IMG/VR virus record: IMGVR_UViG_2847686936_000003
Span: 3,507 to 67,506 of that record
Length of the DNA: 64,000 nucleotides
Source: a virus
Lineage: Duplodnaviria; Caudoviricetes
Reading direction: 5' to 3' (one strand)
Shown: positions 1-64,000 of the stretch, piece after piece
Position numbering within the stretch: the first letter of the stretch is position 1
Layout: the number at the start of each line of letters is the position of its first letter
The notes under the pieces: model-generated
What the model saw: only the letters and a program-made list of their open reading frames with translations
The model's database searches: none
What the model was told of the DNA's origin: nothing
Program-made: the position numbers and the translations under genes

Positions 1-197
1 TCGCTCCCTTTGAGGCTCGCCGGCCTGTAGGTCTCGACGAGGTTGCTATTGACGATCGCCGTGATCGCTCGGTTGGCGGTGGCTTCGAAATTGCTGAAAC
101 GGCCCTCCCGCTGGAGGATCGTCAGTATGCGCTCGGGGTGATCTGCTTTCGCGGGATATCGTCGAGACCGACCGACCAGCAGTCGATGAAGAACATC

Positions 198-434
198 TCA
201 GTTTCGCCCGGCGGCTAGGCTCATGGCTGTGCCTCCGGAGCGCGCTCGAGTCTCAGGTAGCCGAAGCCAGGCCCCGAAAGGATCTTGTGGCCAGCCGCAC
301 GCAATTGGCGCACGTAGCGATATACGGTGCGGGGTGCAGATGCCGACTCGCTCGGCCAGCATCTCGGCCGTGACGACGTCGGGACCGATCTCCGCCAGGA
401 GCTGGTCTCTTTTTAACTCTTGGATGTCGCTCAT
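198..434 (-). CDS. hypothetical phage protein
   Basis: ORF overlaps the upstream gene's stop in a tightly packed leftward operon. Confidence 0.45.
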   Translation of the reverse strand: MSDIQELKRDQLLAEIGPDVVTAEMLAERVGICTPHRISLRAPIACGWPQDPFGAWLRLPETRARSGGTAMSLAAGRN

Positions 435-685
435 AGTAGCGATCCTTGTTCGGCAATTGAGGATGGAAGTTCGATCGAGGAAGTCGCGGTGATCGGCATG
501 GGTCGGTACCCACGGGCCATCTTCACTAAGTCTCCAAACGGGTTTTCGCGTTTGAATTCACCAATGCGGTTGAGATTGACCCACTGCGCCGCGTGGTAGC
601 CGAACATGTAGAACTTGTAGCGGGCGAGGGCGTCCCATGCCTTTTGCTCCGCGGTCTCCATCGCCGCCAAGATCCGCTCAGACAT
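431..685 (-). CDS. hypothetical phage protein (MSERILAAMETAEQKAWDALARYKFYMFGYHAA...)
   Basis: Coupled ORF with protein-like composition; start trimmed from the longer ORF-track entry. Confidence 0.7.
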   Translation of the reverse strand: MSERILAAMETAEQKAWDALARYKFYMFGYHAAQWVNLNRIGEFKRENPFGDLVKMARGYRPMPITATSSIELPSSIAEQGSLL

Positions 686-1076
686 CATTGGCTCTCGCGA
701 TGAGTTTCGTCTTGAGCTTCCCGCCCTTGGCTTTGGTCTCGATCGAGATCGGCACGCCCGGGCGCTGCTCGAAGATCGTGGCGAGCACCTTGCGAACCTG
801 GTCGGCGCCGGGCGCATCGGTGGCGAGGATCATCAGCGCCGCGTCGGCGAGCGCCTGATTGATGTTGGCTGCAGTGGCAGCGACCGAGGGGGCGGCGCGC
901 ACCCTCGCCCGGCTACGCCGCCGGGCGAGGCGGAAATATTCCCGCTTTTGATCCTCGTTCAGGCTGGTGAAGCTTCCCGGCTTTGGCGCGTTCTTCGCCG
1001 CCAGCAGCTCATAGAGCTGCGTCAGCGCCTCGTCGGGGCTCTTTTGCTTTTGGACATGTCCAATTGGAGTTTCCAT
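678..1076 (-). CDS. hypothetical phage protein
   Basis: METPIGHVQK...; overlaps neighbours at both start and stop. Confidence 0.7.
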   Translation of the reverse strand: METPIGHVQKQKSPDEALTQLYELLAAKNAPKPGSFTSLNEDQKREYFRLARRRSRARVRAAPSVAATAANINQALADAALMILATDAPGADQVRKVLATIFEQRPGVPISIETKAKGGKLKTKLIARANDV

Positions 1077-1255
1077 CAGGGCGCCGCCGCCAGCAAAATG
1101 CCTATCAGGATCAGCAGCGCGCCGATGAACCCGACTATCGCGCCGAAGACATATCCCTCGATCGGCACCCATCGACCGGTGAAATCGAGGTAGGCGCGCC
1201 GGCCGCAAGCGCTGAGCATGATGATGAAGCCGGCGGCCAGGAAGAACGTGCTCAT
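1076..1255 (-). CDS. small membrane protein
   Basis: Two hydrophobic segments (MSTFFLAAGFIIML..., YVFGAIVGFIGALLILIGILL); TGATG coupling. Confidence 0.65.
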   Translation of the reverse strand: MSTFFLAAGFIIMLSACGRRAYLDFTGRWVPIEGYVFGAIVGFIGALLILIGILLAAAP

Positions 1256-1473
1256 CAGGTGCCCGCGATGTTGGTGTGCGTGGTGATGATGTTCGCGCCG
1301 CCGTCGGCGCGACCAGGATCCGAGTCGGCCGGCGCAAGCCGGAAATAATTGAGCGCGGCTTCGGAGACGGCGCACTCCGCCAGGTCCTCGACCGACCGGC
1401 CTTTCTCGGCGGAAATGGCCTTCATGCGAGCTGCGGTCATCTCGTCGACATACACGGAGATGATCGGCATCAC
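1255..1473 (-). CDS. ribbon-helix-helix-like DNA-binding protein
   Basis: IISVYVDEMTAARMKAISAEKGRSVEDLA fits the RHH/CopG pattern. Confidence 0.55.
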   Translation of the reverse strand: MMPIISVYVDEMTAARMKAISAEKGRSVEDLAECAVSEAALNYFRLAPADSDPGRADGGANIITTHTNIAGT

Positions 1474-1706
1474 TCGCCGCCTTCGCCTCTACGAGGCCGC
1501 GCCTTGGTGATCAGCACCACCTCGCCGTTCGGATAGATCAGCTCGACTTGCTCGTTGCGGCCGATGCCGTCGAAGATCGTCGTCAGCTGGGACGTCAGGG
1601 ATTCGTTGGCGCGCTCCAGCAAATCCATCTTCGCCTGCGTCTGCGCCTGGGCGATGCGCAGTTGGAGGTCCGAAATCCTCGGGGGGTGCGCTACTTCGTT
1701 AGGCAT
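1470..1706 (-). CDS. hypothetical phage protein
   Basis: Coupled ORF with a coiled-coil-like segment. Confidence 0.65.
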   Translation of the reverse strand: MPNEVAHPPRISDLQLRIAQAQTQAKMDLLERANESLTSQLTTIFDGIGRNEQVELIYPNGEVVLITKARPRRGEGGE

Positions 1707-1906
1707 GGGTAAGTCTCCTCGTTATGGTCAGGGGTAAAGGGTATGAAGCCGCAGCTCGCCTTGAAGCCGATGAAGGGGTGGTTCATGAGATCCCAGTCCA
1801 CCTCCATGTGGCAGGCCCGGCATTCTTCCATGTGATCCATGCCGCAGCGGGTCGACCTGGTGGCCGCGCCCTTGCATGCCGCCTTGCGTGGATCATGCTC
1901 GCTCAT
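1691..1906 (-). CDS. small Cys/His-rich hypothetical protein
   Basis: MSEHDPRKAACKG...CRACH...; ATGA overlap with the upstream gene. Confidence 0.45.
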   Translation of the reverse strand: MSEHDPRKAACKGAATRSTRCGMDHMEECRACHMEVDWDLMNHPFIGFKASCGFIPFTPDHNEETYPCLTK

Positions 1907-2157
1907 GCTGCCTCCTCGTCGGGCGTCAGGTCGGCGTAGGGCGCGAAGCCCCGAAACTGGATGCCCGTGTGCAGCAGCTCGCCCCACTCACCCCCGCTGT
2001 CGCGATAGATGATGCGACGCTCGCCATAGGCGGCCAGGCATTGCTCGACGACGCGCTCGGCATCGTTGGTCACGCTCGGCAGGTCCGGCCGGCAGCGGTC
2101 CGCAATGAAGACCATCCCAGGCGTGACGGCGAGCTCGGCGTAGCTGGCGCGCCTCAT
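1903..2157 (-). CDS. hypothetical phage protein
   Basis: SVTNDAERVV...IIYRDSGGEWGEL; coupled ORF. Confidence 0.7.
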   Translation of the reverse strand: MRRASYAELAVTPGMVFIADRCRPDLPSVTNDAERVVEQCLAAYGERRIIYRDSGGEWGELLHTGIQFRGFAPYADLTPDEEAA

Positions 2158-2564
2158 CGAAAACCCCTGTGGAGCTTCGGGAAAGGCCGGCTCGGGATCT
2201 TCCGTTTCGGCTTACCCTTTCCGGTCCGTCCCTCGAGCCGCTTCGTCTTCGCGATCTCGCGTTGGTCGACCGGTGTTTTGACGCCATGCGTGGGCTTGTT
2301 CAGCGCCACGATGTAGTCGAGCGCGCACGATGGCGGGATGGTGTCATGCGCTTCTGGGTCCCAGCGCCGCCGCTGCAACGCCGGATCGTGATCGAAGTGA
2401 ACACCGTCGAGCGGGTTGAGCCGCGCGCCGCTGGGCTCCTTGCCCCCTTGGCGCACGACGATCTCAAGCTTCTCGCGGACGCTGAGCGCGCGCGGCCGCC
2501 AGTTTTCGGGCGGACCGAGCACCTGGGCGCCGTGGTCGGGAAGGAATGCGATCCGGCCGGCCAT
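2154..2564 (-). CDS. HNH-like (degenerate) protein
   Basis: HFDHDPALQRR...THGVKTPVDQREIAKTKR resembles phage HNH-family proteins, but the usual Cys pairs are absent. Confidence 0.5.
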   Translation of the reverse strand: MAGRIAFLPDHGAQVLGPPENWRPRALSVREKLEIVVRQGGKEPSGARLNPLDGVHFDHDPALQRRRWDPEAHDTIPPSCALDYIVALNKPTHGVKTPVDQREIAKTKRLEGRTGKGKPKRKIPSRPFPKLHRGFR

Positions 2565-2566
2565 GA

Positions 2567-3673
2567 TCAGCCCGCGCTCGGCGGAGCGAGCGCAGCGAGC
2601 CTCCGCGCCTTGATCTTGTCGGCCAGCTGGCGACTGCTCTCGTCGTCGTGGAATTGATCCTCGACGTCGAACTCGGTCCAGATTTCCTCCACAGCCGCGG
2701 TCGACTTCGCACCTTGAAGGGCGATCTGGAAATCCTCGAAGAACTTGCCGTAGTCGAAGGCCGCTGGTTGCTCCTCCTCGGCGGCTTCTGCGCCGTCGTG
2801 CATGCCCTCGACATCCTTGTCGAACCCGTTCTCGGGGATAGGGTCGACGGCGTCGAGGCCGGGCACCGGTGGCGGCGATGGCGGGGTAAGCCTCGCCCTG
2901 GGTGCCGGCTCGTCGTCGTGGTGCTCGATCAGATCGCCGGCGATCTCGCGGGCCTCGAACTCGTCTCGCACGCCGCCAAGAACGTCGCCGAATAGCTCGC
3001 GCAGACAGAAACCAGCTGCGCGCCATTGCTTCATCCGCTTGGGATGGCGGAACCAGGAGGAATCGTTAGGCACGTCGTCCCACACATGCTGATTGTTTTT
3101 CCAGACCTTGCCGCGACGGGTCGGACGTTCGTCCCAGAGGCCGGCTTGCTTGGCATCCGCGACCGAATAGGCCTCGACCTTCATTTCCCCTGTGTCGGAG
3201 CGCACCGCCTTGCACCAGCCGATGGTGCGCTCGTCGACGGTGTTCATCTGGGCAACCACGTCCTTGTGCAGGCCGAGATTGAGGAGCGCCTCTTTCGTCG
3301 CATCGCGCAGATAGCCCAGCTCGACCGATTTCGCTCTGCCCGACTTTCGAACGACGTTGATCAGTCCGTCGCCGTAAAGCGCCGGCTTGCCGCCGATGAC
3401 GGTAAAGCTGCGCAGCGCCACCATGGGCGGCAGGCCGAGCTCCGCGCCGGACATGATGACGATGGCCACGGCGCTGGTGCCCTTCTTGCCCCAACGCTTC
3501 CAGGCGTCGTCGCCGGCATCCTCGGCCGGTTCGCGACCGACAAGCGCCTGTGGCGCCAGACCGGCCTCGACGATCATGGTGGCGAGACGCCACGTTTCCT
3601 CGATCGACTGAGGGATTATGGCGCTGATCGCGCCGCCGACCATAAGGGCCGGTACCTGAGCCCGTTCGTTCAT
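2567..3673 (-). CDS. RecT-like single-strand annealing recombinase
   Basis: GAELGLPPMVALRSFTVIGGKPALYGDGL...AKQAGLW...W...PKRMKQWRAAGFCLRELFGDVLGG, with an acidic/Pro-rich tail. Confidence 0.75.
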   Translation of the reverse strand: MNERAQVPALMVGGAISAIIPQSIEETWRLATMIVEAGLAPQALVGREPAEDAGDDAWKRWGKKGTSAVAIVIMSGAELGLPPMVALRSFTVIGGKPALYGDGLINVVRKSGRAKSVELGYLRDATKEALLNLGLHKDVVAQMNTVDERTIGWCKAVRSDTGEMKVEAYSVADAKQAGLWDERPTRRGKVWKNNQHVWDDVPNDSSWFRHPKRMKQWRAAGFCLRELFGDVLGGVRDEFEAREIAGDLIEHHDDEPAPRARLTPPSPPPVPGLDAVDPIPENGFDKDVEGMHDGAEAAEEEQPAAFDYGKFFEDFQIALQGAKSTAAVEEIWTEFDVEDQFHDDESSRQLADKIKARRLAALAPPSAG

Positions 3674-3855
3674 TTCCAATCCTCGGGGTTGAAGCTGTTG
3701 GCGCGCCAGGTCCGGCGCATCTCGTCCTGCTCGATGCACATGTCGTTCCACGCGAACCAGAAAGCGGCGGGGCCTTCGCGTAAGAGCCGACTGCAAGCAG
3801 CGCTGATCATCACGGGCAGCCAGAAAATGACGATGGCAACGCGGACCAAGCGCAT
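3670..3855 (-). CDS. hypothetical protein, hydrophobic N-terminus
   Basis: ORF fills the gap between flanking genes. Confidence 0.5.
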   Translation of the reverse strand: MRLVRVAIVIFWLPVMISAACSRLLREGPAAFWFAWNDMCIEQDEMRRTWRANSFNPEDWK

Positions 3856-3857
3856 AG

Positions 3858-4169
3858 CTATTTGTCCACGTCGTCGAAGAACGACCGGTTGCCGTTCTCG
3901 TCGAGCAGCGTTCCGTCGGGCGACCACTGGTGCCGGCCGTTAGGATGCTTGGCGGCGCGCTGCTCGTCGGTGCGCACGTCGATTGCGAGGATGGCTGTCT
4001 TGGCGGCGTCGGAATGATCCTTAATCTCGGCGACCGTGACGGACGTCTCGCGGCCGCGAACAGGCACCATGACGCGGGAGCCGACAGCCACGTCGAAGGC
4101 GCCGGCGAAATAGTCGTAGGTTTTGTCGCTCTCGCCGAATTTCACGGCGACGATCTTCTGGTCGGTCAT
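3858..4169 (-). CDS. hypothetical phage protein
   Basis: MTDQKIVAVKFGESDKTYDYF...GSRVMVP; coupled to the upstream gene. Confidence 0.75.
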   Translation of the reverse strand: MTDQKIVAVKFGESDKTYDYFAGAFDVAVGSRVMVPVRGRETSVTVAEIKDHSDAAKTAILAIDVRTDEQRAAKHPNGRHQWSPDGTLLDENGNRSFFDDVDK

Positions 4170-5287
4170 GCTGCCCTCTTGTCTGGAACCCGCTCCATGC
4201 CGGCCGGCAGGGCGGCGTCTTTGTTGCGCGCGATGCGGCCTGCGATCTTCTCGATCGCCTCCCGGACCTCCGGCTCGTCTTTCAAGGCCACAACCAGCGC
4301 GTCGTAATCGGTGATGTTCGCGACCCAATAGGTGTGCAGGGACATCTTGGCGCCGGTCCTGCCAGCGAAGACCGGACGGGCTTGGGCCTCGCGTGCGGCT
4401 TCCGCTGCGCGCTGGGCCAACTGCCTTGCCTCAGCCTCGGCTTCGAGCCGCCGGGCCTCCTGGTCGCTCTCCTGTGCGAACGAAGATGCGAGGCCGGGTG
4501 AAGTGTCGGCTTCGCGCTGAGCCTTCTCCTCCTCGGCCGCGCGCGCGACGTCGGCCGCCCGCTGCTCAGCCGCCTCTGCCTCGCGCCGAATGCGATCTGC
4601 GTCCTCGCGAGCCTTGCGCTGGCGCTCCTGCTCCAGGCGGTCCAGTTCTTTCAGCCACGCCTCACCATGCCTTTTCAGCTTCTTGGCGAGGTCCTTGGCA
4701 TCGGTCCGCAGATCGCGCCATTTGTCATCGACGGCGTTGCCGCCATCGAGCCAAGGACGCTTCTCGACGTTGAATTGTTCGTCCGCCTTGGTGGCGATTC
4801 CGGCGAGCCGCTTTGCCCAGACGCCCGCCTGATCGGCCTGCTCCTGGGTGCTGATCGGCTTTTTGAGGAAGCCCTCGACCGTCTCCTTCTCGGCGGCCAG
4901 CTCAAGGGTCAGGTCTTTGTGCAGATCGCCGGTTTTGGCCGGGAGGTTGTGTTCCTTCGAAACCGACGGAGGCTCATCTGGCCAAGGCTCGCCGGCCAGC
5001 ACCGAATGATAGAGCGCTTCGGTGATCGGGTTGCGGCAAGCATAGTTCCAGACCCTATCGGCCTCCGCTTCCTTGCCGCCCTGCAGGCAGATGACATTGC
5101 CCGATGCGTCGCGCCAAATGGCAACAGGAACCAGGGGCGCATCCTTGAATGGACGGTTCCTGAAAAATCCTGACTCCGGGCTGTCGGCAGAAGGGGCAAG
5201 CAGGAGCAGCTGATCGTTGGTCAGCTCGCGATATCCGCCCGCCAGTTTCAAGGCCTGACGCCACCATGCATATTGGTCCGCCGTCAT
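4166..5287 (-). CDS. early phage protein with long coiled coil
   Basis: First gene after PL; E/A/R-rich helical centre; function not recognised. Confidence 0.8.
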   Translation of the reverse strand: MTADQYAWWRQALKLAGGYRELTNDQLLLLAPSADSPESGFFRNRPFKDAPLVPVAIWRDASGNVICLQGGKEAEADRVWNYACRNPITEALYHSVLAGEPWPDEPPSVSKEHNLPAKTGDLHKDLTLELAAEKETVEGFLKKPISTQEQADQAGVWAKRLAGIATKADEQFNVEKRPWLDGGNAVDDKWRDLRTDAKDLAKKLKRHGEAWLKELDRLEQERQRKAREDADRIRREAEAAEQRAADVARAAEEEKAQREADTSPGLASSFAQESDQEARRLEAEAEARQLAQRAAEAAREAQARPVFAGRTGAKMSLHTYWVANITDYDALVVALKDEPEVREAIEKIAGRIARNKDAALPAGMERVPDKRAA

Positions 5288-5537
5288 CCGTCTGTTTCCT
5301 TTTGTGTTACACGTGAAACCATTTTGGCAACGCAATGGGCGCGACGAAGCGGTCGCGGGGCGCAGTGCTGCTTAGATTGGGAGAACCCGGCCGAGCTGGT
5401 GCGGGCGAATGGTGCGGGGGTCACACCGGCCCGGCCGGGAACACGCAGATACTCAACACATGACCGCGAGGCATGATGGGAAAATACAACCAGGGGCAAC
5501 TGGGCCATCGGTCTAGCGATCCTTCTGCGTGAATAGG

Positions 5538-5587
5538 ATCGTAACCGATTTGGTACGTTTTGCAAGAGCTGTACCCAAATTGGTTAC
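5538..5587 (-). promoter_or_regulatory. PL promoter (TTGCAA-N16-TACGAT) overlapped by two operator sites (OL)
   Basis: gtaaccgatttggtacg at 5541-5557 and gtacccaaattggttac at 5571-5587 flank or overlap the -35 and -10 boxes. Confidence 0.7.
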
Positions 5588-5610
5588 ATCTCGCGCAAAA
5601 AAAATGCAGA

Positions 5611-6210
5611 TCAGAGTGTGGAAATCCTCAGCCGGGCGCGTCCGATGACCTTCAAGTCCTTCGGCTGGACGGTTTCGTTGACCGCCGCGGGGTTGTCGTT
5701 GTGGACCTGGACGGCGCCTGCCGTCGTGGGCGAAAGGTAGCGCCACTGCACCGCGCCGGCGATCTCTAGGGCGAAGATGCCGGGTCGATTGGGGGTGTTG
5801 TCGTCCAGATCGATCACAAGCGCATCCCCTTTGGCAACAATGCCATTGGCCTGGTAGGCGTCGACCATCATGAACCGGAGGTTGTGGCCCGTTGAGTTCG
5901 GCAGCATCCGGGCCAGAAACTCAGGATCCAGCACGAGGCCTGGCGTTTGATTTTTGCCGCCGGCGATCTCGAACACCTGGTTGAATTTGCTGACGTCAAT
6001 CGCCGCAAGCTCCGGAAACATAAGCTCTTCCGGCCTGACATTGAGGTGCGGCGCGATTCGCTCCGCCCACTTCAACGTGAGTTTCCGGCCGTTTGGGCCA
6101 TCCTCTTCCTCGAGGCGGCCCATCTGGGGCCTTGTGGTGCCAACGCGACGCGCAAGCTCAGCCTTGGTGAGCCCGGCTTTCTCCCGGAAGTGCTTAATTC
6201 CATTCGCCAT
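5611..6210 (-). CDS. CI-like repressor: XRE HTH + S24-like C-terminal domain lacking the Ser-Lys dyad
   Basis: IKHFREKAGLTKAELARRVGTTRPQMGRLE HTH; GDALVID...GIFAL...VIGRA S24 scaffold; divergent from the Cro-like gene. Confidence 0.85.
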   Translation of the reverse strand: MANGIKHFREKAGLTKAELARRVGTTRPQMGRLEEEDGPNGRKLTLKWAERIAPHLNVRPEELMFPELAAIDVSKFNQVFEIAGGKNQTPGLVLDPEFLARMLPNSTGHNLRFMMVDAYQANGIVAKGDALVIDLDDNTPNRPGIFALEIAGAVQWRYLSPTTAGAVQVHNDNPAAVNETVQPKDLKVIGRARLRISTL

Positions 6211-6246
6211 ATCAATGCGGTAGCTCAAAACGATTTCCTGCGAAAC

Positions 6247-6297
6247 GGTGCCAGAATGGTTACAAACCTTGACTTGTAACCAAATTGGTGACAAAAC
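6247..6297 (+). promoter_or_regulatory. PR promoter (TTGACT -35 at 6269-6274) with OR operators
   Basis: gtaaccaaattggtgac at 6276-6292 fills the spacer; second degenerate site at 6247-6263. Confidence 0.7.
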
Positions 6298-6303
6298 CCG
6301 CCC

Positions 6304-6540
6304 ATGGAAAACCTGCATCAACTGACGAAGTGGCGTGAAGAACGCAATCTAAGCACTGCCGACGTGGGCCGGATGATCGACTGTACGCGGCTGACAGTCG
6401 ATCGGTACGAGGCCGGCCGGATGCCCAGGCAACCATATCTCGACCGCATCGTCGTTATGACCGACGGTGAGGTGAACGCAAACCATTGGTTGGGCAGGGA
6501 GGCGGCAGATGTTGTTGCACAGTGCCGGACTTCGGCTTGA
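6304..6540 (+). CDS. Cro-like HTH regulator
   Basis: LTKWREERNLSTADVGRMIDCTRLTVDRYEAGRMP; divergent from CI. Confidence 0.85.
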   Translation: MENLHQLTKWREERNLSTADVGRMIDCTRLTVDRYEAGRMPRQPYLDRIVVMTDGEVNANHWLGREAADVVAQCRTSA

Positions 6541-6769
6541 CCCGAGATACGATCCACACGGTTCCTCGTTCCGTCCGAAATTGGTCGGCGCGTTCAACAA
6601 CTTCCCAAGCCGCAACTCCAAGCGGTTTCCAGCAATCATCGTCATGGGCCATCGGCATTCCCCTTGCGGTTGTCGCGATGATGGCGGGGAAATTGTTGGA
6701 TGTGTCCGACAAGGCATCCGAGAATCCCGATGGGTCGTCGTTCCTTCTCCTGTTTTTTGTGAGGAATCG

Positions 6770-7060
6770 ATGCAGGATATTGCTGCAGAGCTACAACAGG
6801 TGGTGTTCAAAGCCGCCGGAACTATCAAACCAGGTATGGGCATCAAAGCTCAGATCAACGCTGCCTGTGACGCGCTGGGCTATCCGCGTGGCCACTGGCG
6901 GGTGAGGGATGCTTGGTACGGCACCGCTTCCAACTGGAACGGCAAAGCCATCTTCGACCTCCTCGGCCGCTACAACCGTTTGTGCCAAAAGGCAGGCTCC
7001 GATGTGGAGCCGGTTAACGAACCTGTAGCCGTCATCGCGAAAGCTTCGAACAGGGGCTGA
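6770..7060 (+). CDS. CII-like hypothetical regulator
   Basis: Position downstream of cro; IKAQINAACDALGYPRGHWRVRDAWYG. Confidence 0.55.
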   Translation: MQDIAAELQQVVFKAAGTIKPGMGIKAQINAACDALGYPRGHWRVRDAWYGTASNWNGKAIFDLLGRYNRLCQKAGSDVEPVNEPVAVIAKASNRG

Positions 7061-7154
7061 TTTTGACGGAGGTGTGATTTCCTCCGCCAATTACTTCCGC
7101 CTTAGGTCCGCACGGATGTTTCAGGTTGAAACATTCCCAGGAGGTTTAATAAAA

Positions 7155-7364
7155 ATGAAGCAGACTGACGGCGGGCAGGCGGTAAACGGTGAAGTAAAGA
7201 CAGTTATGGCCGGGTTTTGTCATACAGCAAGGAGCATTGGATCGGCTGCCGCCGAGCGAAGTGCAACTGTGCATCTGGTGGCTGCAGCGGCATATCTGGG
7301 AGAAAACGTCGGTCCTACCATGACTAAACAAATCCTGTCGGCGGTGTTGGCGTCGATTGGATAG
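7155..7364 (+). CDS. hypothetical protein
   Basis: GAGG SD ~10 nt upstream; 69 aa. Confidence 0.45.
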   Translation: MKQTDGGQAVNGEVKTVMAGFCHTARSIGSAAAERSATVHLVAAAAYLGENVGPTMTKQILSAVLASIG

Positions 7365-7441
7365 GCAATGAACTACCGCATTGAACGGCAATACCATTTG
7401 TAGCTTGTAGGATTGCCGCTCCTCGCAGTTGAGAGAGCGAC

Positions 7442-7744
7442 ATGACGATAATTCGTAAGCATGGCCCGAGACCGGTCCGCGAGGATCGGGCCTTCGTGTA
7501 TGTGATGACGGCTGAGCACGGCGGGGTCAAGATCGGGATGTCGACCGATCCCACCCGCCGCTGCAAGGCCGTAAATCGCAACAAGGCCATCAAAGCGGTG
7601 GTGGTGTTCCAGCGGCACTTCGCAGACCATCAGGACGCTGAGCGGCTCACCCACATTGCCCTGGCCAAATGGCACCTGTCTGGCGAGTGGTATAGTTGCC
7701 CGGTTGAAACCGCGGTCGCGGCAGTTGAGGCACTGCCAACATGA
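7442..7744 (+). CDS. GIY-YIG / T5orf172-type protein
   Basis: FVYVM...VKIGMSTDPTRR...AERLTHIAL...GEWY. Confidence 0.8.
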   Translation: MTIIRKHGPRPVREDRAFVYVMTAEHGGVKIGMSTDPTRRCKAVNRNKAIKAVVVFQRHFADHQDAERLTHIALAKWHLSGEWYSCPVETAVAAVEALPT

Positions 7745-8642
7745 GCCATGCCGCCACAAATTGGGCCATAACCCAGCGCGGGCTCAAACCTGCCACGCGC
7801 ATCGTCCTCTGGCATCTCTGCGACCGCCACAACCCCGACCTTGGCTGCTTCCCGTCCCAAGACAAGCTCGCCTATGACTGCGAGATGTCGCGCTCTGCGC
7901 TCAATGAGCATCTCAAGATCCTGGAGCTGACCGGCCTAATCCGCCGGGAGCAGCATATCAACCCCCGCACCAAACAGCAGGAGAACACGCGCTATCGGTT
8001 CGCGTTCGAGGCCGATTTCGTCACGGCAGAAGATGTGGTGGAGCCGAGTCCGGAATCTGGACACGGGGCCGAGTCCGGAAAAGAGGGCGAGCCGTGTCCG
8101 GAAAATGCCTATAGCCGAGTCCGGAATCCGGACACTAACCCTGTAAGGGAACCAGTAAGAGAACCTCCAGGGCGCGCTGACGCGCCGGGCGGAGGGATTT
8201 CGATATGCTGTGGTCCTCATGGCCAGAGAAGATGCGACCGGACAGCCGGGAAGCGGCTGCGAAGACGTTCGCAAGCCTTGAAGCTGACGGCAAGGCGCTG
8301 GCGGTTGCGACGGCGGGGACCTATCGAACAACCATGATCCTTCGGAAGGAAAAGCCCATGATGATCCCCTTCCTGAAAAAGCAGCTCTTCCTCGAGTTCC
8401 ATGGCGCGCCACCCATCGACAAGGACGGGGATTTCGTGATCACCCCCGAGCGGCCCGAGTGGGGCGCATGGCTGGGCTCGATCCGCCGCCACTATGGTGA
8501 GCCGGGCGTGCAAAGCACGATTAAGTGTCGTCGCATCCTACGGAAAACACGTTGGCCGAGTGATCTTTCGCTTGCCAATCGTGTAACCAATTTGGCAATA
8601 TCTGGAACCGTAACGGATACTGCTTCGGCGGCTCGGGCATGA
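7741..8642 (+). CDS. phage replication initiator (N-terminal wHTH), split by a 1-nt frameshift at ~8195
   Basis: IVLWHLCDRHN...CFPSQDKLAYDCEMSRSALNEHLKILE; adding one G to the GGG at 8194-8196 joins it to ORF 8205-8642. Confidence 0.75.
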
Positions 8643-9343
8643 TGAAGATGAAGCGCCTTTTTCTCGATACGCCCGCCGAGCTGGAGAAGCGGATCGACCG
8701 CTTTATCGAGCACATGCGGCATGCCGAGGACATCTTCTTCACCAAGAACAGGCGGGGCCTGCCCACGCCGCGCCACCTGCTCTGGATACTGTTTGGCGAC
8801 GCCGTCGACACGGCCCGAAACATGCCCGACTTCGAACGCCGCATGGTCTCCAAGGTCGGATCGGCTATGCCCTCGTCGCGAGAGACCGAGCATCAGGCCT
8901 ATGTGCGCGAGCTGTCGCGCATGGCCGACGGGATGCCACAGTACGACAACACCGAAGTTCGCATCGTGGTTCACCAGTCGGCCGCCGATCGCATGGTCGA
9001 CATCATGGACCTTCTCCGCTTCGTGCGGGCAGGGCGGCAAGGGCAAGACGCGCAGCGCTACAAGCGGACGTTCCTGGCGCATGCCGGCGGCCACGGCGTC
9101 GAGTTCTGCACCCGCGTCTGGGACCGGCACCGCGTCGAGGTCATGTCGAGGCAGGCGTTGCACGACGTCAAGAGCCGCGTCCTGGGCCAGATCCTTGTCG
9201 GCATCGAGAAGGAGTTTGGCCTCGTCCGCACCAACCGGAGCTTCCGGCGCAAGACCGTTCGGGAGATCGACCAACTTCGGAGGGAACGCAAGCGCGAGGA
9301 GAAACGTCGCCGGCGTGAGGAGCAGGAAAACAATGCCGGTTGA
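8639..9343 (+). CDS. hypothetical phage protein (possible transcription regulator)
   Basis: Coupled ORF with a basic C-terminus; operator-like site at 8583-8599 upstream. Confidence 0.7.
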   Translation: MMKMKRLFLDTPAELEKRIDRFIEHMRHAEDIFFTKNRRGLPTPRHLLWILFGDAVDTARNMPDFERRMVSKVGSAMPSSRETEHQAYVRELSRMADGMPQYDNTEVRIVVHQSAADRMVDIMDLLRFVRAGRQGQDAQRYKRTFLAHAGGHGVEFCTRVWDRHRVEVMSRQALHDVKSRVLGQILVGIEKEFGLVRTNRSFRRKTVREIDQLRRERKREEKRRRREEQENNAG

Positions 9344-9758
9344 CATCGCGATGCCGCGCAATCTGGTCGATCGGCGCAAGAACTCCGGCCATGCCGCGGT
9401 CTGCGCCGTCGGGTTCGAGGCCGACCCGGGCGTCTTCCGGCTTGCGACGGCCGAGAACATCGAAGCGCATCTCCCTCAGCTCCAGCCCGGCCGGTGGGAG
9501 AGGCTACATTTCGCGCATGTCGTCTGGACGCCGGGGCTCGCTGCGGCGCGCACCATAGTGCTTGGTGCCGAGCGGACTCTCGCCAACTGCCATCTCGGCC
9601 AGCACTGGTACCGGGCAAGTCTCGACGTGCTTCACGGCGTGATCCTGGCCGAGGCCGCATCCCTTCGGTCTCCTATCTGGTCGCAGTCCGAGATGATGCA
9701 CATGCTCATAGGTCAAGCCCTTCGCGCTGCCGACCGTTTTGCGGCGGGGATCATCTGA
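9333..9758 (+). CDS. hypothetical phage protein
   Basis: MPVDIAMPRNL...; overlaps both neighbours. Confidence 0.65.
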   Translation: MPVDIAMPRNLVDRRKNSGHAAVCAVGFEADPGVFRLATAENIEAHLPQLQPGRWERLHFAHVVWTPGLAAARTIVLGAERTLANCHLGQHWYRASLDVLHGVILAEAASLRSPIWSQSEMMHMLIGQALRAADRFAAGII

Positions 9759-10066
9759 TGTTCCCGACAGCCGACCAGATTGCCCTTGCCATCGTAATGG
9801 CCTGCCGGCCGCACCGAGAGGATCCGTTTGCGGTGTGCGCCGGCGAACTCGGCGTGCGCGCGCGTCATCTCGCCATGGAAGCCTTGATCATCGCCTTCCC
9901 TGACGCCCGTCGAGTTGGGCTCGGCAAATGTCTGGCCTACGGCACGCCGCGCTCGGCGCAGGGGCAGGTGATCGGCGCCAAGAAAAGCAAGTGGTGGAGC
10001 GACGACCACGTCGACGAGGTCGTCGGCGCCATCGTCGCCGAACAATACGGCGAACAAGCGCAATGA
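9758..10066 (+). CDS. hypothetical phage protein
   Basis: MFPTADQIALAIVMACR...; TGATG coupling. Confidence 0.7.
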   Translation: MFPTADQIALAIVMACRPHREDPFAVCAGELGVRARHLAMEALIIAFPDARRVGLGKCLAYGTPRSAQGQVIGAKKSKWWSDDHVDEVVGAIVAEQYGEQAQ

Positions 10067-10156
10067 CCTCCTTCCTTTCCCGTTTCATCCGCCGTTTTCG
10101 CGGCCGCGCAATCCCGCGCGTGTCGTGTCGCGGCATCTACCTGAGGATCAACTGAA

Positions 10157-10507
10157 ATGGACACTCTACAAACCGCCGGCACCGAGCCGCTGGATGTCGA
10201 CGAAGACTTCTCGGAAGCCGTCTCCCAGGAACTGGCCCGAGATCCCTCCCAGCCGAAACCCTCGGTTCGCAACATGATCGCCACCACCGGTATGTCGCTG
10301 AAACGGCACATCGACCGGCTGCGCACCAAGGAGACCGAACTTGAAGCGACCAAGGCCGCCGCGACGGTCGAGTACGAGCGCGTCATCGCCCAGGCGAAGC
10401 TGGTGCGGGACAATTGCTACCAGGAGACCGACGCCGATCTCCACCAGATCAGGACGACACTCGAGGTGCTCGATCCGGCGCGGGCCAAGCTGTCTGAAAT
10501 GGCATAA
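10157..10507 (+). CDS. hypothetical coiled-coil protein
   Basis: Helical E/K/R-rich ORF. Confidence 0.65.
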   Translation: MDTLQTAGTEPLDVDEDFSEAVSQELARDPSQPKPSVRNMIATTGMSLKRHIDRLRTKETELEATKAAATVEYERVIAQAKLVRDNCYQETDADLHQIRTTLEVLDPARAKLSEMA

Positions 10508-10510
10508 GCC

Positions 10511-11597
10511 ATGGAGGCGGTTGTCCCCTTCGACGATTCCGGACTCGCTCATGTCATCGAGCGAGCTCGGATGCTGTTCGACGACGGCGACGTCGCATCG
10601 GCACGCATGCTGGCCGCTGGCGCCTATGACCAGGCGAAGGCGGCAGGCAGCTACGCCACCCGCTTCCATGCCGGCGAGCATCTGATCCGGAAGGCACGCC
10701 GGCTCCAGGGTGACGCGCTGCTGATCGAAACGCGCGCGAAGATCACGATTGCCACCGAATGGACTGCCGCCCAGGAAAAAGGGGAGGCCTCGAAGGGCGG
10801 CAGGCCGAAAACCGTTCCAGACGGAAACGGTTTCACGGCAGCCGAAGCCGGGCTCACCCGAAAGGAAATCCACGACGCTCGCAAGCTGGCCGATGCCGAG
10901 CGGCGGGATCCTGGCATTGTCGAGCGGGTGATCGCCGGGCGCGTCGCGGAAGGACTCGAGCCGAGCCGGGCGAATCTGCGCGTGGCGATCGGCACCGACA
11001 CCGCCAGCGCGGCCGAGCGCGGCAACAATCTCTACGAGACGTGCCCGGAAGCGGTGCACACGCTGCTGGCGCTGGAGACCTTCGGCCCTCGCATCAAGGA
11101 ACCGGCATGCGGTCGCGGCGCGATCTCGCGCATGCTGGAAGCGGCCGGCTACGACGTCGCGCTTTCCGACCTCGTCGACTACGGCACCGCCGATCGCCAT
11201 GGCGTCTTGCAGGACGTTCGGGATTTCCTCACCAGCGAGGCAGGCGACGATTGTGACGATATCGCCACCAACCCGCCCTACGGCGGCGTGCTCAACGGCT
11301 TTCGTCGCGCATGCGCTGCGCGTGCACCGGCCGCCGAAGATGGCGCTGTTGCTCAACCTGAATTTCCTCTGCGGCTTCGACGATCCCGACCGCAACTACG
11401 CCATGGACGATTGCAAGCCGGCGCGCATCCATGTCTTCACGCGGCGCCTGCCGATGATGCATCGCGACGGCTGGGACGGCAACGAAGCCTCGAGCCGCAT
11501 GAACCTGGCCTGGTTCGTCTGGGAACAGAACCTCGTCGGCGACTATGCCGGGCCGACGGTCATCAATCGCGTCGACTGGAAAGACTACCAGCCGTGA
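10511..11597 (+). CDS. amino (probably N6-adenine) DNA methyltransferase with N-terminal extension; 1-nt frameshift at ~11301
   Basis: NLYET...EPACGRGAIS (motif I)...DFL...TNPPY (motif IV), continuing in ORF 11199-11597 ALLLNLNFL...AWFVW. Confidence 0.75.
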
Positions 11598-12076
11598 ACG
11601 TCCAACCCTTCTTGATCGGCGAGGGTTGGATCGAGGTGCTCGATGGCAACGACACCGCGCGCGACATCTTCCACCGCCACTATTCCCGCTATCGCTACGC
11701 CGACGGGCGGCAGCCTGCGTTGTTCGTCGGTCCGGGCGAAATGCTCGTCTTGCTCACGGCTGACGCCGGCGCGGTTTCGGCTTGGCGACGCGAGCGGCAC
11801 CGCTTCGATAATCAGCAAGGCGTCAACTGCGCGATCTTCCGTCGAGAGACCGGTGGAGTCGCAAGCGAGCTGCTTGCCGCCGCAATGGCGATCGTTTGGC
11901 AGCGCTGGCCGGGCGAGCGGCTATTCACCTTTGTCGATCCCCGCGAGGTCGAGCCCACCTGGAGCGCAGGGCGACCCACATGGGGCCACTGCTTCTATCA
12001 AGCCGGCTGGCGCTACGCCGGCATCACGAAAAAGCGGCTGCACATTCTGGAGTGCCGGCCGGAGTGGGTGAGTTGA
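11594..12076 (+). CDS. GNAT-fold / Mom-like putative DNA-modifying acyltransferase
   Basis: RHYSR...FVGPGE...GVNCAIFRRE...FTFVDP...GHCFYQAGW; GTG start coupled to the MTase stop. Confidence 0.5.
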   Translation: MNVQPFLIGEGWIEVLDGNDTARDIFHRHYSRYRYADGRQPALFVGPGEMLVLLTADAGAVSAWRRERHRFDNQQGVNCAIFRRETGGVASELLAAAMAIVWQRWPGERLFTFVDPREVEPTWSAGRPTWGHCFYQAGWRYAGITKKRLHILECRPEWVS

Positions 12077-12174
12077 TGCCTGCCCACCGCAGCTCGGCCG
12101 AAGCCGAGATCCGAGATGCCGCTGTGGCTCGCATCCGCCAGCGCCGCCCCGATGCCAGGATCACCCGCCGATGA
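12076..12174 (+). pseudogene. truncated remnant of a phage hypothetical gene
   Basis: MPAHRSSAEAEIRDAAVARIRQRRPDARI stops after 32 aa despite translational coupling. Confidence 0.3.
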
Positions 12175-12207
12175 AGCCGATCCCGAAATTTTCGAAAGGA
12201 CTGCAGC

Positions 12208-12483
12208 ATGAATCACTTCGCCGGCTTCACTGTCCCCGTCGCGGGAGGTCATTACGCCATGCTGCGCTTTGCCGAGGACGGGCAGGCTGAGCCGGTGCTC
12301 GAGGACGGCGGCAAGCCGCGTCTGTTCCCGACCGAGCTGGAGGCGCAGAAGGCGGTCACCGACCATTTGTTGGCCTACTTCAATGGCCGGTTAAGGCGCG
12401 ACGGGGAAACTCTCTCCACGGCCCGCGACGCGGCCGAGCGCATTTTTCGCAAGGGCCGGATGATTCCGGTGGAGCACCGCTGA
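12208..12483 (+). CDS. hypothetical phage protein
   Basis: MNHFAGFTVPVAGGHYAMLRF...; coupled to the next gene. Confidence 0.7.
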   Translation: MNHFAGFTVPVAGGHYAMLRFAEDGQAEPVLEDGGKPRLFPTELEAQKAVTDHLLAYFNGRLRRDGETLSTARDAAERIFRKGRMIPVEHR

Positions 12484-12755
12484 TGACAGGATTTCGCGAA
12501 GGCTGGGCTCTCAAGTCGCCGACTGCCGTCACCACACACTACTTTCGCCGGCGCGGTCTCGGGCTCGCCGTCTCGCTCTGCGGATCCCAGGACGCGCCGG
12601 CCGGATGGCTCATCGAAAATTCGGGCGCCGGGCAATGCGAGCGGTGCGCCATACTGCGGGAGAAGGAACTCGCTAGATTGGACGCTGCGCCGCCAGAGGC
12701 GGCCGAGGACGAGCGCGGCGACCATCGGGCGTGTGATGGGAAGGCCGGCGACTGA
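12483..12755 (+). CDS. hypothetical protein with Cys pairs
   Basis: SLCG...CERC; TGATG coupling. Confidence 0.6.
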   Translation: MTGFREGWALKSPTAVTTHYFRRRGLGLAVSLCGSQDAPAGWLIENSGAGQCERCAILREKELARLDAAPPEAAEDERGDHRACDGKAGD

Positions 12756-12792
12756 CGCGCGCTGGCGGAGCCTCTACACTCGACAAGAAAAT

Positions 12793-12853
12793 GGGGCAGC
12801 GGAGACCAATCCGCTGCCCCTCCCTACCACAACCCGCCGGCCGGAGCCGGCGG
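12793..12853. terminator. two GC-rich hairpins between convergent operons, flanking a CCCTACCAC motif
   Basis: ggggcagcgg/ccgctgcccc (12793-12820) and ccgccggc/gccggcgg (12834-12853); no U-tract. Confidence 0.5.
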
Positions 12854-12862
12854 CGCGGATTC

Positions 12863-14260
12863 CTACACCAGCATCGAGCGCGCATGTGCCTGGCGCAGCT
12901 GCGACTCCATCGAACGGATGGAGCGCGACGCCGCCGCCAGCGTGTCGGCCCACTTGTCGGCCTTGCTGGGGTCAACCGACTTCAAGGCGATGCACTCGCC
13001 GTCCTTGAAGCCGCCGGCGATCGCGGCGATGATGCGCTCGACCGTCTTCTCCATCCGGCTCACGGCGGCGATATCGTCTTTCGAGGGCTCCGGCCTATTC
13101 TCGTCGTCGAACATGCCGCCCTGCTCGATGCGGTCGCGGACCGCCTGCGCCGCTGCCCTGATGCTCGACCAGTCTTTCAGCTTGCCGCTGGAGAACAGCC
13201 TCACGATGTTGATCTGATCGGCCGTGGGGAGGTCGACCAGGTCGTTTGCGTGGCCGAGCGGGAAGGCGCCACTGTCGACCAGCTTCTGGATCGTCTCGTC
13301 GAGATTGAGGAGCGCCGTGCGGGCCTTGATGCGCGTCGGCTGGACGCCGATATCCTTCGCCAGCTGCTCGACTGTCCAGCCGCGGTCGATCATCGCCTGA
13401 AACGCGCGCGCTTCCTCCAGCGGCTTGATGTCGGCACGGGCGAGGTTTTCCACGATCGCCTGCAGCGCCATCTCATTGTCGTCGATCTTCACGACCTCGC
13501 AGAGAATGTCGGCCGCCTCGATCAGCTGGTGAGCGCGCCAGCGGCGCTCGCCACCGACGATCTCATAGACCGCCCGGCGGCTTGGCGAGGCCGAGGGCTC
13601 GACGTTGATGTCGGACGCTTGTAGCGCTTCGTCTGAGCTGTTCGCCGATCCAGTCGTCGTGCCGCCGCCATTGATCTCCGAGGAATTTGATTTCCTCCGG
13701 CGACCACCGGCACCGATGCCCGTTGTTGAGGAAGTCGTTGACTCTAACTCCGACTTGATCTGCCGCGCTTCGTTTGACGTGGAAGTAGGGAAGGCAACAA
13801 TCGATGACGTGCTTGACCTCTCTCGCCGCCGCGACGGTCCAGAACCACTGCTCCCAGGTTTTCCCGTGAAAGACTCGGTGTGATGGAGCGACGGTGCCGA
13901 CGCACCATGCGTCTCGCAACCATCGGCAGATCGTTGCGCCGTCGTTTGTGACTGACTGGCTGACGACGACACGGAACCGGTTGCCTTTGACGCTGATCGT
14001 TCCCTCTCCGTCGATGAAGCCGGCCGTGTAGGCGACGACTTCGATTGGAGGTCGAGCAAAGTGTTCCATTCTGCGATGTTCTCCGATGTGATTTCTTCGA
14101 TTCGACCGTCGGTCAGGAAAACCGGGCGAACCGTGATGGCCTGGATAAGGCCGCGCTCGCGGATCGATTCAGCCAGCTCGCGAATCTTCACCGGGTCGAA
14201 ATGCTTGCGCGGCTGGTCGGGATTCGGGATAACAAGGTTGAGGGGGATGCGCTTCTTCAT
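12863..14260 (-). CDS. ParB/RepB/Spo0J-family protein with ~185-aa Ser/Thr/Gly-rich in-frame insertion
   Basis: PNPDQPRKHF...ELAESIRERGLIQAITVRP [insert] YEIVGGERRWRA...ENLARADIKPLEEA...HTH. Confidence 0.9.
   Translation of the reverse strand: MKKRIPLNLVIPNPDQPRKHFDPVKIRELAESIRERGLIQAITVRPVFLTDGRIEEITSENIAEWNTLLDLQSKSSPTRPASSTERERSASKATGSVSSSASQSQTTAQRSADGCETHGASAPSLHHTESFTGKPGSSGSGPSRRRERSSTSSIVAFPTSTSNEARQIKSELESTTSSTTGIGAGGRRRKSNSSEINGGGTTTGSANSSDEALQASDINVEPSASPSRRAVYEIVGGERRWRAHQLIEAADILCEVVKIDDNEMALQAIVENLARADIKPLEEARAFQAMIDRGWTVEQLAKDIGVQPTRIKARTALLNLDETIQKLVDSGAFPLGHANDLVDLPTADQINIVRLFSSGKLKDWSSIRAAAQAVRDRIEQGGMFDDENRPEPSKDDIAAVSRMEKTVERIIAAIAGGFKDGECIALKSVDPSKADKWADTLAAASRSIRSMESQLRQAHARSMLV
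13563..14069 (-). CDS. single-motif LAGLIDADG homing endonuclease nested out of frame in the ParB gene
   Basis: AYTAGFIDGEGTISV motif, typical LAGLIDADG fold (FRVVVSQS...WFWTV...CLPYFHVKR), C-terminal WSPEEIKFL...RS..SV...RRALGL HTH; GGAG upstream of the ATG. Confidence 0.88.
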   Translation of the reverse strand: MEHFARPPIEVVAYTAGFIDGEGTISVKGNRFRVVVSQSVTNDGATICRWLRDAWCVGTVAPSHRVFHGKTWEQWFWTVAAAREVKHVIDCCLPYFHVKRSAADQVGVRVNDFLNNGHRCRWSPEEIKFLGDQWRRHDDWIGEQLRRSATSVRHQRRALGLAKPPGGL

Positions 14261-14267
14261 GGTCGGG

Positions 14268-14280
14268 CTCCGTGGTAGGG
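14268..14280 (-). repeat. start-associated leader CCCTACCACGGAG, copy before the ParB gene
   Basis: Identical copies at 16536, 17184, 18963, 20733, 24769; variants at 18071, 18221, 20969, 25151. Confidence 0.9.
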
Positions 14281-14300
14281 AATTTCCTAGCAACATCAAT

Positions 14301-14329
14301 AACTTAGCATGTAACCGATATGGTTACAA
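14301..14329 (-). promoter_or_regulatory. operator-promoter: TTGTAA-N17-TAAGTT containing perfect GTAACC-N5-GGTTAC (14311-14327)
   Basis: Read directly from sequence; same design at 17403, 18992, 21012, 51622. Confidence 0.8.
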
Positions 14330-14476
14330 GTGGTTACCAAGAAAAGTTCCGATCAGCGGGCCCCCCGCTTGCGCGCGCGACCGCCAGAAACGAAGCCGTG
14401 CAAAATGGTAATCCTGCCTCGGCGTCTGATGATCAGGGAAGCGGATGGCTGGTATCAAAGTTTCCGACAACAGCGG

Positions 14477-15369
14477 TCAAGGGAGCGGCAGCGGTGCATC
14501 ACTCAAGGTCCGCAGGTAGGCAATGAGGTCCGCCCGCTTGTTTCCCTCCTTCAAACCCGGGAAAGACATGTCCGTACCGGGCAACGTGAGCGAGGGATTC
14601 GAGATGAAGAGATTGAGCTCCTCAAAGGTCCATTTGCCGCCAGCGTCTTTCAGAGCCGCCGAATACTGGACATCGCTTTGGGATCCTTTCTCGCGCCCGA
14701 CGATGCCCCACAGATTGACCTTTTTGGGCACCTTGACGCCCGGCGAAAGATGACAGGCGACGCAGGTGCTGTCGTATATCTCTTTGCCCGATTGAGCGTT
14801 TGCTGATGCAAGGAGTGCGGAAATCGGCGCGATGGCCGGTCTTGCGGCGCCATGATCGCGCAAGTACGCCGCGACGTCCTCGTGGCCTCCGACCTTGGCC
14901 AGATGTATCGGCGGACTTCCATTCGACGTCAGGGCGTTGACGTCTGCTCCGGCGCCGACAAGGTGGATAACGCACTCAAGGCAGCCATTTTCGGCAGCAA
15001 CATGCAGCGGCGTCTGCGCTTTCGCCACCCGATTTGGATCGGCCCCGTTGTCTAGCAGCAGCTTGACGATGGCAGCATGCCCACCCTTATTGGCGGCGTA
15101 GAGTGGCGTTCTTTGCCAACTGACAGGCAGGTTGACGTCTGCCCCACGCTTGATCAGCAGCGCTGCCAACTCGACATTTCCACGTTCGGAGGCGATGTAG
15201 AGCGCCGTAACACCGTCGATTTCGTTGACATCTGCGCCTTTGTCCAAGGCGGAGGTCACGGCCGCGACGTCGCCATCCTTGACCAAATCCCCAAGCTGCT
15301 CGCTTGCGCGGGCAGGGCCAGGAGAGCGCACGAAACCCACAGCGTCCACATGCGTCCCGGCTTGATCAT
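14477..15369 (-). CDS. exported ankyrin-repeat / cytochrome c fusion protein; 1-nt frameshift at ~15301 separates the signal peptide
   Basis: MIKPGRMWTLWVSCALLALPAQA signal peptide in the adjacent frame; four ANK repeats (TALYIAS, TPLYAA, TPLHVAA, PPIHLA); CVACH haem motif, NLWGIVGR, PGTDMSFPG axial Met. Confidence 0.85.
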
Positions 15370-15503
15370 TGCACCCCTCTAGGCTGCTCGTATCTCACCC
15401 TGCAATTTAACCGAACGCAGAGAGTTAGTACACGCTAATATATGAAGAGGGGACGACGATCGGCTGGACGGTGGTGGTGTGTCGATGTTCATGCCAGCCA
15501 CCC

Positions 15504-16028
15504 TCAGTCTATATTGCAGCGAACGAGCGCGGTCGCGTAGTCGATGCCGGTCTCTTCGGCATAGATCGCGGCCTGATCGCCGGGACGATTGGTGGCGGCC
15601 GCCGTCGTCGACGGCTCGGCTTTGGCGATGGCTTCGGCCACCATCGCATTGCTTTTCAGGCTCGGGTCTCGGATGACGCAGAGTTTGAGCGCCGCCAGGA
15701 TGTCCCGCCGCGCCCGTTCGCGCGGGATCGCGGCGCGCAAACTGGCCAGGATGTCACCGACGCCCTTCTGCAGCGGATCACTCTCGAAGCCGGAAATGAA
15801 CGACTCGGCCCGAGTCAGAGCGTCGACGGTGTCGCTGGCGTCGAACGGGAGCCTTTTGACGAGCTCGTCGCGGAGCGTGGCGGCGGACTCGAGCGTGAGT
15901 GTTTCACACGCCCGCGACCCGCCCTTCGGGCCGTAGAACGAAAGCACGACTTCGCCCTTGCCTCGCGCGGCGCTGTTCAGCGATTCCATCGTGCCCTTGG
16001 CGGCGATGCTGATGTAAATCGTGTCCAT
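15504..16028 (-). CDS. hypothetical phage protein
   Basis: MDTIYISIAAKG...; TGATG coupling to 16028-16534. Confidence 0.7.
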   Translation of the reverse strand: MDTIYISIAAKGTMESLNSAARGKGEVVLSFYGPKGGSRACETLTLESAATLRDELVKRLPFDASDTVDALTRAESFISGFESDPLQKGVGDILASLRAAIPRERARRDILAALKLCVIRDPSLKSNAMVAEAIAKAEPSTTAAATNRPGDQAAIYAEETGIDYATALVRCNID

Positions 16029-16534
16029 CACATTTCCCCTTCGATCTTGTCGGCCAAGGGCGAAATAACCTCGTCCCAGATCGCATTGCAGATTTCGTTG
16101 TCGGCGTGGTCGGACACGACATCGTAGCCCGAATTGCCATAGATCAGCTGGAACCAGCCGAGCTTGTCGCCGGTCGGGCTCCGCAGATGAATTCCGTCCT
16201 CGTCGTTCGAGAACAGCGCCAGCATGATCGCCGCCTTGTCGTCGGACCGCCTCACCACCCAATCCTCGCTGTCGTAGACGGAAATCAGGTAGCCCCGGTC
16301 GAGGCAGGCCTTCACCAGCGTGCGGGCGATGCGGCGCTCGGCGCGGATGCGGTCAGCGGTCTCACGCGAACGGCGCGCCAACGCCTGCTCGATCGCTTCG
16401 TCGAAGCCGGTCTTCGGCTCGCCCATCTCGGCATCTTCGGCCAGCCGGGCGGACAGCGCCTGGTTGCCCGAGGCGGTGAGAGCATTGCAGATCGCCAGCA
16501 TTTCAGCCGGCGTAACGTTGATGGTCATGGTCAT
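16028..16534 (-). CDS. hypothetical phage protein
   Basis: ERRIARTLVKACLDRGYLISVYD...WFQLIYGNSGYDVVSD; preceded by the leader motif. Confidence 0.8.
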   Translation of the reverse strand: MTMTINVTPAEMLAICNALTASGNQALSARLAEDAEMGEPKTGFDEAIEQALARRSRETADRIRAERRIARTLVKACLDRGYLISVYDSEDWVVRRSDDKAAIMLALFSNDEDGIHLRSPTGDKLGWFQLIYGNSGYDVVSDHADNEICNAIWDEVISPLADKIEGEM

Positions 16535-16573
16535 TCTCCGTGGTAGGGGTGGATCCCGAGGAAGGCGCGGGGA

Positions 16574-17176
16574 TCAACCCCACGCCAGTCCCCAGCGTTT
16601 GGCGCACACCGGCCCGTAGCCGACGTCGATGGAGCGGTGGTCGGTCAGCTCGGTCGCGCAGAAACAGCAGTTGCCGGTGCGCTTGCCGTGCGCCGCGCCG
16701 GCCTTCGAGGGGTTCTCGGCCAGAGCGGCGAGAGCGGCCGCCAGACCGTCAGGACCGGGCGACCGGCGCGAGCGGGTGAACTCGCCCTTGCGGTCGATGC
16801 GGCCGTACCAGTCGCGGCTCTCGAAGGATCCCGGCGACGATACGTTGATCTGGCCGACGTGAGCGGAGCGCTCACCCGACAGAGCGAGGACGACGGTCTC
16901 GCCGTTGACGTCGAAGCGAATCTTCGGATGCTTGAGCTTGTTGGCGATCGCCGTGTCGAACAGCGCAATCAGGCCATCCATCGAGCCGACCTTGGCCTTC
17001 GGCGCCGCGGGCTCGCCGGCTTGTGCGCGCTGGGTCAAGGTCGCCACCCAGGGCCACTGCCGCTCCGAGAGACTCGAGCGGCTGTCATACTGGTGCAGGA
17101 GGGATGCGGCGAACTCCGCGTCGCGGCCGTGCAGCTTCGGGGCTGACTGGCGCACAGCTTCGATTTCGAGGTTCAT
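16574..17176 (-). CDS. DUF6011-like Zn-finger protein
   Basis: C-terminal HGKRTGNCCFCATELTDHRSIDVGYGPVCAKRWG. Confidence 0.75.
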   Translation of the reverse strand: MNLEIEAVRQSAPKLHGRDAEFAASLLHQYDSRSSLSERQWPWVATLTQRAQAGEPAAPKAKVGSMDGLIALFDTAIANKLKHPKIRFDVNGETVVLALSGERSAHVGQINVSSPGSFESRDWYGRIDRKGEFTRSRRSPGPDGLAAALAALAENPSKAGAAHGKRTGNCCFCATELTDHRSIDVGYGPVCAKRWGLAWG

Positions 17177-17391
17177 GTCTGGTCTCCGTGGTAGGGATTT
17201 CCCGGATCGGTGCGGCTCCGGCGGTTATGCTAGGCCTGGCCCGTCCCCGGTTCGATTTCACTCGGCCGGTCAGTTTGACGAGAAGTCACCAATCGCCGGC
17301 CCGTTGCTGAAAGGGGAGTTCCGGCGAAGGCTGCAGCGGTGAAAGGAAACGGCTTTCTGCTGCACCGATCTGAATTTCTAAGTTACTTCAA

Positions 17392-17421
17392 TAACTTAGC
17401 TTGTAACCAAATCGGTTACAA
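17392..17421 (-). promoter_or_regulatory. operator-promoter TTGTAA-N17-TAAGTT with perfect operator at 17403-17419
   Basis: Nearly identical to the element at 14301-14329. Confidence 0.8.
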
Positions 17422-17461
17422 GTGGGTGCAGGCAAAAAGAACGACATGACTTCGGTGGTGG

Positions 17462-18058
17462 TCAGTTCACCGGCTTGAACCGGGATTCCAGGACGGCGCC
17501 GGAAATCGAGCGCTGGTCGTCGCCGCATTGCACGAGTGCCTGGTCGACGTGTTCCGGATTGACGCCGATCACCTTCCAGACGCGGCCCTGCTGGTCGGGC
17601 GCTTCGGCGCCGAGGTAGGGCGCGACCTGGAGGGGCTGCGGCGGCTGACGCAGGCGGTATTGCGTCGGCAGCTTGGGATGGTGCCAACCGCAGCCCTCGG
17701 CCTCCAGGCCATGTTCGACCACTTCGAGCCGAAGCTTTTCTTTCAGCCAGACCGAGATGTAGGCGCGATGGCAATACTGGTTGTCGGTCGGGGCCTCATA
17801 GCAGAGCAGGGCGACGTCCCTGCCGCCCGAGAGGTCTTCCATCTTGGCCACGATCCGGCCAGGATGGAGCCTATCCAGGCCTTCGAAGTAGAGCTGCTTA
17901 TACTCGCGCTCGCTGGCGGTCTTGAACCATTCGCCTGGGGCGAGTTCGGGCATTTTGCGGTAGCCCGCCGGATATCCTCGCGGCGTGCCCCTCGACACCC
18001 CGATCTTCTGGATTTCGGGCGGCAGCTTGCTGAACCAGGAGCTGGTGAAAATGCGCAT
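17462..18058 (-). CDS. DUF488-like protein
   Basis: RIFTSSW...IGVSRGTP...ELAPG...VALLCYE...CHRAYISVWL. Confidence 0.7.
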   Translation of the reverse strand: MRIFTSSWFSKLPPEIQKIGVSRGTPRGYPAGYRKMPELAPGEWFKTASEREYKQLYFEGLDRLHPGRIVAKMEDLSGGRDVALLCYEAPTDNQYCHRAYISVWLKEKLRLEVVEHGLEAEGCGWHHPKLPTQYRLRQPPQPLQVAPYLGAEAPDQQGRVWKVIGVNPEHVDQALVQCGDDQRSISGAVLESRFKPVN

Positions 18059-18121
18059 CTTCGTCTCTTTCGGTGGTAGGGCTTTGGACAGGTCCAAATG
18101 TAAATCCGGTGAACTTCTCAA

Positions 18122-18159
18122 GCAACCAAAATGACACTGTATGTTACCATTTTGGTACG
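18122..18159 (-). promoter_or_regulatory. two degenerate operator sites upstream of the DUF488-like gene
   Basis: gcaaccaaaatgacact (18122-18138) and gttaccattttggtacg (18143-18159). Confidence 0.5.
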
Positions 18160-18164
18160 TTGCC

Positions 18165-18614
18165 TCACCCGTACATCTGCATTAGGTATGGGTTCTCTCC
18201 AGCGCCTTCGGGCGCTGTCCTGTGGTAGGGATGGAGAGGAGGGCCGATCAGGGGCAACCCGGTCGGCCTTTGATATTTCCGGCGTGGCTGCGGCGCCTCG
18301 AAGCGCACTTCGGGATAATTGACCCACGCCGTCACCGTCTCGAAACTGATGGCGCGCGGCAAGCTCTTGACGTCGTCGAGCAGCGTTCGTCCTGCCAGGA
18401 TCCCATTGCCCGCGAACTCGGCGCCCGAGCGGAAAAACTGGAAGGTCCTTCGCCATGGTCCGGTTGAGAGCCAGAGGTCCAGGCCCGGCGCCAACTCCAC
18501 GCGGTCGAGGCTGTCGCTCTCAAGAAGTTCGCAGAAGAGCTGGTGCCCCAGAGGGCGCGGCGTCTGGTAGTCGATGGCGCGCCGGAGTGTCGAATCGATC
18601 AGGATGAAGCGCAT
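18165..18614 (-). CDS. hypothetical protein
   Basis: MRFILIDSTLRR...FAGNGILAG. Confidence 0.65.
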   Translation of the reverse strand: MRFILIDSTLRRAIDYQTPRPLGHQLFCELLESDSLDRVELAPGLDLWLSTGPWRRTFQFFRSGAEFAGNGILAGRTLLDDVKSLPRAISFETVTAWVNYPEVRFEAPQPRRKYQRPTGLPLIGPPLHPYHRTAPEGAGENPYLMQMYG

Positions 18615-18955
18615 TGCAGTTCTCGTGCCTCGAGGCGTTGGTTGATGGTGGGGAGCGTCTCGCTGGCGAACAATTCGAGCCACCACTTGATCAGCTCGGC
18701 CTGGTAGCGGTCGTCGGCCGCACGATGGCGGGGCTCGCGTAGCTGTCGCTCGATCCAGTCAAGCCGGTCGCGAAGATCCGGCCGGTAGAGCAGATTGCGG
18801 AATGCATCTGCGAGCCGCATGTCCAGGGCGTAATCCCCGGTGCAGCCGAGGGGCGACCAGTCGCTGTACCAGGACGACCACATGTCCAGGGCCTGGCTGA
18901 TGGTGGGGAGCCGGCGCCGCCGCTCCTCCTCGTCTTCTGGTAACGGGCGAAACAC
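18599..18955 (-). CDS. hypothetical protein (GTG start)
   Basis: Leader CCCTACCACGGAG 8 nt upstream of GTG; VFRPLPEDEEERRRRLPT... Confidence 0.65.
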   Translation of the reverse strand: MFRPLPEDEEERRRRLPTISQALDMWSSWYSDWSPLGCTGDYALDMRLADAFRNLLYRPDLRDRLDWIERQLREPRHRAADDRYQAELIKWWLELFASETLPTINQRLEARELQCASS

Positions 18956-18980
18956 TTTTGGGCTCCGTGGTAGGGATAAT

Positions 18981-19010
18981 GATCCTATGATGTAACCAAT
19001 TTGGTTACAA
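18981..19010 (-). promoter_or_regulatory. operator-promoter TTGTAA-N17-TAGGAT with perfect operator at 18992-19008
   Basis: Read directly from sequence. Confidence 0.8.
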
Positions 19011-19020
19011 TATGGCCAAG

Positions 19021-20586
19021 CTAAAAGTAATTTCTGCGGCCGTCCTTCCATAGCTTGACCGTGACGGTGTTCACGTAGGTCCCGACCTCGGCGAAGGAGC
19101 CGTGCGGCAGATCGCGGAACTGGCCGTTCAGCTTTTGGATCAAGCCCCGGAAGGCGATGGCCTTGCGCGTCTCGCGAAACTCGGTGCCGGCCGACATGAT
19201 TGCAGCGAGGCACCCGCCGTCTTCCAGGAAGTCGAGGGCGTGCACCACATGGTCGATGTCGCGCTCCATGTCGAACGGCGGGTTCATGATGATGCGATCG
19301 TATTTTCCCGTCACTGAGGGGCGGAGCGCAAGGAAGTCGGTCGCGTAGACCTTGCGATAGAGGCGCTGCGCTTCGAGCGCGGCCGACAGCGCAGGCTGCA
19401 GCTCGACGCAATCGACGATATTGTCGAAGCGATACTCGGCGCGCCATCTCTCGCGCTTCACCGGGTCGTCGTAGCCGTAGTGACCGGAGAAGTCGTTTAG
19501 GCTGGTGATGCAACGTCGCGCGAGGTTGCCGATGCCGGCGCTGGGTTCGAGGATCCGAAGGCGCGGCGCATCGCTGGCCTGCATGATCGGAATGCCCTTC
19601 AAGAGCTCGTCGGCCGCCTCGTCCGGCGTCGGGAAAAAGCCGAAGTTCTTCGCCGGCGTGGTCTTGCGGTTCCGGAACAGATCGTCCTGCTCGCGCGTCT
19701 GGCCGTCGCCGATCACCTCGCCATAGTATTCGGCGAGCATCTTGTTGACCCTTTCCACCAGGTCGTCACGCGTGAACCAGAGATGCGCATTGCCGTTCTT
19801 GTAGGCGACGATCCTGAAATACTCGCCGTGATGTTCGGACTGCTGTGGCTGGAAGCCCCTGCGCTCGGCGCGCACCACGTTCTCGATGCTGTTGTAGGAC
19901 GGCTTCTTGCCGTCGAGGACGGAGAAGGTGCGTTCGATATCGCGCACGGTGTCCCACGTGCCGCCCCACGAAACATGGCCATGGTCGCGGTCGAAGGCAT
20001 AAGTCAGGATCATGCGGCTGCCGACCTTGAAGCCGTCGTGAGACCGGAACCGGCGGTCCAGCTTGGAGAAGGCCGTCGCTATGCCGCGCCGGAAGATCAT
20101 CTCGGACTCGCCGGCCCACTTCTCGATGGTGGCGTACACATTGTCGACCGTGACGGGAGGAATCCCCATGATCTCGTCGAGGTTGACCAGCTCCTTGCCG
20201 TCACCGCGGTCATAGCGCTCCGGCACCCACTTCAACGTGTCGCGCAACTCGTCCTTCGCCTGTTTGTCCATCAGGACTTCGAGATCCGTCATCTTGACCA
20301 GATAGTGCCAGCACGAGATGTCGATGAGGCGGATGGCGGTACGCTTCCACTGCTCGGCGTCGGGCAAATCGACGGCCTCGAGAAAGGCCTTCACCTCGCC
20401 GTTGTCGCGGTCGCTGTACCTGGAGCAAGCATGCTCGCCAGCGGCTGCTTTCCAGAGCGCCGCCGCCTTCTTCAATTCCCGATCAGCCTGCTCGATCGAG
20501 GCGAATGCGCCATGATAGGCGGCCACGGCTGCATCGCGATAGGCGACGATCTGCTCGATCGTGTTGCGAGGGATCAGCGCGTTCAT
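19021..20586 (-). CDS. DUF4942-like domain + class I SAM-dependent (N6-adenine) methyltransferase
   Basis: N-terminal W..L..MTDLEVLMD...EYFRIVAYKNGNAHLWF; C-terminal FFPTP...ILEPSAGIGNL...DCVELQ...DFL...IMNPPF. Confidence 0.85.
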   Translation of the reverse strand: MNALIPRNTIEQIVAYRDAAVAAYHGAFASIEQADRELKKAAALWKAAAGEHACSRYSDRDNGEVKAFLEAVDLPDAEQWKRTAIRLIDISCWHYLVKMTDLEVLMDKQAKDELRDTLKWVPERYDRGDGKELVNLDEIMGIPPVTVDNVYATIEKWAGESEMIFRRGIATAFSKLDRRFRSHDGFKVGSRMILTYAFDRDHGHVSWGGTWDTVRDIERTFSVLDGKKPSYNSIENVVRAERRGFQPQQSEHHGEYFRIVAYKNGNAHLWFTRDDLVERVNKMLAEYYGEVIGDGQTREQDDLFRNRKTTPAKNFGFFPTPDEAADELLKGIPIMQASDAPRLRILEPSAGIGNLARRCITSLNDFSGHYGYDDPVKRERWRAEYRFDNIVDCVELQPALSAALEAQRLYRKVYATDFLALRPSVTGKYDRIIMNPPFDMERDIDHVVHALDFLEDGGCLAAIMSAGTEFRETRKAIAFRGLIQKLNGQFRDLPHGSFAEVGTYVNTVTVKLWKDGRRNYF

Positions 20587-20723
20587 GGCTTCGCCTCGAC
20601 CGGCTTGGCGCTCACGGCGCCGTGCATCTTCTGGAACGTGAAGACGTCCTTGCGCTCGATGACGATCTCGCAGCGCTTGCTGCCGTCGGGCAGCGTGAAC
20701 TCGTATTCAACTGGCTTGGTCAT
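20583..20723 (-). CDS. 46-aa hypothetical protein (below the ORF-track cutoff)
   Basis: MTKPVEYEFTLPDGSKRCEIVIERKDVFTFQKMHGAVSAKPVEAKP; leader motif upstream, ATGA overlap with the MTase. Confidence 0.75.
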   Translation of the reverse strand: MTKPVEYEFTLPDGSKRCEIVIERKDVFTFQKMHGAVSAKPVEAKP

Positions 20724-20798
20724 TGGTCTGGTCTCCGTGGTAGGGATTGGTGGGCGACGGGACCTCTCCCGCCGCCCTATCGAAGGGATTTTCTGCCT

Positions 20799-20957
20799 CT
20801 ATCGGTGCATCGCGCCTCCTGCTCCCGTTGCATCAAACTCGGCCTCTTCCTCCTCGGCCGCGAACTGGTCGGCCCGCTGCTCCCTGCAGGAGGGGCAGCG
20901 GCAGCTTTCGCTGCCGTCGAAGGGGAAAGGGGTTAGGCAGTCGTCGCAGTAGGGCAT
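20799..20957 (-). CDS. 52-aa Zn-ribbon protein with acidic tail (below the ORF-track cutoff)
   Basis: MPYCDDC...CRCPSC...EEEEAEFD; leader motif and operator-promoter upstream. Confidence 0.7.
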   Translation of the reverse strand: MPYCDDCLTPFPFDGSESCRCPSCREQRADQFAAEEEEAEFDATGAGGAMHR

Positions 20958-21001
20958 GGTCGACTCGTCTCTGTGGTAGGGAAAACCGGTGTAACCACAA
21001 C

Positions 21002-21030
21002 AGGTTAGCGTGTAACCAAATTGGTTACAA
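21002..21030 (-). promoter_or_regulatory. operator-promoter TTGTAA-N17-TAACCT with perfect operator at 21012-21028
   Basis: Read directly from sequence; second half-degenerate site at 20991. Confidence 0.8.
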
Positions 21031-21296
21031 TGCGGCCACGGACAAAAGATCGTGTTCGCCCAGGTGCAGTTGTTGGGAGGTTAGAGGTGTCGACAGGTGC
21101 GCCGACTGCGCTTAGCGCAATAGAAGCCACGACCAGTATGCCCTCGATCGCCATCCGCCCGAGAACTAAGGATCGATCAATCGGGCTCGGCTTTTGATGC
21201 GGCGATGGATAAGATCGACCATGCGCCCAAGCTCATCAATGAGCAGATAAAGGAACTGGCGCGGCGCAAGCGGGACGAGGGGAAGGACTAACCTCA

Positions 21297-21650
21297 ATGA
21301 AATGCGCCGCCGAACCGTCCGTTGCATTGCTGATCTTCGCTCTGGTCGGATGCGGCGCAGTGGATGGCGTACAATCGTTCGAGATGCGTCGAGACGCCGA
21401 CGGCGCGCGAGCTTCATGCGGGCTAACAACTGCCCCAGCATCTTTAAGCAATGATAAAATCGACCCTGATGTAGCCCGCTGCGTAAATGCATGTAAGCAG
21501 CTTGGGTTTGTTGTCGAGAGCGCTTTCCCTCCCGCTCTGATCAACAAACAGGTTGATGCGTCTGGTGATAGCTCGCCCGCAGATGTCCAATCTATAAAAA
21601 CTAGGAGCGCCCTGCTGTCCGGGACGTGCTTGTACCGTATACATGCGTGA
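21297..21650 (+). CDS. putative lipoprotein (moron)
   Basis: ALLIFALVGC lipobox, several Cys; locally lower GC; opposite strand to neighbours. Confidence 0.5.
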   Translation: MKCAAEPSVALLIFALVGCGAVDGVQSFEMRRDADGARASCGLTTAPASLSNDKIDPDVARCVNACKQLGFVVESAFPPALINKQVDASGDSSPADVQSIKTRSALLSGTCLYRIHA

Positions 21651-22073
21651 GCCCTAGCCCCAATCCCCCTCAAGGCTGGGGCTTTTCCATTCGGAATAGC
21701 GGCCGTGAACGCGAAAGAATCCGCGACAGGCCGGCACACTGTGACAGGGTTGCCTCCAGGCAACCAATTTCGTAGCAAGTCGAGATCGAAAGAACTGGGA
21801 TCGGACAAATGGAAGATTACGACAACCAGAAGGGCGCCAAGCCCGAAGACGTGCGCCACGCTTTGAAAGGGTGGACATTTTTCCTCGTGATAACGACAGC
21901 CATCTTTGGCGCGGCCTACGCTCTGATAGAGATGTAAGATGATCTCCCCGGCAGACGGATTGCCGGAGAAGATTGGAACGGCGGTTGGTGCAGTCGTCAT
22001 CATCGCCGGTGCTTAGGGGATTTATCTAGCCCTTGCGGCCTAGCATCAGGCGCGGATCTAAATATCTTGTCCC

Positions 22074-22922
22074 TCAAAATGCGAAGGCGAGTTGGCCGGT
22101 CTTCTCGACGCAGCTGGGGATGCCGATCGGCGCGAGGCCCGGCAGCGCATGGATGAAACCGCCCGGCTGGTAGGCGGGATCGTTGCGGCGCTCCTCACGG
22201 AGACGGCTGTCGTCTGCGTCGTGCCGCTTGTTCCCCTGCCAATGGGCGAGGCCGAATGGCGGGTTGTGGAGCTTGCACTTTGCCGCCACCTTGCCGTGAT
22301 GATCGATGAGCAGGTTGTGCTCCATCGATATCGTCAGCATCTCGTCGACAGTCATTGCCTCTTCGACGAACCAGCGTTCGCGGGAGAGCCCGCCGCCGGT
22401 GAAGGATCGGTAGCCGGTCTCGCTGAAAAACGGCTGATCGAGGTCGATCACGCGACCGTCGAGGCCGACGCCGCCGAAGACGCCCGGGTAGCGCACGTCG
22501 GTGCGGCAACTGTGAATGGTCAGCATGAACCGCCCGGGCTGGCCGTGCATCGGGATTTCGCCATCGGGCGCGGCCAGTTGTTTGCCGAGCCAGGACGACG
22601 CCGAGTTCCAGCAGTTGAAGCGGGAGCGGAAACGGCCGGAACCGTCCGCGCGCTCCTCCCGGCCGCCGTATTCCTCAATCCGGTAGAGCGTCTCGACACA
22701 TGCCTCGATCACTAGCTCGTAGGGAAGGCGGCCGGGCTTGTCGCAGGCCATCATCGCGGCGTGGTAGTGGTGGAGGGCTTCCCGAGCGATTCCGACCAGA
22801 TATTCGTCGGACCCGTCGCGCAGCATGGCGACATTCTCGTCGATCTCCTGACCGCGTTTCTCGGCCTCGATCTGCCAAGCGTGCTTCTTGGCTGGTGCTT
22901 TCGCCTTGGCGGTCTTAGCCAT
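22074..22922 (-). CDS. KlcB-like protein
   Basis: APDGEIPMHGQPGRF...DLDQPFFSETGYRSF matches the motif I recall from plasmid KlcB-type proteins. Confidence 0.6.
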   Translation of the reverse strand: MAKTAKAKAPAKKHAWQIEAEKRGQEIDENVAMLRDGSDEYLVGIAREALHHYHAAMMACDKPGRLPYELVIEACVETLYRIEEYGGREERADGSGRFRSRFNCWNSASSWLGKQLAAPDGEIPMHGQPGRFMLTIHSCRTDVRYPGVFGGVGLDGRVIDLDQPFFSETGYRSFTGGGLSRERWFVEEAMTVDEMLTISMEHNLLIDHHGKVAAKCKLHNPPFGLAHWQGNKRHDADDSRLREERRNDPAYQPGGFIHALPGLAPIGIPSCVEKTGQLAFAF

Positions 22923-23415
22923 TGCCGTACCTCGGAAGTTCTGCGAGCGACGAGAGGGGCGGCAACCCCATGCGCTCGCGAGATCGGTTGATGATGGGGA
23001 GAGGGTCGAAACCCTTGACGCCCGGACCTCGGTAGACCCATGGCGGGTTCTCCGGGTCGAGCCGGCCGACGTCGTAGCTGTGGAGCATCTCGGCGAAATA
23101 TTCCGGCGTGCCCGGGTAGGGAGCGCTATTCCAGAGTGCCCGCAGGATTTTCCGGATGTTGTCGCCGTAGGCGAAAAGCCGGCTCCTTGCACGACGCCAG
23201 TTCGCGGCGCGGCGGCCGCGAGTATTCTGCTCCCAGATCACCGCTTGCTCGGCGCGCTGCGCCATAACGGTGTCGGCGTCTGGCTGCTCCTCTGCGATCA
23301 TCTCGGAAAAGAGCGGCAGTTTCTCTCGCTCAAGGCGCTGCTTTCGGGCCAAGGCGAGCCGCTTTCGCCTCGTGTCTTCGAACGGGCCATATCGGCGTGT
23401 CCGGAAGTGGCGCAT
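22915..23415 (-). CDS. conserved plasmid/phage hypothetical protein
   Basis: RKQRLEREKLPLFSEMIAEEQPD...WRRARSRL...W...PYP..PEYFAEML. Confidence 0.7.
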   Translation of the reverse strand: MRHFRTRRYGPFEDTRRKRLALARKQRLEREKLPLFSEMIAEEQPDADTVMAQRAEQAVIWEQNTRGRRAANWRRARSRLFAYGDNIRKILRALWNSAPYPGTPEYFAEMLHSYDVGRLDPENPPWVYRGPGVKGFDPLPIINRSRERMGLPPLSSLAELPRYGNG

Positions 23416-24149
23416 CAGAGCAACCTCCCCTCGGCCACCTGCCAGACGCCCTCGCCTAGCGGTTCGAACGGGCCGCGCTGTAGGGTCTGGCGGACCTTCG
23501 CCTTCCAGTTCGGATTGCGTTCGGACTTCGGATTCTCGGCCAAGGCGCGGTAGAGATCGTCGAGCCGCACGGCCGCGCCGGCGCGCTGCATCACCTTCAA
23601 CACCTCGTCGACCCACGAGCCGACGGAGGCAAAGCCGAAGATCAGCGAGCGCAGGCGCAGCGGCACGAAAGCGCCGGGAATGCCGCTGGCCGCAAGGCGG
23701 TCAGCATCGTCGGCGCCATAGGCGCAGAACACCGACGGCGCGCCGGCGTTGGCCTTCGCTCGAGTCCCAGCCGCATTATGGAAATGAAGCCGTCCCTCCA
23801 TGAAGAGGAGCGCGTCGGCCGCACGCCACACGAACTCATGGAACACCTGCGTTTCGGTGCGGGCGAAGATCAGCGCGATTCCATGGGCGTGCTCGGCCAT
23901 ACGGCCCATCCAGCGGCCGATCACGTTGTTCGAGTATGGCGGGTTGAGCCACACGCGACCGTGCCAGGGCCGGGCTAGACCGTTGTCGGCGATGGTGTAG
24001 TGCTGGCGCGCCATGTCCCACGGCCGATCGAGGGGAGCGCAGGGATCGAGGTCAAAACTCTCGGCGCCACCGAGCGCGGCCAGGAGGGCGGGAGGGGTCA
24101 GCCAGACGTCGGTGCCGGCCGCCGCGGACTGATGGCTACCGATGGGCAT
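23415..24149 (-). CDS. phage Dam-type N6-adenine DNA methyltransferase
   Basis: WLTPP...FDLDPCA...WHGRVWLNPPYS...LIFARTET...GRLHF. Confidence 0.9.
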   Translation of the reverse strand: MPIGSHQSAAAGTDVWLTPPALLAALGGAESFDLDPCAPLDRPWDMARQHYTIADNGLARPWHGRVWLNPPYSNNVIGRWMGRMAEHAHGIALIFARTETQVFHEFVWRAADALLFMEGRLHFHNAAGTRAKANAGAPSVFCAYGADDADRLAASGIPGAFVPLRLRSLIFGFASVGSWVDEVLKVMQRAGAAVRLDDLYRALAENPKSERNPNWKAKVRQTLQRGPFEPLGEGVWQVAEGRLL

Positions 24150-24390
24150 GGCGCGCCTCCTCGGTCAGCCTGCGCAGCACGTCGCCGACGCTGCTGATGG
24201 GACTCTCCAGCCGGGCCTCGTCGAGCTCGGCCAGATCGATCTTGGTTTCGTTCCCGTCTTCATCGATCATCGTGAAGACGCTTGCGGTGGAGTGCGGCTT
24301 GCGCAGGATATCCCACGCCCAGCGTGCGGCCGCTTCGGGATCGCCTTCGCCCTCGTAGTCGATCTCCCATGTGACTAGATAGCGGGCCAT
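24136..24390 (-). CDS. hypothetical phage protein
   Basis: YLVTWEIDYE...AAARWAW...F. Confidence 0.75.
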   Translation of the reverse strand: MARYLVTWEIDYEGEGDPEAAARWAWDILRKPHSTASVFTMIDEDGNETKIDLAELDEARLESPISSVGDVLRRLTEEARHAHR

Positions 24391-24758
24391 CAGCGCTGCT
24401 CCCGCTTGAGCATGTCGCGCGCCGCTCCGCGCGCCATGGGTCCGTCGCCGAAAGCGCCGTCTGCGATCTCTTGCAATTCAGCAGTGCGCGGGTCAGGTCC
24501 GTCGCAGGCGTCTTCCTCCTCTTCGTCCACGTCCTCGCGGGTGAGCTGGTCGAACGTCCACTCGTCGCCCTCCTCGTCGAGGAAGACGATCTTGCCGTTG
24601 CGCTTGGCGGTCTGGATATCGTTCCAGAAGATTTCGGTGCCGCCGGCGTATTCCGGCTCGCCCGTCTCCGGGTCGATGTCGCTGATGTGAGCGCGGCCGG
24701 TCAGCCGCTCCAATGTTCCGGTGATCGGGCTTCCGGTAGGGGATAAGTAGTTGGCCAT
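24390..24758 (-). CDS. acidic hypothetical phage protein
   Basis: YLSPTGSPITGTLERL...EYAGGTEIFW...FLDEEGDEW; leader motif upstream. Confidence 0.8.
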   Translation of the reverse strand: MANYLSPTGSPITGTLERLTGRAHISDIDPETGEPEYAGGTEIFWNDIQTAKRNGKIVFLDEEGDEWTFDQLTREDVDEEEEDACDGPDPRTAELQEIADGAFGDGPMARGAARDMLKREQR

Positions 24759-24785
24759 GGTCTCTGGTCTCCGTGGTAGGGGATT

Positions 24786-24802
24786 GTTGCCAAAATGGTT
24801 GC
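24786..24802. promoter_or_regulatory. degenerate operator gttgccaaaatggttgc
   Basis: Similar to the site at ~5317-5333; directly upstream of a leader motif. Confidence 0.45.
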
Positions 24803-24965
24803 GAAACGCGCTTGACAAAAAGCCAGGGGGGCAGGCAGAAATCGCGCAGCCTGATGTTGCTTCGCGATTCGGCCAATCCCCGAAAATCAGTTGGTGTCGA
24901 AGCCACTCGGCGAGGGCTCAATTCCGGCCTCTTTCGCCACGAAGCCCACGACGTCGAGCACGTCG

Positions 24966-25139
24966 TCAGAGCTTAATTTCTTCGATGGTTTCGGCGAAGC
25001 GCCGCTTGAAATAGGTCTGGTGCTCCGCACCGGCGTAGCGGGCCAAGCCGATGGCAGCGGCGAAGGTGATCGCTTCCAGGCGAGCGCCGCCGAAGCCGGA
25101 CTTCTGATGAAGGCTGGCTGCGAGATCGTTGAGGGTCAT
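24966..25139 (-). CDS. 57-aa hypothetical protein
   Basis: MTLNDLAASLHQKSGFGG...; variant leader at 25151-25161 and operator-like sites at 25165-25201. Confidence 0.65.
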   Translation of the reverse strand: MTLNDLAASLHQKSGFGGARLEAITFAAAIGLARYAGAEHQTYFKRRFAETIEEIKL

Positions 25140-25239
25140 TGGTCGGTAATCGGTGGTAGGGAAAGTAACCGTTCTGGTCGCAAGTAACTTCATTTGGTTA
25201 CACCTTCGATGCAAGTGAAAAAGCGAGGCCCTCGGCGTT

Positions 25240-26553
25240 ATGTTTCAAGGCGTTGTGCCGAAGGAATGCATCGCGCAAATCCTTCGCGTGTCTGAGGTCG
25301 ACAAGTGGGGCCGGGTCTATAACTGCTGCTCCGGAACGTTCCGGTTCGAGCAGATCACGCTCGCCACTTTCCCCGGCGTTGAGATGCACTCCAACGACGT
25401 CAGCCTCTACTCGTCAGCCATCGCCGGTTACCTGCTGGGCAAGCCGATAGACTATGAGTTTCACGGCGCGCTCGACTTCGTGAACGAGTTCGACTTTCGG
25501 GAGCCCGATCAGCGCCTCGCCGCGCTGGCCGTCGGCTTCAATCTCGGCCGCTTCGCTGGCGGCAAGGCGAACGCCTACAAGACCAGCCATCGCGAGCACC
25601 TGGTTGCGAACTTCGGCAGCTATGTCGAGCGCACCCTGGAGAAGGTCCGCAAGCTTCCGGGCATGATCCCGATCAAGAGCTACTCGCCGCGCGACTGGAT
25701 CCTGCATCTCGAGGAGGCCATCGACCGCAAGGCCGCGATCTTCTCCTACCCGCCGTTCTACAAGGGCGGCTACGAAAAGATGTTCGAGTTCCTGGCCGAG
25801 AACATCAAATGGGAAGCTCCCCGATATGAGCTGTTCGACCCCAAGGCGCTGCGCGGTCTCATCGAGCGCGTGCGGCAGGCGGGCGTCCCCTATTGCATCC
25901 TCTCGGACCAGATTTACGACGATCTGAAACCGGAGTTGGAATTCGTCTCCGGCCGGGGCCACCCGCACTACTGCTACGTGTCGACCGGCAAGTCGTCCTA
26001 CCTGCAGCTCGTGCCGCGGTCGGCCCCGTTCCGCTACAAGCCGATCGACCTCGACAAGATCAAGCCGGAATCGGTCGTGACGATTGGCCGGGCCGACGCT
26101 GCCCAGATGACGTTCCTCAAGGACGTCTACCTCAAGAAGGGCATTACCCACACGCCCGGCATGGTGAACTACCTGGTGCGCGTCGACGACATGCTGGTCG
26201 GCGGCCTGATCTACAACCTCGACAAATTCGCGAAGCGGTCGATTTACCTGCTGTCCGACTTCGCCATCTCGCGCGAGGGCAGGCTGTCAAAGCTCGCCAC
26301 CAGGCTCGCCTGCAACGGCGAGCTGCTGCGCGACATGGGCAAGCGCTTCATCGACCGTTTCGACAAGGTGCAAACCTCGGCGTTCTCGGACCATCCGGTC
26401 TCGATGAAATATCGCGGCATCTTCGAGCAGACCAAGCGCGAAGAGATCGACGGGCCGGAAGGCAAGTTCCGCCTGCATTACGTCGGCGCCCGCATCGACG
26501 AGACGCCGCAACAAGCGTTCGAGTGGTGGTATGGCAAGCACTTCAAGCGTTGA
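25240..26553 (+). CDS. putative adenine methyltransferase fused to a C-terminal GNAT-like domain
   Basis: YNCCSGTF (motif I-like), HSNDVSLYS, FSYPPFY (motif IV-like); C-terminal NYLVRVDDMLVGGLIY...LLSDF...LSKL...TSAFSDHPVSMKYRG. Confidence 0.6.
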   Translation: MFQGVVPKECIAQILRVSEVDKWGRVYNCCSGTFRFEQITLATFPGVEMHSNDVSLYSSAIAGYLLGKPIDYEFHGALDFVNEFDFREPDQRLAALAVGFNLGRFAGGKANAYKTSHREHLVANFGSYVERTLEKVRKLPGMIPIKSYSPRDWILHLEEAIDRKAAIFSYPPFYKGGYEKMFEFLAENIKWEAPRYELFDPKALRGLIERVRQAGVPYCILSDQIYDDLKPELEFVSGRGHPHYCYVSTGKSSYLQLVPRSAPFRYKPIDLDKIKPESVVTIGRADAAQMTFLKDVYLKKGITHTPGMVNYLVRVDDMLVGGLIYNLDKFAKRSIYLLSDFAISREGRLSKLATRLACNGELLRDMGKRFIDRFDKVQTSAFSDHPVSMKYRGIFEQTKREEIDGPEGKFRLHYVGARIDETPQQAFEWWYGKHFKR

Positions 26554-27271
26554 CTGGAAGGTCCTCGATATCGAGGCGCGCCAGGTTGATCCGAACACGC
26601 TTCGCCGCCGCGAGAAGAACGCGCACTACATGGCACCGGCCATGTTCAAGCGCCTTGTCGAGAACGTCAAAATCGATGGCCGCCTCACCACCACGGTCCT
26701 GGCATGCGAGAACAAGGACGGCTCTCTCGAGATCTTGTCCGGACATCATCGCACGGCCGCGGCGATCGAGGCCGGCTTGCCGATGGTCGACGCGCTCGTG
26801 ATCACCACCCCGTTGAGCGAAAAGCGCAAGGTGGCGATCCAGCTCAGCCACAACTCGATCAACGGCGAGGATGACCAGTCGCTGCTGGCCCAGCTCTACG
26901 CCTCGCTCGACATCGATGCGAAGAAGTTCTCCGGGCTCGATGACAGCGTGCTCGCCGGCGACAAGGGACCAGGTGCTACCGCGCTCGGCGGGGCGAACAT
27001 CAAATACGACGAGCTGCTTTTCTCCTTCCTGCCGGAAGACCGCGTGCGTTTCGAGGTCGAGCTGGAGGCACTCGCCAAAAGGGCCAAGCGCTTCCGCATC
27101 CATGCCGCGCCGCAGTCGAAGTTCGACGAGTTCTTCGACACCATCGTGCGCACCAAGAGCCAGCTCAACATCGTCAATTCGGGCATCGCCCTCTCGGTCA
27201 TGGCGCGCCTTGCCGGCGAGCGGCTGGATCAACTCGAAGCGGAAGCGGAGGACAAATCCGATGCGGCATGA
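26531..27271 (+). CDS. ParB/Srx N-terminal domain protein
   Basis: KNAHYM...LVENVKIDG...EILSGHHRTAAAIEAG...IQLSHNSINGEDD. Confidence 0.85.
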   Translation: MASTSSVDWKVLDIEARQVDPNTLRRREKNAHYMAPAMFKRLVENVKIDGRLTTTVLACENKDGSLEILSGHHRTAAAIEAGLPMVDALVITTPLSEKRKVAIQLSHNSINGEDDQSLLAQLYASLDIDAKKFSGLDDSVLAGDKGPGATALGGANIKYDELLFSFLPEDRVRFEVELEALAKRAKRFRIHAAPQSKFDEFFDTIVRTKSQLNIVNSGIALSVMARLAGERLDQLEAEAEDKSDAA

Positions 27272-27410
27272 ACTGCCCAGCTTGCGCGGCTCGTTTCCCA
27301 AGCCCGAAGCGCCCATCGCCGGCCCGCCATTCGGCACCCCGTTTATCGTGGTGCTCGCCATCCTGTCGTTCACCTTCGCCGTGTGCCTCGCACGCGTTCT
27401 CCTTCCGTGA
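27261..27410 (+). CDS. small membrane protein
   Basis: FIVVLAILSFTFAVCLARV; overlaps the ParB stop. Confidence 0.45.
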   Translation: MRHELPSLRGSFPKPEAPIAGPPFGTPFIVVLAILSFTFAVCLARVLLP

Positions 27411-27660
27411 TCCAGGTGCATTCGTGTGTGTGTAACGTAGTGCCGGTGGTTAGTGTGGCCGCAGCGTCAAGCATTATGGGTCAGTTTGCATTTCGGCGCA
27501 TGTTTGCAGACCTTATGCCCAGCAACGCTTTGCGGCCCGATTTGACCAGCACAATCGCATTCGGTTCGGCTCGCGGCATGATGTCCATGGGTTGTGGGAT
27601 GGGTGGCAAAAAAATGAGCCATCCCGAACATTCCGAACACTCGCACGCGCGAGTCGTCCG

Positions 27661-28296
27661 GTGATCAAGACCACGACCAGCGTGACGACATCGAAGCCGA
27701 AGGCCAAGGCCAAGGCTGAAACGGCCACAGCGAAGCCGAAAGCCGAGCCGAAAAAAAAGCCGGCGCGCGGCAAGAAGAAGCCGGCCAGCAAGGCATCGCC
27801 TCCTGTGGCGCCGAAGCCTGCTCCCAAGCCTGAGCCGGCACCACAGCCGAAGCCGGCGGAAGGCAACCGGGGCGGGGCATCGCCGAAACTGACCGAGCGC
27901 GACGTGCCGCGCGTGATCGCGATGCTGCGCCAGTGCGGCGGCATCAAGACGGTCGCGGCGGAGAAGCTGAACGTCGGCCGCACCACGCTCTACGCCTTCC
28001 TGAACGAGCATCCCGAAATCCAGGAGGCCGATTCCGAGATCGCCGACGAGTTGCTCGACGTTGCCGAGGGGCAGGTGGTGATCGCGCTTCGCTCTGGCGA
28101 TTTGCAGACCGTGCGCTGGTACCTGGAGCTCAAAGGCAAGGACCGGGGCTATGTGCGCCGCGTCGAGCAGACCGGCAAGAATGGCGGCCCGGTCGAGACG
28201 CAAGCACGGGCGAACCCGAAAGACTACACCGACGAGGAGTTGGACGTCCTGATTGCGGCAGCGCAACGACGGAAGGCCGCCGAAGCGCAAGGGTGA
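27661..28296 (+). CDS. probable terminase small subunit (HTH) with K/P/A-rich N-terminus
   Basis: Directly upstream of terL; GGIKTVAAEKLNVGRTTLYAFL HTH; EQTGKNGGPVE motif; start codon uncertain. Confidence 0.7.
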   Translation: MIKTTTSVTTSKPKAKAKAETATAKPKAEPKKKPARGKKKPASKASPPVAPKPAPKPEPAPQPKPAEGNRGGASPKLTERDVPRVIAMLRQCGGIKTVAAEKLNVGRTTLYAFLNEHPEIQEADSEIADELLDVAEGQVVIALRSGDLQTVRWYLELKGKDRGYVRRVEQTGKNGGPVETQARANPKDYTDEELDVLIAAAQRRKAAEAQG

Positions 28297-28301
28297 ATTG
28301 A

Positions 28302-29951
28302 ATGGCGCAGAAGTCTGCCGCCGCCCGCGCGCCGCTCATTGCCCCCGACCTCGAAGACCTGCTGATCGAGCGAGACCGGCGCAAGGCCAAGGGATCGTTC
28401 GCCGAGTTCGTCAAGATGGCGTGGCTCGAACTCGAGCCGGAGACGCCGCTGGTCTGGAACTGGCACATGCAGGTGGTTTGCGACCATCTGCAAGCGCTGG
28501 TCGAGGGCAAGTTTCTCGAGCTGGGCCTGCGCAATCGCCTCGTCATCAACGTGCCGCCCGGCACATCGAAATCGCTTCTCGTCTCGGTGCTGTTGCAGGC
28601 ATGGGAATGGGGACCGGCCGGCCGCCCGGGCATGCGGTATCTGTCGACGGCCTACAACGACGGCCCGGTCAATCGCGACACCCGCAAATGCCGCGATCTG
28701 ATCCTGTCGCGCTGGTACCAGGACCGCTGGCCCGAGGTTTATCTCAGCCGCAGGGCCGAGACCTCGTTTGCCAACAACAGCACCGGCACCCGCGAGGGCG
28801 TGGCGTTCGGCTCGCTCACCGCGCAGCGTGGCGATCGCCTGATCATCGACGATCCGCACTCGACCGAGACGGCGGAATCGGCGACCGAGCGCACCGCCAC
28901 GACCCGCAAGTTTCGCGAGGGCGCGCAAAACCGCCTGAACGACCAGAAGCGCAGCGTGATCATCGTCATCATGCAGCGCCTGCATGAGGCCGACGTCACG
29001 GGCGTCATCCTCGACGGCAAGATGGATTACGTCCATCTGTGCCTGCCGATGCAGTTCGAGCCCGACCGCTGCTGCTACACCCCGGTCAAGGTTTCCAGTT
29101 CCGTCGGCGAGCCTATCCTGGCGCGCTATGACGCGAGCAAGCAGCACTGGTACGGCGAGAACGACAATCTGCCGGACGAGCGCCGCGCCGAGATCGAGGC
29201 GATCAAGCTCCAGCTCGTCTGGCGGCAGGATCCTCGCACCGTCGACGGCGAGATACTCGACCCGGTCCGCTTCCCACCCGATGAGCTGAAACAGCTCTAC
29301 AACGACATGACGTCGTATGCCGTCGCGGGCCAGTATCAGCAGCGGCCAGCGCCGCGCGCCGGCGGCATGTTCCAGCGTGCCTGGTTTGAGGGTCGCATCG
29401 TCAGGGCGGCGCCGAAGGGCACGATCTGGGTCCGCCATTGGGACTTGGCCGGCACGCGCGGCGGCACTGGCGCGCGCACCGCCGGCGTCAAGCTCGGCCG
29501 CGATCCCGAGGGCCGCTACTATGTCGGCCATGTCGTGACGCTGCGCGAGGAAGGCAAGTCGGTCCGCAAGACGATCGAGACGCAGGCCGCGCTCGACGGC
29601 AAGACGGTCCACATCAGCCTGCCGCAAGATCCTGGGCAGGCCGGCAAGGCGCAGGTGCAGGATTTCGTCGCGCAGCTCGCCGGCTACAAGGTGCATGCCG
29701 AGGGCGAGACCGGCGACAAGGTCACGCGCGCCGAGCCGTTCGCCGCGCAATGCGAGCACGGCAACGTCTACATCGTCGAAGGTGAGTGGAACACGCTCTA
29801 CCTCGACGAACTCTGCCTGTTCCCAGCCTCCAAGCTGATGGACCAGGTCGACGCATCTTCCGGAGCCTTTACGAGGCTGCTTAACATCAAGGGGGCCATG
29901 GTGATCAGCGACGACGTCCTTCGGCGCGCTGCCCAGCCTGGGCCGCGATGA
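28302..29951 (+). CDS. terL: terminase large subunit
   Basis: NVPPGTSKS Walker A, LIIDDPH Walker B, IMQRLHE, WDLAG and DQVDA nuclease motifs. Confidence 0.95.
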   Translation: MAQKSAAARAPLIAPDLEDLLIERDRRKAKGSFAEFVKMAWLELEPETPLVWNWHMQVVCDHLQALVEGKFLELGLRNRLVINVPPGTSKSLLVSVLLQAWEWGPAGRPGMRYLSTAYNDGPVNRDTRKCRDLILSRWYQDRWPEVYLSRRAETSFANNSTGTREGVAFGSLTAQRGDRLIIDDPHSTETAESATERTATTRKFREGAQNRLNDQKRSVIIVIMQRLHEADVTGVILDGKMDYVHLCLPMQFEPDRCCYTPVKVSSSVGEPILARYDASKQHWYGENDNLPDERRAEIEAIKLQLVWRQDPRTVDGEILDPVRFPPDELKQLYNDMTSYAVAGQYQQRPAPRAGGMFQRAWFEGRIVRAAPKGTIWVRHWDLAGTRGGTGARTAGVKLGRDPEGRYYVGHVVTLREEGKSVRKTIETQAALDGKTVHISLPQDPGQAGKAQVQDFVAQLAGYKVHAEGETGDKVTRAEPFAAQCEHGNVYIVEGEWNTLYLDELCLFPASKLMDQVDASSGAFTRLLNIKGAMVISDDVLRRAAQPGPR

Positions 29952-31525
29952 TCAAGAAACTTTGGGGCGCATTGCGCCGTCGTTGGACACGCGGGCCAGT
30001 CGCCGACGTCCCTGCGTCGGCACCGCCGGCAGCAATTCCTCCTGGAGCGCGTCCTCCCACGCGCATCTCGGATGCGATGCTGTCGGCGATCCGCGCGCAA
30101 GCGGCCGCACCGAAACAGCCGGTGCCGGTCTTCACCTTGCCCAAGCACCCGGATGGCGTGCTCCCGTCGGGCAACACCGGGCTTGCCATGGACAGCGCCG
30201 TCGGCGCGGTTCAAAGCTGGGCCAACGGCTTCGCGCTGAGCGGCTACTTCTCGGAGGGGATCACCTTCCTCGGCTACGCCTATCTCTCGGAGCTGGCGCA
30301 GCGCCCGGAATACCGGGTGATCTCCGAGACGATCGCCACCGAGATGACGCGCAAATGGATCCGCTTCACCTCGAACGACGGCGAGGACAAGGCCGACAAG
30401 ATCGCGGAGCTGGAGGCCGAGTTCAAGCGCCTGAACGTGCGCGACATCTTCTGCCGCGCCGCCGAGCAGGATGGCTTCTTCGGCCGCGGTCACATCTACA
30501 TCGACACCGGCGATACCGACGATGCCGACGAGCTGCAAAAGCCGATCGGCGACGGCTGGGACAAGCTCAGCGTCACCAAGTTCTCCAAGAAGCCGATCAA
30601 GGCGCTGCGCACCGTCGAGGCGGTCTGGTGCTATCCGACCAATTACAACTCGAGCGATCCGCTCAAGGACAATTGGTATCGGCCCGACAGCTGGTATGTG
30701 CAGGCCAAGATCGTCCACACCACGCGGCTGATCACCTTGATCGGGCGCGAGGTGCCCGACCTGTTGAAGCCGACCTATTCATTCGGCGGCCTGTCGCTGT
30801 CGCAGATGTGCAAGCCCTATGTCGACAACTGGCTGGAGACGCGCCAGTCGGTGAACGACATCATCTCGATGTTCAGCGTTTTCCTGCTGGCCACCAATCT
30901 CGGCGAGACGCTGCAAGCCGATGGCGATCAGCTCTTCCGGCGCGCCGAACTTTTCAATTTGGTCAGGTCCAATCGCGGCCTGATGATGATCGACAAGGAT
31001 AGCGAGGACTTCAAGAACGTCGCGGCTCCGCTCTCCGGGCTCGACGTGCTCCAGGCGCAGGCGCAGGAGCACATGGCGTCGGTGAGCCACATTCCGCTGG
31101 TCAAGCTGCTCGGCGTCCAGCCGGCCGGTTTGAACGCCTCCTCCGAGGGCGAAATCCAGGTCTTCTACGACTACGTCCACTCCTTCCAGGAGCACCTGTT
31201 TCGCCAGCCGATACATCGCCTGCTTGGCCTGGTGATGACATCGCTCTGGGGCGAGCCCGATCCCGGCATCGACTTCGAGTTCGAAAAGCTCGAAGAGACC
31301 AATGAGAAGGAAGCGGCCGAGGTCGAAAAGACCAAGGCGGAGCGCGACGTAATCCTGATCGACGCCGGCGTGATTTCGCCTGAGGAATCGCGCCAGCGCG
31401 TTGCCGGCGATCCGGACTCGGACTTCTCCTCGATCGATGTCGAGGACATGCCCGACCTGCTCGAAGAGGAGGACGACGGCCTTGTGGTCAAGGGCAGCTC
31501 CGAGGAACGAGACGAGGCGGCTTGA
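29948..31525 (+). CDS. portal protein (DUF1073 family)
   Basis: Follows terL; EMTRKW...IPLVKLLG.QP.GLNASSEGE. Confidence 0.9.
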   Translation: MIKKLWGALRRRWTRGPVADVPASAPPAAIPPGARPPTRISDAMLSAIRAQAAAPKQPVPVFTLPKHPDGVLPSGNTGLAMDSAVGAVQSWANGFALSGYFSEGITFLGYAYLSELAQRPEYRVISETIATEMTRKWIRFTSNDGEDKADKIAELEAEFKRLNVRDIFCRAAEQDGFFGRGHIYIDTGDTDDADELQKPIGDGWDKLSVTKFSKKPIKALRTVEAVWCYPTNYNSSDPLKDNWYRPDSWYVQAKIVHTTRLITLIGREVPDLLKPTYSFGGLSLSQMCKPYVDNWLETRQSVNDIISMFSVFLLATNLGETLQADGDQLFRRAELFNLVRSNRGLMMIDKDSEDFKNVAAPLSGLDVLQAQAQEHMASVSHIPLVKLLGVQPAGLNASSEGEIQVFYDYVHSFQEHLFRQPIHRLLGLVMTSLWGEPDPGIDFEFEKLEETNEKEAAEVEKTKAERDVILIDAGVISPEESRQRVAGDPDSDFSSIDVEDMPDLLEEEDDGLVVKGSSEERDEAA

Positions 31526-31715
31526 CGAGGCCCGCGAAATCCGACTCCGGCTGGTCGAGCTGGTGGGCATGAGCACGCCGGGCGAGATCGACCCTGACAA
31601 GTTCTTCCAAACCATTCTCGTGTTGGAACGGTTTGTTTGGGACGCGGGTGTTGCCAAGCCCGAGGAGCCGGCAGATAGTGCGGCTCCCGTCACTGACAAC
31701 GCCGGCACCGCTTGA
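31518..31715 (+). CDS. small hypothetical protein, start uncertain
   Basis: DEAREIRLRLVELVGMSTPGEIDPDKFFQTILVLERFVW reads as protein-like. Confidence 0.4.
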   Translation, partial: RLDEAREIRLRLVELVGMSTPGEIDPDKFFQTILVLERFVWDAGVAKPEEPADSAAPVTDNAGTA

Positions 31716-31790
31716 TCACGCTCCACCTCTGGGAACTCCTCAAAGCACAGACGCCCGACGATCGCGAGATCGCCGAGACGCTGAGGGATC

Positions 31791-32615
31791 GTGATGTCCA
31801 GCCTGCAAAGTCGTCGGACGGCCAAGCGCAACGAAAAGGTGCTTCGCCCCGTCCGACCCAACGTCGGGATTGAGACGGCCTACAGGGGCCGCCTGACGCG
31901 CTTGATCGACGCCATGAGCGACAGCGTGGTCTACTGGCTGAAAGCCTCCTACCGGGCCAATACGCCCCGCATAGCGCAGGATGAAACGCCGGCGGAAGCG
32001 CTGCGCCGATCGATCCGCAAGCTTGCCGCGCAGTGGACCAAGCGCTTCGACGTCGCCGCGGTGAAGCTCGGCGACTATTTCGCGCTCTCGGTCGAGAAAC
32101 GGTCGAGCGCCGCCTTGCGCAAGATCCTGCGCGACGGCGGCATCTCGGTCGAATTCAAGATGACGGCGGCGATGCGCGACGTCGTGGACGCGACGATCCA
32201 CGCCAATGTGGCGCTGATCAGGTCGATCCCCTCGCAGTATTTCGACCAGGTCGAAGGCGCGGTGGTGCGGTCGGTGCAGACCGGCCGCGACCTTGCCGGC
32301 CTGGTGCAGGATCTCGAGCGCTATTCCGGCATCACCCGGCGCCGGGCCGCCTTCATCGCGCTTGACCAGAACAACAAGGCGACAGCGGCCTTCAACACGG
32401 CGCGCCAGCTCGAACTCGGTATCGATGAGGCTGAGTGGCACCATAGCGGCGGCGGCAAGGAACCTCGCCCCACGCATGTCCAGGCCGGCCGCGAAAAGGT
32501 CCGTTACAAGATTTCGACGGGCTGGTACGACCCGGCCGTCAAGCGCTTCATACGGCCGGGCGAGGAGCCCGGATGCCGCTGTGTCGCCAAGCCGATCATC
32601 AAGGGCTTTTCATGA
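31791..32615 (+). CDS. head morphogenesis protein (SPP1 gp7 / MuF-like)
   Basis: NVALIRSIP...RAAFIALDQNNKA...W.HS...PRPTH...PGEEPGCRC. Confidence 0.9.
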   Translation: MMSSLQSRRTAKRNEKVLRPVRPNVGIETAYRGRLTRLIDAMSDSVVYWLKASYRANTPRIAQDETPAEALRRSIRKLAAQWTKRFDVAAVKLGDYFALSVEKRSSAALRKILRDGGISVEFKMTAAMRDVVDATIHANVALIRSIPSQYFDQVEGAVVRSVQTGRDLAGLVQDLERYSGITRRRAAFIALDQNNKATAAFNTARQLELGIDEAEWHHSGGGKEPRPTHVQAGREKVRYKISTGWYDPAVKRFIRPGEEPGCRCVAKPIIKGFS

Positions 32616-32630
32616 CCGAGGGGCGGGCGG

Positions 32631-33014
32631 TCACTGCGCTTTGTTTTCCTGCGCGACAAGGGCAAGGGTGCCGTCGAAAATCGAGTTGGTCGGATGGGCG
32701 TCGCACCAGTTCCGGAGCCACAGATCGACGGCAGCATTATCGAGCTCGATGCTGGGCTTCCCGGGGGCGCGCATCATGTTAACGGCGCTGAGATAGCCGA
32801 GCACCCAATTCATGAAGTTCGCGCTCTCGTCGAAAAACTTCCTGCCATCGGCCATTCTGAGAATGGCCTTGCCTGGATGGTTATCTCCCTCTGCAGCCAC
32901 AAAGGCACCGCATGTCTTGAGGCCGTAGCTGTAGATAAACGCGTTGGCATTTTCTGCACGGCACGGCGCCGTCGCTAGACCGAGAACGAGAGCTGACACA
33001 ATACAGCGAAACAT
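32631..33014 (-). CDS. secreted helical protein, Rap1a/HdeA-like (moron)
   Basis: Signal peptide; GLKTCG...WVLGYLSAVN...WLRNWCDAHP with two Cys. Confidence 0.6.
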   Translation of the reverse strand: MFRCIVSALVLGLATAPCRAENANAFIYSYGLKTCGAFVAAEGDNHPGKAILRMADGRKFFDESANFMNWVLGYLSAVNMMRAPGKPSIELDNAAVDLWLRNWCDAHPTNSIFDGTLALVAQENKAQ

Positions 33015-33026
33015 CGAATTTCCTTC

Positions 33027-33338
33027 CTAAGCGGCGTGCAGCGTCGGGATTGCATCGATCTCGGCGCGGAGAGCCTTCTCGGCCTGCTCCAGATCATAGT
33101 TGCGCTGGAGGTTGAGCCAAAGCACCGGGCCGTTGCCGACCAGCTTTCCAATGCGGAGAGCCATCGCCACCGTGACGGGCTGCTTTTCGTCCAGGATGTC
33201 GTAGAGCGTGCGACGCGAAATGCCGAGCAGCTTCGCGATCTCGGTCTTCGACACATTGAGCGACGGAATGACGTCTTCGCGCAGAAGCTCGCCGGGATGC
33301 ATCGCGGGCAGGCCGCGCTTGATGGGTGTCGTGTTCAT
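33027..33338 (-). CDS. higA: HigA antitoxin
   Basis: MHPGELLRED...SRRTL...VTVAMALRIGK...WLNLQRNYDL. Confidence 0.92.
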   Translation of the reverse strand: MNTTPIKRGLPAMHPGELLREDVIPSLNVSKTEIAKLLGISRRTLYDILDEKQPVTVAMALRIGKLVGNGPVLWLNLQRNYDLEQAEKALRAEIDAIPTLHAA

Positions 33339-33615
33339 CAGTGGTAATCCTCTAATTCGACTTCGGTTGCGTCTTCGCCGTCCCATGCAACGTGATGCGG
33401 TAATTGCCTGTGACGCGGACCGAATAGCGGCCCTTGTCGCGGCCCGAGAGGCCGTGGAAGTGATAGCCGGGAAGGTCCATGTCCTGCGGCCGCGCCGCCG
33501 CTTCCAAGGCCCGCAGGATGCGAGCGACACGCTTGTCGTCCTGAACGCTGAGACCGCGTGCTTTGCCGGTTTCGAAGAAGCGTTGCAGGGCTTTGTTTCG
33601 GAACGTCTTGATCAT
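33338..33615 (-). CDS. higB: HigB (RelE/ParE) toxin; 1-nt frameshift at ~33390
   Basis: MIKTFRNKALQRFF...LPGYHFHGL...YSVRVTGNYRIT; adding one T gives F-AWDGEDATEVELEDYH ending TGATG onto higA. Confidence 0.85.
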
Positions 33616-33693
33616 GCTTAGAGTGTAAGGCGCTACCTTACATAAGTCAACCAAAGTGTGAGGTCAAGCCTTACATTTAAGGAGCGATTTTCG

Positions 33694-35673
33694 ATGCCTG
33701 CGAAGTCTGAGGCCCAGCGCCGCGCCATGTACGCAGCGGCCGAGGGTCGAGGCGTGCTCGGCATCCCGAAGGCGGTCGGCGAAGAGTTCGTCGGCAAGGA
33801 CAGCGCGGGGCAGGCGGCCTCGCTGATGCTGGTCGCGCCCGATGGCGATGTCCTGGTGCTCCGGCGCTCGTCGACCGATACCAGCTGGCCCGGCCATTGG
33901 TGCTGGCCCGGTGGCAAGTCGGATGAAGGCGAAGACGCCGAGACGACGGCGGCGCGCGAGACCACCGAGGAGATCGGCACGCTGCCGTCTGGCGCGCGCC
34001 AGCTCATCGATACGCGCGGCACCCCGAATGGCTGGGTGCATCACACCTTTGCTCAGGCCGTCGAGACGAAATTCGCGCCGGTGCTGACCGACGAACATTC
34101 CGGCTATGCCTGGGCTCCCCTGCGCTCGCTGCCCGAGCCGCTGCATCCGGGCCTGCGCGACATGCTGGGCGAGCGGCTTGGCATAGCGGCCGACATGTCG
34201 CCTGAGGCATGGGACTCGCTGCGCTCCAACTTCGTGAAGTGGACGAGGGGCGAAGACATCGTGATCGAGGGCGCTTGCCCGATTTGCGGCGGCACCGGCG
34301 AACTCGCTGGACCTGGGATCGTGTGCGACGAATGCCGCGGCACGGACGCGGTGGCACAGGCCAACGACGCGCTCGCCATGGATCGCAATAGCGTGCGCTC
34401 GTTCGACCAGGACGGCCATCTGCGCGTCGAGATGACGCCGATCTCAAAGGCCAACATCTGCCCCTACTATGGCCGCGAAATCCCGGACTTCGAGGCGCTG
34501 GCGCTCGATCCCGAGCGCATCTATCGCCTGTACCGCGATGCGGACGAGCTCGCGAAAGCCGCCCCGACCTTCGTCGGCAAGCCGCTCTTGCTCAAGCACA
34601 TCCCGGTCAGCGCCAAGGAGCACCCGCGCGAAGCCGTGGTCGGCGCGCTCGGCGATGCCGTCGAGTTCCATGCCCCCTATCTCATGGCGCCGCTCAGCAT
34701 CTGGGATGGCGCTGCAATCGCGCTGATCGAATCCGATCGGCAGAAAGAACTTTCGAGCAGCTATCGCTACCGGGCCGACATGACGCCCGGCACGCTGGCT
34801 GGAGAATCCTACGACGGCGTGATGCGGGACATTTCCGCCAATCACGTCGCCTTGGTCGAGGAAGGCCGCGCCGGGCCTGATGTTGTAGTCGGCGACAGCA
34901 AAATGGAGATCATCACGATGAAGAAAGCAGCACTGCTGTCGCGCATGGCGTCCGTCGCCCACGGCGCGATCCTTGCCCACGTCATGCCTAAGCTCGCCGC
35001 CGATCAGAAGATCGATGTCAGCGCGGCTCTCGCGGGCGTTACCGCCGAAAACTTCAAGGCCAAGCGCCCCGCTATCCTCAAGGCAGTCGGTAAGGCCGCC
35101 GAGGGCAAGCTCGCCACCGACGCCAAGCTCGACGGTCTCGAGGGGGTTCTCGTCGCGCTCGACGAGGTGGAGGTCCAGGAAGCCATGGACGAAGACGACG
35201 AGGAGGAGGACGACAAGAAGAAGAAAGCCGAGGACTCCGAAGAGGAGGAGGACGAGGACGAGAAGAAGAAAAAGGCCGAAGACGGCGACGAGGACGATGA
35301 CGACAAGGTCGACAAGAAGGCCATGGACGCGGCAATCGCCGCGGCTGTGGTGCAGGCCAAGACCGAGGTCCGCGCCGAGATGCTCAAATCGGCCGCCGAA
35401 GTGCGCGCCGCCGAGGAGGCCGTTCGTCCCTACATCGGCAAGCTCGCCATGGCCCATGATAGCTCGGATGCCGTCTATCGCACCGCGCTCACCTCACTCG
35501 GCGTCAACATCGATGGTGTCCATCCCTCGGCACTGCCGGCCATTCTCAAGGCCCAGCCGCTACCTAGCGTCGGCGCACCGAAGAAGCCGGCCGTCGCCCT
35601 GGACGCTGCCGGGGTGAACTCGTTCTACGAGCTTTTCCCAGCCGCCAAGACCCACATCGTCAAGTCGCTCTAA
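33694..35673 (+). CDS. NUDIX + Zn-ribbon + DUF2213 head maturation/scaffold fusion protein
   Basis: Nudix box GGKSDEGEDAETTAARETTEEIG; CPICGG..CDEC; DUF2213 ISKANICPYYGRE...KELSSSYRY...NHVALVEEGRAG; acidic C-terminus. Confidence 0.88.
   Translation: MPAKSEAQRRAMYAAAEGRGVLGIPKAVGEEFVGKDSAGQAASLMLVAPDGDVLVLRRSSTDTSWPGHWCWPGGKSDEGEDAETTAARETTEEIGTLPSGARQLIDTRGTPNGWVHHTFAQAVETKFAPVLTDEHSGYAWAPLRSLPEPLHPGLRDMLGERLGIAADMSPEAWDSLRSNFVKWTRGEDIVIEGACPICGGTGELAGPGIVCDECRGTDAVAQANDALAMDRNSVRSFDQDGHLRVEMTPISKANICPYYGREIPDFEALALDPERIYRLYRDADELAKAAPTFVGKPLLLKHIPVSAKEHPREAVVGALGDAVEFHAPYLMAPLSIWDGAAIALIESDRQKELSSSYRYRADMTPGTLAGESYDGVMRDISANHVALVEEGRAGPDVVVGDSKMEIITMKKAALLSRMASVAHGAILAHVMPKLAADQKIDVSAALAGVTAENFKAKRPAILKAVGKAAEGKLATDAKLDGLEGVLVALDEVEVQEAMDEDDEEEDDKKKKAEDSEEEEDEDEKKKKAEDGDEDDDDKVDKKAMDAAIAAAVVQAKTEVRAEMLKSAAEVRAAEEAVRPYIGKLAMAHDSSDAVYRTALTSLGVNIDGVHPSALPAILKAQPLPSVGAPKKPAVALDAAGVNSFYELFPAAKTHIVKSL
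35190..35305 (+). repeat. acidic/Lys tandem repeats in the scaffold region (EDEEEDDKKKKAED...)
   Basis: gacgag/gaagac/aagaag low-complexity run. Confidence 0.7.
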
Positions 35674-35702
35674 GGCGAGCGGCTTTCCCTTCCAAGCCCG
35701 TC

Positions 35703-35730
35703 GAGCCGGCCAGCAAGCCGGCTCTTTTCA
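35703..35730 (+). terminator. hairpin + U-rich tract after the DUF2213 gene
   Basis: gagccggc-cagcaa-gccggctc-ttttcattt. Confidence 0.55.
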
Positions 35731-35745
35731 TTTAGGAGATCGCCC

Positions 35746-36695
35746 ATGTCTGGGTTCCAGACGCAGGTTGCCTACAATCCCGCCCCCGCTGTCGAGGGCG
35801 ATTTCGCTTCCACCAATCCCGCTCTACAGTCCTTGCCGCCGCTGGCGCGCTGGTCTGCGGCGCGCTAGGTGCTGTCATCGGCCGCTTCGCCTGGCTGAGT
35901 TATGTCCAAGCCGACAGCGACAATGCGCCGGCCGTGGTCAACACCTTCGGCACCGGCCCGGTCGCAGGCTTCGTCCATCGCGAGCAGCAGGGCCTGATCG
36001 AGCAATACCTGCAGGAATCGACGATGCTGGTCCCGGCCGGCTTTCCCATCACCGTCTTCGATGGAGGCGATTTCTGGGTGAAGAACGCCGGCGCGACGCC
36101 TGCCCTGGTCGGCCAGAAGGTCTACGCCAACTATGCCGATGGCACGGCGACCGCTGCTCCGTCCGGCTCGCCGAATGGCGCGACCACTTCGGCCGGCTCC
36201 ATCGCAGCCGGGACCAGCGGCTTCCTGGGCTCCATCGTCGGCAATGTGCTGACGGTCACGACGGTCAACTCGGGCACGATCTGCCCCGGCACCACGATCT
36301 CGGGCACCGACGTCGTCTCCGGCACCAAGATCATACAGCAACTCACTGGTACCCCGGGCGGTGTGGGCACGTATGCGGTCAACATCCCCGACCAGGACGT
36401 CGACCCCGGTACAGAGATTTCCGGCACCTATGGCGTGTTCACGGCGGGCGGCACGATCGTTGGCGTCTTCGGCGTCGGCGACACGCTGACCGGCGCTGGC
36501 ATCACCGCCGTCACCACTATTACCCAGCAGCTCACTGGCCCAGCCGGTGGCGCTGGCACCTATGCGGTCGATGTCAACACCATAGTCAACGCGGCTGCGC
36601 TCACCGCGGCCACCAATGTTGAAACTAAGTGGACCGTGCGTTCCTTCGCGCAGCCCGGCGAGCTGATGAAGATCAGCTCTTGGCCTCAGGGCTAA
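35746..36695 (+). CDS. head decoration/cement protein with two beta-repeat inserts; 1-nt frameshift at ~35820
   Basis: MSGFQTQV...PAVEGDFASTNP joins RSTVLAAAGAL...GFVHREQQGLI...GDFW after adding one C; directly upstream of the capsid gene. Confidence 0.8.
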
Positions 36696-36754
36696 ACCCG
36701 CCGTCAATCTCGAAACCATGCGCCGCAAGTCGGCGATCTGTGAGGATAACCACC

Positions 36755-37849
36755 ATGAAATTTCACGACTTCGATCAGGCCGCTGCGGCGTGGACTCAGC
36801 ATCGCTCGATGTTCGAGCAGGCCGGTATCTACCTTCCCGATGCACGCGCCTACATCGTCGAGGCGTTCCGCACCAATCATCTCGCGATGGATGCACAGCC
36901 TCAGCTAGCGACAGCACCGAACGCCGGCATTCCGGCGTTCCTCACCACGCTTGTGGATCCTGAGGTCTACCGCATCCTTTTCGCCCCAACCAAAGCTGCC
37001 GAAATCTTCGGCGAAATTCGAAAGGGCACTTGGATCGACCAGACGGCGATGTTCCCCGTCGTTGAGCAGACCGGCGAAGTGTCGAGCTATGGCGACTACA
37101 ACGACAACGGCAGAGCCGGCGCCAACATGAATTGGCCGCAGCGCCAGTCCTATCTGTTCCAGACGATTTCCGAGTATGGCGAGCTGGAAATCGAGCGCGC
37201 CGGCCTTGGCCGCGTCAATTGGGTTGGCGAGGTGGATGGCGCCGGCGTCACGGTGCTCGCACGATTCCTCAACACGACCTACTTCAAGGGCGTGCAGGGC
37301 TTGCAGAACTATGGCCTTCTCAACGATCCGAACCTGGCGGCTCCGATCACCCCGGCGCCGAAGGCTTACGGCGGCGTGAAATGGATCAACAACGGCCAGA
37401 TCGTCGCCACCGCGAATGAGATCTATTCCGACCTCCAATCACTGTGGCTGCAGCTCGTTACCCAGACAGCCGGCCTGGTCGACCAGAACACCAAGATGAC
37501 ACTGGCCATGTCGCCGGAATCGCAGCTTGCCATGACCGCGACCAACTCGTTCAACGTCAATGTTGAGGACCTGCTCAAGAAAAACTTCCCGAACCTTCGC
37601 GTCGTCTCGGCGGTGCAATATAGGGCGGAGACAGCGATCAACCCGACGGGCATCTCAGCCGGCAACGTGGTTCAGTTCATTGCCGACGGCATCGATGGTC
37701 AGCAGACCGGCTATTGTGCGTTTAACGAAAAGCTCCGCGCTCATCCAATCGTGCGCGCGCTCTCCTCGTGGAAAAAGAAAATGTCCAGCGGCACCTGGGG
37801 CGCGATCATCCGGCAGCCGACGGGCATTTCCCAGATGGTGGGCGTTTAG
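36755..37849 (+). CDS. major capsid protein (DUF2184 / encapsulin-like HK97 fold)
   Basis: LAMDAQP..TAPNAGIPAFLTT..DP...KGTW...EQTGEVSSYGDY...YGLLNDPNL...TWGAIIRQP. Confidence 0.9.
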   Translation: MKFHDFDQAAAAWTQHRSMFEQAGIYLPDARAYIVEAFRTNHLAMDAQPQLATAPNAGIPAFLTTLVDPEVYRILFAPTKAAEIFGEIRKGTWIDQTAMFPVVEQTGEVSSYGDYNDNGRAGANMNWPQRQSYLFQTISEYGELEIERAGLGRVNWVGEVDGAGVTVLARFLNTTYFKGVQGLQNYGLLNDPNLAAPITPAPKAYGGVKWINNGQIVATANEIYSDLQSLWLQLVTQTAGLVDQNTKMTLAMSPESQLAMTATNSFNVNVEDLLKKNFPNLRVVSAVQYRAETAINPTGISAGNVVQFIADGIDGQQTGYCAFNEKLRAHPIVRALSSWKKKMSSGTWGAIIRQPTGISQMVGV

Positions 37850-38115
37850 ATGGCGTAGAGATAGTATTGCGCGCCCCAATACGAGCCGCATTCATCCACT
37901 GGTTTGGGGCTGGGACGAAGTAGGCTTGCGCCTAAGGCGTTCCAGACAGGCGACCGCTGCACGGCTTCAAGGATTGCAGGAACACTACAGCGTCATACGG
38001 CAACAACATACGCGCTTGTGCCGCAAGTCTGCTCACCAGTTCTTGTTGGCGGGCAATGATTTGCTCGCCTTCACGGTCTCTGCCATCTCGACTGGTGTTC
38101 CCGTCGGCATAGCAC

Positions 38116-38273
38116 CTATCGGCGCTTGATCTCCGCACCGTGGGCGATCAAACCTGCCTCGTCCGTGGTTCCAGCCTGAAAGCGCCGAGCAGAATTGAAG
38201 CTAACCATTCCCTCTCAGCAGCATGCGCGTTAACCGCGAGAACCTTTTTCAAGACGCGTTCAATCATGGCCAT
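38116..38273 (-). pseudogene. small rhizobial hypothetical gene with a 1-nt frameshift at ~38178
   Basis: MAMIERVLKKV...ILLGAF joins QAGTTDEAGLIAH... if one C is added. Confidence 0.35.
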
Positions 38274-38519
38274 ATCATCTGGTCCGATGTTTCCTTGGGA
38301 TCAAAGCCGCTGCCGGCTCCGCAGCTTGTCCTGCCTGCTTGCCGGCTGCCGCGGGGTTTTGCCTGCGCTGTGCTGGCTTGAGGCTCGGCTGCTGCAGCGG
38401 CGCAAGGCCGTTTACGGACAGCGAGTGGCCAATGTCTCATCCAAAATGAATGAGGCTTGAAGCATCATGATATTTGTATTATCCATTGATACCGCAGACT
38501 CAGACAAAGGTTCTGGCCG

Positions 38520-38789
38520 ATGATCACTGCTGCGCAGATGCGCGCCGCGAGGGCGTTGGCCGGTATCGACCAGCGAACTCTTGCCGAGCGCGCCGGAGTT
38601 TCGCTTCCGACGATACAGCGCATGGAGGCGAGCGAGGGTGTCGTGCGAGGCGTTGTCGACACGTTGATGAAGGTCATCCAGGCCCTTGACGAGGTTGGCG
38701 TGGAACTGATCGGCGAGAACCAGACCAGCGAGCGCGGCGGCAGGGGCGTACGCCTCAAGGCCACCGTGGCGCAGAACCCGCAAGGCTGA
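38520..38789 (+). CDS. XRE-family HTH regulator
   Basis: MITAAQMRAARALAGIDQRTLAERAGVSLPTIQRME...GGRGVRL. Confidence 0.9.
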   Translation: MITAAQMRAARALAGIDQRTLAERAGVSLPTIQRMEASEGVVRGVVDTLMKVIQALDEVGVELIGENQTSERGGRGVRLKATVAQNPQG

Positions 38790-38915
38790 GCCGCAACCGC
38801 ATCCGCCCCGGAAACCCTTGCCGGTTTCGGGCAGCGCAATGCGGGGTCGCAACAGTTATCGCGACGGCGACCGCCGACATGCAGCCGACGATCCCGCCGC
38901 CCTTTGGAGCGGAAT

Positions 38916-40649
38916 ATGGTCATGGATCAGGCTCGGCCTGCAATTCACCATCAAGCACGGCCGACATTCGCCGAGCTGTTCACACCAAAGCTGGTGACGG
39001 TGCTGCGCGAGGGCTACCACCTCAAGCAGCTGAGGGCGGATGTGATCGCCGGCCTGACAGTCGCCATCGTGGCGCTGCCGCTGTCGATGGCGATCGCGAT
39101 CGCCTCGCATGTGGAGCCCGAGCGCGGACTGTTTACGGCGATCATCGGCGGTTCCATCGTCGGCGCGCTTGGCGGCAGCAGGTTCCAGATCGGCGGGCCG
39201 GCCGGCGCCTTCATCGTGGTCGTGGCCTCCGCTGTCGATCAGCACGGCGTTGACGGACTGATCCTGGCAATGCTCATGGCCGGCGCCTTCCTGCTCGCGG
39301 CCGGTTATCTGAGGCTCGGCGCCTATGTGAAATTCATTCCCTATCCGGTGACCGTTGGTTTCACCGCGGGCATTGCCGTGATCATTCTGTCCAGCCAGTT
39401 GCATGACCTGTTCGGCCTCACTCTGCCGGGGAAGGAGCCCGGCGACCTGTTGCCCAGGCTTATCGCACTTGGCAGGGCGGCCGGAACGGTAAATCCAGCG
39501 GCCATTGCCGTCGCCACGCTGACGATAGGGATCATCGTGGGCATGAAGCGCTGGCGGCCTTCATGGCCCGGCCTCCTGGTCGCGGTGGCGGCGGCCTCGC
39601 TCGCCACGACGCTTCTCGGCCTTCCCGTCGAAACGATCGGCACTCAGTTCGGCGGCATTCCGCGGATCTTGCCCGACCCGACTCTGCCGGCCTTCGACGC
39701 GCATAAGCTCGTCTCCGCAATACCCGACGCAATTTCCTTTGCCCTGCTCGGAGCAATCGAATCGCTGCTGTCGGCCGTGGTCGCGGACGGCATGACCGGC
39801 CGACGGCACCGCTCCAACTGCGAACTGGTGGCGCAGGGCATCGCCAATATCGGCTCGGCGCTGTTCGGCGGGATCTGCGTGACCGGACTGATCGCGCGCA
39901 CGGCGACCAACATCCGCGCCGGCGCGCATGGACCGTTGTCGGGGATATTCCATTCCGCCTTTCTGCTGCTGTTCATGGTGGTGGCTGCCCCGCTTGCCAG
40001 CTACATCCCGCTGGCGGCGCTCGCCGGGGTGCTGGCCACCGTGGCCTGGAACATGGTGGAGAAGCCCGCCTTCTTGGCGCTGATCCGATCGTCCTGGGGC
40101 GATGCCCTGGTGCTGCTGGTAACCTTCGGACTTGTCATCTTCCGCGACCTCACCACCGGCATCGTGATCGGTTTTGCGCTGGGCGCCTTGCTGTTCATCG
40201 GTAGGATGGCACGTTCGGTCGAGGTAGAAGCGCATGTCCCGCCGGTGACGGACGACCGCGCCGATGATGAGAACGGCGGCCGCCTCGCCTACGATCTTGG
40301 CTCAGCCACGGATCCCGACACCGTCATCTATCGCATATCCGGTGCTTTCTTCTTCGGCGCGGCGGCAACGGTCGCCACGGTGCTCGACCGCATCGCGGAC
40401 CAGAGCAAGAACTTCATACTCGACTGCTCGGCAGTGCCTTTTCTCGATTCGACCGCGGCAAACGTGATTGAAAGCACCGTGCACAAGGCAGGGCGGGCCG
40501 GAGGACGCTTCATCATCGCGGGCGCCTCGTCGCAGGTGAGGCGCACACTGATAAGCCATGGCGTCAAGCGGCCGCTGGTGACCTATGCCGCCTCGATCCG
40601 TGACGCGCGGGCGCAGCTGGACGAAAAAGCGGAGACGCGGCTCGGCTAG
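38916..40649 (+). CDS. sulP: SulP/SLC26 anion permease with STAS domain (moron)
   Basis: DVIAGLTVAIVALPLSMAIAIAS...GGSRFQIGGPAGA...IESLLSAVVAD...ELVAQGIAN...C-terminal STAS (FFGAA, LDSTA). Confidence 0.93.
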   Translation: MVMDQARPAIHHQARPTFAELFTPKLVTVLREGYHLKQLRADVIAGLTVAIVALPLSMAIAIASHVEPERGLFTAIIGGSIVGALGGSRFQIGGPAGAFIVVVASAVDQHGVDGLILAMLMAGAFLLAAGYLRLGAYVKFIPYPVTVGFTAGIAVIILSSQLHDLFGLTLPGKEPGDLLPRLIALGRAAGTVNPAAIAVATLTIGIIVGMKRWRPSWPGLLVAVAAASLATTLLGLPVETIGTQFGGIPRILPDPTLPAFDAHKLVSAIPDAISFALLGAIESLLSAVVADGMTGRRHRSNCELVAQGIANIGSALFGGICVTGLIARTATNIRAGAHGPLSGIFHSAFLLLFMVVAAPLASYIPLAALAGVLATVAWNMVEKPAFLALIRSSWGDALVLLVTFGLVIFRDLTTGIVIGFALGALLFIGRMARSVEVEAHVPPVTDDRADDENGGRLAYDLGSATDPDTVIYRISGAFFFGAAATVATVLDRIADQSKNFILDCSAVPFLDSTAANVIESTVHKAGRAGGRFIIAGASSQVRRTLISHGVKRPLVTYAASIRDARAQLDEKAETRLG

Positions 40650-40980
40650 CTTCGGATTGGCGCGCGCGGCGATCAGGCAGCAGGGGACGGAAGGCTTTGG
40701 CGTATGAGTTCGGGGCTCTGACTAAACGGGACTGAGGTGGGTAGCGAGCAGTCGAGCCGTCCCGACTCTTCTATGCCCGAGGCACAAACAGCGCCCGATT
40801 ATCACCCAGACCGAACTCTCCGGCAATCGGCGATTGGATTCGGCGAGGGGCACCATCATCTTCGCGGATGCTCTGAGCAAAACGGCCGCCCACGGCTGTG
40901 AGCTGCGTTCGATTCCCAGCATCCGCTCCACTGACGCCATCGGCGACGGCCACCGTTTTTCCACCAACCGGAGTAAATCA

Positions 40981-41415
40981 ATGTCCACGACTGTCACTGT
41001 TGCCTGCAAGCTTCCGCATGGCCTCGTTCTGCGCCTTCACGAGATGGTCGAGCAGAACGAACCGACCGCCGGCGGCAGCTTTCGGAAGGTGAAACGCGCC
41101 CAGGTCATCGGCGAGCCCGTTGTCCTGAAAGGCTACCTGCGCCGCTTCGACCGCCGCAAGGAGCCCGCCCCGATGGCCCAGGACAGCGACTACGCCCTGA
41201 CCTATGGCGTCGATGCTGATTTCTTCAAGAAGTGGCTCGAGCAGAACAAGGACCTCGACGCGGTCAGGAACAACCTCGTCTGGGCCCATACCGAGACTGA
41301 CATGGTCGAGGGCTTCATCAAGGAGCATGAGGCGCAGAAGTCGGGACTCGAGCCGATCGATCCCCACAACCTGCCGCGTGGCATCCAGGCCTACAAGGCG
41401 GATGCCGCGGCCTGA
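40981..41415 (+). CDS. virion structural hypothetical protein
   Basis: VTVACKLPHGL...LTYGVDADFFKKW; resumes the structural operon. Confidence 0.75.
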   Translation: MSTTVTVACKLPHGLVLRLHEMVEQNEPTAGGSFRKVKRAQVIGEPVVLKGYLRRFDRRKEPAPMAQDSDYALTYGVDADFFKKWLEQNKDLDAVRNNLVWAHTETDMVEGFIKEHEAQKSGLEPIDPHNLPRGIQAYKADAAA

Positions 41416-41440
41416 CACGCAACCCCCAGGGAGGTTCGCC

Positions 41441-41866
41441 GTGGGCGTTATCGTCGAGTTCAGCTTCGCGAACTTCATCGCGATCTACCCTCAGTTCGCA
41501 ACGCTCAGCCAGCCGCAGGTTTTGCAGGGCGCGCTCCCGGTTGCGACGCTCTACTGCCGCAATGACGGCGGCGGCCCCGTCACCAAGACCGAGACGCAGA
41601 CCACGCTCCTCAACCTCATGGTCGCCCACATCTGCCAGCTCATGTACGGCGCCAACGGTCAGGCGCCGGCCGGGATCGTGGGACGCGTCTCGAATGCTGC
41701 CGAGGGCAGCGTGTCGGTGCAGGCCGACTTCCCCGTTACGCCTAACAACGCCTGGTTCATGCAAACCGCGTTCGGCGCGGCCTATTGGCAGGCCACTGCC
41801 GCCTACCGGACCATGCGCTACATGCCCGGACCGCGACGCGCCTACAACCCCTGGCCTAATCGCTAG
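41441..41866 (+). CDS. DUF4054 head-tail adaptor
   Basis: FIAIYPQF...LLNLMVAH...GRVSNAAEGSVSV...WFMQTAFGAAYWQA. Confidence 0.85.
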   Translation: MGVIVEFSFANFIAIYPQFATLSQPQVLQGALPVATLYCRNDGGGPVTKTETQTTLLNLMVAHICQLMYGANGQAPAGIVGRVSNAAEGSVSVQADFPVTPNNAWFMQTAFGAAYWQATAAYRTMRYMPGPRRAYNPWPNR

Positions 41867-42263
41867 CGGGTTGCGTGGGTGTGTCGGTTGGGAGCTGTTC
41901 ATTCATCAACGTGGATATCGCCGTGATGATCTGCGGCATGAAGAACGGTTTGGTGATCATGATGCTGTTCGGAACGCCTTCGGCGCCCCACTGGCTGGCG
42001 CTATCGCCGCTGACATAAACAACCGGGATCGTGGAATTAACCTGACGTACATGGCGAGCGACCTCCCAACCGGAGGGACCGGGGCCAAGACGTACGTCAG
42101 AAACTAGCGCTTTGAATGCGTCCGGCGCTTCGTCAAATGCCGCGATAGCGGCAGATGCGCTGCCAACGCCGACCACCTCGAAGCCCGCTTCCTCCAGCCC
42201 TGTTTCAAGATCGAGCAAGATCATTGTCTCGTCTTCAACGACCAGAACAGCGCCGTTGCTCAT
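41856..42263 (-). CDS. single-domain response regulator receiver (moron)
   Basis: VLVVEDE...LVSDVRLG (phosphoacceptor D)...VSG...KPF. Confidence 0.9.
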   Translation of the reverse strand: MSNGAVLVVEDETMILLDLETGLEEAGFEVVGVGSASAAIAAFDEAPDAFKALVSDVRLGPGPSGWEVARHVRQVNSTIPVVYVSGDSASQWGAEGVPNSIMITKPFFMPQIITAISTLMNEQLPTDTPTQPASD

Positions 42264-42340
42264 GTGAGGCGTCCCCGAGGTCACCGCTAACCCGCAACGA
42301 GTGCTTTAGTTCCAGCGATATAAGTGAAAGGACCATTCTC

Positions 42341-42739
42341 ATGGACATTCTTGCTCAGTTGTTGCGCGAGTTCCGCGTCTTCCGCAAGCATGCGGAAGAT
42401 CGCATCCAGACCCTTGAGCGCAGCCTGCGCCTCGCTTCCCCGGCACCGCTTGTGGATGCGCCGGAGACGCCCGCCACCTCCACGGCGGCCGCAGATGGTG
42501 CGGCAGGGGCGACCGGCGCGACGGGCGCGACTGGCGCGACCGAGACAATCGGTGCCACTGGTGCCACTGGCGCCACCGGCGCGGCCGTCGACAGCGGAGC
42601 GACCGGCGCCGCGGCCGACGTCGCCGCAACTGGTGCCACCGGAGCTACCGGCCCCGCCGATTCCGCGGTTGACGCGAAGGCCAAGGCAAAGGCGAAAACC
42701 GCCGATCAGCCCGGCGACCAGAGCGCACCCAGCGCGTAA
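42341..42739 (+). CDS. collagen-like (GAT)n repeat protein
   Basis: GATGATGATGA...GATGATGATGA triplets after a coiled N-terminus. Confidence 0.7.
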   Translation: MDILAQLLREFRVFRKHAEDRIQTLERSLRLASPAPLVDAPETPATSTAAADGAAGATGATGATGATETIGATGATGATGAAVDSGATGAAADVAATGATGATGPADSAVDAKAKAKAKTADQPGDQSAPSA

Positions 42740-42743
42740 AGCG

Positions 42744-43187
42744 ATGGTGAAGCTCTCCGGCGGCGACAAGCTCGCCGCGAAGCTGGCCGAGATCGCGAAG
42801 AACCTCCAGAATGCCGTTTCGGTCGACGTCGGCTTCCTGGAGGGCGCGACCTATCCCGACGGCACTTCCGTCCCGCTGGTTGCGGCGCTGAATGAATTTG
42901 GCACCCGCGACACGCCACCCCGCCCGTTCTTCCGGGGCATGATCGACGACAAGAGCCCCGAATGGCCCGACGCCGTGGGCAATCTCCTGGTCGCGAACGG
43001 CTACGACGCCGAAAAGACGCTGGGCCAGACGGGCGAGGCCATCAAGGGCCAGTTGCAGGCGGCGATCACCGCCTATGACGGCCCGCCGCTGCAGCCCGCC
43101 ACCATCGCCCGCAAGGGCAACGACAAGCAGCTCGTCGACACCGGCCACATGCTGGCGTCGGTCGACTATGCCGTCAAGAAATCCTGA
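42744..43187 (+). CDS. neck / tail-completion protein
   Basis: VDVGFLEGATYPDGTSVPLVAALNEFG...PPRPFFR...QLVDTGHM. Confidence 0.8.
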   Translation: MVKLSGGDKLAAKLAEIAKNLQNAVSVDVGFLEGATYPDGTSVPLVAALNEFGTRDTPPRPFFRGMIDDKSPEWPDAVGNLLVANGYDAEKTLGQTGEAIKGQLQAAITAYDGPPLQPATIARKGNDKQLVDTGHMLASVDYAVKKS

Positions 43188-43204
43188 ACCCGGAGACCAC
43201 TACG

Positions 43205-43786
43205 ATGAGGGCCATCCTTTTCTCGAGCAACCTCGGCGACATTCCTGCCGACCTGGCATTCAAGAACAATTTCTCGGCCGTGACCGATCCGGCCGCCACC
43301 GACGACTCGAGCGAGGGTTATCAGGTCGGCTCGGCCTGGGTGAACACCGCGACCGACACTGCCTTTGTCTGCGTCGACGCGACCCCTGGCGCTGCCATCT
43401 GGACCGCCACGGCGCAGGTCGGCAGCACGCAGGGCGATCCGGCGGCGCACACCGTCTCCGGCACGCTCACGCCCGCCGATTTGCTCGCCCGCATCATCAC
43501 CATCGACCAGGGTGGCGGCGCGGCCTCCCTGCAGCAGCTCCCGACCGGTGCCGCCCTCCAAGCGGCGCTGCCGGCCGACTTCCCGTTCAACGACTCCTTC
43601 GATGTCTCGGTGATCAACACCTCCATCGTCGATGCCGAGGATGCGACCATCACCACCAACGACGGCATGACGCTGATCGGGTCGATGGACTTCCCGGCGC
43701 ACAGCAGCCCCACGATCCCGTCGAGCGGCATCTTGCGTTTCCGCAACACGGGCGCCGGCACCTTCACGGTCTACCGCGTCGGCTGA
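43205..43786 (+). CDS. virion structural hypothetical protein
   Basis: In the structural operon; T/A/G-rich. Confidence 0.7.
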   Translation: MRAILFSSNLGDIPADLAFKNNFSAVTDPAATDDSSEGYQVGSAWVNTATDTAFVCVDATPGAAIWTATAQVGSTQGDPAAHTVSGTLTPADLLARIITIDQGGGAASLQQLPTGAALQAALPADFPFNDSFDVSVINTSIVDAEDATITTNDGMTLIGSMDFPAHSSPTIPSSGILRFRNTGAGTFTVYRVG

Positions 43787-43792
43787 TCGACC

Positions 43793-44185
43793 ATGAACCT
43801 GCACGGGATCGTCTCGGCGGCGATCGGGACGGTGAACCCGTTCGTGACCGCCAGGCTGAAACGGTCCAGCGGCTACACCACGGCGGCCGACGGCACGCGC
43901 ACCCCGAGCTTTGTCGACGTGCCCAGCGTCTCTCTGCAGGCGCAGTCGCTTACCTACAACGATCTGCAGCTGCTCGACGGGCTCAACATTCAGGGCGTGC
44001 GCCGCGCCGTCTACCTCAACGGTTCGGCCCTCGGCGTGGTGCGAGAGCTGCAAGTCGGCGGCGATCTCTTTGTCTTCCCCGCCGGCACTTTCCCGGAAGG
44101 CGACACCTGGCTCGTAGCACTCGTGCTCGAGTCGTGGCCCGACTGGTGCAAGTGCGCCGTGACCCTGCAAATGGATGGAGCCTGA
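43793..44185 (+). CDS. head closure / head-tail joining protein
   Basis: MNLHGIVSAAIGTVNP...QAQSL...LNIQG...GGD...VLESWPDW. Confidence 0.75.
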   Translation: MNLHGIVSAAIGTVNPFVTARLKRSSGYTTAADGTRTPSFVDVPSVSLQAQSLTYNDLQLLDGLNIQGVRRAVYLNGSALGVVRELQVGGDLFVFPAGTFPEGDTWLVALVLESWPDWCKCAVTLQMDGA

Positions 44186-44186
44186 T

Positions 44187-44459
44187 ATGGCGAACGGAAC
44201 CTTCATGGTGCCATGCCCCGCCGGCCAGTGGACTAAGGTCGCCGACGGGGCCAACTATTCATCGGCTCTGTTGCAGGTGACAAGCATAGGCGGCGTGCTG
44301 GCAGCGATCGCCGACAGCCAGCCTGCGGAGGGTGCCTCGAACGGCGTCCTGCTCTCCCAGAGCTTCGTTCCGTTCCCGCTCGCCGCCGGCGACCAGGTCT
44401 GGTGCCAGCCGGTCGGCGCCAGCGAGGCCACGGTGCGCGGGATCGGCACCAGCGTCTGA
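44187..44459 (+). CDS. small structural protein
   Basis: Coupled ORF in the structural operon. Confidence 0.65.
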   Translation: MANGTFMVPCPAGQWTKVADGANYSSALLQVTSIGGVLAAIADSQPAEGASNGVLLSQSFVPFPLAAGDQVWCQPVGASEATVRGIGTSV

Positions 44460-45190
44460 TGAGCGGCCCGGTCCCCAGCCAGTCTGGCATCCAGACGGTC
44501 CTGCGCAGCTTTCTGCTGCAAATCCTGCCCGCCGGCGTCGAGGTGATATCGGCGCAGGACAACCGCGTCCCGGAGCCGGCTGGCGATTTCGTCACCATGA
44601 CGGTGAGCCGCCGCGGTCGCCTCTCGACCAACGTCGACACCTATCAGGACTGCGCCTTTGAGGCCTCCATCGCCGATGCGGTGATGACAGTCACTCAGGT
44701 CTCCTTCGGCGCGCTCCTGGTAGGGGCGAGCGTCTTCGGAACGCCGGTGACAGCAGGCACGGTGATCAGCGAGCAGACCGGCGGTATGCCGAGCGGCGTC
44801 GGAACCTATACCATCACGCCGGCGCAGACCGTGCCAGCGCAGATCCTGTCGAGCGGTGCCGAGACCATCGTGCAACCCACCGACGTCGTCATCCAGCTTG
44901 ACGTGCACAGCGCGTCCGATGGCAGCGCGTCCGACATGGCGCAGACGATCGCCACCCTGATCCGCGATGAGCGGGCGACTCGGTATTTCGCGGATGCCGG
45001 CATGGATGGCGCGCCGCTCTATGCTGACGATCCCAAGCAGGTCCCGTTCTTCAACGGCGAGCAGCAATACGAGACCCGCTACGTCGTCGACGTGCACCTG
45101 CAGGCCAACCAGGCAATTGGCCTGCCACAGCAATTCGCCGACCAAGCCGTGATCGACGTCGCCAACGTCGAAACGACTTTCCCGGCCTGA
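44459..45190 (+). CDS. tail terminator / neck protein with one beta-repeat insert
   Basis: QDNRVPEP...IQLDVH...PLYADDP...EQQYETRY. Confidence 0.75.
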
Positions 45191-45215
45191 CCCTCAAACA
45201 GAAAGGACCTGGTCC

Positions 45216-47174
45216 ATGACGACCATCCCGGCCTCGCAGCTTGTGAACGTCGTTCCGAACGTTCTCAACGCGGGCGGCAACGCGCTCGTGATGAACGGCC
45301 TCGTGCTGACCCAAAACACCCGCGTCCCGATTGGGCAGGTGCTGTCGATCCCGAACGACGGCGTGTCGGTCTCGAACTTCTTCGGCGCATCGGCCGAGGA
45401 GACCGAGATCGCGGCCGTCTATTTCAACGGCTTCAACAACTCGACGCAGAAGCCCGCGACCATCCTCTTCACGCAGTATCCCTCGGTCGCGGTCGCGGCC
45501 TATCTGAGGGGCGGCAAGGCCAATCAGCTTTCGCTGGCGCAGCTCCAGGCTTTGAGCGGCACGCTCTCGGTTGATATCGACAGCTATGTGCGCACCGCGA
45601 ACGCGATCGACCTTTCGAGCGCGAACAGCTTCTCGGCCGCCGCGGCGCTGATCCAGACCGACCTGAATGCCAGCTTGCCGCAAGCCGCGTCCGTGACTGG
45701 CGCGATCGCCGCCACGACCGCCGCGGTGACTGCGTCCATCGCCGGCAGCGTCATGTACGTGAACGGCGTCACGTCGGGCACGCTGGTCGCCGGCGCGGCC
45801 CTTTCCGGCTCTGGCGTTTCGGCCGGAACGCAGATCACGACCCAGCTGTCGGGCACGCCGGGCGGCATTGGCGAGTATGCGGTCTCGATCGAGCAGGTGG
45901 TGCCGAGCGAGGCGATCACGGCGACCTACGGCACGCTCACGGTCAGCGCCGTCGCATCCGGCACCCTAGCAGTCGGCCAGACGCTGGCCGGGGTCGGTGT
46001 CACAGCCGGCACGCACATCACGCAGCTTGGCACCGGCGAGGGCCTGACCGGCACATACTTCGTCGACCAGACCCAGACGGTGGCGAGCGAGACCATCACG
46101 GCTGCCGCCACGCCGCTGGAGGTCTCCTACGACTCGGTCGCCGGCGGCTTCGTCATCACCTCTGGCGTTGCCGGCGCGGCCTCTTCCGCTGCCTTCGCCA
46201 CCGGTTCGGTCTCGGACGGTCTCTTCCTGACGCAGGCTACCGGCGCGACCCTCTCTCAGGGCGCCGATGGAACGACGCCTGCCGCTTTCATGGCCGGGAT
46301 CACCCAGATCACCCAGAATTGGGCGACCTTCATGACGATCTTTGATCCCGATGGCGGTTCGGACAACGCGCAGAAGCTGGCCTTCGCCGAATGGGTCAAC
46401 AACACCAACAAGCGCTTTGCCTATATCGCATGGGACACGGACATCACGCCGACCGAGGGGAACGATGCGACGTCCAGCTTCGGCAACATCGTCAAGAGCG
46501 CCAATCTCGACGGCACCTGCGCGATCTACCAGCCTGCCGGTGGCATGACGACGCCCGAGCAGATCGCCGCCTTCATCTGCGGCGCGGCAGCCTCGATCGA
46601 CTTCCAGCAGACCAACGGCCGCATCACATTCGCATTCCGGGGGCAGGATGGCCTGGTGGCTGGCGTCACCACGGCGACGGTGGCGAGCAACCTGATCGCC
46701 AACGGCTATAACTTCTACGGCGCCTACGCGACGGCAGCGCAGCAGTTCCTGGAGTTCCAGAACGGCACGGTGTCGGGCGAGTTCGAATGGCTGGACAGCT
46801 ACGTCAATCAGATTTGGCTGAACAACCAGCTCCAGCTTGCCCTCATGGAGCTGCTCCAGAACATCAACTCGGTGCCGTACAACGCGGCTGGCTATGAGCT
46901 GATCAAGGCGGCATGCCTCGACCCGATCAACCAGGCGCTCAACTTCGGTGCCATCCGCGCCGGCGTGACGCTGTCGGCGCTCCAGATCGCGCAGATCAAC
47001 TCGGCGGCCGGCCTCAAGGCGAGCGACACCCTCCAGCTGCAAGGCTGGTATCTCCAGGTCAAGGACGCAACTCCGCAGGTGCGCCAGGCCCGCCAGAGCC
47101 CGCCGATCAACTTCTGGTACATGGACGGCGAGTCCGTTCAGGTGATCGAGCTCACCTCGACCCTCGTCCAGTAA
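45216..47174 (+). CDS. tail sheath protein (DUF3383) with two beta-repeat inserts
   Basis: [14 protein letters not shown]...QNWATF...NGYNFYG...[11 protein letters not shown]...[10 protein letters not shown]. Confidence 0.9.
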
Positions 47175-47206
47175 GCGGCAACCCCATCCCTTCAAGGAGC
47201 TAGATC

Positions 47207-47638
47207 ATGTCGTCTCTGACGGCCGCGAACGCGGTCATTACGCTTGCGGTGGCGAACCTCTTCCCGACACCGTTCCAACTGCAGGGCTTCTCGGCCGACA
47301 ACATCTACGACCTGGATAGCGTCGACCAGGTCGAGACCGCCATGGGCGTCGATGGCATCCTGTCCGGCGGCTTCGTCTACAACCCGATCAACCAGACGTT
47401 CGTGTTGCAGGCCGATTCCCCGTCGATCGCCTTCTTCGAAACGTGGGCTGCGACGCAGGTCCAGGCCAAGGACGTCTATACCGCGAACGGCTCGACGACG
47501 CTGCCGTCGCTCGGGCGCTCCTACATCTCCACCAAGGGGTTCCTGGTGAGCCTGCCGCCGATGCCGGCGGCCGCCAAGATCCTGCAGCCGCGCCGCTTCG
47601 CGATCCGCTGGCAGAGCGTTCAAAGCGTCCCGAACTGA
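47207..47638 (+). CDS. tail tube protein
   Basis: LTAANAVI...LQGFSADN...MGVDGILSGG...LQADSPS; follows the sheath gene. Confidence 0.85.
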   Translation: MSSLTAANAVITLAVANLFPTPFQLQGFSADNIYDLDSVDQVETAMGVDGILSGGFVYNPINQTFVLQADSPSIAFFETWAATQVQAKDVYTANGSTTLPSLGRSYISTKGFLVSLPPMPAAAKILQPRRFAIRWQSVQSVPN

Positions 47639-47646
47639 GGTAATCC

Positions 47647-48156
47647 ATGCGTAAAGAGATCGACGTCACGATCGCGGATGACGGCCGTGATCAGGGCAAG
47701 ACGTTCCACATCCGAGAGATGCCGGCGACGCGCGCGGAAAAATGGGCGATGCGCGCGCTCCTCGCCGTGGCTCGCTCCGGCGTCGAGCTCCCCGACGACT
47801 TCGCCTCAATGGGCATGCAGGGAATTGCCATCGTCGGCATCCGCGCGATCACCAAGATCGCCTTCGAGGATGCCGAGCCGCTGCTCGACGAGATGATGGA
47901 ATGCATCACCATCAAGCCCGATCCCCGTAATCCCGCCATCCAGCGCCCGCTGATCGAGGGCGACGTCGAGGAGATCTCGACGCTGATCCAACTGCGGCAG
48001 GAGGTGATCAACCTTCACGTCGGTTTTTTTACAGCCGGCGGCCAGTCGAAATCGATCTCGACACAGTCGCCGGTGTCCAGCTCCTCGAATACGGCAACGT
48101 CACCCGAGCCATCGGTCAGGTTCTCTCAAAGGGCAAAACCTCGCTCCGCGAGCTAG
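47647..48156 (+). CDS. tail assembly chaperone (G); -1 frameshift gives a G-T product ending at 48266
   Basis: GRDQGKTFHIREMPA..AEKWA; slippery T TTT TTT at 48024-48030; -1 frame reads LEYGNVTRAIG...LRELDEWLSIEDVHDLLEV. Confidence 0.85.
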   Translation: MRKEIDVTIADDGRDQGKTFHIREMPATRAEKWAMRALLAVARSGVELPDDFASMGMQGIAIVGIRAITKIAFEDAEPLLDEMMECITIKPDPRNPAIQRPLIEGDVEEISTLIQLRQEVINLHVGFFTAGGQSKSISTQSPVSSSSNTATSPEPSVRFSQRAKPRSAS

Positions 48157-48249
48157 ACGAGTGGCTGTCGATCGAGGACGTCCACGACCTTCTCGAGGTG
48201 GCGATGGTCGATGCCCACAACCTGATGCTGCTGAGGAAAAGGGACGAGA

Positions 48250-50322
48250 ATGCCAACGGTCATTGATAGCCTGATCGTCACGCTCGGTCTCGATCCCAAG
48301 GACTTCACCGATCAGCAGAAGAAGACGTCCGAGAGCTGGCTCAAGACGGTCAACGCTTTCCGGAAGGGCGGCAAGGACGTCGAGGAAAGTTCGAAGAGGG
48401 CCGCCGAGACCGTCAACCTGATCACGCGGCGCGTGCTCGAACTCTTTGCGGTCATCACGGGCAGCCAGGCGCTCAGCGAGTTTGTGCGCAAGCTCACCAA
48501 TGCAGACGCCTCGCTTGGCCGCTTCGCCTCGAGTCTCGGTGAATCGCCCCAGCGCATCGCGGCCTGGGAGCATGCGGCCGAGCGTTTCGGCGGCTCGGCC
48601 GACGCCACAGCGTCGACCTTGGAGCGCGTCAACAAGCAGCTCTACAACCTCAACAAGAACGGCGAGGCGCTGCCGCGCGAGTTCTCGCAGCTGCAAGCCT
48701 GGACCGGCATGCGGATTGACCCCAACCATGGGCTCGATCGCTACCTGTCCGATGTCGCCGCGGCTTTGCAGAGGCTTCACCAGATCGACGCCGGCGCGGC
48801 CCACAACGTCGCGCAGGCGCTGGGCATCGACCCGGCGACCGAGCAGCTCATGTACAAGATGGGCCGCAACATCGACGACTATCTGGGCAGGCTGGAAAAG
48901 AGCCTGTCGCCTACCAACGAGGCGATTCAGTCCGCGCAGAAGCTGCAAGCAAGCTGGGCCGAATTGCTCCAGCACCTAATTGCGCTCGCCAACGCCATCT
49001 ACGACAAGCTCGGCCCGGTCCTGGTCGAGGCGGCGGACAAGATGACGGCCTGGATCGAGAAGAACCAGGACTGGATCCGGACTGGCATCGTCGATGCGGT
49101 CAAGAAGTTTATAGACTTCCTCGAAAAGATCGACTGGCACGCCGTCGGTACCGGCATGCAGAATTTCGCGACGGGCGCGAAAGAGGTGGTCGACGGGGTC
49201 GGCGGCATCGTCCATGCCACCGAGATCCTGTTCGGCCTGTGGCTCGGCGCAAAGTTTCTCCGGGTTCTCGCCAATATGCGCATGCTCGCCGCAGGCGGTA
49301 CTCGCGCGGGCCTGGGGTTCCTCAGCACGATTTCAACGGGCGTTGGAATGCTTCTTGCCGGCGCGGCCGCGATCAAATGGGGCGGGTCGCACCTGCGCGC
49401 TGATCCTCATGCCGGAGATCACGGCACGATCGGCAACTTCCTTATGCGGCACCTGCGCAAGGCGCCGGAAACGACGGTCGATGGCAAGTCCGTCTCCAAG
49501 AGCAATCCGCTTCCCGTCACCGTCACCGATCAGAAAGGCGAAGGCGGCTTCTGGAGTAACCTGGTCAGCAGCGTCGGCAGTTTGTTCGGCGCTGGGACCA
49601 CCGGCGGCTCGGCCGGCAAGGCTGGAGCGCTCGTCGGCGGCATGGCCGGGAGCGACGGTCCGAGCGGGCCGCAACGGGCGTCGAGTGGCACCCGCGGCTG
49701 GTGGACGCCCGAACGGCAAGCGCAGGCTTATCAGACGCTCACGGCCAGCGGCGTGTCGGATGCGGGCGCGCGCGGTCTCGTGTCCCGCTGGATGAATGTC
49801 GAGGCCGCCGGCGGCCCTGGCACGGCCAACAGCATCGGCGCAGTGGGAATAGGCCAGTGGCTGTCTCCCCCTCGCAAGCGCGCGCTGATGGCCTTTGCCA
49901 AGGCGCGGGGTAAGAACTGGAATGACTTCGACACGCAACTGCAGTTCGCGCTGTCGGAGATTAATGGGGCTGAGAACCGGTCTGGTCGGGCGTTGCGCAA
50001 TGCCAAGACTGATGCCCAAGGAGCCACGGCCGCATCGATGTATGAACGCGCCGAAGGCTACAACGCCTGGACCGGGACGGATAACTTCACGGGCCGGACC
50101 TACCGGGGCATGAAGGCGATCAACACTGGCGCCGCATCGGCCGCGCTGTCGAACATTTACAGCACGCATACGGCCACGACGTCGAACAGCTCGGTCGAGG
50201 CCCATATCGGCAAGATCGAGGTTCACAGCCAGGCCACCGATGCCAACGGCGTTGCGGCAGACATCAACGACGCGCTCAGCCGGCGTTTGTTCACCGCGCA
50301 GGCAAATAGTGGATTGGCGTGA
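48250..50322 (+). CDS. tape measure protein with C-terminal phage-tail-lysozyme-like domain
   Basis: MPTVIDSLIVTLGLD; helical body; NVEAAGG...GIGQW...RKRAL...TQLQF...YERA. Confidence 0.88.
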   Translation: MPTVIDSLIVTLGLDPKDFTDQQKKTSESWLKTVNAFRKGGKDVEESSKRAAETVNLITRRVLELFAVITGSQALSEFVRKLTNADASLGRFASSLGESPQRIAAWEHAAERFGGSADATASTLERVNKQLYNLNKNGEALPREFSQLQAWTGMRIDPNHGLDRYLSDVAAALQRLHQIDAGAAHNVAQALGIDPATEQLMYKMGRNIDDYLGRLEKSLSPTNEAIQSAQKLQASWAELLQHLIALANAIYDKLGPVLVEAADKMTAWIEKNQDWIRTGIVDAVKKFIDFLEKIDWHAVGTGMQNFATGAKEVVDGVGGIVHATEILFGLWLGAKFLRVLANMRMLAAGGTRAGLGFLSTISTGVGMLLAGAAAIKWGGSHLRADPHAGDHGTIGNFLMRHLRKAPETTVDGKSVSKSNPLPVTVTDQKGEGGFWSNLVSSVGSLFGAGTTGGSAGKAGALVGGMAGSDGPSGPQRASSGTRGWWTPERQAQAYQTLTASGVSDAGARGLVSRWMNVEAAGGPGTANSIGAVGIGQWLSPPRKRALMAFAKARGKNWNDFDTQLQFALSEINGAENRSGRALRNAKTDAQGATAASMYERAEGYNAWTGTDNFTGRTYRGMKAINTGAASAALSNIYSTHTATTSNSSVEAHIGKIEVHSQATDANGVAADINDALSRRLFTAQANSGLA

Positions 50323-50897
50323 TGGCCGGCATTCTTGAACTTCTGACGCGGGACGCCTTCGGGTTGCTGTCGAGCGCCTTCGGCCTGCAGCCATGGGGCA
50401 TCTACTTCGGCGGTGTGCCGGTGATCATCGCCGACAACATCGTGGAGGTGCAGTATCGCCAGCAATGGTCGATCTCGGACTTCCCGGTCGAGCAGGGAGC
50501 GTTTCAGAGCTACGACAAGGTCCAGATACCCTATGATGCTCGGCTGCGCTTCACCGCCGGCGGATCGGCCGCAAACCGCGCCGCGATGCTTGCGTCGATC
50601 GCGGCCGTCGCCGGCGACACCAACCTCTATGACGTGGTGACGCCGGAGGCGGTCTACCTCTCCTGCAACATCACCCACTACGACTATAGCCGGCGCTCGA
50701 ATGAGGGGATGGGGCTTCTGTCGGTCGATATCTGGCTGATCGAAGTGCGGCAGGCCGCCAGCGCCGCCATGTCGAACACCCAGGATCCGAGCGGCGCTTC
50801 TCAGGTCAATGGCGGCACTGTCCAGACCGCGCCGGCGAGCAGCGCGCAGCTCGCGCAATTCCAGACATCGTCTGGGCTGCCGGCCGGAGGCTTCTGA
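50319..50897 (+). CDS. baseplate / tail-tube initiator protein
   Basis: ISDFPVEQGAFQSYDKVQIP...YDVVTPE. Confidence 0.75.
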   Translation: MMAGILELLTRDAFGLLSSAFGLQPWGIYFGGVPVIIADNIVEVQYRQQWSISDFPVEQGAFQSYDKVQIPYDARLRFTAGGSAANRAAMLASIAAVAGDTNLYDVVTPEAVYLSCNITHYDYSRRSNEGMGLLSVDIWLIEVRQAASAAMSNTQDPSGASQVNGGTVQTAPASSAQLAQFQTSSGLPAGGF

Positions 50898-51211
50898 TGG
50901 TCATCATCCCACTGCAGGCGGTGCCAAACCAGGCGGTCGGCGTGACGCTGGACGGTCAGGTCTCGCAGATCAGCCTTTATCAAAAGAACACCGGCCTGTT
51001 CATCGACCTCTATGTCGACAACGTGCTCGTGATAGGCGGAGTGATCTGCCAGAACCTCAATCGGATCGTCCGGTCGCTCTATCTCGGCTTCTCCGGCGAT
51101 CTGATCTTCATCGACAACCAGGGCGACACCGACCCGTATTACACCGGGCTCGGCACGCGTTACAGCCTCGCCTTCGTATCGGCGAGCGAGCTTCCGGCCG
51201 GCCAGGGCTAA
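50897..51211 (+). CDS. baseplate-associated small protein
   Basis: IPLQAVPNQ...GDLIFIDNQG..DPYYTGLGTRY. Confidence 0.75.
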   Translation: MVIIPLQAVPNQAVGVTLDGQVSQISLYQKNTGLFIDLYVDNVLVIGGVICQNLNRIVRSLYLGFSGDLIFIDNQGDTDPYYTGLGTRYSLAFVSASELPAGQG

Positions 51212-51220
51212 GATTTTGGG

Positions 51221-51505
51221 TCAGGTCCGCAGGGCGAGGAGGGAGTAGACTACCGCGCGGGCCTTCGCCTCACCGAGCCGAAGCGCCAGATATTGGCTCG
51301 CCCCGATCATGTTGGCGATGGCCTCTTCGACGGCATGCTTGTGTCCGCCGGTAGGAGCCTCTCGGCCCACGTATTGCATGGCAGCGGCCATTATTGCCTT
51401 GCTACGACGCCGGTCTAGCGGCAGAGCGCCCGACACATCAATCGAGGTTCCCATCGCAGGGATTGAGGTCGCTGCGGGGCGTGTGGTATTCCGCTGGGTA
51501 GCCAT
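51221..51505 (-). CDS. hypothetical moron under an operator-promoter
   Basis: Opposite strand inside the tail operon; perfect operator upstream. Confidence 0.55.
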   Translation of the reverse strand: MATQRNTTRPAATSIPAMGTSIDVSGALPLDRRRSKAIMAAAMQYVGREAPTGGHKHAVEEAIANMIGASQYLALRLGEAKARAVVYSLLALRT

Positions 51506-51610
51506 GGGGAGCCTCTCATCAGGTTCGCTTCGGTTAGGGTCGGTTGGAGGTTGCTGCTTCCTTCCGGCCCGCTATCCACGCTATCAAGTGTATAGGCTGG
51601 TATAGCCAAG

Positions 51611-51640
51611 CAAACTAACTTGTAACCGACTTGGTTACAA
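51611..51640 (-). promoter_or_regulatory. operator-promoter TTGTAA-N17-TAGTTT with perfect operator at 51622-51638
   Basis: gtaaccgacttggttac. Confidence 0.8.
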
Positions 51641-51671
51641 GAGGCTTTACTGCGAAATTTCTGGGTTTTGC

Positions 51672-51989
51672 TTAGTTGTCCGGGTGCTGGAGCACGTCGG
51701 CGGCGATAACCTTCAAGCCGCCGATACACTGGTCTTCGGTGCGGTGCGCCTCCTCGCAGAAGTGCATGTATCCGGACGCCACGACGTCGCAAGAATTCTC
51801 GACCAATGCAGCCGCGGCATCGTCACCAAGAACCGTGATCTGATGCAGCTTGTCCCTGAAATGGAGCGCGGCGTCGCGGTAGCATTTGCCGACGTTCGTC
51901 GCATTCAACATCAGGTTGTCCATCGTGTTGCTGGCGCCAGCCGGCACGCAGCACGCCACGATCATTCCGATCGCCAGATATCGCCTCAT
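51672..51989 (-). CDS. secreted Cys-rich small protein (moron)
   Basis: Signal peptide MRRYLAIGMIVACCVPAGA; four further Cys. Confidence 0.6.
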   Translation of the reverse strand: MRRYLAIGMIVACCVPAGASNTMDNLMLNATNVGKCYRDAALHFRDKLHQITVLGDDAAAALVENSCDVVASGYMHFCEEAHRTEDQCIGGLKVIAADVLQHPDN

Positions 51990-52024
51990 CGACCGATCTC
52001 CTCAAAAGCAGGGCGTAACCCAAA

Positions 52025-52888
52025 ATGGCCTTCAGCCAGAAGCGAATTTCGGTCGAGTTCGAGCTGGCAAACGGTCAGTTTGAAGGCGGCGGCAACACCG
52101 CAGAGGTATTCGGGCTGCGCGTCGCCTGCAACATCGTCAACGCCGGGCAAGGCTCGGGGCAAGCGGAAATTTCGATCTGGGGCCTGCCGCTGGCTCTGAT
52201 GAACCAGCTATCCACCGTCGGTTCACAGTATCTCCAGATGTACAAGAACGGCATTTCGTTGCTCGCTGGAGATGACGAGACCGGCCAGAACGTCGTGTGG
52301 ACCGGCACTATCGTTTATGCCTATGTCGACGCGCAGGCGATGCCCGACGTGTGCTTTCGGATCAGCTCGCTCCCGGGCGTCTTCCATGCCGCAAAGCCGA
52401 TCCCGCCGCTGAGCATCAAGGGCTCCGGCGATGCCTCGCAGATGATGAAATCTCTAGCGGGGCAGATGGGCCTGGCGTTCGAAGACGCCGGCGTCAAGGT
52501 GAAGTTTGCCAATCCCTACTATCCGGGCACGGCGTGGACGCAGATGCTGGCGATCGCGCGCGACGGCGGCTTCGACGTCGGCGTCGATCGCGGCACGATG
52601 GTAATCACGCCGCCCGGCAAGGCGCGAAACAGCGACACGGTGCTGATTTCGGCAGAGACCGGCATGGTCGGCTACCCGTTCTTCCAGCAGGCCTTCGTGC
52701 TGGTCCGCGCGCTCTACAACCCGGCTGTGAAGTATCAGGGCAAGGTGCAAATCCAGAGCGACCTGACGCCGGCCAGCGGCACATGGAAGGTCAACCGCCT
52801 CGAGTATCAGTTGGAGGCAATGATGCCCCACGGAAAGTGGTTCATGCTCCTCGAATGCATCGCCGTTGATGCCTCGGCGCCGGCATGA
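52025..52888 (+). CDS. baseplate hub protein
   Basis: GLRVACNI...ISIWGL...AGD...FEDAGV...ISAETGMVGYP. Confidence 0.8.
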   Translation: MAFSQKRISVEFELANGQFEGGGNTAEVFGLRVACNIVNAGQGSGQAEISIWGLPLALMNQLSTVGSQYLQMYKNGISLLAGDDETGQNVVWTGTIVYAYVDAQAMPDVCFRISSLPGVFHAAKPIPPLSIKGSGDASQMMKSLAGQMGLAFEDAGVKVKFANPYYPGTAWTQMLAIARDGGFDVGVDRGTMVITPPGKARNSDTVLISAETGMVGYPFFQQAFVLVRALYNPAVKYQGKVQIQSDLTPASGTWKVNRLEYQLEAMMPHGKWFMLLECIAVDASAPA

Positions 52889-53547
52889 GCGGGCAGGGTT
52901 ATTTCGGTCAGCAGACCACGTCGGATGACACTGCTAAGATCAACCGACTTCGCTTCCTCATCCGCCAGGAGCTGGCGCAGGCGCGCACGGGCATCCCCGT
53001 CAAGGTCGTCGCGGTGCACGGTGGCGGCGTCGGCGCGCCGCCCACGGTGGATGTGATGCCGCTGATCAATCAGACCGACGGGCAGGGCAACCAGACGCCC
53101 CACGGCGTCATCTATGGCATCGCCACGATGCGCAACCAGGGCGGCACCAACGGCATCATCAACGATCCGAAGGTCGGCGACATTGGCCACATGACGATAT
53201 CGGACCGCGACATCTCGGCCCTGAAAGCCAACGGCGGAGCCCAATCAAACCCGGGCAGCTTCCGCCGCGGCAACATGTCGGACGGCATCTACCAGGGCGC
53301 GATCGCCAATCCGGCCAACCAGGACCAGGCCGTCCAGTTCACCGAGGGCGGCATCAAGCTCTTCGACAAGAACGGCCAGGTCATCGAGTTCGCGGCCGGC
53401 TCGATCACCATCACCACGGCACAGCTGCGGGTGACGGGCGACGTCATCGCCGGCGCCGGCGGCGAGAACATCAGCGTGCTCAACCATCTTCACACAAACG
53501 TCCAGCCCGGCGGCGGCACGTCAGGCCCACCGGAGCCGGGAACATGA
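52885..53547 (+). CDS. baseplate central spike (Gp138-like)
   Basis: VKVVAV...VDVMPL...DPKVGDIG...DRDIS...SDGIY; C-terminal NHLH metal-binding tip. Confidence 0.85.
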   Translation: MSGQGYFGQQTTSDDTAKINRLRFLIRQELAQARTGIPVKVVAVHGGGVGAPPTVDVMPLINQTDGQGNQTPHGVIYGIATMRNQGGTNGIINDPKVGDIGHMTISDRDISALKANGGAQSNPGSFRRGNMSDGIYQGAIANPANQDQAVQFTEGGIKLFDKNGQVIEFAAGSITITTAQLRVTGDVIAGAGGENISVLNHLHTNVQPGGGTSGPPEPGT

Positions 53548-53894
53548 AGACGCTCCTTCTCGACACCGACACCTGGGACCTGGTGGCCGACGCGTCGGGC
53601 AACATCGCCGTCGCCGACGAGCCCTATGCGCTGGCGCAGGACGCCGCGAGCGCAATCAGGCTGTTCGCGGGCGAGCTCTACTACGACACCACGCAGGGCA
53701 TTCCCTACTTCGACCAGATCCTGGGCAAGGCACCGCCGGTCTCGCTCATGAAGGCGTACTTCAATCGCGCCGCGCTGACGGTGCCCGGCGTGGTCTCGGC
53801 GCAGACCTTCATCCAGTCCTGGACCGATCGGACTGTCACCGGCCAAGTGCAGGTGACGGACGCGGCCGGCAACACCACCGCAGCGGGCTTCTAG
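53544..53894 (+). CDS. baseplate wedge (gp25-like) protein
   Basis: WDLVADASGNIA...AQD...LFAGELYYDTTQGIPY. Confidence 0.75.
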   Translation: MKTLLLDTDTWDLVADASGNIAVADEPYALAQDAASAIRLFAGELYYDTTQGIPYFDQILGKAPPVSLMKAYFNRAALTVPGVVSAQTFIQSWTDRTVTGQVQVTDAAGNTTAAGF

Positions 53895-53897
53895 CAC

Positions 53898-55334
53898 ATG
53901 GTCGACACTACCAACGTTCCCCCGCCGCAGTGGACGGACACGGGGTTCCTGATCCCGTCGGCAGCGGAGGTGCTGGCCGGCGTGACCGAAGACATCAACG
54001 GCGCGTTCGGCGGCGTCCTCAATCCCGCACTGAACACGCCGCAGGGGCAGCTCGCGAGCAGCGAAACGGCGGTGATCGACGAGGTCAACTCGACCTTTCT
54101 CTATTTCACCAACCAGGTCGATCCCGCCTATGCGACCGGTCGCATGCAGGATGCCATCGCGCGCATCTACTTCATCGAGCGAAACCCGGCCCAGCCGACG
54201 GTCGTGCAGGCGCTCTGCAATGGCTTGCCGGGCGTCGCCATTCCGGCGGGCTCGCTGGCTCTTGCCGAGGATGGCAACCAGTATCTGTGCACTGAGGATG
54301 GCGTCATCGGCGTAGACGGCACTGTCACCTTGCCGTTCGAGTGCCTGGTGGTCGGCCCGATCCCATGCCCTACCGGAAGCCTCGACCAGATTTACCGAGC
54401 CATCCCCGGCTGGGATTCGATCACGAACCCGGATGACGGCGTGCTGGGAAACAACGTCGAGAGCCGGTCGGCGTTCGAGGCGCGGCGCGCTGCGTCGGTC
54501 GCGCTGAACTCGCAGGGCTCCCTGCCGTCGGTGCTCGGCGCGGTGCTCGACGTTCCAAACGTCATCGATGCGTTCGTGACCGAGAACGACAGCAACGACG
54601 TGCAGGTGATCGGCGGCGTCTCGATCTATCCGAACTCGATCTATGTCGCCGCGGTGGGTGGCGATGCGGACGATATCGCCCGCGCGATCTGGAGCCGCAA
54701 AGCGCCGGGCTGCGCTTATAACGGCAACACGACTGTCACGGTCTACGATGAGAGCCCGGGCTACGTTCCGCCGTATCCGGCCTATCGGGTGAGCTTCGAG
54801 ATCCCCGATCCGCTGGCGATCCTGTTTGCGGTCAACATCGTCAACACGCACCTGGTGCCGGCGGACGCGGCGGCGCAAGTCCAGGCCGCCATCGTGGCAG
54901 CGTTTGCCGGAGAGGATGGTGGGCCGCGCGCCAAGATCGGCACCACATTGTACGCGAGCCGCTTCTACGCACCTGTGGCCGCCCTTGGCTCGTGGGCGCA
55001 GATCATTTCGATCGAAATCGGCTCGAACAACAACCCGGCTGCAAGCTTCACCGGCCAGATCGCAGGAACGACGTTGACCGTGTCGGCGGTCGCGTCCGGA
55101 GCGCTGGCGGTGGGGAAGGTGATTTCCGACACCACGGGAGAGCTGACAGTCGGCACGACCATCACCGCGCTCGGCACCGGCACCGGCGGCGTTGGCACTT
55201 ACACCGTCTCCAACAACCTGACGGTCTCGCTGGAGAGCATGGTCGCGGCGGTGCCCGACCGATTCGACATCGGCGTCAACATCGACCAGGTGCCGACCAT
55301 CTCGCCGAATGACATCATCGTAACGCTGAGCTGA
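53898..55334 (+). CDS. baseplate J-like protein with one beta-repeat insert
   Basis: TPQGQL...[12 protein letters not shown]...[10 protein letters not shown]...AIW..KAPG. Confidence 0.9.
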
Positions 55335-55336
55335 TC

Positions 55337-56086
55337 ATGGAAGACACAGGCCCTCCCTATCCCAGGCCGCCGCCCGGGATACCGAACGGCTTTGGTCAGT
55401 TCTCCATTGGCGTCAGCCCGCTTGGCGACTATCCGCCGTTTGACGTCTGGCGCACGGTCATCAGCGAATATGCCAATGCCCCGACGCTGACGCGGCTGAT
55501 CGGCAACATCTTCGAATATCTCGACCAGACCGCCAACTTCGACGCGTTCTTCGACTACATCTGGGACGTCGACACGGCGCAGGGCTATGGGCTCGACGTC
55601 TGGGGCCGCATCGTCGGCGTCAATCGCATCCTGCAGGTCACGGCCGGCGACTGGTTCGGCTTCCAGGAGGCGAGCCCGGGCACTGATCCGTTCGGCAATG
55701 GCGCGTTCTATTCCGGCGCGCCGCTGACGTCGAACTTCGCGCTGTCGGACGAGGCTTACCGGCTCCTGATCCTGGCCAAGGCGGCGGCGAACATCACCAA
55801 TGGTTCGATCCCCGCGATCAACCAGATCCTGATGAGCCTATTCCCCAACAGGGGCAACGCCTACGTCACGGAAGGCGACAACCCGGGCACGTGGTTCGGC
55901 TTTGCTGAATCGCTGAACTGCGTCGGCTTCAACCAGGCATCGTTCTACGCGGGCTCGCTCATCGCGACGATGACGATGACCTACACCTTCACCTTCCAGC
56001 TCTCCTCCGTCGAACTCGCGATCGTCCAGAACTCCGGCGTCCTGCCGAAGCCGACTGGCGTCAAAGCATCGGTCGTCATCACCTAA
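55337..56086 (+). CDS. DUF2612 baseplate wedge protein
   Basis: SEYANAPTL...IWDVDTAQGYGLDVWGRIVG...LSDEAYR...LPKPTGV. Confidence 0.88.
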   Translation: MEDTGPPYPRPPPGIPNGFGQFSIGVSPLGDYPPFDVWRTVISEYANAPTLTRLIGNIFEYLDQTANFDAFFDYIWDVDTAQGYGLDVWGRIVGVNRILQVTAGDWFGFQEASPGTDPFGNGAFYSGAPLTSNFALSDEAYRLLILAKAAANITNGSIPAINQILMSLFPNRGNAYVTEGDNPGTWFGFAESLNCVGFNQASFYAGSLIATMTMTYTFTFQLSSVELAIVQNSGVLPKPTGVKASVVIT

Positions 56087-56096
56087 GGATCTCGCC

Positions 56097-57569
56097 ATGA
56101 AGATTTCAGCTCTGCCGACGAAATTCGCCGTTCCGTTCGGCGCGTCGGCAAGCCCCAGCTATATCCGCGCCATTCCGCTCGCCTCGCAAATCGGGATCGT
56201 GAATGGCGCGGCGTCCCTGACCGACGGCTTTCCGCCGCTCAACTTCCTGCCGGTTGGATCGGGCGGTGTGCCGCCTTTCGGCCAGGACATGAACGGCATT
56301 CTCAAGCAGATCACGCAGTGGTCGCAGTGGCAGAATGCGGGCGGTCTGGTCCCTTATGATGCAGCCTTCTCGACGGCGATCGGCGGCTATCCCTACGGTG
56401 CGGTCCTGGTCGGTGCGACGGCGGGCGTCGTCTGGCTCAGCACCGTCGACGACAACACGTCCGACCCCGATACGGGCGGCGCGAATTGGGTCAATATCGG
56501 CACCTCGTCCTACATCATGGTCGGTGTCGACTCCGGCTCGGCAAACGTCGTCACGGCCAACGTGCTTCCGGCGCCAAGCGCTTATGTCGACGGCCAGGTC
56601 TTCCTGATCCAGAAGTCGGCCTTCGACAACAACGGCGCGATGACGGGCAACATCGATGGGCTCGGCACCCATCCTATCGTCAACATGGACGGGACCCCTC
56701 TGACGGCCAAGCAATGGCCTGCGAGTGGCACCGGCATCCTCGGATTCAACAACGCGACGACGTCGTTTCGGCTGCTCAACCCGGCTGTCACCGTGGCCCC
56801 AAACGCGGGACTTTCCGCGACCGATCAGCAGGTTCTTTCGCTCAACATCCCGAGTTTGCCGTCACCCACCGGCGCGCTTTCCCTGGGCGACAGCCTTCCG
56901 CTACACGTGTTGTCGGACGGTGCGGACCGCGAGGTCACGCTCGCGGCGCTCGCCGCAGTGCTTCCTGGCGCGATGAAGGCCATGCGCGTCATCTCCGCCA
57001 GCGGAACCTACGTGCCGACGGCCGGTGCCAAAAGCATGCTCGCTTTCGCCACGGGCGGCGGTGGCGCAGGTGGCGGCAACGCCACGACGAACGGCTTCAC
57101 TGGTGGCGGCGGTAGCGCGGGCGGAACGGGTGTATATTTCGGCCCGGTCTCCCAGCAGACCGTCACCATCGGCGCCGGTGGCGTCCCCAATCCATCATCG
57201 GGTTCCGATCTCATCGGCGGTTCCGGAGGAACAACTTCTTTCGGCGTCCTTGCCGTCGCCACTGGTGGCTCTGGCGGTTCTTCCAGCGGCACCAACTCAT
57301 ACGGCGCGGGCGGCCAGTCGGTGGGTGTCGGAACCGCCGGTGCCCTTTTGCTCTCGGGCAATGGCGGCTCGCCTGGTTCGGGCCACGACGGCGGTGCCGG
57401 TGGCGGCTCGTTCTGGGGCGGTGGCGGCTACGGCGGCGCGACGCCTTCGACCGGCGTCGCAGTGCCCGGCGGTCCGGGCACTCTCGGCGGGGGTGGCGGC
57501 GGCGGCGACGGTGGCGGTGCGGGTGGTGCTGGCGGCCCTGGCGTTGTCGTCGTCTTCGAATTTGATTGA
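56097..57569 (+). CDS. tail fibre protein with glycine-rich C-terminal domain
   Basis: AASLTDGFPP...GGVPPFGQDMNGIL N-terminus; GGGGAGG...GGPGVVVVFE tail. Confidence 0.8.
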   Translation: MKISALPTKFAVPFGASASPSYIRAIPLASQIGIVNGAASLTDGFPPLNFLPVGSGGVPPFGQDMNGILKQITQWSQWQNAGGLVPYDAAFSTAIGGYPYGAVLVGATAGVVWLSTVDDNTSDPDTGGANWVNIGTSSYIMVGVDSGSANVVTANVLPAPSAYVDGQVFLIQKSAFDNNGAMTGNIDGLGTHPIVNMDGTPLTAKQWPASGTGILGFNNATTSFRLLNPAVTVAPNAGLSATDQQVLSLNIPSLPSPTGALSLGDSLPLHVLSDGADREVTLAALAAVLPGAMKAMRVISASGTYVPTAGAKSMLAFATGGGGAGGGNATTNGFTGGGGSAGGTGVYFGPVSQQTVTIGAGGVPNPSSGSDLIGGSGGTTSFGVLAVATGGSGGSSSGTNSYGAGGQSVGVGTAGALLLSGNGGSPGSGHDGGAGGGSFWGGGGYGGATPSTGVAVPGGPGTLGGGGGGGDGGGAGGAGGPGVVVVFEFD

Positions 57570-57580
57570 GGAAGCACTGA

Positions 57581-58039
57581 ATGATCCGCGTTGCACATCT
57601 CAGCACCGATCGCCGGTTTGTCATTTCCGTTTCGATCCAGGACGTCGATTGGGTCGCCGATCCTCTCTCGGTGGCGTCCGATACGGCAAACATCGGCGAT
57701 GCGTTCGACGGCGTGACCTTCACGCCGCCGGCGCCGCCGCCTCCAGCGGCCCTCACCAGCGCTCAATGGTCGGGCCTGGCGCAAAGCAAGCTGGAAGCCA
57801 CATACGATGGCAGGCGCGCCTCGCTGGCGTCCTACTACACGTTTCTCGAGCGCATTGAGCGTCAGGGTAGCCTGACGGACGATCAGAAGGCAGACCTCGC
57901 CGTTCTCGACGCGGCGCAGGTCTGGGAACAGGCCGTGCTCGATGCCGCCGCGAAGGCGGCGACGAAGGCCACCGACCCATCCTCTTTCGTGTGGCCGGCG
58001 ACGCCCAAAGGATTGACCGAGCTGATCGCTCTCTCGTGA
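57581..58039 (+). CDS. tail-fibre-associated protein
   Basis: ANIGDAFDGVTFTPP; follows the fibre gene. Confidence 0.65.
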   Translation: MIRVAHLSTDRRFVISVSIQDVDWVADPLSVASDTANIGDAFDGVTFTPPAPPPPAALTSAQWSGLAQSKLEATYDGRRASLASYYTFLERIERQGSLTDDQKADLAVLDAAQVWEQAVLDAAAKAATKATDPSSFVWPATPKGLTELIALS

Positions 58040-58082
58040 GCCGTCGGGCCGCTGCTCCTCACACACATTCGGATTTGTTCCC

Positions 58083-59834
58083 ATGATGCCGTTCACCTAT
58101 GGCTTCGTCCTGACGCCGGGCCAGTGGTCTCAGCTGTTCGCCCAAAAGCAGGATGCGCTTGGCTACACGCCGGTCAACCGCGCCGGCGACACGATGCTAG
58201 GCCCGCTCAACACGGTTCCGTCGACGTCGCTGCAGGCCGGCTTTAGCGTGCCGCCTGGCGCAACTCCCGGCCAGCCCGTCGACGGCAATATCTGGATGAC
58301 GATCTTCGGGCTCTACGCCCAGGTCGGCGGAAAGACGATAGGCCCGATCGGCAACGGAACGATTGTCGGGCCTTCGATCACGGTGATGGGCGACATTCCC
58401 GTCTTCTCCAACACCGGCGGCACCGCGCTTTCAGACAGCGGCGTTTCGCTTGGATCTCAAGCGGCCAACCTGGTGCTCGCCACACCTGGTGCTGCGGCTG
58501 GTGCCCCGGCGTTCCGGCATCTGGTGGGCGCTGATCTTCCGACGCCTCAGTCCTCGGCCCTGGGCGGCGTGAAATCCGCCGCGGCGCCGTCACATCAGTT
58601 CGGTACCGGCGTCGACACGAGCGGCAATCCGACCTTCGCGCAGCCGGCGATCAGCGACATCTCCGGATTGGCCGCCAACATGTTGGCCTTTCTTGCCGGC
58701 GGCACGAGCGCGCAGCTCGCCGCGGCGATGGTCGACGAGACCGGCAGCGGTCCGCTTGTCTTCGCAACGAGCCCGACCGTTGCCCTCGGCTCGGCCTCGA
58801 CCGCCGTCACGCAGACGCCCGGCGACAACTCGACCAAGGTGGCAACAACCGCCTATGTGCAGGCCGCGATCTTCGCCACCACGACACTGCCGGCTTGCAG
58901 GCTGGCCACGACCGCCGCTCTTCCGACTGCCACCTATGCGAATGGCGCTTCCGGCGTCGGCGCCACGCTTACGGCCTCTGCCAACGGTGCTTTGACGGTC
59001 GACGGCGTAGCCGCGAACCTCAATGACGTGATCCTGGTCAAGAACCAGGTCCCGACGTTCCAGAACGGCATCTACACGGTCACGGCGACGGGCAGCGCCG
59101 GCGCGCCCTTCGTCCTGACGCGTGCGACCTATTACAATCTCAGCGCTGAAATCGACCTTGGCGACCAGACCTTCGTGACGGGTGGGTCGACGCTCGGCGC
59201 TACGACCTTTGTGCAGAACGGCAAGGAAAATCCGGTCATCGGCACCGATCCGATCACGTTTGCCCAAACGGCGGGCGTCGGTGCGTACACAGCCGGCAAC
59301 GGTCTTGTCCTCGCGGGCACGCAGTTCGCGATCGACACTACGATCGCCGCTGACCTGACCTCGGCGCAGACGCTCTCCAATAAGACGCTGGTGACCCCGG
59401 CGCTGACCGGCGTGCCGACCGCGCCGACCGCCACCGGCGGCACGAACTCGACGCAGATCGCAACGACCGCCTTTGTAGCGGCGGCGCTCGCCGCTGGCCA
59501 ACTTCAGAAGTTCTACGAGAGCCCGCAGCAGACGATTACCGTTGGCGGCACCCTGACCCTTGCGCATGGTCTCGGAGCCAAGCCGAAGGAATACGACGTT
59601 TTTCTTGTCTGCCAGACGGCGGAGTTTGGCTACAGCATCGGCCAGGAGATCAAGGAGTCCATGGGCCTCACGACTTCAAACCTGGGCGTGACCATCGTAC
59701 CCGACGCCGCCAACATGAATGTCAAGTTCGGCAGCAGCAGCCCGCCCGTCTTCTCCGCGCTCAACTTCAGCACGGGTGCGTCGGTCAGCCTGACAAACGC
59801 CAACTGGAAGATGGTCGTGAGAGCCTGGCTGTAA
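58083..59834 (+). CDS. second tail fibre / receptor-binding protein
   Basis: ALGYTPVNRAGDTM; repeated TAPTA...NST.IATTAFV; C-terminal LAHGLG.KP...LVC.TAE.GYS. Confidence 0.75.
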   Translation: MMPFTYGFVLTPGQWSQLFAQKQDALGYTPVNRAGDTMLGPLNTVPSTSLQAGFSVPPGATPGQPVDGNIWMTIFGLYAQVGGKTIGPIGNGTIVGPSITVMGDIPVFSNTGGTALSDSGVSLGSQAANLVLATPGAAAGAPAFRHLVGADLPTPQSSALGGVKSAAAPSHQFGTGVDTSGNPTFAQPAISDISGLAANMLAFLAGGTSAQLAAAMVDETGSGPLVFATSPTVALGSASTAVTQTPGDNSTKVATTAYVQAAIFATTTLPACRLATTAALPTATYANGASGVGATLTASANGALTVDGVAANLNDVILVKNQVPTFQNGIYTVTATGSAGAPFVLTRATYYNLSAEIDLGDQTFVTGGSTLGATTFVQNGKENPVIGTDPITFAQTAGVGAYTAGNGLVLAGTQFAIDTTIAADLTSAQTLSNKTLVTPALTGVPTAPTATGGTNSTQIATTAFVAAALAAGQLQKFYESPQQTITVGGTLTLAHGLGAKPKEYDVFLVCQTAEFGYSIGQEIKESMGLTTSNLGVTIVPDAANMNVKFGSSSPPVFSALNFSTGASVSLTNANWKMVVRAWL

Positions 59835-59840
59835 CGAGTG

Positions 59841-59933
59841 CTATCCCATAAGATACCACTTAGTGAATTGAAGTACCGATACCCAGCCGAGCACGAAGCC
59901 GAAGATAAACCCGAAGTAAAACAAGGAAATCAC
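59841..59933 (-). CDS. 30-aa single-TM peptide (below the ORF-track cutoff)
   Basis: GTG start; MISLFYFGFIFGFVLGWVSVLQFTKWYLMG. Confidence 0.4.
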   Translation of the reverse strand: MISLFYFGFIFGFVLGWVSVLQFTKWYLMG

Positions 59934-59936
59934 ACT

Positions 59937-60032
59937 TCAATCTTCGAAAGGCCGCGTGCCGTGATAGTAGGCGATGGCTATCGGGGCGGCCATCCCGAGC
60001 ACAAAACCGAGACCAAGACCATACAAGAACAT
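59937..60032 (-). CDS. 31-aa single-TM peptide (below the ORF-track cutoff)
   Basis: MFLYGLGLGFVLGMAAPIAIAYYHGTRPFED; shares GFVLG with the neighbouring peptide. Confidence 0.45.
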   Translation of the reverse strand: MFLYGLGLGFVLGMAAPIAIAYYHGTRPFED

Positions 60033-60086
60033 CGGAAATTCCACTCACCACCACTGACCAACCGTCTCATACACTAGGACGCGAAT

Positions 60087-60464
60087 ATGACAAAATACTT
60101 TGTGGACGCCGTCGGCGTTTATTTGGGCGGCTTTGATGGTGTAGAGCCGCCGGCCGGTGCTGTCGAGGTGCCAACGGCCCCTGACGACGCGCGCCAGGTC
60201 TGGGCCAGCGGCGCTTGGAGCCCCGCGCCCACGCTCGTCCCGACAAGCGTGTCAGCGCGGCAGTTCAAACTTCAACTTCTCGCCGCTGGCTTGCTCAGCC
60301 AGGTGGAGACCTGGGTGGGTTCGCAGAGCCAGGCCGTCCAGATCGCCTATGCGAATAGCGGCTCGTTCGTTCGTTCCGAGCCCATGATGCAGAGCGGTTT
60401 CACCGCGCTTGATTTCTCCGACGCGCAGATCGACGCGTTCTTCACGGCCGCCGCGCTGCTCTGA
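60087..60464 (+). CDS. tail fibre assembly-like protein
   Basis: KYFVD..GVYLGGF...VEVPTAP.DARQVW; VSARQFKLQL...GFT...IDAFF.AA. Confidence 0.7.
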   Translation: MTKYFVDAVGVYLGGFDGVEPPAGAVEVPTAPDDARQVWASGAWSPAPTLVPTSVSARQFKLQLLAAGLLSQVETWVGSQSQAVQIAYANSGSFVRSEPMMQSGFTALDFSDAQIDAFFTAAALL

Positions 60465-60549
60465 CCGTGAGCCGGCCCACCCAGAGTGGGTCCGACAATC
60501 CCTGATCCTCATTCCGAAAAACTGCCCTCTCGGGCGGAAAGGAACTGTA

Positions 60550-61317
60550 ATGCGTCTCGTCCCTGACGTGCGCCGCGTGGTGCTGTTGTCTCTGAGCTTC
60601 TGGATGCAGGTGTTCGGCCTCGCCGTGCTCATCTTGCCGGAGCTTTGGTATGGCTGGACCGGCCAGGACTATGATCCGAATGTCGCGTGGTGGCTCGCTG
60701 TCGGCCTTCTGCTTGCCGGCATCATTGGCCGCGTTTTCCAGCAGGGGATTTCCCCCTGGAAGGAATGGCTGCGCATCGCCGCCGTGGCAGCTATCGTCTT
60801 TGCGCTGGCGCTTCTGCTCGCTTGGCCGTCCAGCGCCGCGACCCTTCCAGATGGTCCGGCCACCGAGGCGCAGACGCTGGCGATCGCGGTGCCGTTCATC
60901 GCCAAGGAAGAGGGCAAGCGCAACCACGCCTATCGCGATGCCGTCGGCAAATGGACGATCTGCTCTGGCTCCACGCGCGGCGTCCACGCCAACATGATGC
61001 TGACCGATGAGCAATGCCTCGACCTTCTCAAGGTCGAGGTGGCAGAACACCGCACCGCGCTGCACCGCTATTTCACCCTCGAGACGATCAACGTCCGCCT
61101 GCCTGCAACGCGTGATGCGGCCTACACTTCGCTGGCCTACAACGTCGGCCCCGCCGGGGCAGGCAAGAGCACTGCAACGCGCCGCCTCAACGCCGGCGAT
61201 GTCGCCGGCGGCTGCCAAGCCCTGACCTGGTTCGACAGGGCCGGCCGTAGAATCCTGCGCGGCCTCTTCGAACGTCGCAAGCGTGAAAAGGCGCTGTGCA
61301 TGGTGGGCCAACAGTGA
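60550..61317 (+). CDS. endolysin (GH24 lysozyme) with N-terminal holin-like transmembrane region
   Basis: KEEG...AYRDAVGKWTICSGST catalytic E-D-T region; YNVG...RR..E..LC; three hydrophobic segments in the first ~95 aa. Confidence 0.88.
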   Translation: MRLVPDVRRVVLLSLSFWMQVFGLAVLILPELWYGWTGQDYDPNVAWWLAVGLLLAGIIGRVFQQGISPWKEWLRIAAVAAIVFALALLLAWPSSAATLPDGPATEAQTLAIAVPFIAKEEGKRNHAYRDAVGKWTICSGSTRGVHANMMLTDEQCLDLLKVEVAEHRTALHRYFTLETINVRLPATRDAAYTSLAYNVGPAGAGKSTATRRLNAGDVAGGCQALTWFDRAGRRILRGLFERRKREKALCMVGQQ

Positions 61318-61787
61318 ACCCGCTTTCCGCTATCCCATATCTCGGGCCGTTCCTCGTCTTCGCGACGTCGCGCTTTGGCCTGCCGATCATCGTCGCCGGC
61401 GGCATCATCTTCTTCTACGAAGGCGTGCCGATTGGGCCGCTCCGCGACATCCCCTACGTCGGTCCGGCCCTGGCCGGCTTGGTCGACGGCCGCGTCGATC
61501 GACAATATGCCGCCGGCCAAAAGGCGGAGGACGCGCTGTGGCAGGAGAAGATCAAGCTCGCCGCCATCGCTCAGGCGGCCGACAACAAGACGCGGCAGCA
61601 GGACATCGATGCCGCGGCACAAGCCTACATTGACAAGCAGCATAGCGACGCCGGCCGCATCGCCGAGCTGGTGCGCGCGCAGAAGGACCAAGACAATGCA
61701 CCGCCCGCTTCGACCGATCCTTCTGGCTGCAAGCCTGATGGCATCTCTGCAGGGGTGTCAGAGCGCCTCGACGCCATCGGTCGATAG
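61314..61787 (+). CDS. inner-membrane spanin (Rz-like)
   Basis: N-terminal TM plus coiled coil; overlaps a lipoprotein gene. Confidence 0.7.
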   Translation: MNPLSAIPYLGPFLVFATSRFGLPIIVAGGIIFFYEGVPIGPLRDIPYVGPALAGLVDGRVDRQYAAGQKAEDALWQEKIKLAAIAQAADNKTRQQDIDAAAQAYIDKQHSDAGRIAELVRAQKDQDNAPPASTDPSGCKPDGISAGVSERLDAIGR

Positions 61788-61980
61788 CCTGGTGCCGAAG
61801 CCGACAGCACACGTCGACCCAAGCGTGATGCAAGATTGCCTCGGCGTGGTCGATATCCCCCATCGCTTCGTCTCGACGGAGGAGGAGACCCGGCTGCACG
61901 CGGAAGATCGCCGCCGTCTTGGGGACTGCGTTCGCCTCAACCACGCCAAGGGCGATACCATCCAGGCGCTCGTGAAATGA
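61696..61980 (+). CDS. outer-membrane spanin (Rz1-like lipoprotein)
   Basis: ILLAASLMASLQGC lipobox; overlaps the Rz-like gene in another frame. Confidence 0.75.
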   Translation: MHRPLRPILLAASLMASLQGCQSASTPSVDSLVPKPTAHVDPSVMQDCLGVVDIPHRFVSTEEETRLHAEDRRRLGDCVRLNHAKGDTIQALVK

Positions 61981-62285
61981 GCGGAGGGTTCCCCCAGCGG
62001 CTTCGGGAACTCGACCCGGAAACGATCCTCTGGCTCGATCGCCTCGACAGCAAGCAGCGTGAGGCCCTTATCTGGGCAGGCCGGCTGGATCTTCTGCGGC
62101 GCGAACGGCTCGATAAATTCCTCGATCTGGATGAGGACCATTTCGAAGCTGGGTTCGCCGTCGTGCAACTCTGGACGCGGTTGCGCTGGCTGGGCTCTAC
62201 ATCGATGTGGATCATTTTGACGGTTGCGGGGTTGTTACTGGCACTGACGCAGATAGTCGACCAGCTGAAAGGACCGAAGCCGTGA
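61977..62285 (+). CDS. membrane protein, possible holin/antiholin
   Basis: C-terminal TM WIILTVAGLLLAL; ATGA coupling. Confidence 0.55.
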   Translation: MSGGFPQRLRELDPETILWLDRLDSKQREALIWAGRLDLLRRERLDKFLDLDEDHFEAGFAVVQLWTRLRWLGSTSMWIILTVAGLLLALTQIVDQLKGPKP

Positions 62286-62392
62286 GGCTGCCGCGCACCG
62301 CTTCCGAAGTTCTGACCGGTCTGATTTTCCTCTTGGCCGGGGCTCTCGGGGTGCTGCTCTACTTGCAGATAGCACAGGCGCTCACCCTGTAA
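62282..62392 (+). CDS. small membrane peptide
   Basis: GTG start overlapping the previous stop; VLTGLIFLLAGALGVLLYL. Confidence 0.45.
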   Translation: MRLPRTASEVLTGLIFLLAGALGVLLYLQIAQALTL

Positions 62393-62415
62393 CTCCTGCT
62401 CATCACATCCAGTCT

Positions 62416-62447
62416 CCCCACCGGCTTCGGCCGGTGGGGCTTTTTTT
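62416..62447 (+). terminator. rho-independent terminator of the late operon
   Basis: ccccaccggc-ttcg-gccggtgggg followed by a T7 tract. Confidence 0.9.
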
Positions 62448-62529
62448 GCGTTCTCGACGCCTCGGTCGGAACGATTCGAGCGGGAGCAGATTGACTCGCC
62501 GTGTTGCGTCACGAGTTCCACGTATAACC

Positions 62530-62757
62530 ATGGACAGTTCCGTCTCCAGCCAAAATGCAAAGCGTGCGGCAGTCCGCAAAGCGCTCGACCGCCACAAGGT
62601 CTACATCACCGCGCAGCGCTTCTCAGGTGGCTCCTACGAAGCTCGGGTGCTGGTCGACGGCGAGGTCTATTGGGTGGACGAATTGCGGCTGAGCCAGTTG
62701 AGGGCGGGGATATCGCCGTCGGAACTTGAATTGATACCGGCTGGTGACGAGGGCTGA
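62530..62757 (+). CDS. small rhizobial hypothetical protein
   Basis: AVRKALDRHKVYITAQRFSGGSYEARVLVDGEVYWVDE. Confidence 0.7.
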   Translation: MDSSVSSQNAKRAAVRKALDRHKVYITAQRFSGGSYEARVLVDGEVYWVDELRLSQLRAGISPSELELIPAGDEG

Positions 62758-62996
62758 ACGCCGCGCCTACGACTTGATGCTCTGCGCGGGCGGCTTCGCG
62801 ACATCACCAATCGAGAGACGCTGCACACGATGGCCCGGGAAAGCGCCTCGGCCTCAGCGAACAACTCCGGGCCGTAATGGCCGTTCACCTCATCCTCGCT
62901 CATCAGCACGCCGGGTGGGCAATGCTCCTCGATGGTCGCCCGGATCATTTGGAGGGCGGCGCGGCAGTCCGGATCGTTCTTCCGGCTGTTGATCAT
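62667..62996 (-). CDS. small rhizobial hypothetical protein
   Basis: ALQMIRATIEEHCPPGVLMSED...EAEALSRAI. Confidence 0.55.
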   Translation of the reverse strand: MINSRKNDPDCRAALQMIRATIEEHCPPGVLMSEDEVNGHYGPELFAEAEALSRAIVCSVSRLVMSRSRPRRASSRRRGVQPSSPAGINSSSDGDIPALNWLSRNSSTQ

Positions 62997-63211
62997 TTCG
63001 AGAAATCCCGTGCCACGGGCTCGGCCAAACTGAACTCGAAGACGGCGTTCTCTTGCTCGTCGACCACCCTGAACCAGTGCTGCTGCAAAGCTCTCGGTGA
63101 GATTGGAGCGCCAGCTATGCGCTCGGCCGCCTTTATTGGCTCGTCGACATCCACCGTTTGAGCAGACAGCACCTCTTCGCCGTAAAGCTCCTCAACCTGG
63201 TAGCGAGGCAT
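62993..63211 (-). CDS. small rhizobial hypothetical protein
   Basis: MPRYQVEEL...HWFRVVDE. Confidence 0.65.
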   Translation of the reverse strand: MPRYQVEELYGEEVLSAQTVDVDEPIKAAERIAGAPISPRALQQHWFRVVDEQENAVFEFSLAEPVARDFSK

Positions 63212-63216
63212 CCATG

Positions 63217-63405
63217 TCACCCCCGGCCGAGGGCCTTCGCTTCGCACTCTAATGTTGCGCGGTCGTTGCCGTGCTTTCGGATCAGCTCGCGCACCTGCTG
63301 CGGCGTCGGCCCGACCTTCTGGGCGAAATACTCCACCTCATAGTCTTCGTCGGCCGAAACCCGATCGCAGTCGCGGAAGTCACGCTTGCTCTTGTCGTCT
63401 GCCAT
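63217..63405 (-). CDS. DUF3606-like protein
   Basis: MADDKSKRDFRD.DRVSADEDYEVEYFAQK.G.TPQQVRELI.KHGN. Confidence 0.8.
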   Translation of the reverse strand: MADDKSKRDFRDCDRVSADEDYEVEYFAQKVGPTPQQVRELIRKHGNDRATLECEAKALGRG

Positions 63406-63505
63406 ATTGGGATCCTCCTGAGTGGAGAAACACCGCCGTTGCAGCCTTGTTCCAGCTCTTAGCGGCGGATCGCGGAACATCTCGAACGCGCGGCCGTTGC
63501 CCCTG

Positions 63506-63754
63506 ATGACGCTTTCCGACGATATCCGCATGGTCCGAGGGCATGTCCGGCTGGGTAGACACCACCTCGCGCAGCAGCGCGAGCGCATAGCCCAACTGGA
63601 TCGGGACGGATTGCCGACTGAGGACGCCCTCGAGTTCTTTGCGCTTCTGGAAAGCATGCAAGAGCTTCACGAACGGCATCTGTCTCGGCTGCTAGCAAAG
63701 GCTGCAGATCGAGCCTTGAACGCACCGGTCCGTGCCGCTGGCTCGGGAACATAG
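63506..63754 (+). CDS. small hypothetical protein
   Basis: HVRLGRHHLAQQRERIAQL...ALEFFALLESMQ. Confidence 0.65.
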   Translation: MTLSDDIRMVRGHVRLGRHHLAQQRERIAQLDRDGLPTEDALEFFALLESMQELHERHLSRLLAKAADRALNAPVRAAGSGT

Positions 63755-63778
63755 TCGACTCTGCGCGATTCATGCTCC

Positions 63779-64000
63779 ATGAGCACACGCGGCATCAACT
63801 TCGTCGACCGATGGATGGCAGAGCACCTGCCGAACGCGATGACTGACGATCCAGTTGCAATAAGCGACCTGGCTGACGAATTGATGAAAGCGGCCGAGCG
63901 CGAAGGCATCTCGGCTGCCGAGATCAACGAGGAAGTCGACAGCGTCTTCGAAGTGATCTTCGAAGCGATGGAGCACCGCGAAGGAAGCTTGGCGGCGTAG
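63779..64000 (+). CDS. DUF768-like protein
   Basis: MSTRGINFVDRWMAEHL...LADELMKAAEREGIS..EINEE. Confidence 0.8.
   Translation: MSTRGINFVDRWMAEHLPNAMTDDPVAISDLADELMKAAEREGISAAEINEEVDSVFEVIFEAMEHREGSLAA

What the first reader, a model, noticed from the sequence alone, without database searches (positions are those of the whole stretch)
12863..14260. Homing endonuclease gene nested out of frame inside a ParB gene whose own frame stays open: candidate splicing-free way to tolerate a selfish element
Seen: ParB motifs IQAITVRP and YEIVGGERRWRA, normally ~10 aa apart, are separated by ~185 aa of Ser/Thr/Gly-rich sequence. That sequence is the shifted reading of a complete same-strand LAGLIDADG ORF (13563-14069, AYTAGFIDGEG, upstream GGAG, own ATG). 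Its TGA lies inside the ParB codons TAT GAG, and the ParB frame has no stop over 507 nt. The endonuclease's Val codons are nearly all GTC and never GTG, and it has no CTG. About nine Val/Leu codons are followed by an A-starting codon, where GTG/CTG would create TGA in the ParB frame. Established: LAGLIDADG genes usually spread within group I introns or inteins, or sit free between genes. No intein C/S...HN ends are present, and an intron would not need an open host frame. Inference: selection keeps the host frame open, so ParB is made with a disordered loop and the HEG persists without splicing. Alternatives are a cryptic intron, ribosomal bypassing, or a -1 slip at G-GTT-TTC (~14117-14123) giving a ParB-N/HEG fusion.
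Basis: partly seen in the sequence, partly recalled or inferred. Interest (0 to 1): 0.88.

Follow-up and report, generated by a model that had tools for sequence, protein, structure and literature searches.

The report
Hidden homing endonuclease inside ParB gene
A selfish DNA-cutting gene (a LAGLIDADG homing endonuclease) sits one base out of step inside a prophage ParB gene, and in every relative found the ParB reading frame is kept free of stops, so ParB seems to be read straight through it without splicing; this trick was first published in 2025 for another nuclease and another host gene.

Summary
A Mesorhizobium provirus ParB gene (12863-14260, minus strand) carries a 558-nt insert (13563-14120) at the hairpin between VRP and the GERR box. 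An intact 168-aa endonuclease gene (13563-14069) lies inside it, two bases out of step. Its model has the I-CreI fold (pLDDT 95.8).

Empty alleles about 95% identical exist in other Mesorhizobium. There is no Rfam intron, no Hint or intein signal, and only about 50 nt of insert lie outside the endonuclease ORF.

For this window alone, the open ParB frame is not significant when the endonuclease's own codons are shuffled (P=0.37). It is significant against ParB codon usage (P=0.007).

The decisive evidence is comparative. Fourteen other distinct copies (32-51% identity between deep lineages; one partial, one decayed) all sit at the same ParB_N position. All but the decayed one keep the host frame open. 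None of 62 more distant LAGLIDADG ORFs does.

Relatives also conserve host-frame residues (PCGH, and CPxC forced by NTG Leu codons). This window's copy has lost them.

The scan has met this kind before on other DNA, mostly with HNH nucleases. It is a new variant of the published "ShiLan" kind. Translation without splicing is inferred, not shown.

The parts
12863..14260 (-). Whole ParB open reading frame (465 aa from ATG), read straight through the insert
   Evidence: ORF; ParB_N E=1.3e-20 in two stretches, HTH_ParB E=2.6e-15; NCBI names 460-487-aa versions ParB/RepB/Spo0J
14121..14260 (-). ParB 5' exon-like part, up to ...IQAITVRPV (ParB_N profile positions 4-49)
   Evidence: homologous to empty alleles (query 1-140 aligns at 94%)
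13563..14120 (-). Inserted element: 558 nt (186 host-frame codons) with no counterpart in empty alleles, where 15 nt (DGKFM) stand instead
   Evidence: query 141-698 unaligned in G091; empty allele VRPV-DGKFM-IVGGERR; P0004, 285 aa
14070..14120 (-). Leader of the element in the host frame (FLTDGRIEEITSENIAE). It is a degenerate counterpart of the (Y)PCGH leader of relatives and holds the Shine-Dalgarno-like GGAG at 14081-14084
   Evidence: empty alleles of another host type lack PCGH
13563..14069 (-). LAGLIDADG homing endonuclease gene, 168 aa, single motif (AYTAGFIDGEG) plus a C-terminal helix-turn-helix-like domain, in frame host +2
   Evidence: family alignment; D20, E22 and other conserved residues present; I-CreI/I-CvuI fold; phrog_5046, 6e-8
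13782..13793 (-). Endonuclease codons L93-P94-Y95-F96 (CTT CCC TAC TTC). In relatives these read C-P-x-C in the host frame; here they read F-P-T-S, so the motif is lost
12863..13562 (-). ParB 3' exon-like part: (E)IVGGERRWRA..., second half of ParB_N, the HTH domain and the C-terminal domain
   Evidence: 95% identical to the empty allele; 31 synonymous against 6 non-synonymous differences to the WSM3860 copy
12793..12820 (-). Terminator-like hairpin with a T run, downstream of the ParB stop
   Evidence: consensus scan only

Best explanation
A homing-endonuclease element of the 'hidden, out-of-frame' kind has inserted into a prophage ParB gene.

Layout. The element (13563-14120) has a short leader with a ribosome-binding site, then a single-motif LAGLIDADG endonuclease gene. 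The endonuclease stop codon overlaps the 3' junction. The element sits in the beta-hairpin turn between the VRP strand and the GERR (CTP-binding) strand of the ParB N-terminal domain.

How it spreads (inferred). The endonuclease is translated from its own ATG. It presumably cuts empty ParB alleles at this conserved site, so that repair copies the element in.

How it is tolerated (inferred). The element has no intron and no intein. Its length is a multiple of three, and purifying selection removes every codon combination (NTG-A, NTA-A/G) that would put a stop into the ParB frame. ParB is therefore translated straight through and carries a loop of about 186 residues, rich in Ser and Thr, at a surface hairpin.

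Relatives. In relatives that loop holds selected Cys/His motifs: PCGH near its start, and CPxC about 105 residues later. These probably form a metal-stapled knot. The Mesorhizobium copy has lost all four of these residues.

Shown: the layout, the fold, the presence/absence polymorphism, and the selection on both frames. Inferred: cleavage and homing, no splicing, a working ParB, and metal binding.
For: 1. Fold and family. The AF2 model has pLDDT 95.8. Its best PDB matches are I-CvuI, I-CreI and I-MsoI at probability 1.0. An exhaustive search found 404 relatives at E<1e-3, and the motif residues are conserved.

2. Mobility. Empty alleles 94-96% identical exist in other Mesorhizobium. Only 1 of 202 species genomes of the genus holds the endonuclease. 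Substitution density between two occupied alleles is 2.2% in the element and 5.9% in the exons.

3. Recurrence. The viral and metagenome scans gave 21 loci, about 14 distinct. Endonuclease identity is 32-51% between deep lineages. All are nested at ParB_N profile position 48/50, in GERR-type and DGxHR-type ParB-like genes, always with the same frame offset. The host frame is open in all except the decayed L050. The third frame is closed in all but the WSM3860 copy.

4. Control. None of 62 more distant LAGLIDADG ORFs from the same scans has an open +1 frame; they carry 1-17 stops, also at GC 0.55-0.68.

5. Null models. Against host-exon codon usage, P(no stop) ranges from under 0.0003 to 0.18 per locus, and is 0.0067 here. 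Even with own-codon shuffling, the product over 8 deep lineages is about 1e-6. CTG and GTG are depleted in all but two of the copies, L053 and L054.

6. Selection. Within one group whose members all carry the insert, host exon dN/dS is 0.18-0.26 at dS 0.47-0.81. Endonuclease dN/dS is 0.29-0.46 at a similar dS. The host-frame reading of the insert gives 0.7-1.4.

7. The host frame is really translated. PCGH varies only at host-frame wobble positions. The two Leu codons under CPxC are NTG in 21 of 21 cases (plus one ATG), against 22 of 174 elsewhere. The Pro codon is CCC in 11 of 11, against 15 of 61 elsewhere.

8. No splicing apparatus. Rfam gives no hit at E<=10. Pfam gives no Hint or intein hit at E<=1 in nine host-frame proteins. 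The AF2 model of an occupied ParB (L044) folds both ParB halves at pLDDT 84-98 and matches ParB/Noc structures, while the insert scores about 40.
Against: There are no RNA or protein data.

For this window alone, the open frame is not significant under the conservative null (P=0.37).

This copy has lost the Cys/His motifs that relatives conserve. Its ParB could therefore be on the way to decay.

The low exon dN/dS between the two Mesorhizobium copies may partly predate the insertion, because the element looks younger than the exons.

One relative (L050) has frameshifts in both genes.

I could not measure the Cys-Cys distances in the model, because no coordinates were available.
Confidence: 0.75

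Rival explanations
1. The insert is removed from the RNA by an unrecognised, very small or trans-acting splicing system (a cryptic intron). The open host frame would then be incidental.
For: Homing endonucleases of the I-CreI type usually live in group I introns (PDB titles). Absence from Rfam does not prove absence of a ribozyme. No transcript data were available.
Against: Only 51 nt at the 5' end and 0 nt at the 3' end of the insert lie outside the endonuclease ORF. An intron needs neither an open host frame nor a length divisible by three. Yet the frame is open in every intact relative and in none of 62 controls. Host-frame residues inside the insert are under selection.
Confidence: 0.07
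2. In this Mesorhizobium copy the ParB gene is simply disrupted and dispensable. The open frame here is inherited or accidental (a filter on arrival plus GC-rich DNA) and no working ParB is made.
For: P=0.37 with own-codon shuffling. Long spurious ORFs are common in this GC-rich window. This copy has lost the PCGH and CPxC residues. The host-frame peptide evolves freely: 10 of 11 substitutions in the overlap change it.
Against: The frame is open in both diverged Mesorhizobium copies. 460-487-aa ParB forms occur in many strains. ParB exons show 43 synonymous against 8 non-synonymous differences. Against ParB codon usage about 4 stops are expected, P=0.0067. In the related group the occupied host genes stay under purifying selection at dS of about 0.5-0.8.
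Confidence: 0.1
3. The read-through peptide is removed or cut at the protein level by a non-canonical, Cys-dependent self-processing device. The conserved PCGH/CPxC residues would be catalytic rather than structural.
For: A conserved Cys lies a few residues after the 5' junction, and further Cys/His are selected in the host frame. Protein splicing and related autoprocessing start at a junction Cys (established knowledge).
Against: No Hint or intein signal. No conserved His-Asn, and no Cys/Ser/Thr nucleophile, at the 3' junction. The insert is modelled as disordered except at the two motifs. Its host-frame dN/dS is about 1. The Mesorhizobium copy lacks all these residues yet keeps the frame open.
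Confidence: 0.05
4. Recoding: ribosomes either hop over the insert, or slip into the endonuclease frame to make a ParB-N/endonuclease fusion.
For: Mobile-element-encoded bypassing exists in T4 gene 60 relatives (bioRxiv 10.1101/2022.08.31.505936, listed). In this window the endonuclease frame happens to be open upstream of its ATG.
Against: A 558-nt hop is far beyond known bypasses and would not need an open frame. In relatives, stops lie in the endonuclease frame 0-9 codons before its start (L005, L039, L047, L048). Purine-rich Shine-Dalgarno-like motifs precede most of the starts. G-GTT-TTC is not an X-XXY-YYZ site.
Confidence: 0.02

Closest known systems
ShiLan domain and the Pacc40 insertion: hidden out-of-frame HNH endonuclease elements in mycobacteriophage DNA methylase genes (Arsenault, Gosselin & Gogarten, Genes 2025, PMC11855218)
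   Same: The insertion sits at a conserved site of a phage gene. The host frame has no stop. The nuclease is in the third frame, starts a few codons into the insert and ends within its last bases. No intein or intron signature is found. The 5' end of the insert resembles the host sequence that follows the insertion site. The host protein is predicted to carry the insert as a loop.
   Different: The nuclease here is a LAGLIDADG (I-CreI fold), not an HNH. The host is the ParB/Srx fold, not a methylase. The lineage is old and spans very different ParB-like hosts at one structural position. The leader is about 17-25 codons long and has a visible Shine-Dalgarno motif. Relatives carry host-frame Cys/His motifs enforced through the nuclease's wobble bases.
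Inteins whose homing endonuclease is encoded out of frame or antisense (cyanobacterial dnaX intein, bioRxiv 10.64898/2026.09.14.751524; actinophage inteins, bioRxiv 10.1101/2025.01.02.630785)
   Same: A homing endonuclease gene overlaps an uninterrupted host frame, and both frames are kept open.
   Different: In those cases the host frame encodes a Hint splicing domain that removes the insert from the protein. Here no Hint blocks, junction residues or fold are found.
Homodimeric single-motif LAGLIDADG endonucleases I-CreI, I-CvuI and I-MsoI of group I introns (PDB 1bp7, 5a72, 1m5x)
   Same: The same alpha-beta-beta-alpha-beta-beta-alpha fold, one LAGLIDADG motif with an acidic residue, and about 160 aa.
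   Different: Sequence identity is only 16-20%. There is an extra C-terminal helix-turn-helix-like domain, repeated in longer relatives. There is no intron around it.
Free-standing homing endonuclease genes that split a host gene into two working pieces (mobE in the nrdA gene of Aeromonas phage Aeh1; recalled from memory, not checked here)
   Same: A homing endonuclease with its own start sits inside a coding gene without an intron or intein.
   Different: There the host gene is broken into two ORFs whose products reassemble. Here the host frame runs through.

Membership tests
LAGLIDADG homing endonuclease (single-motif, I-CreI-like) | LAGLIDADG motif with a conserved acidic residue at its end | tested here: met
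   AYTAGFIDGEG. D20 is invariant and G21/G23 nearly invariant in the 29-sequence family alignment; E22 is invariant in the 12 closest
LAGLIDADG homing endonuclease (single-motif, I-CreI-like) | alpha-beta-beta-alpha-beta-beta-alpha core fold | tested here: met
   AF2 pLDDT 95.8; Foldseek probability 1.0 to I-CvuI, I-CreI and I-MsoI
LAGLIDADG homing endonuclease (single-motif, I-CreI-like) | Match to a curated LAGLIDADG profile | tested here: not met
   Pfam LAGLIDADG_3 E=0.17, 12.6 bits against a cut-off of 22.5. The only profile hit is phrog_5046, which is labelled HNH. This subfamily is not covered by Pfam
LAGLIDADG homing endonuclease (single-motif, I-CreI-like) | Site-specific cleavage of the empty allele, and homing | not testable with these tools
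   Indirect only: presence/absence polymorphism at one conserved site, and an element younger than its exons
ShiLan-type hidden out-of-frame endonuclease insertion | Insert at a conserved site of a host gene, length a multiple of three, no stop in the host frame | tested here: met
   558 nt replace 15 nt. The frame is open here and in all intact relatives
ShiLan-type hidden out-of-frame endonuclease insertion | Complete nuclease ORF in another frame of the same strand, starting shortly after the 5' junction and stopping at the 3' junction | tested here: met
   The start is 51 nt into the insert. The TGA stop is its last three bases. The frame is host +2
ShiLan-type hidden out-of-frame endonuclease insertion | No intein and no intron signature | tested here: met
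ShiLan-type hidden out-of-frame endonuclease insertion | Nuclease of the HNH family (as in the described cases) | tested here: not met
   The fold is LAGLIDADG. This is therefore the same design with a different nuclease family
ShiLan-type hidden out-of-frame endonuclease insertion | Host protein made with the insert retained (no splicing) | not testable with these tools
   Untested also for ShiLan itself (PMC11855218, section 4.4)
Intein | Hint domain blocks; Cys/Ser/Ala at the N-terminal end; His-Asn followed by Cys/Ser/Thr at the C-terminal end | tested here: not met
   No Hint or intein Pfam hit at E<=1. The junctions read VRPV|FLTDGR and RRAVYE|IVGG, and no His-Asn is found in any of 13 copies with a 3' junction. 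The insert has pLDDT of about 40
Group I or group II intron | Conserved ribozyme core around or beside the ORF | tested here: not met
   No Rfam match at E<=10 over 12000-15000. Only 51 nt of the insert lie outside the ORF
ParB/Srx superfamily (the host gene) | ParB_N domain with the GxxRxxA box, plus the ParB HTH domain | tested here: met
   ParB_N E=1.3e-20 and HTH_ParB E=2.6e-15; GGERRWRA is present. The model of an occupied relative matches ParB/Noc CTPase structures

The most novel reading that the evidence does not exclude
This is an old lineage of LAGLIDADG elements specialised on one hairpin of the ParB/Srx fold. It does more than avoid stops. Through the wobble bases of the endonuclease gene it encodes, in the host frame, a functional Cys/His module: PCGH, then about 105 residues, then CPxC(G). 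This module would staple or process the read-through loop, which makes it true dual coding that lets a selfish gene live inside a protein without RNA or protein splicing. The Mesorhizobium copy would be a derived form that has lost the module yet is still tolerated.
Probability: 0.45. Interest if true: 0.75.

Novelty: new variant of a known kind. Interest (0 to 1): 0.6.

Why it matters
Homing endonucleases inside genes were thought to need an intron or an intein, or to split their host gene. A third way, being read through as a protein loop, was proposed in 2025 from a few closely related HNH cases and has not been tested at the bench.

This locus and its relatives give the idea a second nuclease family and a second host fold. 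They also give it deep comparative support: both frames are under selection over divergences where synonymous sites are close to saturation. Residue-level selection in the host frame gives an unexpected hint that the loop is engineered and not merely tolerated.

The finding also points to a permissive insertion site in the ParB CTPase domain. It corrects database annotation, where the nuclease is called hypothetical and ParB is sometimes started inside the insert.

Tried and rejected
Intron: the Rfam scan of 12000-15000 on both strands at E<=10 gave nothing.

Intein: Pfam scans of the window ParB and of nine host-frame proteins at E<=1 gave no Hint or intein family. The junction residues do not fit.

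Frameshift fusion and bypassing were rejected because relatives have stops before the endonuclease start, and on the logic of the conserved open frame.

A word-index protein search with the endonuclease found only the protein itself. The exhaustive search was needed.

P0003 (286 aa) looked like an empty allele. It is an annotation that starts inside the insert.

It was repeated with 12 sequences.

Full report
**What is there.** The window comes from a 67.5-kb IMG/VR provirus record. Its closest relatives are Mesorhizobium genomes. On the minus strand, one open frame runs from 14299 to 12863. From the ATG at 14260 it encodes 465 residues. Pfam finds the ParB N-terminal domain in two pieces plus the ParB HTH domain. 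The ParB_N profile is cut between positions 49 and 50.

Between the two pieces, about 184 residues of Ser/Thr/Gly/Arg-rich sequence separate IQAITVRPV from YEIVGGERRWRA. A 168-codon ORF (14069-13563) lies inside this stretch on the same strand, offset by two bases. GGAG stands 11 nt before its ATG. Its TGA sits inside the ParB codons TAT GAG.

**The nested gene is a real homing endonuclease gene.** Pfam does not recognise it (LAGLIDADG_3, E=0.17), and a word-index search found only the protein itself. An exhaustive HMMER search found 404 relatives at E<1e-3, and 33 at E<1e-10 that cover its full length. Their alignment conserves AYTAGxxDGEGSI, SQSxxNDGE, W..W and CLPYLRVKR. It also conserves a C-terminal W..E(D/E)..L helix-turn-helix-like unit, which longer relatives repeat.

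The AlphaFold2 model built from that alignment has pLDDT 95.8. Its best PDB matches are the homodimeric single-motif enzymes I-CvuI, I-CreI and I-MsoI, at probability 1.0.

**It is an insertion.** Closely related Mesorhizobium ParB proteins of 283-285 aa lack the segment (P0004, 96% identical). At the DNA level, one genome (G091) matches the window at 94-95% on both sides. It carries 15 nt (DGKFM) where the window has 558 nt, at 14120-13563.

Only 1 of 202 species-representative genomes of the genus holds the endonuclease. Even so, occupied ParB genes of 460-487 aa occur in several strains: WSM3860, WSM3873, WSM3879, AA23 and MAGs. Between the window and the WSM3860 copy, the element differs at 2.2% of positions and the ParB exons at 5.9%. 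This fits an element that moved more recently than the alleles diverged.

**No splicing apparatus is visible.** Rfam finds nothing in 12000-15000 at E<=10. Only 51 nt of the insert lie outside the endonuclease ORF, which leaves no room for a ribozyme core. Pfam finds no Hint or intein family in the window ParB, nor in nine host-frame proteins of relatives at E<=1. The junctions carry no Cys/Ser...His-Asn-Cys/Ser/Thr pattern.

**Is the open host frame more than chance?** For this locus alone, it depends on the null model.
- Shuffling the endonuclease's own synonymous codons leaves the ParB frame open in 37% of trials.
- Those codons may themselves be shaped by the constraint. Drawing codons from the usage of the ParB exons gives a mean of 4.06 stops and P=0.0067.

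The comparative data settle the question. Scans of viral and metagenome contigs with the family alignment returned 21 loci with full-length relatives, about 14 distinct. Endonuclease identity is 32-51% between the deep lineages.
- In every one, the endonuclease is nested in a ParB-like gene at the same structural position.
- The start offset is the same, two modulo three.
- The host frame is open across the whole endonuclease, while the third frame is broken in all but the WSM3860 copy.
- The hosts are diverse. They include canonical GERR-type ParB with an HTH domain, and DGxHR-type ParB-like proteins that follow a PAPS-reductase-like gene. Pfam again splits ParB_N at positions 48/50.

Against host codon usage, P(no stop) per locus runs from under 0.0003 to 0.18. 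Even the conservative own-codon null gives a product of about 1e-6 over eight deep lineages.

As a control, the same scans also returned 62 more distant LAGLIDADG ORFs. None has an open +1 frame. They carry 1 to 17 stops, including those with GC of 0.55-0.68.

One relative, L050, has frameshifts in both the endonuclease and ParB. It looks like a decayed copy or a poor assembly.

**Both genes stay under selection while nested.** In the group L037/L039/L040/L046, every member carries the insert. The ParB exon after the insert has dN/dS of 0.18-0.26 at dS 0.47-0.81. The endonuclease has dN/dS of 0.29-0.46 at a similar dS (0.49-0.94). The host-frame reading of the insert gives 0.7-1.4.

The similar dS values suggest that host and element diverged together. 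The occupied ParB genes have therefore been kept working over long periods.

In the Mesorhizobium pair, the exons show 43 synonymous against 8 non-synonymous differences. Of 11 changes in the overlap, 8 are silent for the endonuclease and change the host-frame peptide.

**The host frame carries its own selected residues in relatives.**
- *PCGH.* Ten to 15 codons before the endonuclease start, all lineages but Mesorhizobium read (Y)PCGH in the host frame; L005 has CGV, L054 has CGD and L044 has Lys for the Pro. Variation is confined to host-frame wobble positions: TGT/TGC, GGA/GGT/GGC/GGG, CAT/CAC. Empty alleles of one such host type have only 2-5 residues between VRP and R(F/Y)QLVYGERR. PCGH therefore belongs to the element.
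- *CPxC.* Further in, the endonuclease motif L-P-Y-L is read as C-P-(T/I)-C in the host frame. That reading needs NTG codons for both Leu and CCC for Pro. The two Leu columns use NTG in 21 of 21 cases, and one Met ATG keeps the TG. Elsewhere in the same genes NTG makes up 22 of 174 Leu codons. The Pro codon is CCC in 11 of 11 cases, against 15 of 61 elsewhere.

This is residue-level selection in the host frame, so that frame is translated at least that far.

An AlphaFold2 model of an occupied relative (L044) folds both ParB halves at pLDDT 84-98 and matches ParB/Noc CTPase structures. The insert scores about 40, except around CGH (about 90) and CPTC (about 81). I read the two motifs as zinc-knuckle-like ligands that tie down part of the loop. 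This is an inference: no coordinates were available to measure distances.

The window's copy reads TDGR and AFPTS at these places. It has lost all four candidate ligands together.

**Mechanism proposed.**
- The endonuclease is made from its own start. Purine-rich Shine-Dalgarno-like motifs precede most of the starts across the family.
- It cuts empty ParB alleles at the DNA that encodes the conserved hairpin and GERR box, and repair copies the element in.
- The element persists because ParB is translated through it. The roughly 186 extra residues loop out of a surface hairpin.
- Selection removes NTG-A and NTA-A/G codon pairs from the endonuclease gene. This also explains the Ser-rich loop, because NTC codons read as TCN in the host frame.

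The layout and the selection are shown. Cleavage, the absence of splicing and ParB activity are inferred.

**Comparison with what is known.** The design matches the ShiLan domain and related insertions: an HNH endonuclease hidden in the third frame of a stop-free insert in mycobacteriophage methylase genes, with no intein or intron detected (Arsenault, Gosselin & Gogarten 2025, PMC11855218). Even the likeness between the start of the insert and the host sequence after the insertion site recurs here. Compare DGR-IEEI at the start of the element with DGK-FMIV in the empty allele.

That paper mentions neither ParB nor an out-of-frame LAGLIDADG. Inteins with out-of-frame or antisense endonuclease genes are a related published layout, but there the host frame encodes a splicing domain.

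Earlier notes of this scan list many ShiLan-like cases on other DNA. Most are HNH. Two are antisense LAGLIDADG genes in methylases. None is in ParB. I therefore class this as a new variant of a known kind. It has a different nuclease family and a different host fold. It is an old lineage spread over very different ParB-like hosts, and relatives show host-frame motifs that go beyond stop avoidance.

**Limits.** No transcript or protein evidence could be obtained. The DNA contexts of the protein-only relatives could not be read. This particular copy may be a degenerate member.

Noticed in passing
window 10511-12076 (+), with 11199-11597 (+): The neighbouring DNA methyltransferase (phrog_799, E=2e-68) matches only residues 10-259 of a 521-aa ORF. 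Its C-terminal part (...AWFVWEQ) continues in another frame (ORF 11199-11597). The end of the long ORF matches a different family (phrog_24928). This could be a frameshifted methylase, overlapping genes or another embedded element.
   Followed up: no
L004:2245-2772 (+): The viral contig that carries a nested ParB-like/LAGLIDADG pair also has a second, free-standing LAGLIDADG ORF (LAGLWDGEGSIG). It lies just upstream, between a PAPS-reductase-like gene and the ParB-like gene.
   Followed up: no
L050:2261-3466: This is a decayed or mis-assembled copy. The ParB N-terminal part runs in frame into the endonuclease (WEHF instead of MEHF). The endonuclease is frameshifted near its C-terminus, and the GERR exon lies in a third frame. 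PCGH-like (WQCGH) and CPIC are still readable.
   Followed up: partly
L043:1013-1496: The ParB exon downstream of the insert turns into Arg/Pro-rich nonsense after about 40 residues. This suggests a frameshift in this host copy or a sequencing error.
   Followed up: no
window 13563-14260 (database annotation): Public annotation is inconsistent. Some genomes call a 460-487-aa ParB. Others start ParB inside the insert (P0003 at 286 aa; P0251 and P0257 at 270 aa). The endonuclease is called 'hypothetical protein' (WP_067328634.1).
   Followed up: partly
window about 26621-26833 (+) (G000:C1:30127-30339): A second, weak ParB_N-like match in the same provirus (E=5.8e-4, below the family cut-off), inside a 287-aa open frame.
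   Followed up: no
window 14477-15349 (-): Directly upstream of ParB lies a 290-aa ORF with ankyrin-like repeats and a C-terminal CVACH (haem c-type) motif. GC drops to 0.55-0.60 over 13600-15500.
   Followed up: no
window 13563-13720 (-) and alignment A2: The C-terminal third of the endonuclease (W..EE..L...W...I...L.RS...VR.RR..LG) is a helix-turn-helix-like unit. It is present once here and two or three times in longer relatives (P0083, P0100, P0108; L037 group). It also matches repeats in unrelated multi-HTH proteins.
   Followed up: partly
L002:3810-5198 against window 12863-14260: The WSM3860 ParB copy has an in-frame 9-nt deletion in the C-terminal exon (FSSGKLKDW becomes FSLKDW).
   Followed up: no

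Follow-up and report, generated by a model that had tools for sequence, protein, structure and literature searches.

The leftward accessory genes of the Mesorhizobium prophage studied here, of which we analysed a window of 64,000 nucleotides (the whole stretch of DNA; positions refer to it unless stated otherwise), are marked by a repeated leader just upstream of their start codons, and the 3' end of the same gene block carries a perfect complement of this leader. In our preferred reading, to which we would give an even chance, the sequence U-CCCUACCAC-GGAG-A (13-15 nt) is a leader associated with start codons that functions at the mRNA level and is targeted by an antisense RNA, by which the marked genes would be silenced together.

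Between 14.2 and 25.2 kb the motif (T)CCCTACCAC-GGAG(A) is present on the minus strand in six exact and three variant copies. The exact copies of CCCTACCACGGAG precede the ParB-like gene (14268-14281, including the additional T; 7 nt 5' of the ATG at 14260, with an operator-bearing promoter directly upstream), a 168-aa gene (16536-16548; ATG 16534, the preceding hairpin including the upstream stop codon), the gene of a DUF6011 protein (17184-17197; 7 nt 5' of the ATG at 17176), a 118-aa gene (18963-18976; 7 nt 5' of the GTG at 18955), a 46-aa gene (20733-20746; ATG 20723, preceded by a hairpin) that is followed by a translationally coupled DUF4942 methyltransferase gene, and a 122-aa gene (24769-24781; ATG 24758). 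The variants are CCCTACCACCGAA (18069-18081, ..CCGAA) before a DUF488 gene (ATG 18058), CCCTACCACAGAG (20969-20982, with ..CAGAG at 20969-20981) before a 52-aa Cys-rich gene (ATG 20957), and CCCTACCACCGAT (25149-25162, with ..CCGAT at 25149-25161) before a 57-aa gene (ATG 25139). When up to two mismatches are allowed, CCCTACCACGGAG has 11 matches where 1.27 are expected, a number that none of 100 shuffles reached, which bears out the proposal of the initial annotation that a leader repeat stands at the starts of about ten genes. From base composition, 0.84 copies of the 9-mer CCCTACCAC would be expected in the 67.5-kb virus record; there are 12, and 10 of them are followed within at most 30 nt by a start codon that opens a reading frame of at least 40 aa. 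The tenth start-associated copy, at genome position 2314-2326, falls just outside the window. Two further sites that had been put forward are to be discarded: the supposed variant at 18221 is coding sequence (18218-18230, minus strand; CCC TAC CAC, i.e. Pro-Tyr-His) in the conserved C-terminus of a 149-aa protein and was rejected as a leader, and the weak echo near 51530 amounts to CCCTAACCGAAG, which is not significant.

The 9-mer is separated from the start codon by 5-15 nt, which places GGAG, the sole part of the motif that is able to pair with the anti-Shine-Dalgarno sequence, at a normal Shine-Dalgarno spacing. Of 54 sites pooled from five records, 44 have a T directly 5' of the motif, and no bases further upstream are conserved among these sites. 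The motif is predicted to be unpaired, also in the copies at 16548 and 20745, where the immediately upstream hairpins noticed earlier proved to be real. All start-associated copies have a single orientation (those at 14.2-25.2 kb, all on the minus strand, and the copy at genome position 2326), and a scan of the whole record found none in the structural region, as had been suggested, so that the motif is restricted to non-structural genes. It thereby has the defining form of a start-associated sequence (SAS), i.e. a short asymmetric repeat that precedes the start codon by a few bases in many genes. Because it is co-oriented with the genes, abuts GGAG, has a CCCUACCAC part without any G, is predicted to be unpaired, and is found in promoter-proximal 5' UTRs as well as at intercistronic junctions, we take it to be read at the RNA level.

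Six of the ten copies lie 20-60 nt downstream of a palindromic operator, TGTAACC-N5-GGTTACA, that overlaps a -35 element. The operator at 14310-14328 overlaps the -35 of the promoter from which the leader of the ParB-like gene would be transcribed; similar ones are found at 17402-17420, at 18991-19009 (upstream of the 118-aa gene) and at 21011-21029 (upstream of the Cys-rich gene), while the sites at 24785-24803 and 25164-25182 are degenerate. A subset of the copies thus stands behind an inverted repeat in a sigma-70/SigA-type promoter, as is the case for the extended SAS of the cluster K mycobacteriophages, of which this operator is, by analogy, the counterpart.

The motif is private to phages. 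In a scan of related prophages against their hosts, as the initial annotation had proposed, the Mesorhizobium host genomes G006 and G007 had exact 13-mers only inside the prophage, the 10-mer core TACCACGGAG occurred outside the prophage zero times in G007 and three times in G006 (i.e. at chance level), and in 200 other Mesorhizobium genomes the motif was as frequent as a reversed-pattern control. Absence from the host chromosome, another property of SAS, is borne out by these counts. The 9-mer CCCTACCAC moreover precedes start codons in at least 12 further IMG/VR records, some of which share almost no proteins with the phage; among ten motif-bearing records no protein family is universal, and the most widespread one, the DUF4942 methyltransferase, is present in eight.

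The sole opposite-orientation copy in the record, GTGGTAGGGA (anti-SAS; 12821-12830, minus strand), is a perfect complement of TCCCTACCAC and lies in the 3' UTR just past the ParB stop codon (12863). It occupies a single-stranded linker between a predicted hairpin (hairpin 1; 12831-12858, minus strand) and an intrinsic terminator (12783-12820, minus strand; an 11-bp GC-rich stem and a U-rich tail) that closes the leftward accessory block directly after it. A perfect complement of 9-10 nt at the 3' end of the block is kept in all seven related lineages, in two registers. The linker type, GUGGUAGGG(A) between hairpin 1 and the terminator, is found in G000, G007, G003 and G005, and has been kept although the stems of hairpin 1 and of the terminator vary; G005 has lost parB and retained the complement. 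In the loop type, found in G006, G215 and G004, the sequence UCUCCGUGG, complement of CCACGGAGA, sits in the loop of hairpin 1 on other stems, with the register shifted onto the Shine-Dalgarno sequence. The motif of G215 has lost the conservation of its three 5' C's (89/56/56% conserved) and has retained TACCACGGAGA, in agreement with the shifted register of its own complement. Each of these complements was matched by just 16-106 of 20,000 shuffles. In addition, the unrelated record G208 contains, adjoining its motif-led genes, a predicted 290-nt RNA (z = -9.9, the complement-bearing strand being 30 kcal/mol better) with three hairpins that have CCGUGGUAGGGA at the tip, two of them in the apical loop and the third across the tip. 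An exposed complement of repeated targets in ribosome-binding regions, as expected of an antisense RNA, is thereby present in seven lineages, in either a linker or a loop. Of the three functions named in the initial annotation, that of an RNA-binding site is therefore the best supported, and its ligand, which that annotation did not specify, is likely, to judge from the complementarity, to be an antisense RNA.

Some observations limit how far this can be taken. In the linker type, the complement is predicted to be partly sequestered: its first four bases and the U before them, (U)GUGG, take part in a weak 5-bp extension of the base of hairpin 1, which leaves UAGGGA free and counts against pairing with the leader. 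Because the seven lineages share ancestry, they represent only about two independent events, to which G208 is to be added. A simple duplex-energy scan did not separate the targets from background, since everything pairs in the GC-rich DNA concerned, and an Rfam search gave no match at the gathering score and none of relevance, c4 included, at E-values up to 5. No opposite-orientation copy was detected in the motif-bearing records G001, G002 and G209-G214; some of these are incomplete, but G210, G212 and G213 are 89-100% complete. The conservation of the motif is thus independent of a detectable antisense partner, and the pairing of SAS and anti-SAS may be an added layer.

In the mechanism that we propose, the leader would mark each independently translated cistron of the leftward early/accessory block; the translationally coupled genes of the block are without it. 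In the present lineage it would serve as the docking site for an antisense element, composed of the hairpin, the 9-10 nt complement and the intrinsic terminator, that could function either as a small RNA derived from the 3' UTR or while forming the tail of the early transcripts. We infer from the sequence that such an RNA would accumulate and pair with the leaders, and conjecture that it would be repressive: the pairing would span about -20 to -8 of each target, or the Shine-Dalgarno sequence itself in the sister lineages, so that binding of the 30S subunit would be blocked and the marked genes would go off together, as a delayed negative feedback that sets in once the block has been transcribed to its 3' end. 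Elements of this scheme are known from elsewhere. The c4 RNA of P1/P7 and the CI RNA of satellite P4 are antisense immunity RNAs that are cut from the operon they control and that pair with repeated short sites at or near the ribosome-binding sites of the phage's own genes. The RNA proposed here would likewise be a small phage RNA that derives from the controlled operon and has repeated targets near ribosome-binding sites, but there are about ten targets instead of two, the complement lies at the 3' end by the terminator and not in the leader, and the RNA is a candidate deduced from sequence. The enterobacterial 3'-UTR-derived sRNAs of the CpxQ, SroC and DapZ type similarly have a seed just upstream of their own intrinsic terminator and U tail and are co-transcribed with a protein gene, whereas the present candidate is phage-encoded and its targets would be the phage's own cistrons.

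The motif might instead be a translational operator or enhancer that is read by a protein, either one of the phage (RegA/RegB-like) or an exploited host factor, the antisense copies then being secondary or coincidental. The T4 translational repressor RegA and the GGAG endonuclease RegB are protein readers of loosely defined sites. They resemble our proposal in the coordinate post-transcriptional shut-off of many early genes via their ribosome-binding regions, and the motif is positioned where proteins of these types act; here, however, the site is letter-perfect and no candidate protein was found. That it is letter-perfect also in many records in which no antisense partner is detectable speaks for a protein reader, and its conservation across phages with almost no common genes for one supplied by the host. 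Nevertheless, no family is shared by the ten motif-bearing records, no RNA-binding domain was found among the proteins of the block, a host reader whose motif is never found on host genes would be odd, and the two complement registers at the 3' end of seven lineages are left unexplained, so that we consider a protein reader unlikely. A purely cis-acting enhancer, i.e. a G-free unstructured standby site or an additional rRNA pairing like that of the T7 epsilon element, would fit a C-rich, G-free and predictedly unpaired motif that adjoins a short Shine-Dalgarno sequence of 4 nt. Yet the best complement in the host 16S rRNA is chance-like (7-8 bp including G-U, in the structured helices h11 and h44) and there is no match in the rrn leader. 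Neither accessible 16S complementarity nor use of the 10-mer core by any host gene was thus found, and an unstructured standby site has no need of letter-perfect conservation. We regard this explanation as very improbable, and the translational enhancer suggested in the initial annotation, if taken to work through the ribosome, is left unsupported.

Two other explanations place the function of the motif in the DNA. As a micro-homology at cassette boundaries, comparable to the lambdoid boundary sequences, it could allow one gene to be exchanged for another while the promoter and ribosome-binding site in front stay the same; its conservation would then result from spread or conversion and not from a reader. 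When G000 is compared with its relatives by BLAST, about 12 of roughly 70 homology ends lie at most 3 nt from a motif edge, where about one is expected; homology to G003 and G005, for instance, stops 1-2 nt past the copy at 24769-24781. In G003 a reverse-oriented cassette of 4.3 kb begins 2 nt past GGAGAC and orphans the leader, in G005 another gene stands behind the same promoter and motif, and promoter-leader segments from different cassettes cross-match. These data fit the cassette exchange suggested in the initial annotation, but the same breakpoints would arise if the motif were simply a conserved stretch flanked by diverged genes, with no exchange taking place at it. Moreover, 13 nt is very short for homologous exchange, and the occurrence of the same 9-mers in unrelated phages, the fixed Shine-Dalgarno register and the strict strand bias point to selection on expression; we allow recombination a small probability. 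The chance that the motif is a stoperator-type site, i.e. an asymmetric 13-bp DNA sequence to which a phage protein binds and, depending on the orientation, blocks or modulates transcription, like the sites of mycobacteriophage L5, appears slim. The motif is indeed asymmetric, co-oriented with transcription, intergenic, multicopy and phage-specific, and the block encodes a ParB/KorB-like HTH protein. In L5, however, the same site is the operator of the repressor at the early promoter, whereas the promoters of this block already have a different, palindromic operator; the motif-bearing records do not have any DNA-binding protein in common (G005 is without the ParB-like gene), and a DNA site has no need to be closely tied to GGAG and the start codon or to have a complement in the loops of RNA hairpins.

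The closest known counterpart of the antisense-targeted leader that we favour is the SAS of the cluster K mycobacteriophages, described in 2011 (PMC3203893), the role of which was still called unknown for Adephagia in 2024 (PMC11373665) and for Yasnaya_Polyana in 2025 (PMC12699233); none of these three papers mentions an antisense partner. The analogy, already drawn in the initial annotation, is apt. Both are asymmetric 13-bp sequences that encompass the core of the Shine-Dalgarno sequence and precede start codons by a few bases, both mark 10-20 non-structural genes in one orientation and are without copies in the host genome, in both a promoter with an inverted repeat stands in front of about half of the copies, and both have a single opposite-orientation copy away from gene starts. 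The sequences nevertheless differ (CCCTACCACGGAG here, GGGATAGGAGCCC there), as do the host phylum and the type of phage, and the conserved bases are 5' of the Shine-Dalgarno sequence here and around it there. The present motif is therefore an analogue and not a member of the cluster K family proper, which has the consensus GGGATAGGAGCCC and is found in cluster K actinophages.

The SAS architecture thus extends, with a different sequence, to alphaproteobacterial prophages and is spread over many uncultivated phages. New here are the 9-10 nt complement at the 3' end of the block and the antisense partner that we propose, on the basis of sequence comparison, for the present and the cluster K systems. 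We tentatively suggest that SAS may be a convergent and widespread phage device, in which a private leader tags early genes for silencing by one small antisense RNA made by the phage, the lone reverse SAS of cluster K being the loop of that RNA. If so, SAS, the function of which has been unexplained since 2011, would have a concrete candidate partner in the complement kept in two registers by seven of seven lineages, the three-loop version of G208 and the matching hairpin loop of cluster K. If the pairing were confirmed, one RNA would offer the phage a simple means of timing or shutting off its accessory genes as a set, probably with many toxic or anti-defence genes among them, and the pair would constitute a portable, orthogonal translation switch. 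Within cluster K, SirPhilip showed no opposite-orientation SAS copy, and in Ekdilam the reverse-SAS loop has drifted while the SAS consensus is unchanged. The lone reverse SAS nevertheless makes up a conserved hairpin loop in many phages of the cluster; that of Anaya is the apical loop of a hairpin within a non-coding gap of 385 bp, and this hairpin is conserved in 135 records, with six compensatory pairs.

The 13-mer leader CCCTACCACGGAG, which the initial annotation had described in front of a series of accessory genes, is a genuine repeat. On the minus strand of the window, exact copies lie at 14268, 16536, 17184, 18963, 20733 and 24769 and close variants at 18069, 20969 and 25149; with up to two mismatches allowed there are 11 matches against 1.27 expected, a number that was reached by none of the shuffled sequences. 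Within the whole 67.5-kb record, of which the window covers bases 3507-67506, the 9-mer CCCTACCAC occurs 12 times (0.84 expected), and for 10 of these copies a start codon, opening an ORF of 40 aa or more, comes no more than 30 nt downstream; one start-associated copy is located just beyond the window edge (genome position 2314-2326). GGAG adjoins every leader copy, at about 7-11 nt from the start codon when read on the minus strand. The profile pooled from 54 sites in five records consists of a T at position -1 (44/54), the invariant 9-mer and then GGAG(A), and no base upstream of that T is conserved. As the distance between 9-mer and start codon varies from 0 to 21 nt in G002 (one of the motif-bearing records compared), the 9-mer is an element distinct from the Shine-Dalgarno sequence. 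The motif is predicted to be unpaired in all contexts that were folded, and folding also recovered the hairpins that had been reported ahead of the copies at 16548 and 20745.

Genes marked by the leader have a promoter or an intergenic gap in front of them, and the leader is absent from genes whose start overlaps the preceding stop codon (ATGA). The marked genes encode mainly small proteins without known function; among the others are two methyltransferases (one Dam-like, one DUF4942), DUF488 and DUF6011 proteins and a ParB-like protein. Two proposed copies had to be dropped: the 'echo' near 51530 is below significance, and the supposed variant near 18221 (18218-18230) is coding sequence (CCC TAC CAC, i.e. 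Pro-Tyr-His), given that four lineages have an open frame 0 and a conserved C-terminal peptide; on the same grounds we rejected the reading of this copy as a structured non-coding RNA with apparently covarying stems. The 149-aa protein in question (18165-18614, minus strand) carries the conserved tail ..RPTG(L/F)P..PYHR..ENPY(L/V)MQMYG*, the DNA of which resembles nested hairpins around the motif and is easily taken for non-coding RNA. Elsewhere, in record IMGVR_UViG_3300037424_002033 (L121:905-960), two leader motifs lie 14 nt apart in inverted orientation, one with an ATG some 10 nt downstream and the other with none seen in the sequence read after it.

The recommended comparison between related prophages and the host chromosome came out clearly. 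A search with the ParB-like protein led to two strains, Mesorhizobium sp. WSM3860 and WSM3862, whose prophages are about 95% (94-96%) identical, and all exact 13-mers in these two genomes fall inside the prophage, while the 10-mer core TACCACGGAG is found outside it 0 times in one genome and 3 times (chance level) in the other. These are also the only two among 202 Mesorhizobium species genomes in which several copies are present; the motif occurs once in each of seven more, which does not exceed the reversed-pattern control. With host copies at control level, the possibility that the motif is equally common before host genes is ruled out. No close relatives of the phage were found among GenBank phages, and IMG/VR scans recovered the motif before start codons in at least 12 further records (including G004, G005 and G208-G214). 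G001 has 20 copies in 39.5 kb and G002 has 17, and the only proteins these two have in common with the phage of the window are the DUF4942 methyltransferase, a ParB-like protein and one or two more. The repeat is real, private to phages and widespread, and represents a start-associated leader of a new family, found in prophages of alphaproteobacteria. The earlier analogy with the start-associated sequences (SAS) of cluster K mycobacteriophages holds for every functional characteristic, including a counterpart of the extended SAS, although the sequence itself does not belong to the cluster K family. This counterpart is the palindrome TGTAACC-N5-GGTTACA, which overlaps the promoter -35 before 6 of 10 leader copies and has at least 14 sites, often across the -35 of leftward promoters (window 5293-8621, 14310-14328, 17402-17420, 18991-19009, 21011-21029 and 51621-51639; genome 34 and 2474); it probably serves as operator for a repressor regulon that spans the prophage.

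The record contains a single copy of the motif on the opposite strand, GUGGUAGGGA as read on the gene strand (12821-12830), a perfect complement of UCCCUACCAC. It is located in the 3' UTR of the ParB-like gene, between a GC-rich hairpin (hairpin 1) and an intrinsic terminator of 11 bp that ends in a U-rich tail; the predicted fold contains both hairpins, with UAGGGA unpaired and GUGG in weak pairing at the foot of hairpin 1. Such a 3' element was found in every related lineage (seven elements), and complements of this length arise in 16-106 of 20,000 shuffles per element. The form in G007 is identical to that in the window phage. In G003, a prophage of a Mesorhizobium isolate, the element reads UUGGUAGGGA and both hairpin 1 and the terminator stem differ; in G005 it reads CGUGGUAGGG, and there the ParB-like gene has been deleted while the remnant of its stop-codon region, hairpin 1, the complement and the terminator were all kept (L077:10440-10540). 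In G006, G215 and G004 hairpin 1, which immediately precedes the homologous terminator, carries in its loop UCUCCGUGG, the perfect complement of CCACGGAGA and thereby also of the Shine-Dalgarno sequence, and the stem in G004 is entirely unlike that in G215 and G006, whereas the loop is identical. The complement in G215 is shifted in the 3' direction, and its motif has retained TACCACGGAGA but lost conservation at the three 5' C's (down to 89/56/56%); lineages with the 5' register show 90-100% conservation of these C's and a less strict GGAGA. This suggests, in a small sample in which the recent recombinant G006 displays no effect so far, that the motif profile co-varies with the register of the complement. 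Duplex energies of the 3' element against all translation initiation regions gave no informative signal in this GC-rich sequence. Scans with the conserved terminator yielded no further lineages: only the four already known were recovered among viruses, and three unrelated matches, apparently coding sequence, in metagenomes.

Because this complementary RNA element is conserved, an antisense mechanism is the best-supported explanation of the leader, and we judge its chances to be evenly balanced. Pairing of the antisense RNA would then repress the leader-marked genes, a direction of control that is read solely from the position of the pairing. The putative partner would act like the c4 (P1) and CI (P4) antisense RNAs and also resembles 3'-UTR-derived sRNAs, yet it matches no RNA family described in Rfam. 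Of the functions that had been proposed for the leader, that of an RNA-binding site has the most support, and its likely ligand is the putative antisense RNA.

Comparable arrangements occur in phages that are remote from the one studied here. In G208 (IMGVR_UViG_3300021167_000775), which has no detectable proteins in common with it, some 290 nt of highly structured non-coding sequence between divergent operons (29515-29805, + strand; L189:9515-9805) are predicted to fold, on the strand that holds the motif-led genes, with -177.9 kcal/mol (z = -9.9), i.e. 30 kcal/mol better than the opposite strand (-148.2 kcal/mol, z = -6.7). The favoured strand forms three hairpins, each with CCGUGGUAGGGA, 12 nt complementary to UCCCUACCACGG, at the tip: within the apical loop in two of them and spanning the tip in the third. 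A scan for this loop returned chance matches only. A parallel from another phylum is the cluster K phage Anaya, where the lone reverse-orientation SAS (59870-59882) lies within a 385-bp non-coding gap after the gp96 terminator and makes up the apical loop (10-12 nt) of a long, conserved hairpin (JF704106 59789-59934, + strand; L200:490-635). This element is present in 135 cluster K records, mostly without annotation. An alignment of 7 sequences, down to 75% identity, contains six compensatory pairs, and five of the sequences retain the loop CCUCCUAUCCC. The cluster K literature of 2011, 2024 and 2025 leaves the function of the SAS open (PMC3203893; PMC11373665; PMC12699233); antisense RNA is not mentioned in these papers, to the extent of a non-exhaustive literature search.

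The leader can nevertheless persist without a detectable antisense partner. The 9-mer in opposite orientation is absent from G001, G002 and G209-G214, several of which are fragments, but G210, G212 and G213 are 89-100% complete; in G001 a candidate loop (30999) falls within a long ORF. Likewise, the loop is different (lost) in cluster K phage SirPhilip and has drifted in Ekdilam, although 15-17 canonical SAS copies are retained in both. In these genomes either the partner has a more degenerate sequence or another location, or the primary reader is of another kind and antisense RNAs were added repeatedly, with the shared leader as a ready handle.

Other readers fared less well. Translational enhancement, as had been put forward, is not supported at the level of rRNA: the best complementarity of the host 16S rRNA (7-8 bp including G-U, in the structured helices h11/h44) is at chance level, and the 10 of 13 bases that the motif shares with the 3' strand of h11 are about as many as chance would give; nor does the rrn leader contain a motif-like sequence. 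That the stretch CCCUACCAC would act as an enhancer in cis, without a phage factor, we regard as very improbable. A host-encoded antisense sRNA was rejected as well, as all 12 TGGTAGGGA sites in the host outside the prophage look coding and their counts equal the control. Rfam yielded no matching family, and a search for tRNAs and tmRNAs was negative. None of the protein families occurs in all ten of the motif-bearing records that were compared (the DUF4942 methyltransferase comes closest, with eight), and searches of Pfam and PHROGs revealed no RNA-binding domains.

A different explanation views the leader as a site of cassette exchange; we take such exchange as a probable side effect and not as the function of the leader. 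In the comparison of the block with six relatives, about 12 of some 70 homology ends lie no further than 3 nt from a motif edge, against an expectation of about one. In G003 the promoter and the counterpart of the leader copy at 24781 remain as orphans: as far as the next operator, six genes of the window (24758-22074) have given way to a 4.3-kb cassette of ORFs on the opposite strand (500, 420, 193 and 123 aa; L076:11950-16263), which starts two bases behind GGAGAC. In G005 the same promoter and leader precede another small gene. All of this fits exchange at the leader and agrees with the suggestion that gene content varies at motif boundaries, but a conserved island between diverged genes would give the same picture.

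A role of the leader itself as a promoter (sigma-70, sigma-32, sigma-54 or T7-like) was discarded in view of the variable spacing to upstream elements and the many copies at intercistronic junctions. Further upstream, at 19-24 nt from the motif, CTAAGTTATTGAT is conserved as the promoter -10 and transcript start (14295-14307 and 17385-17400), and this conservation spans phages with almost no common genes (also in excerpts L032, L012, L118 and L080). A perfect inverted repeat of 8 bp, CTAAGTTA/TAACTTAG, is present at 17378-17400.
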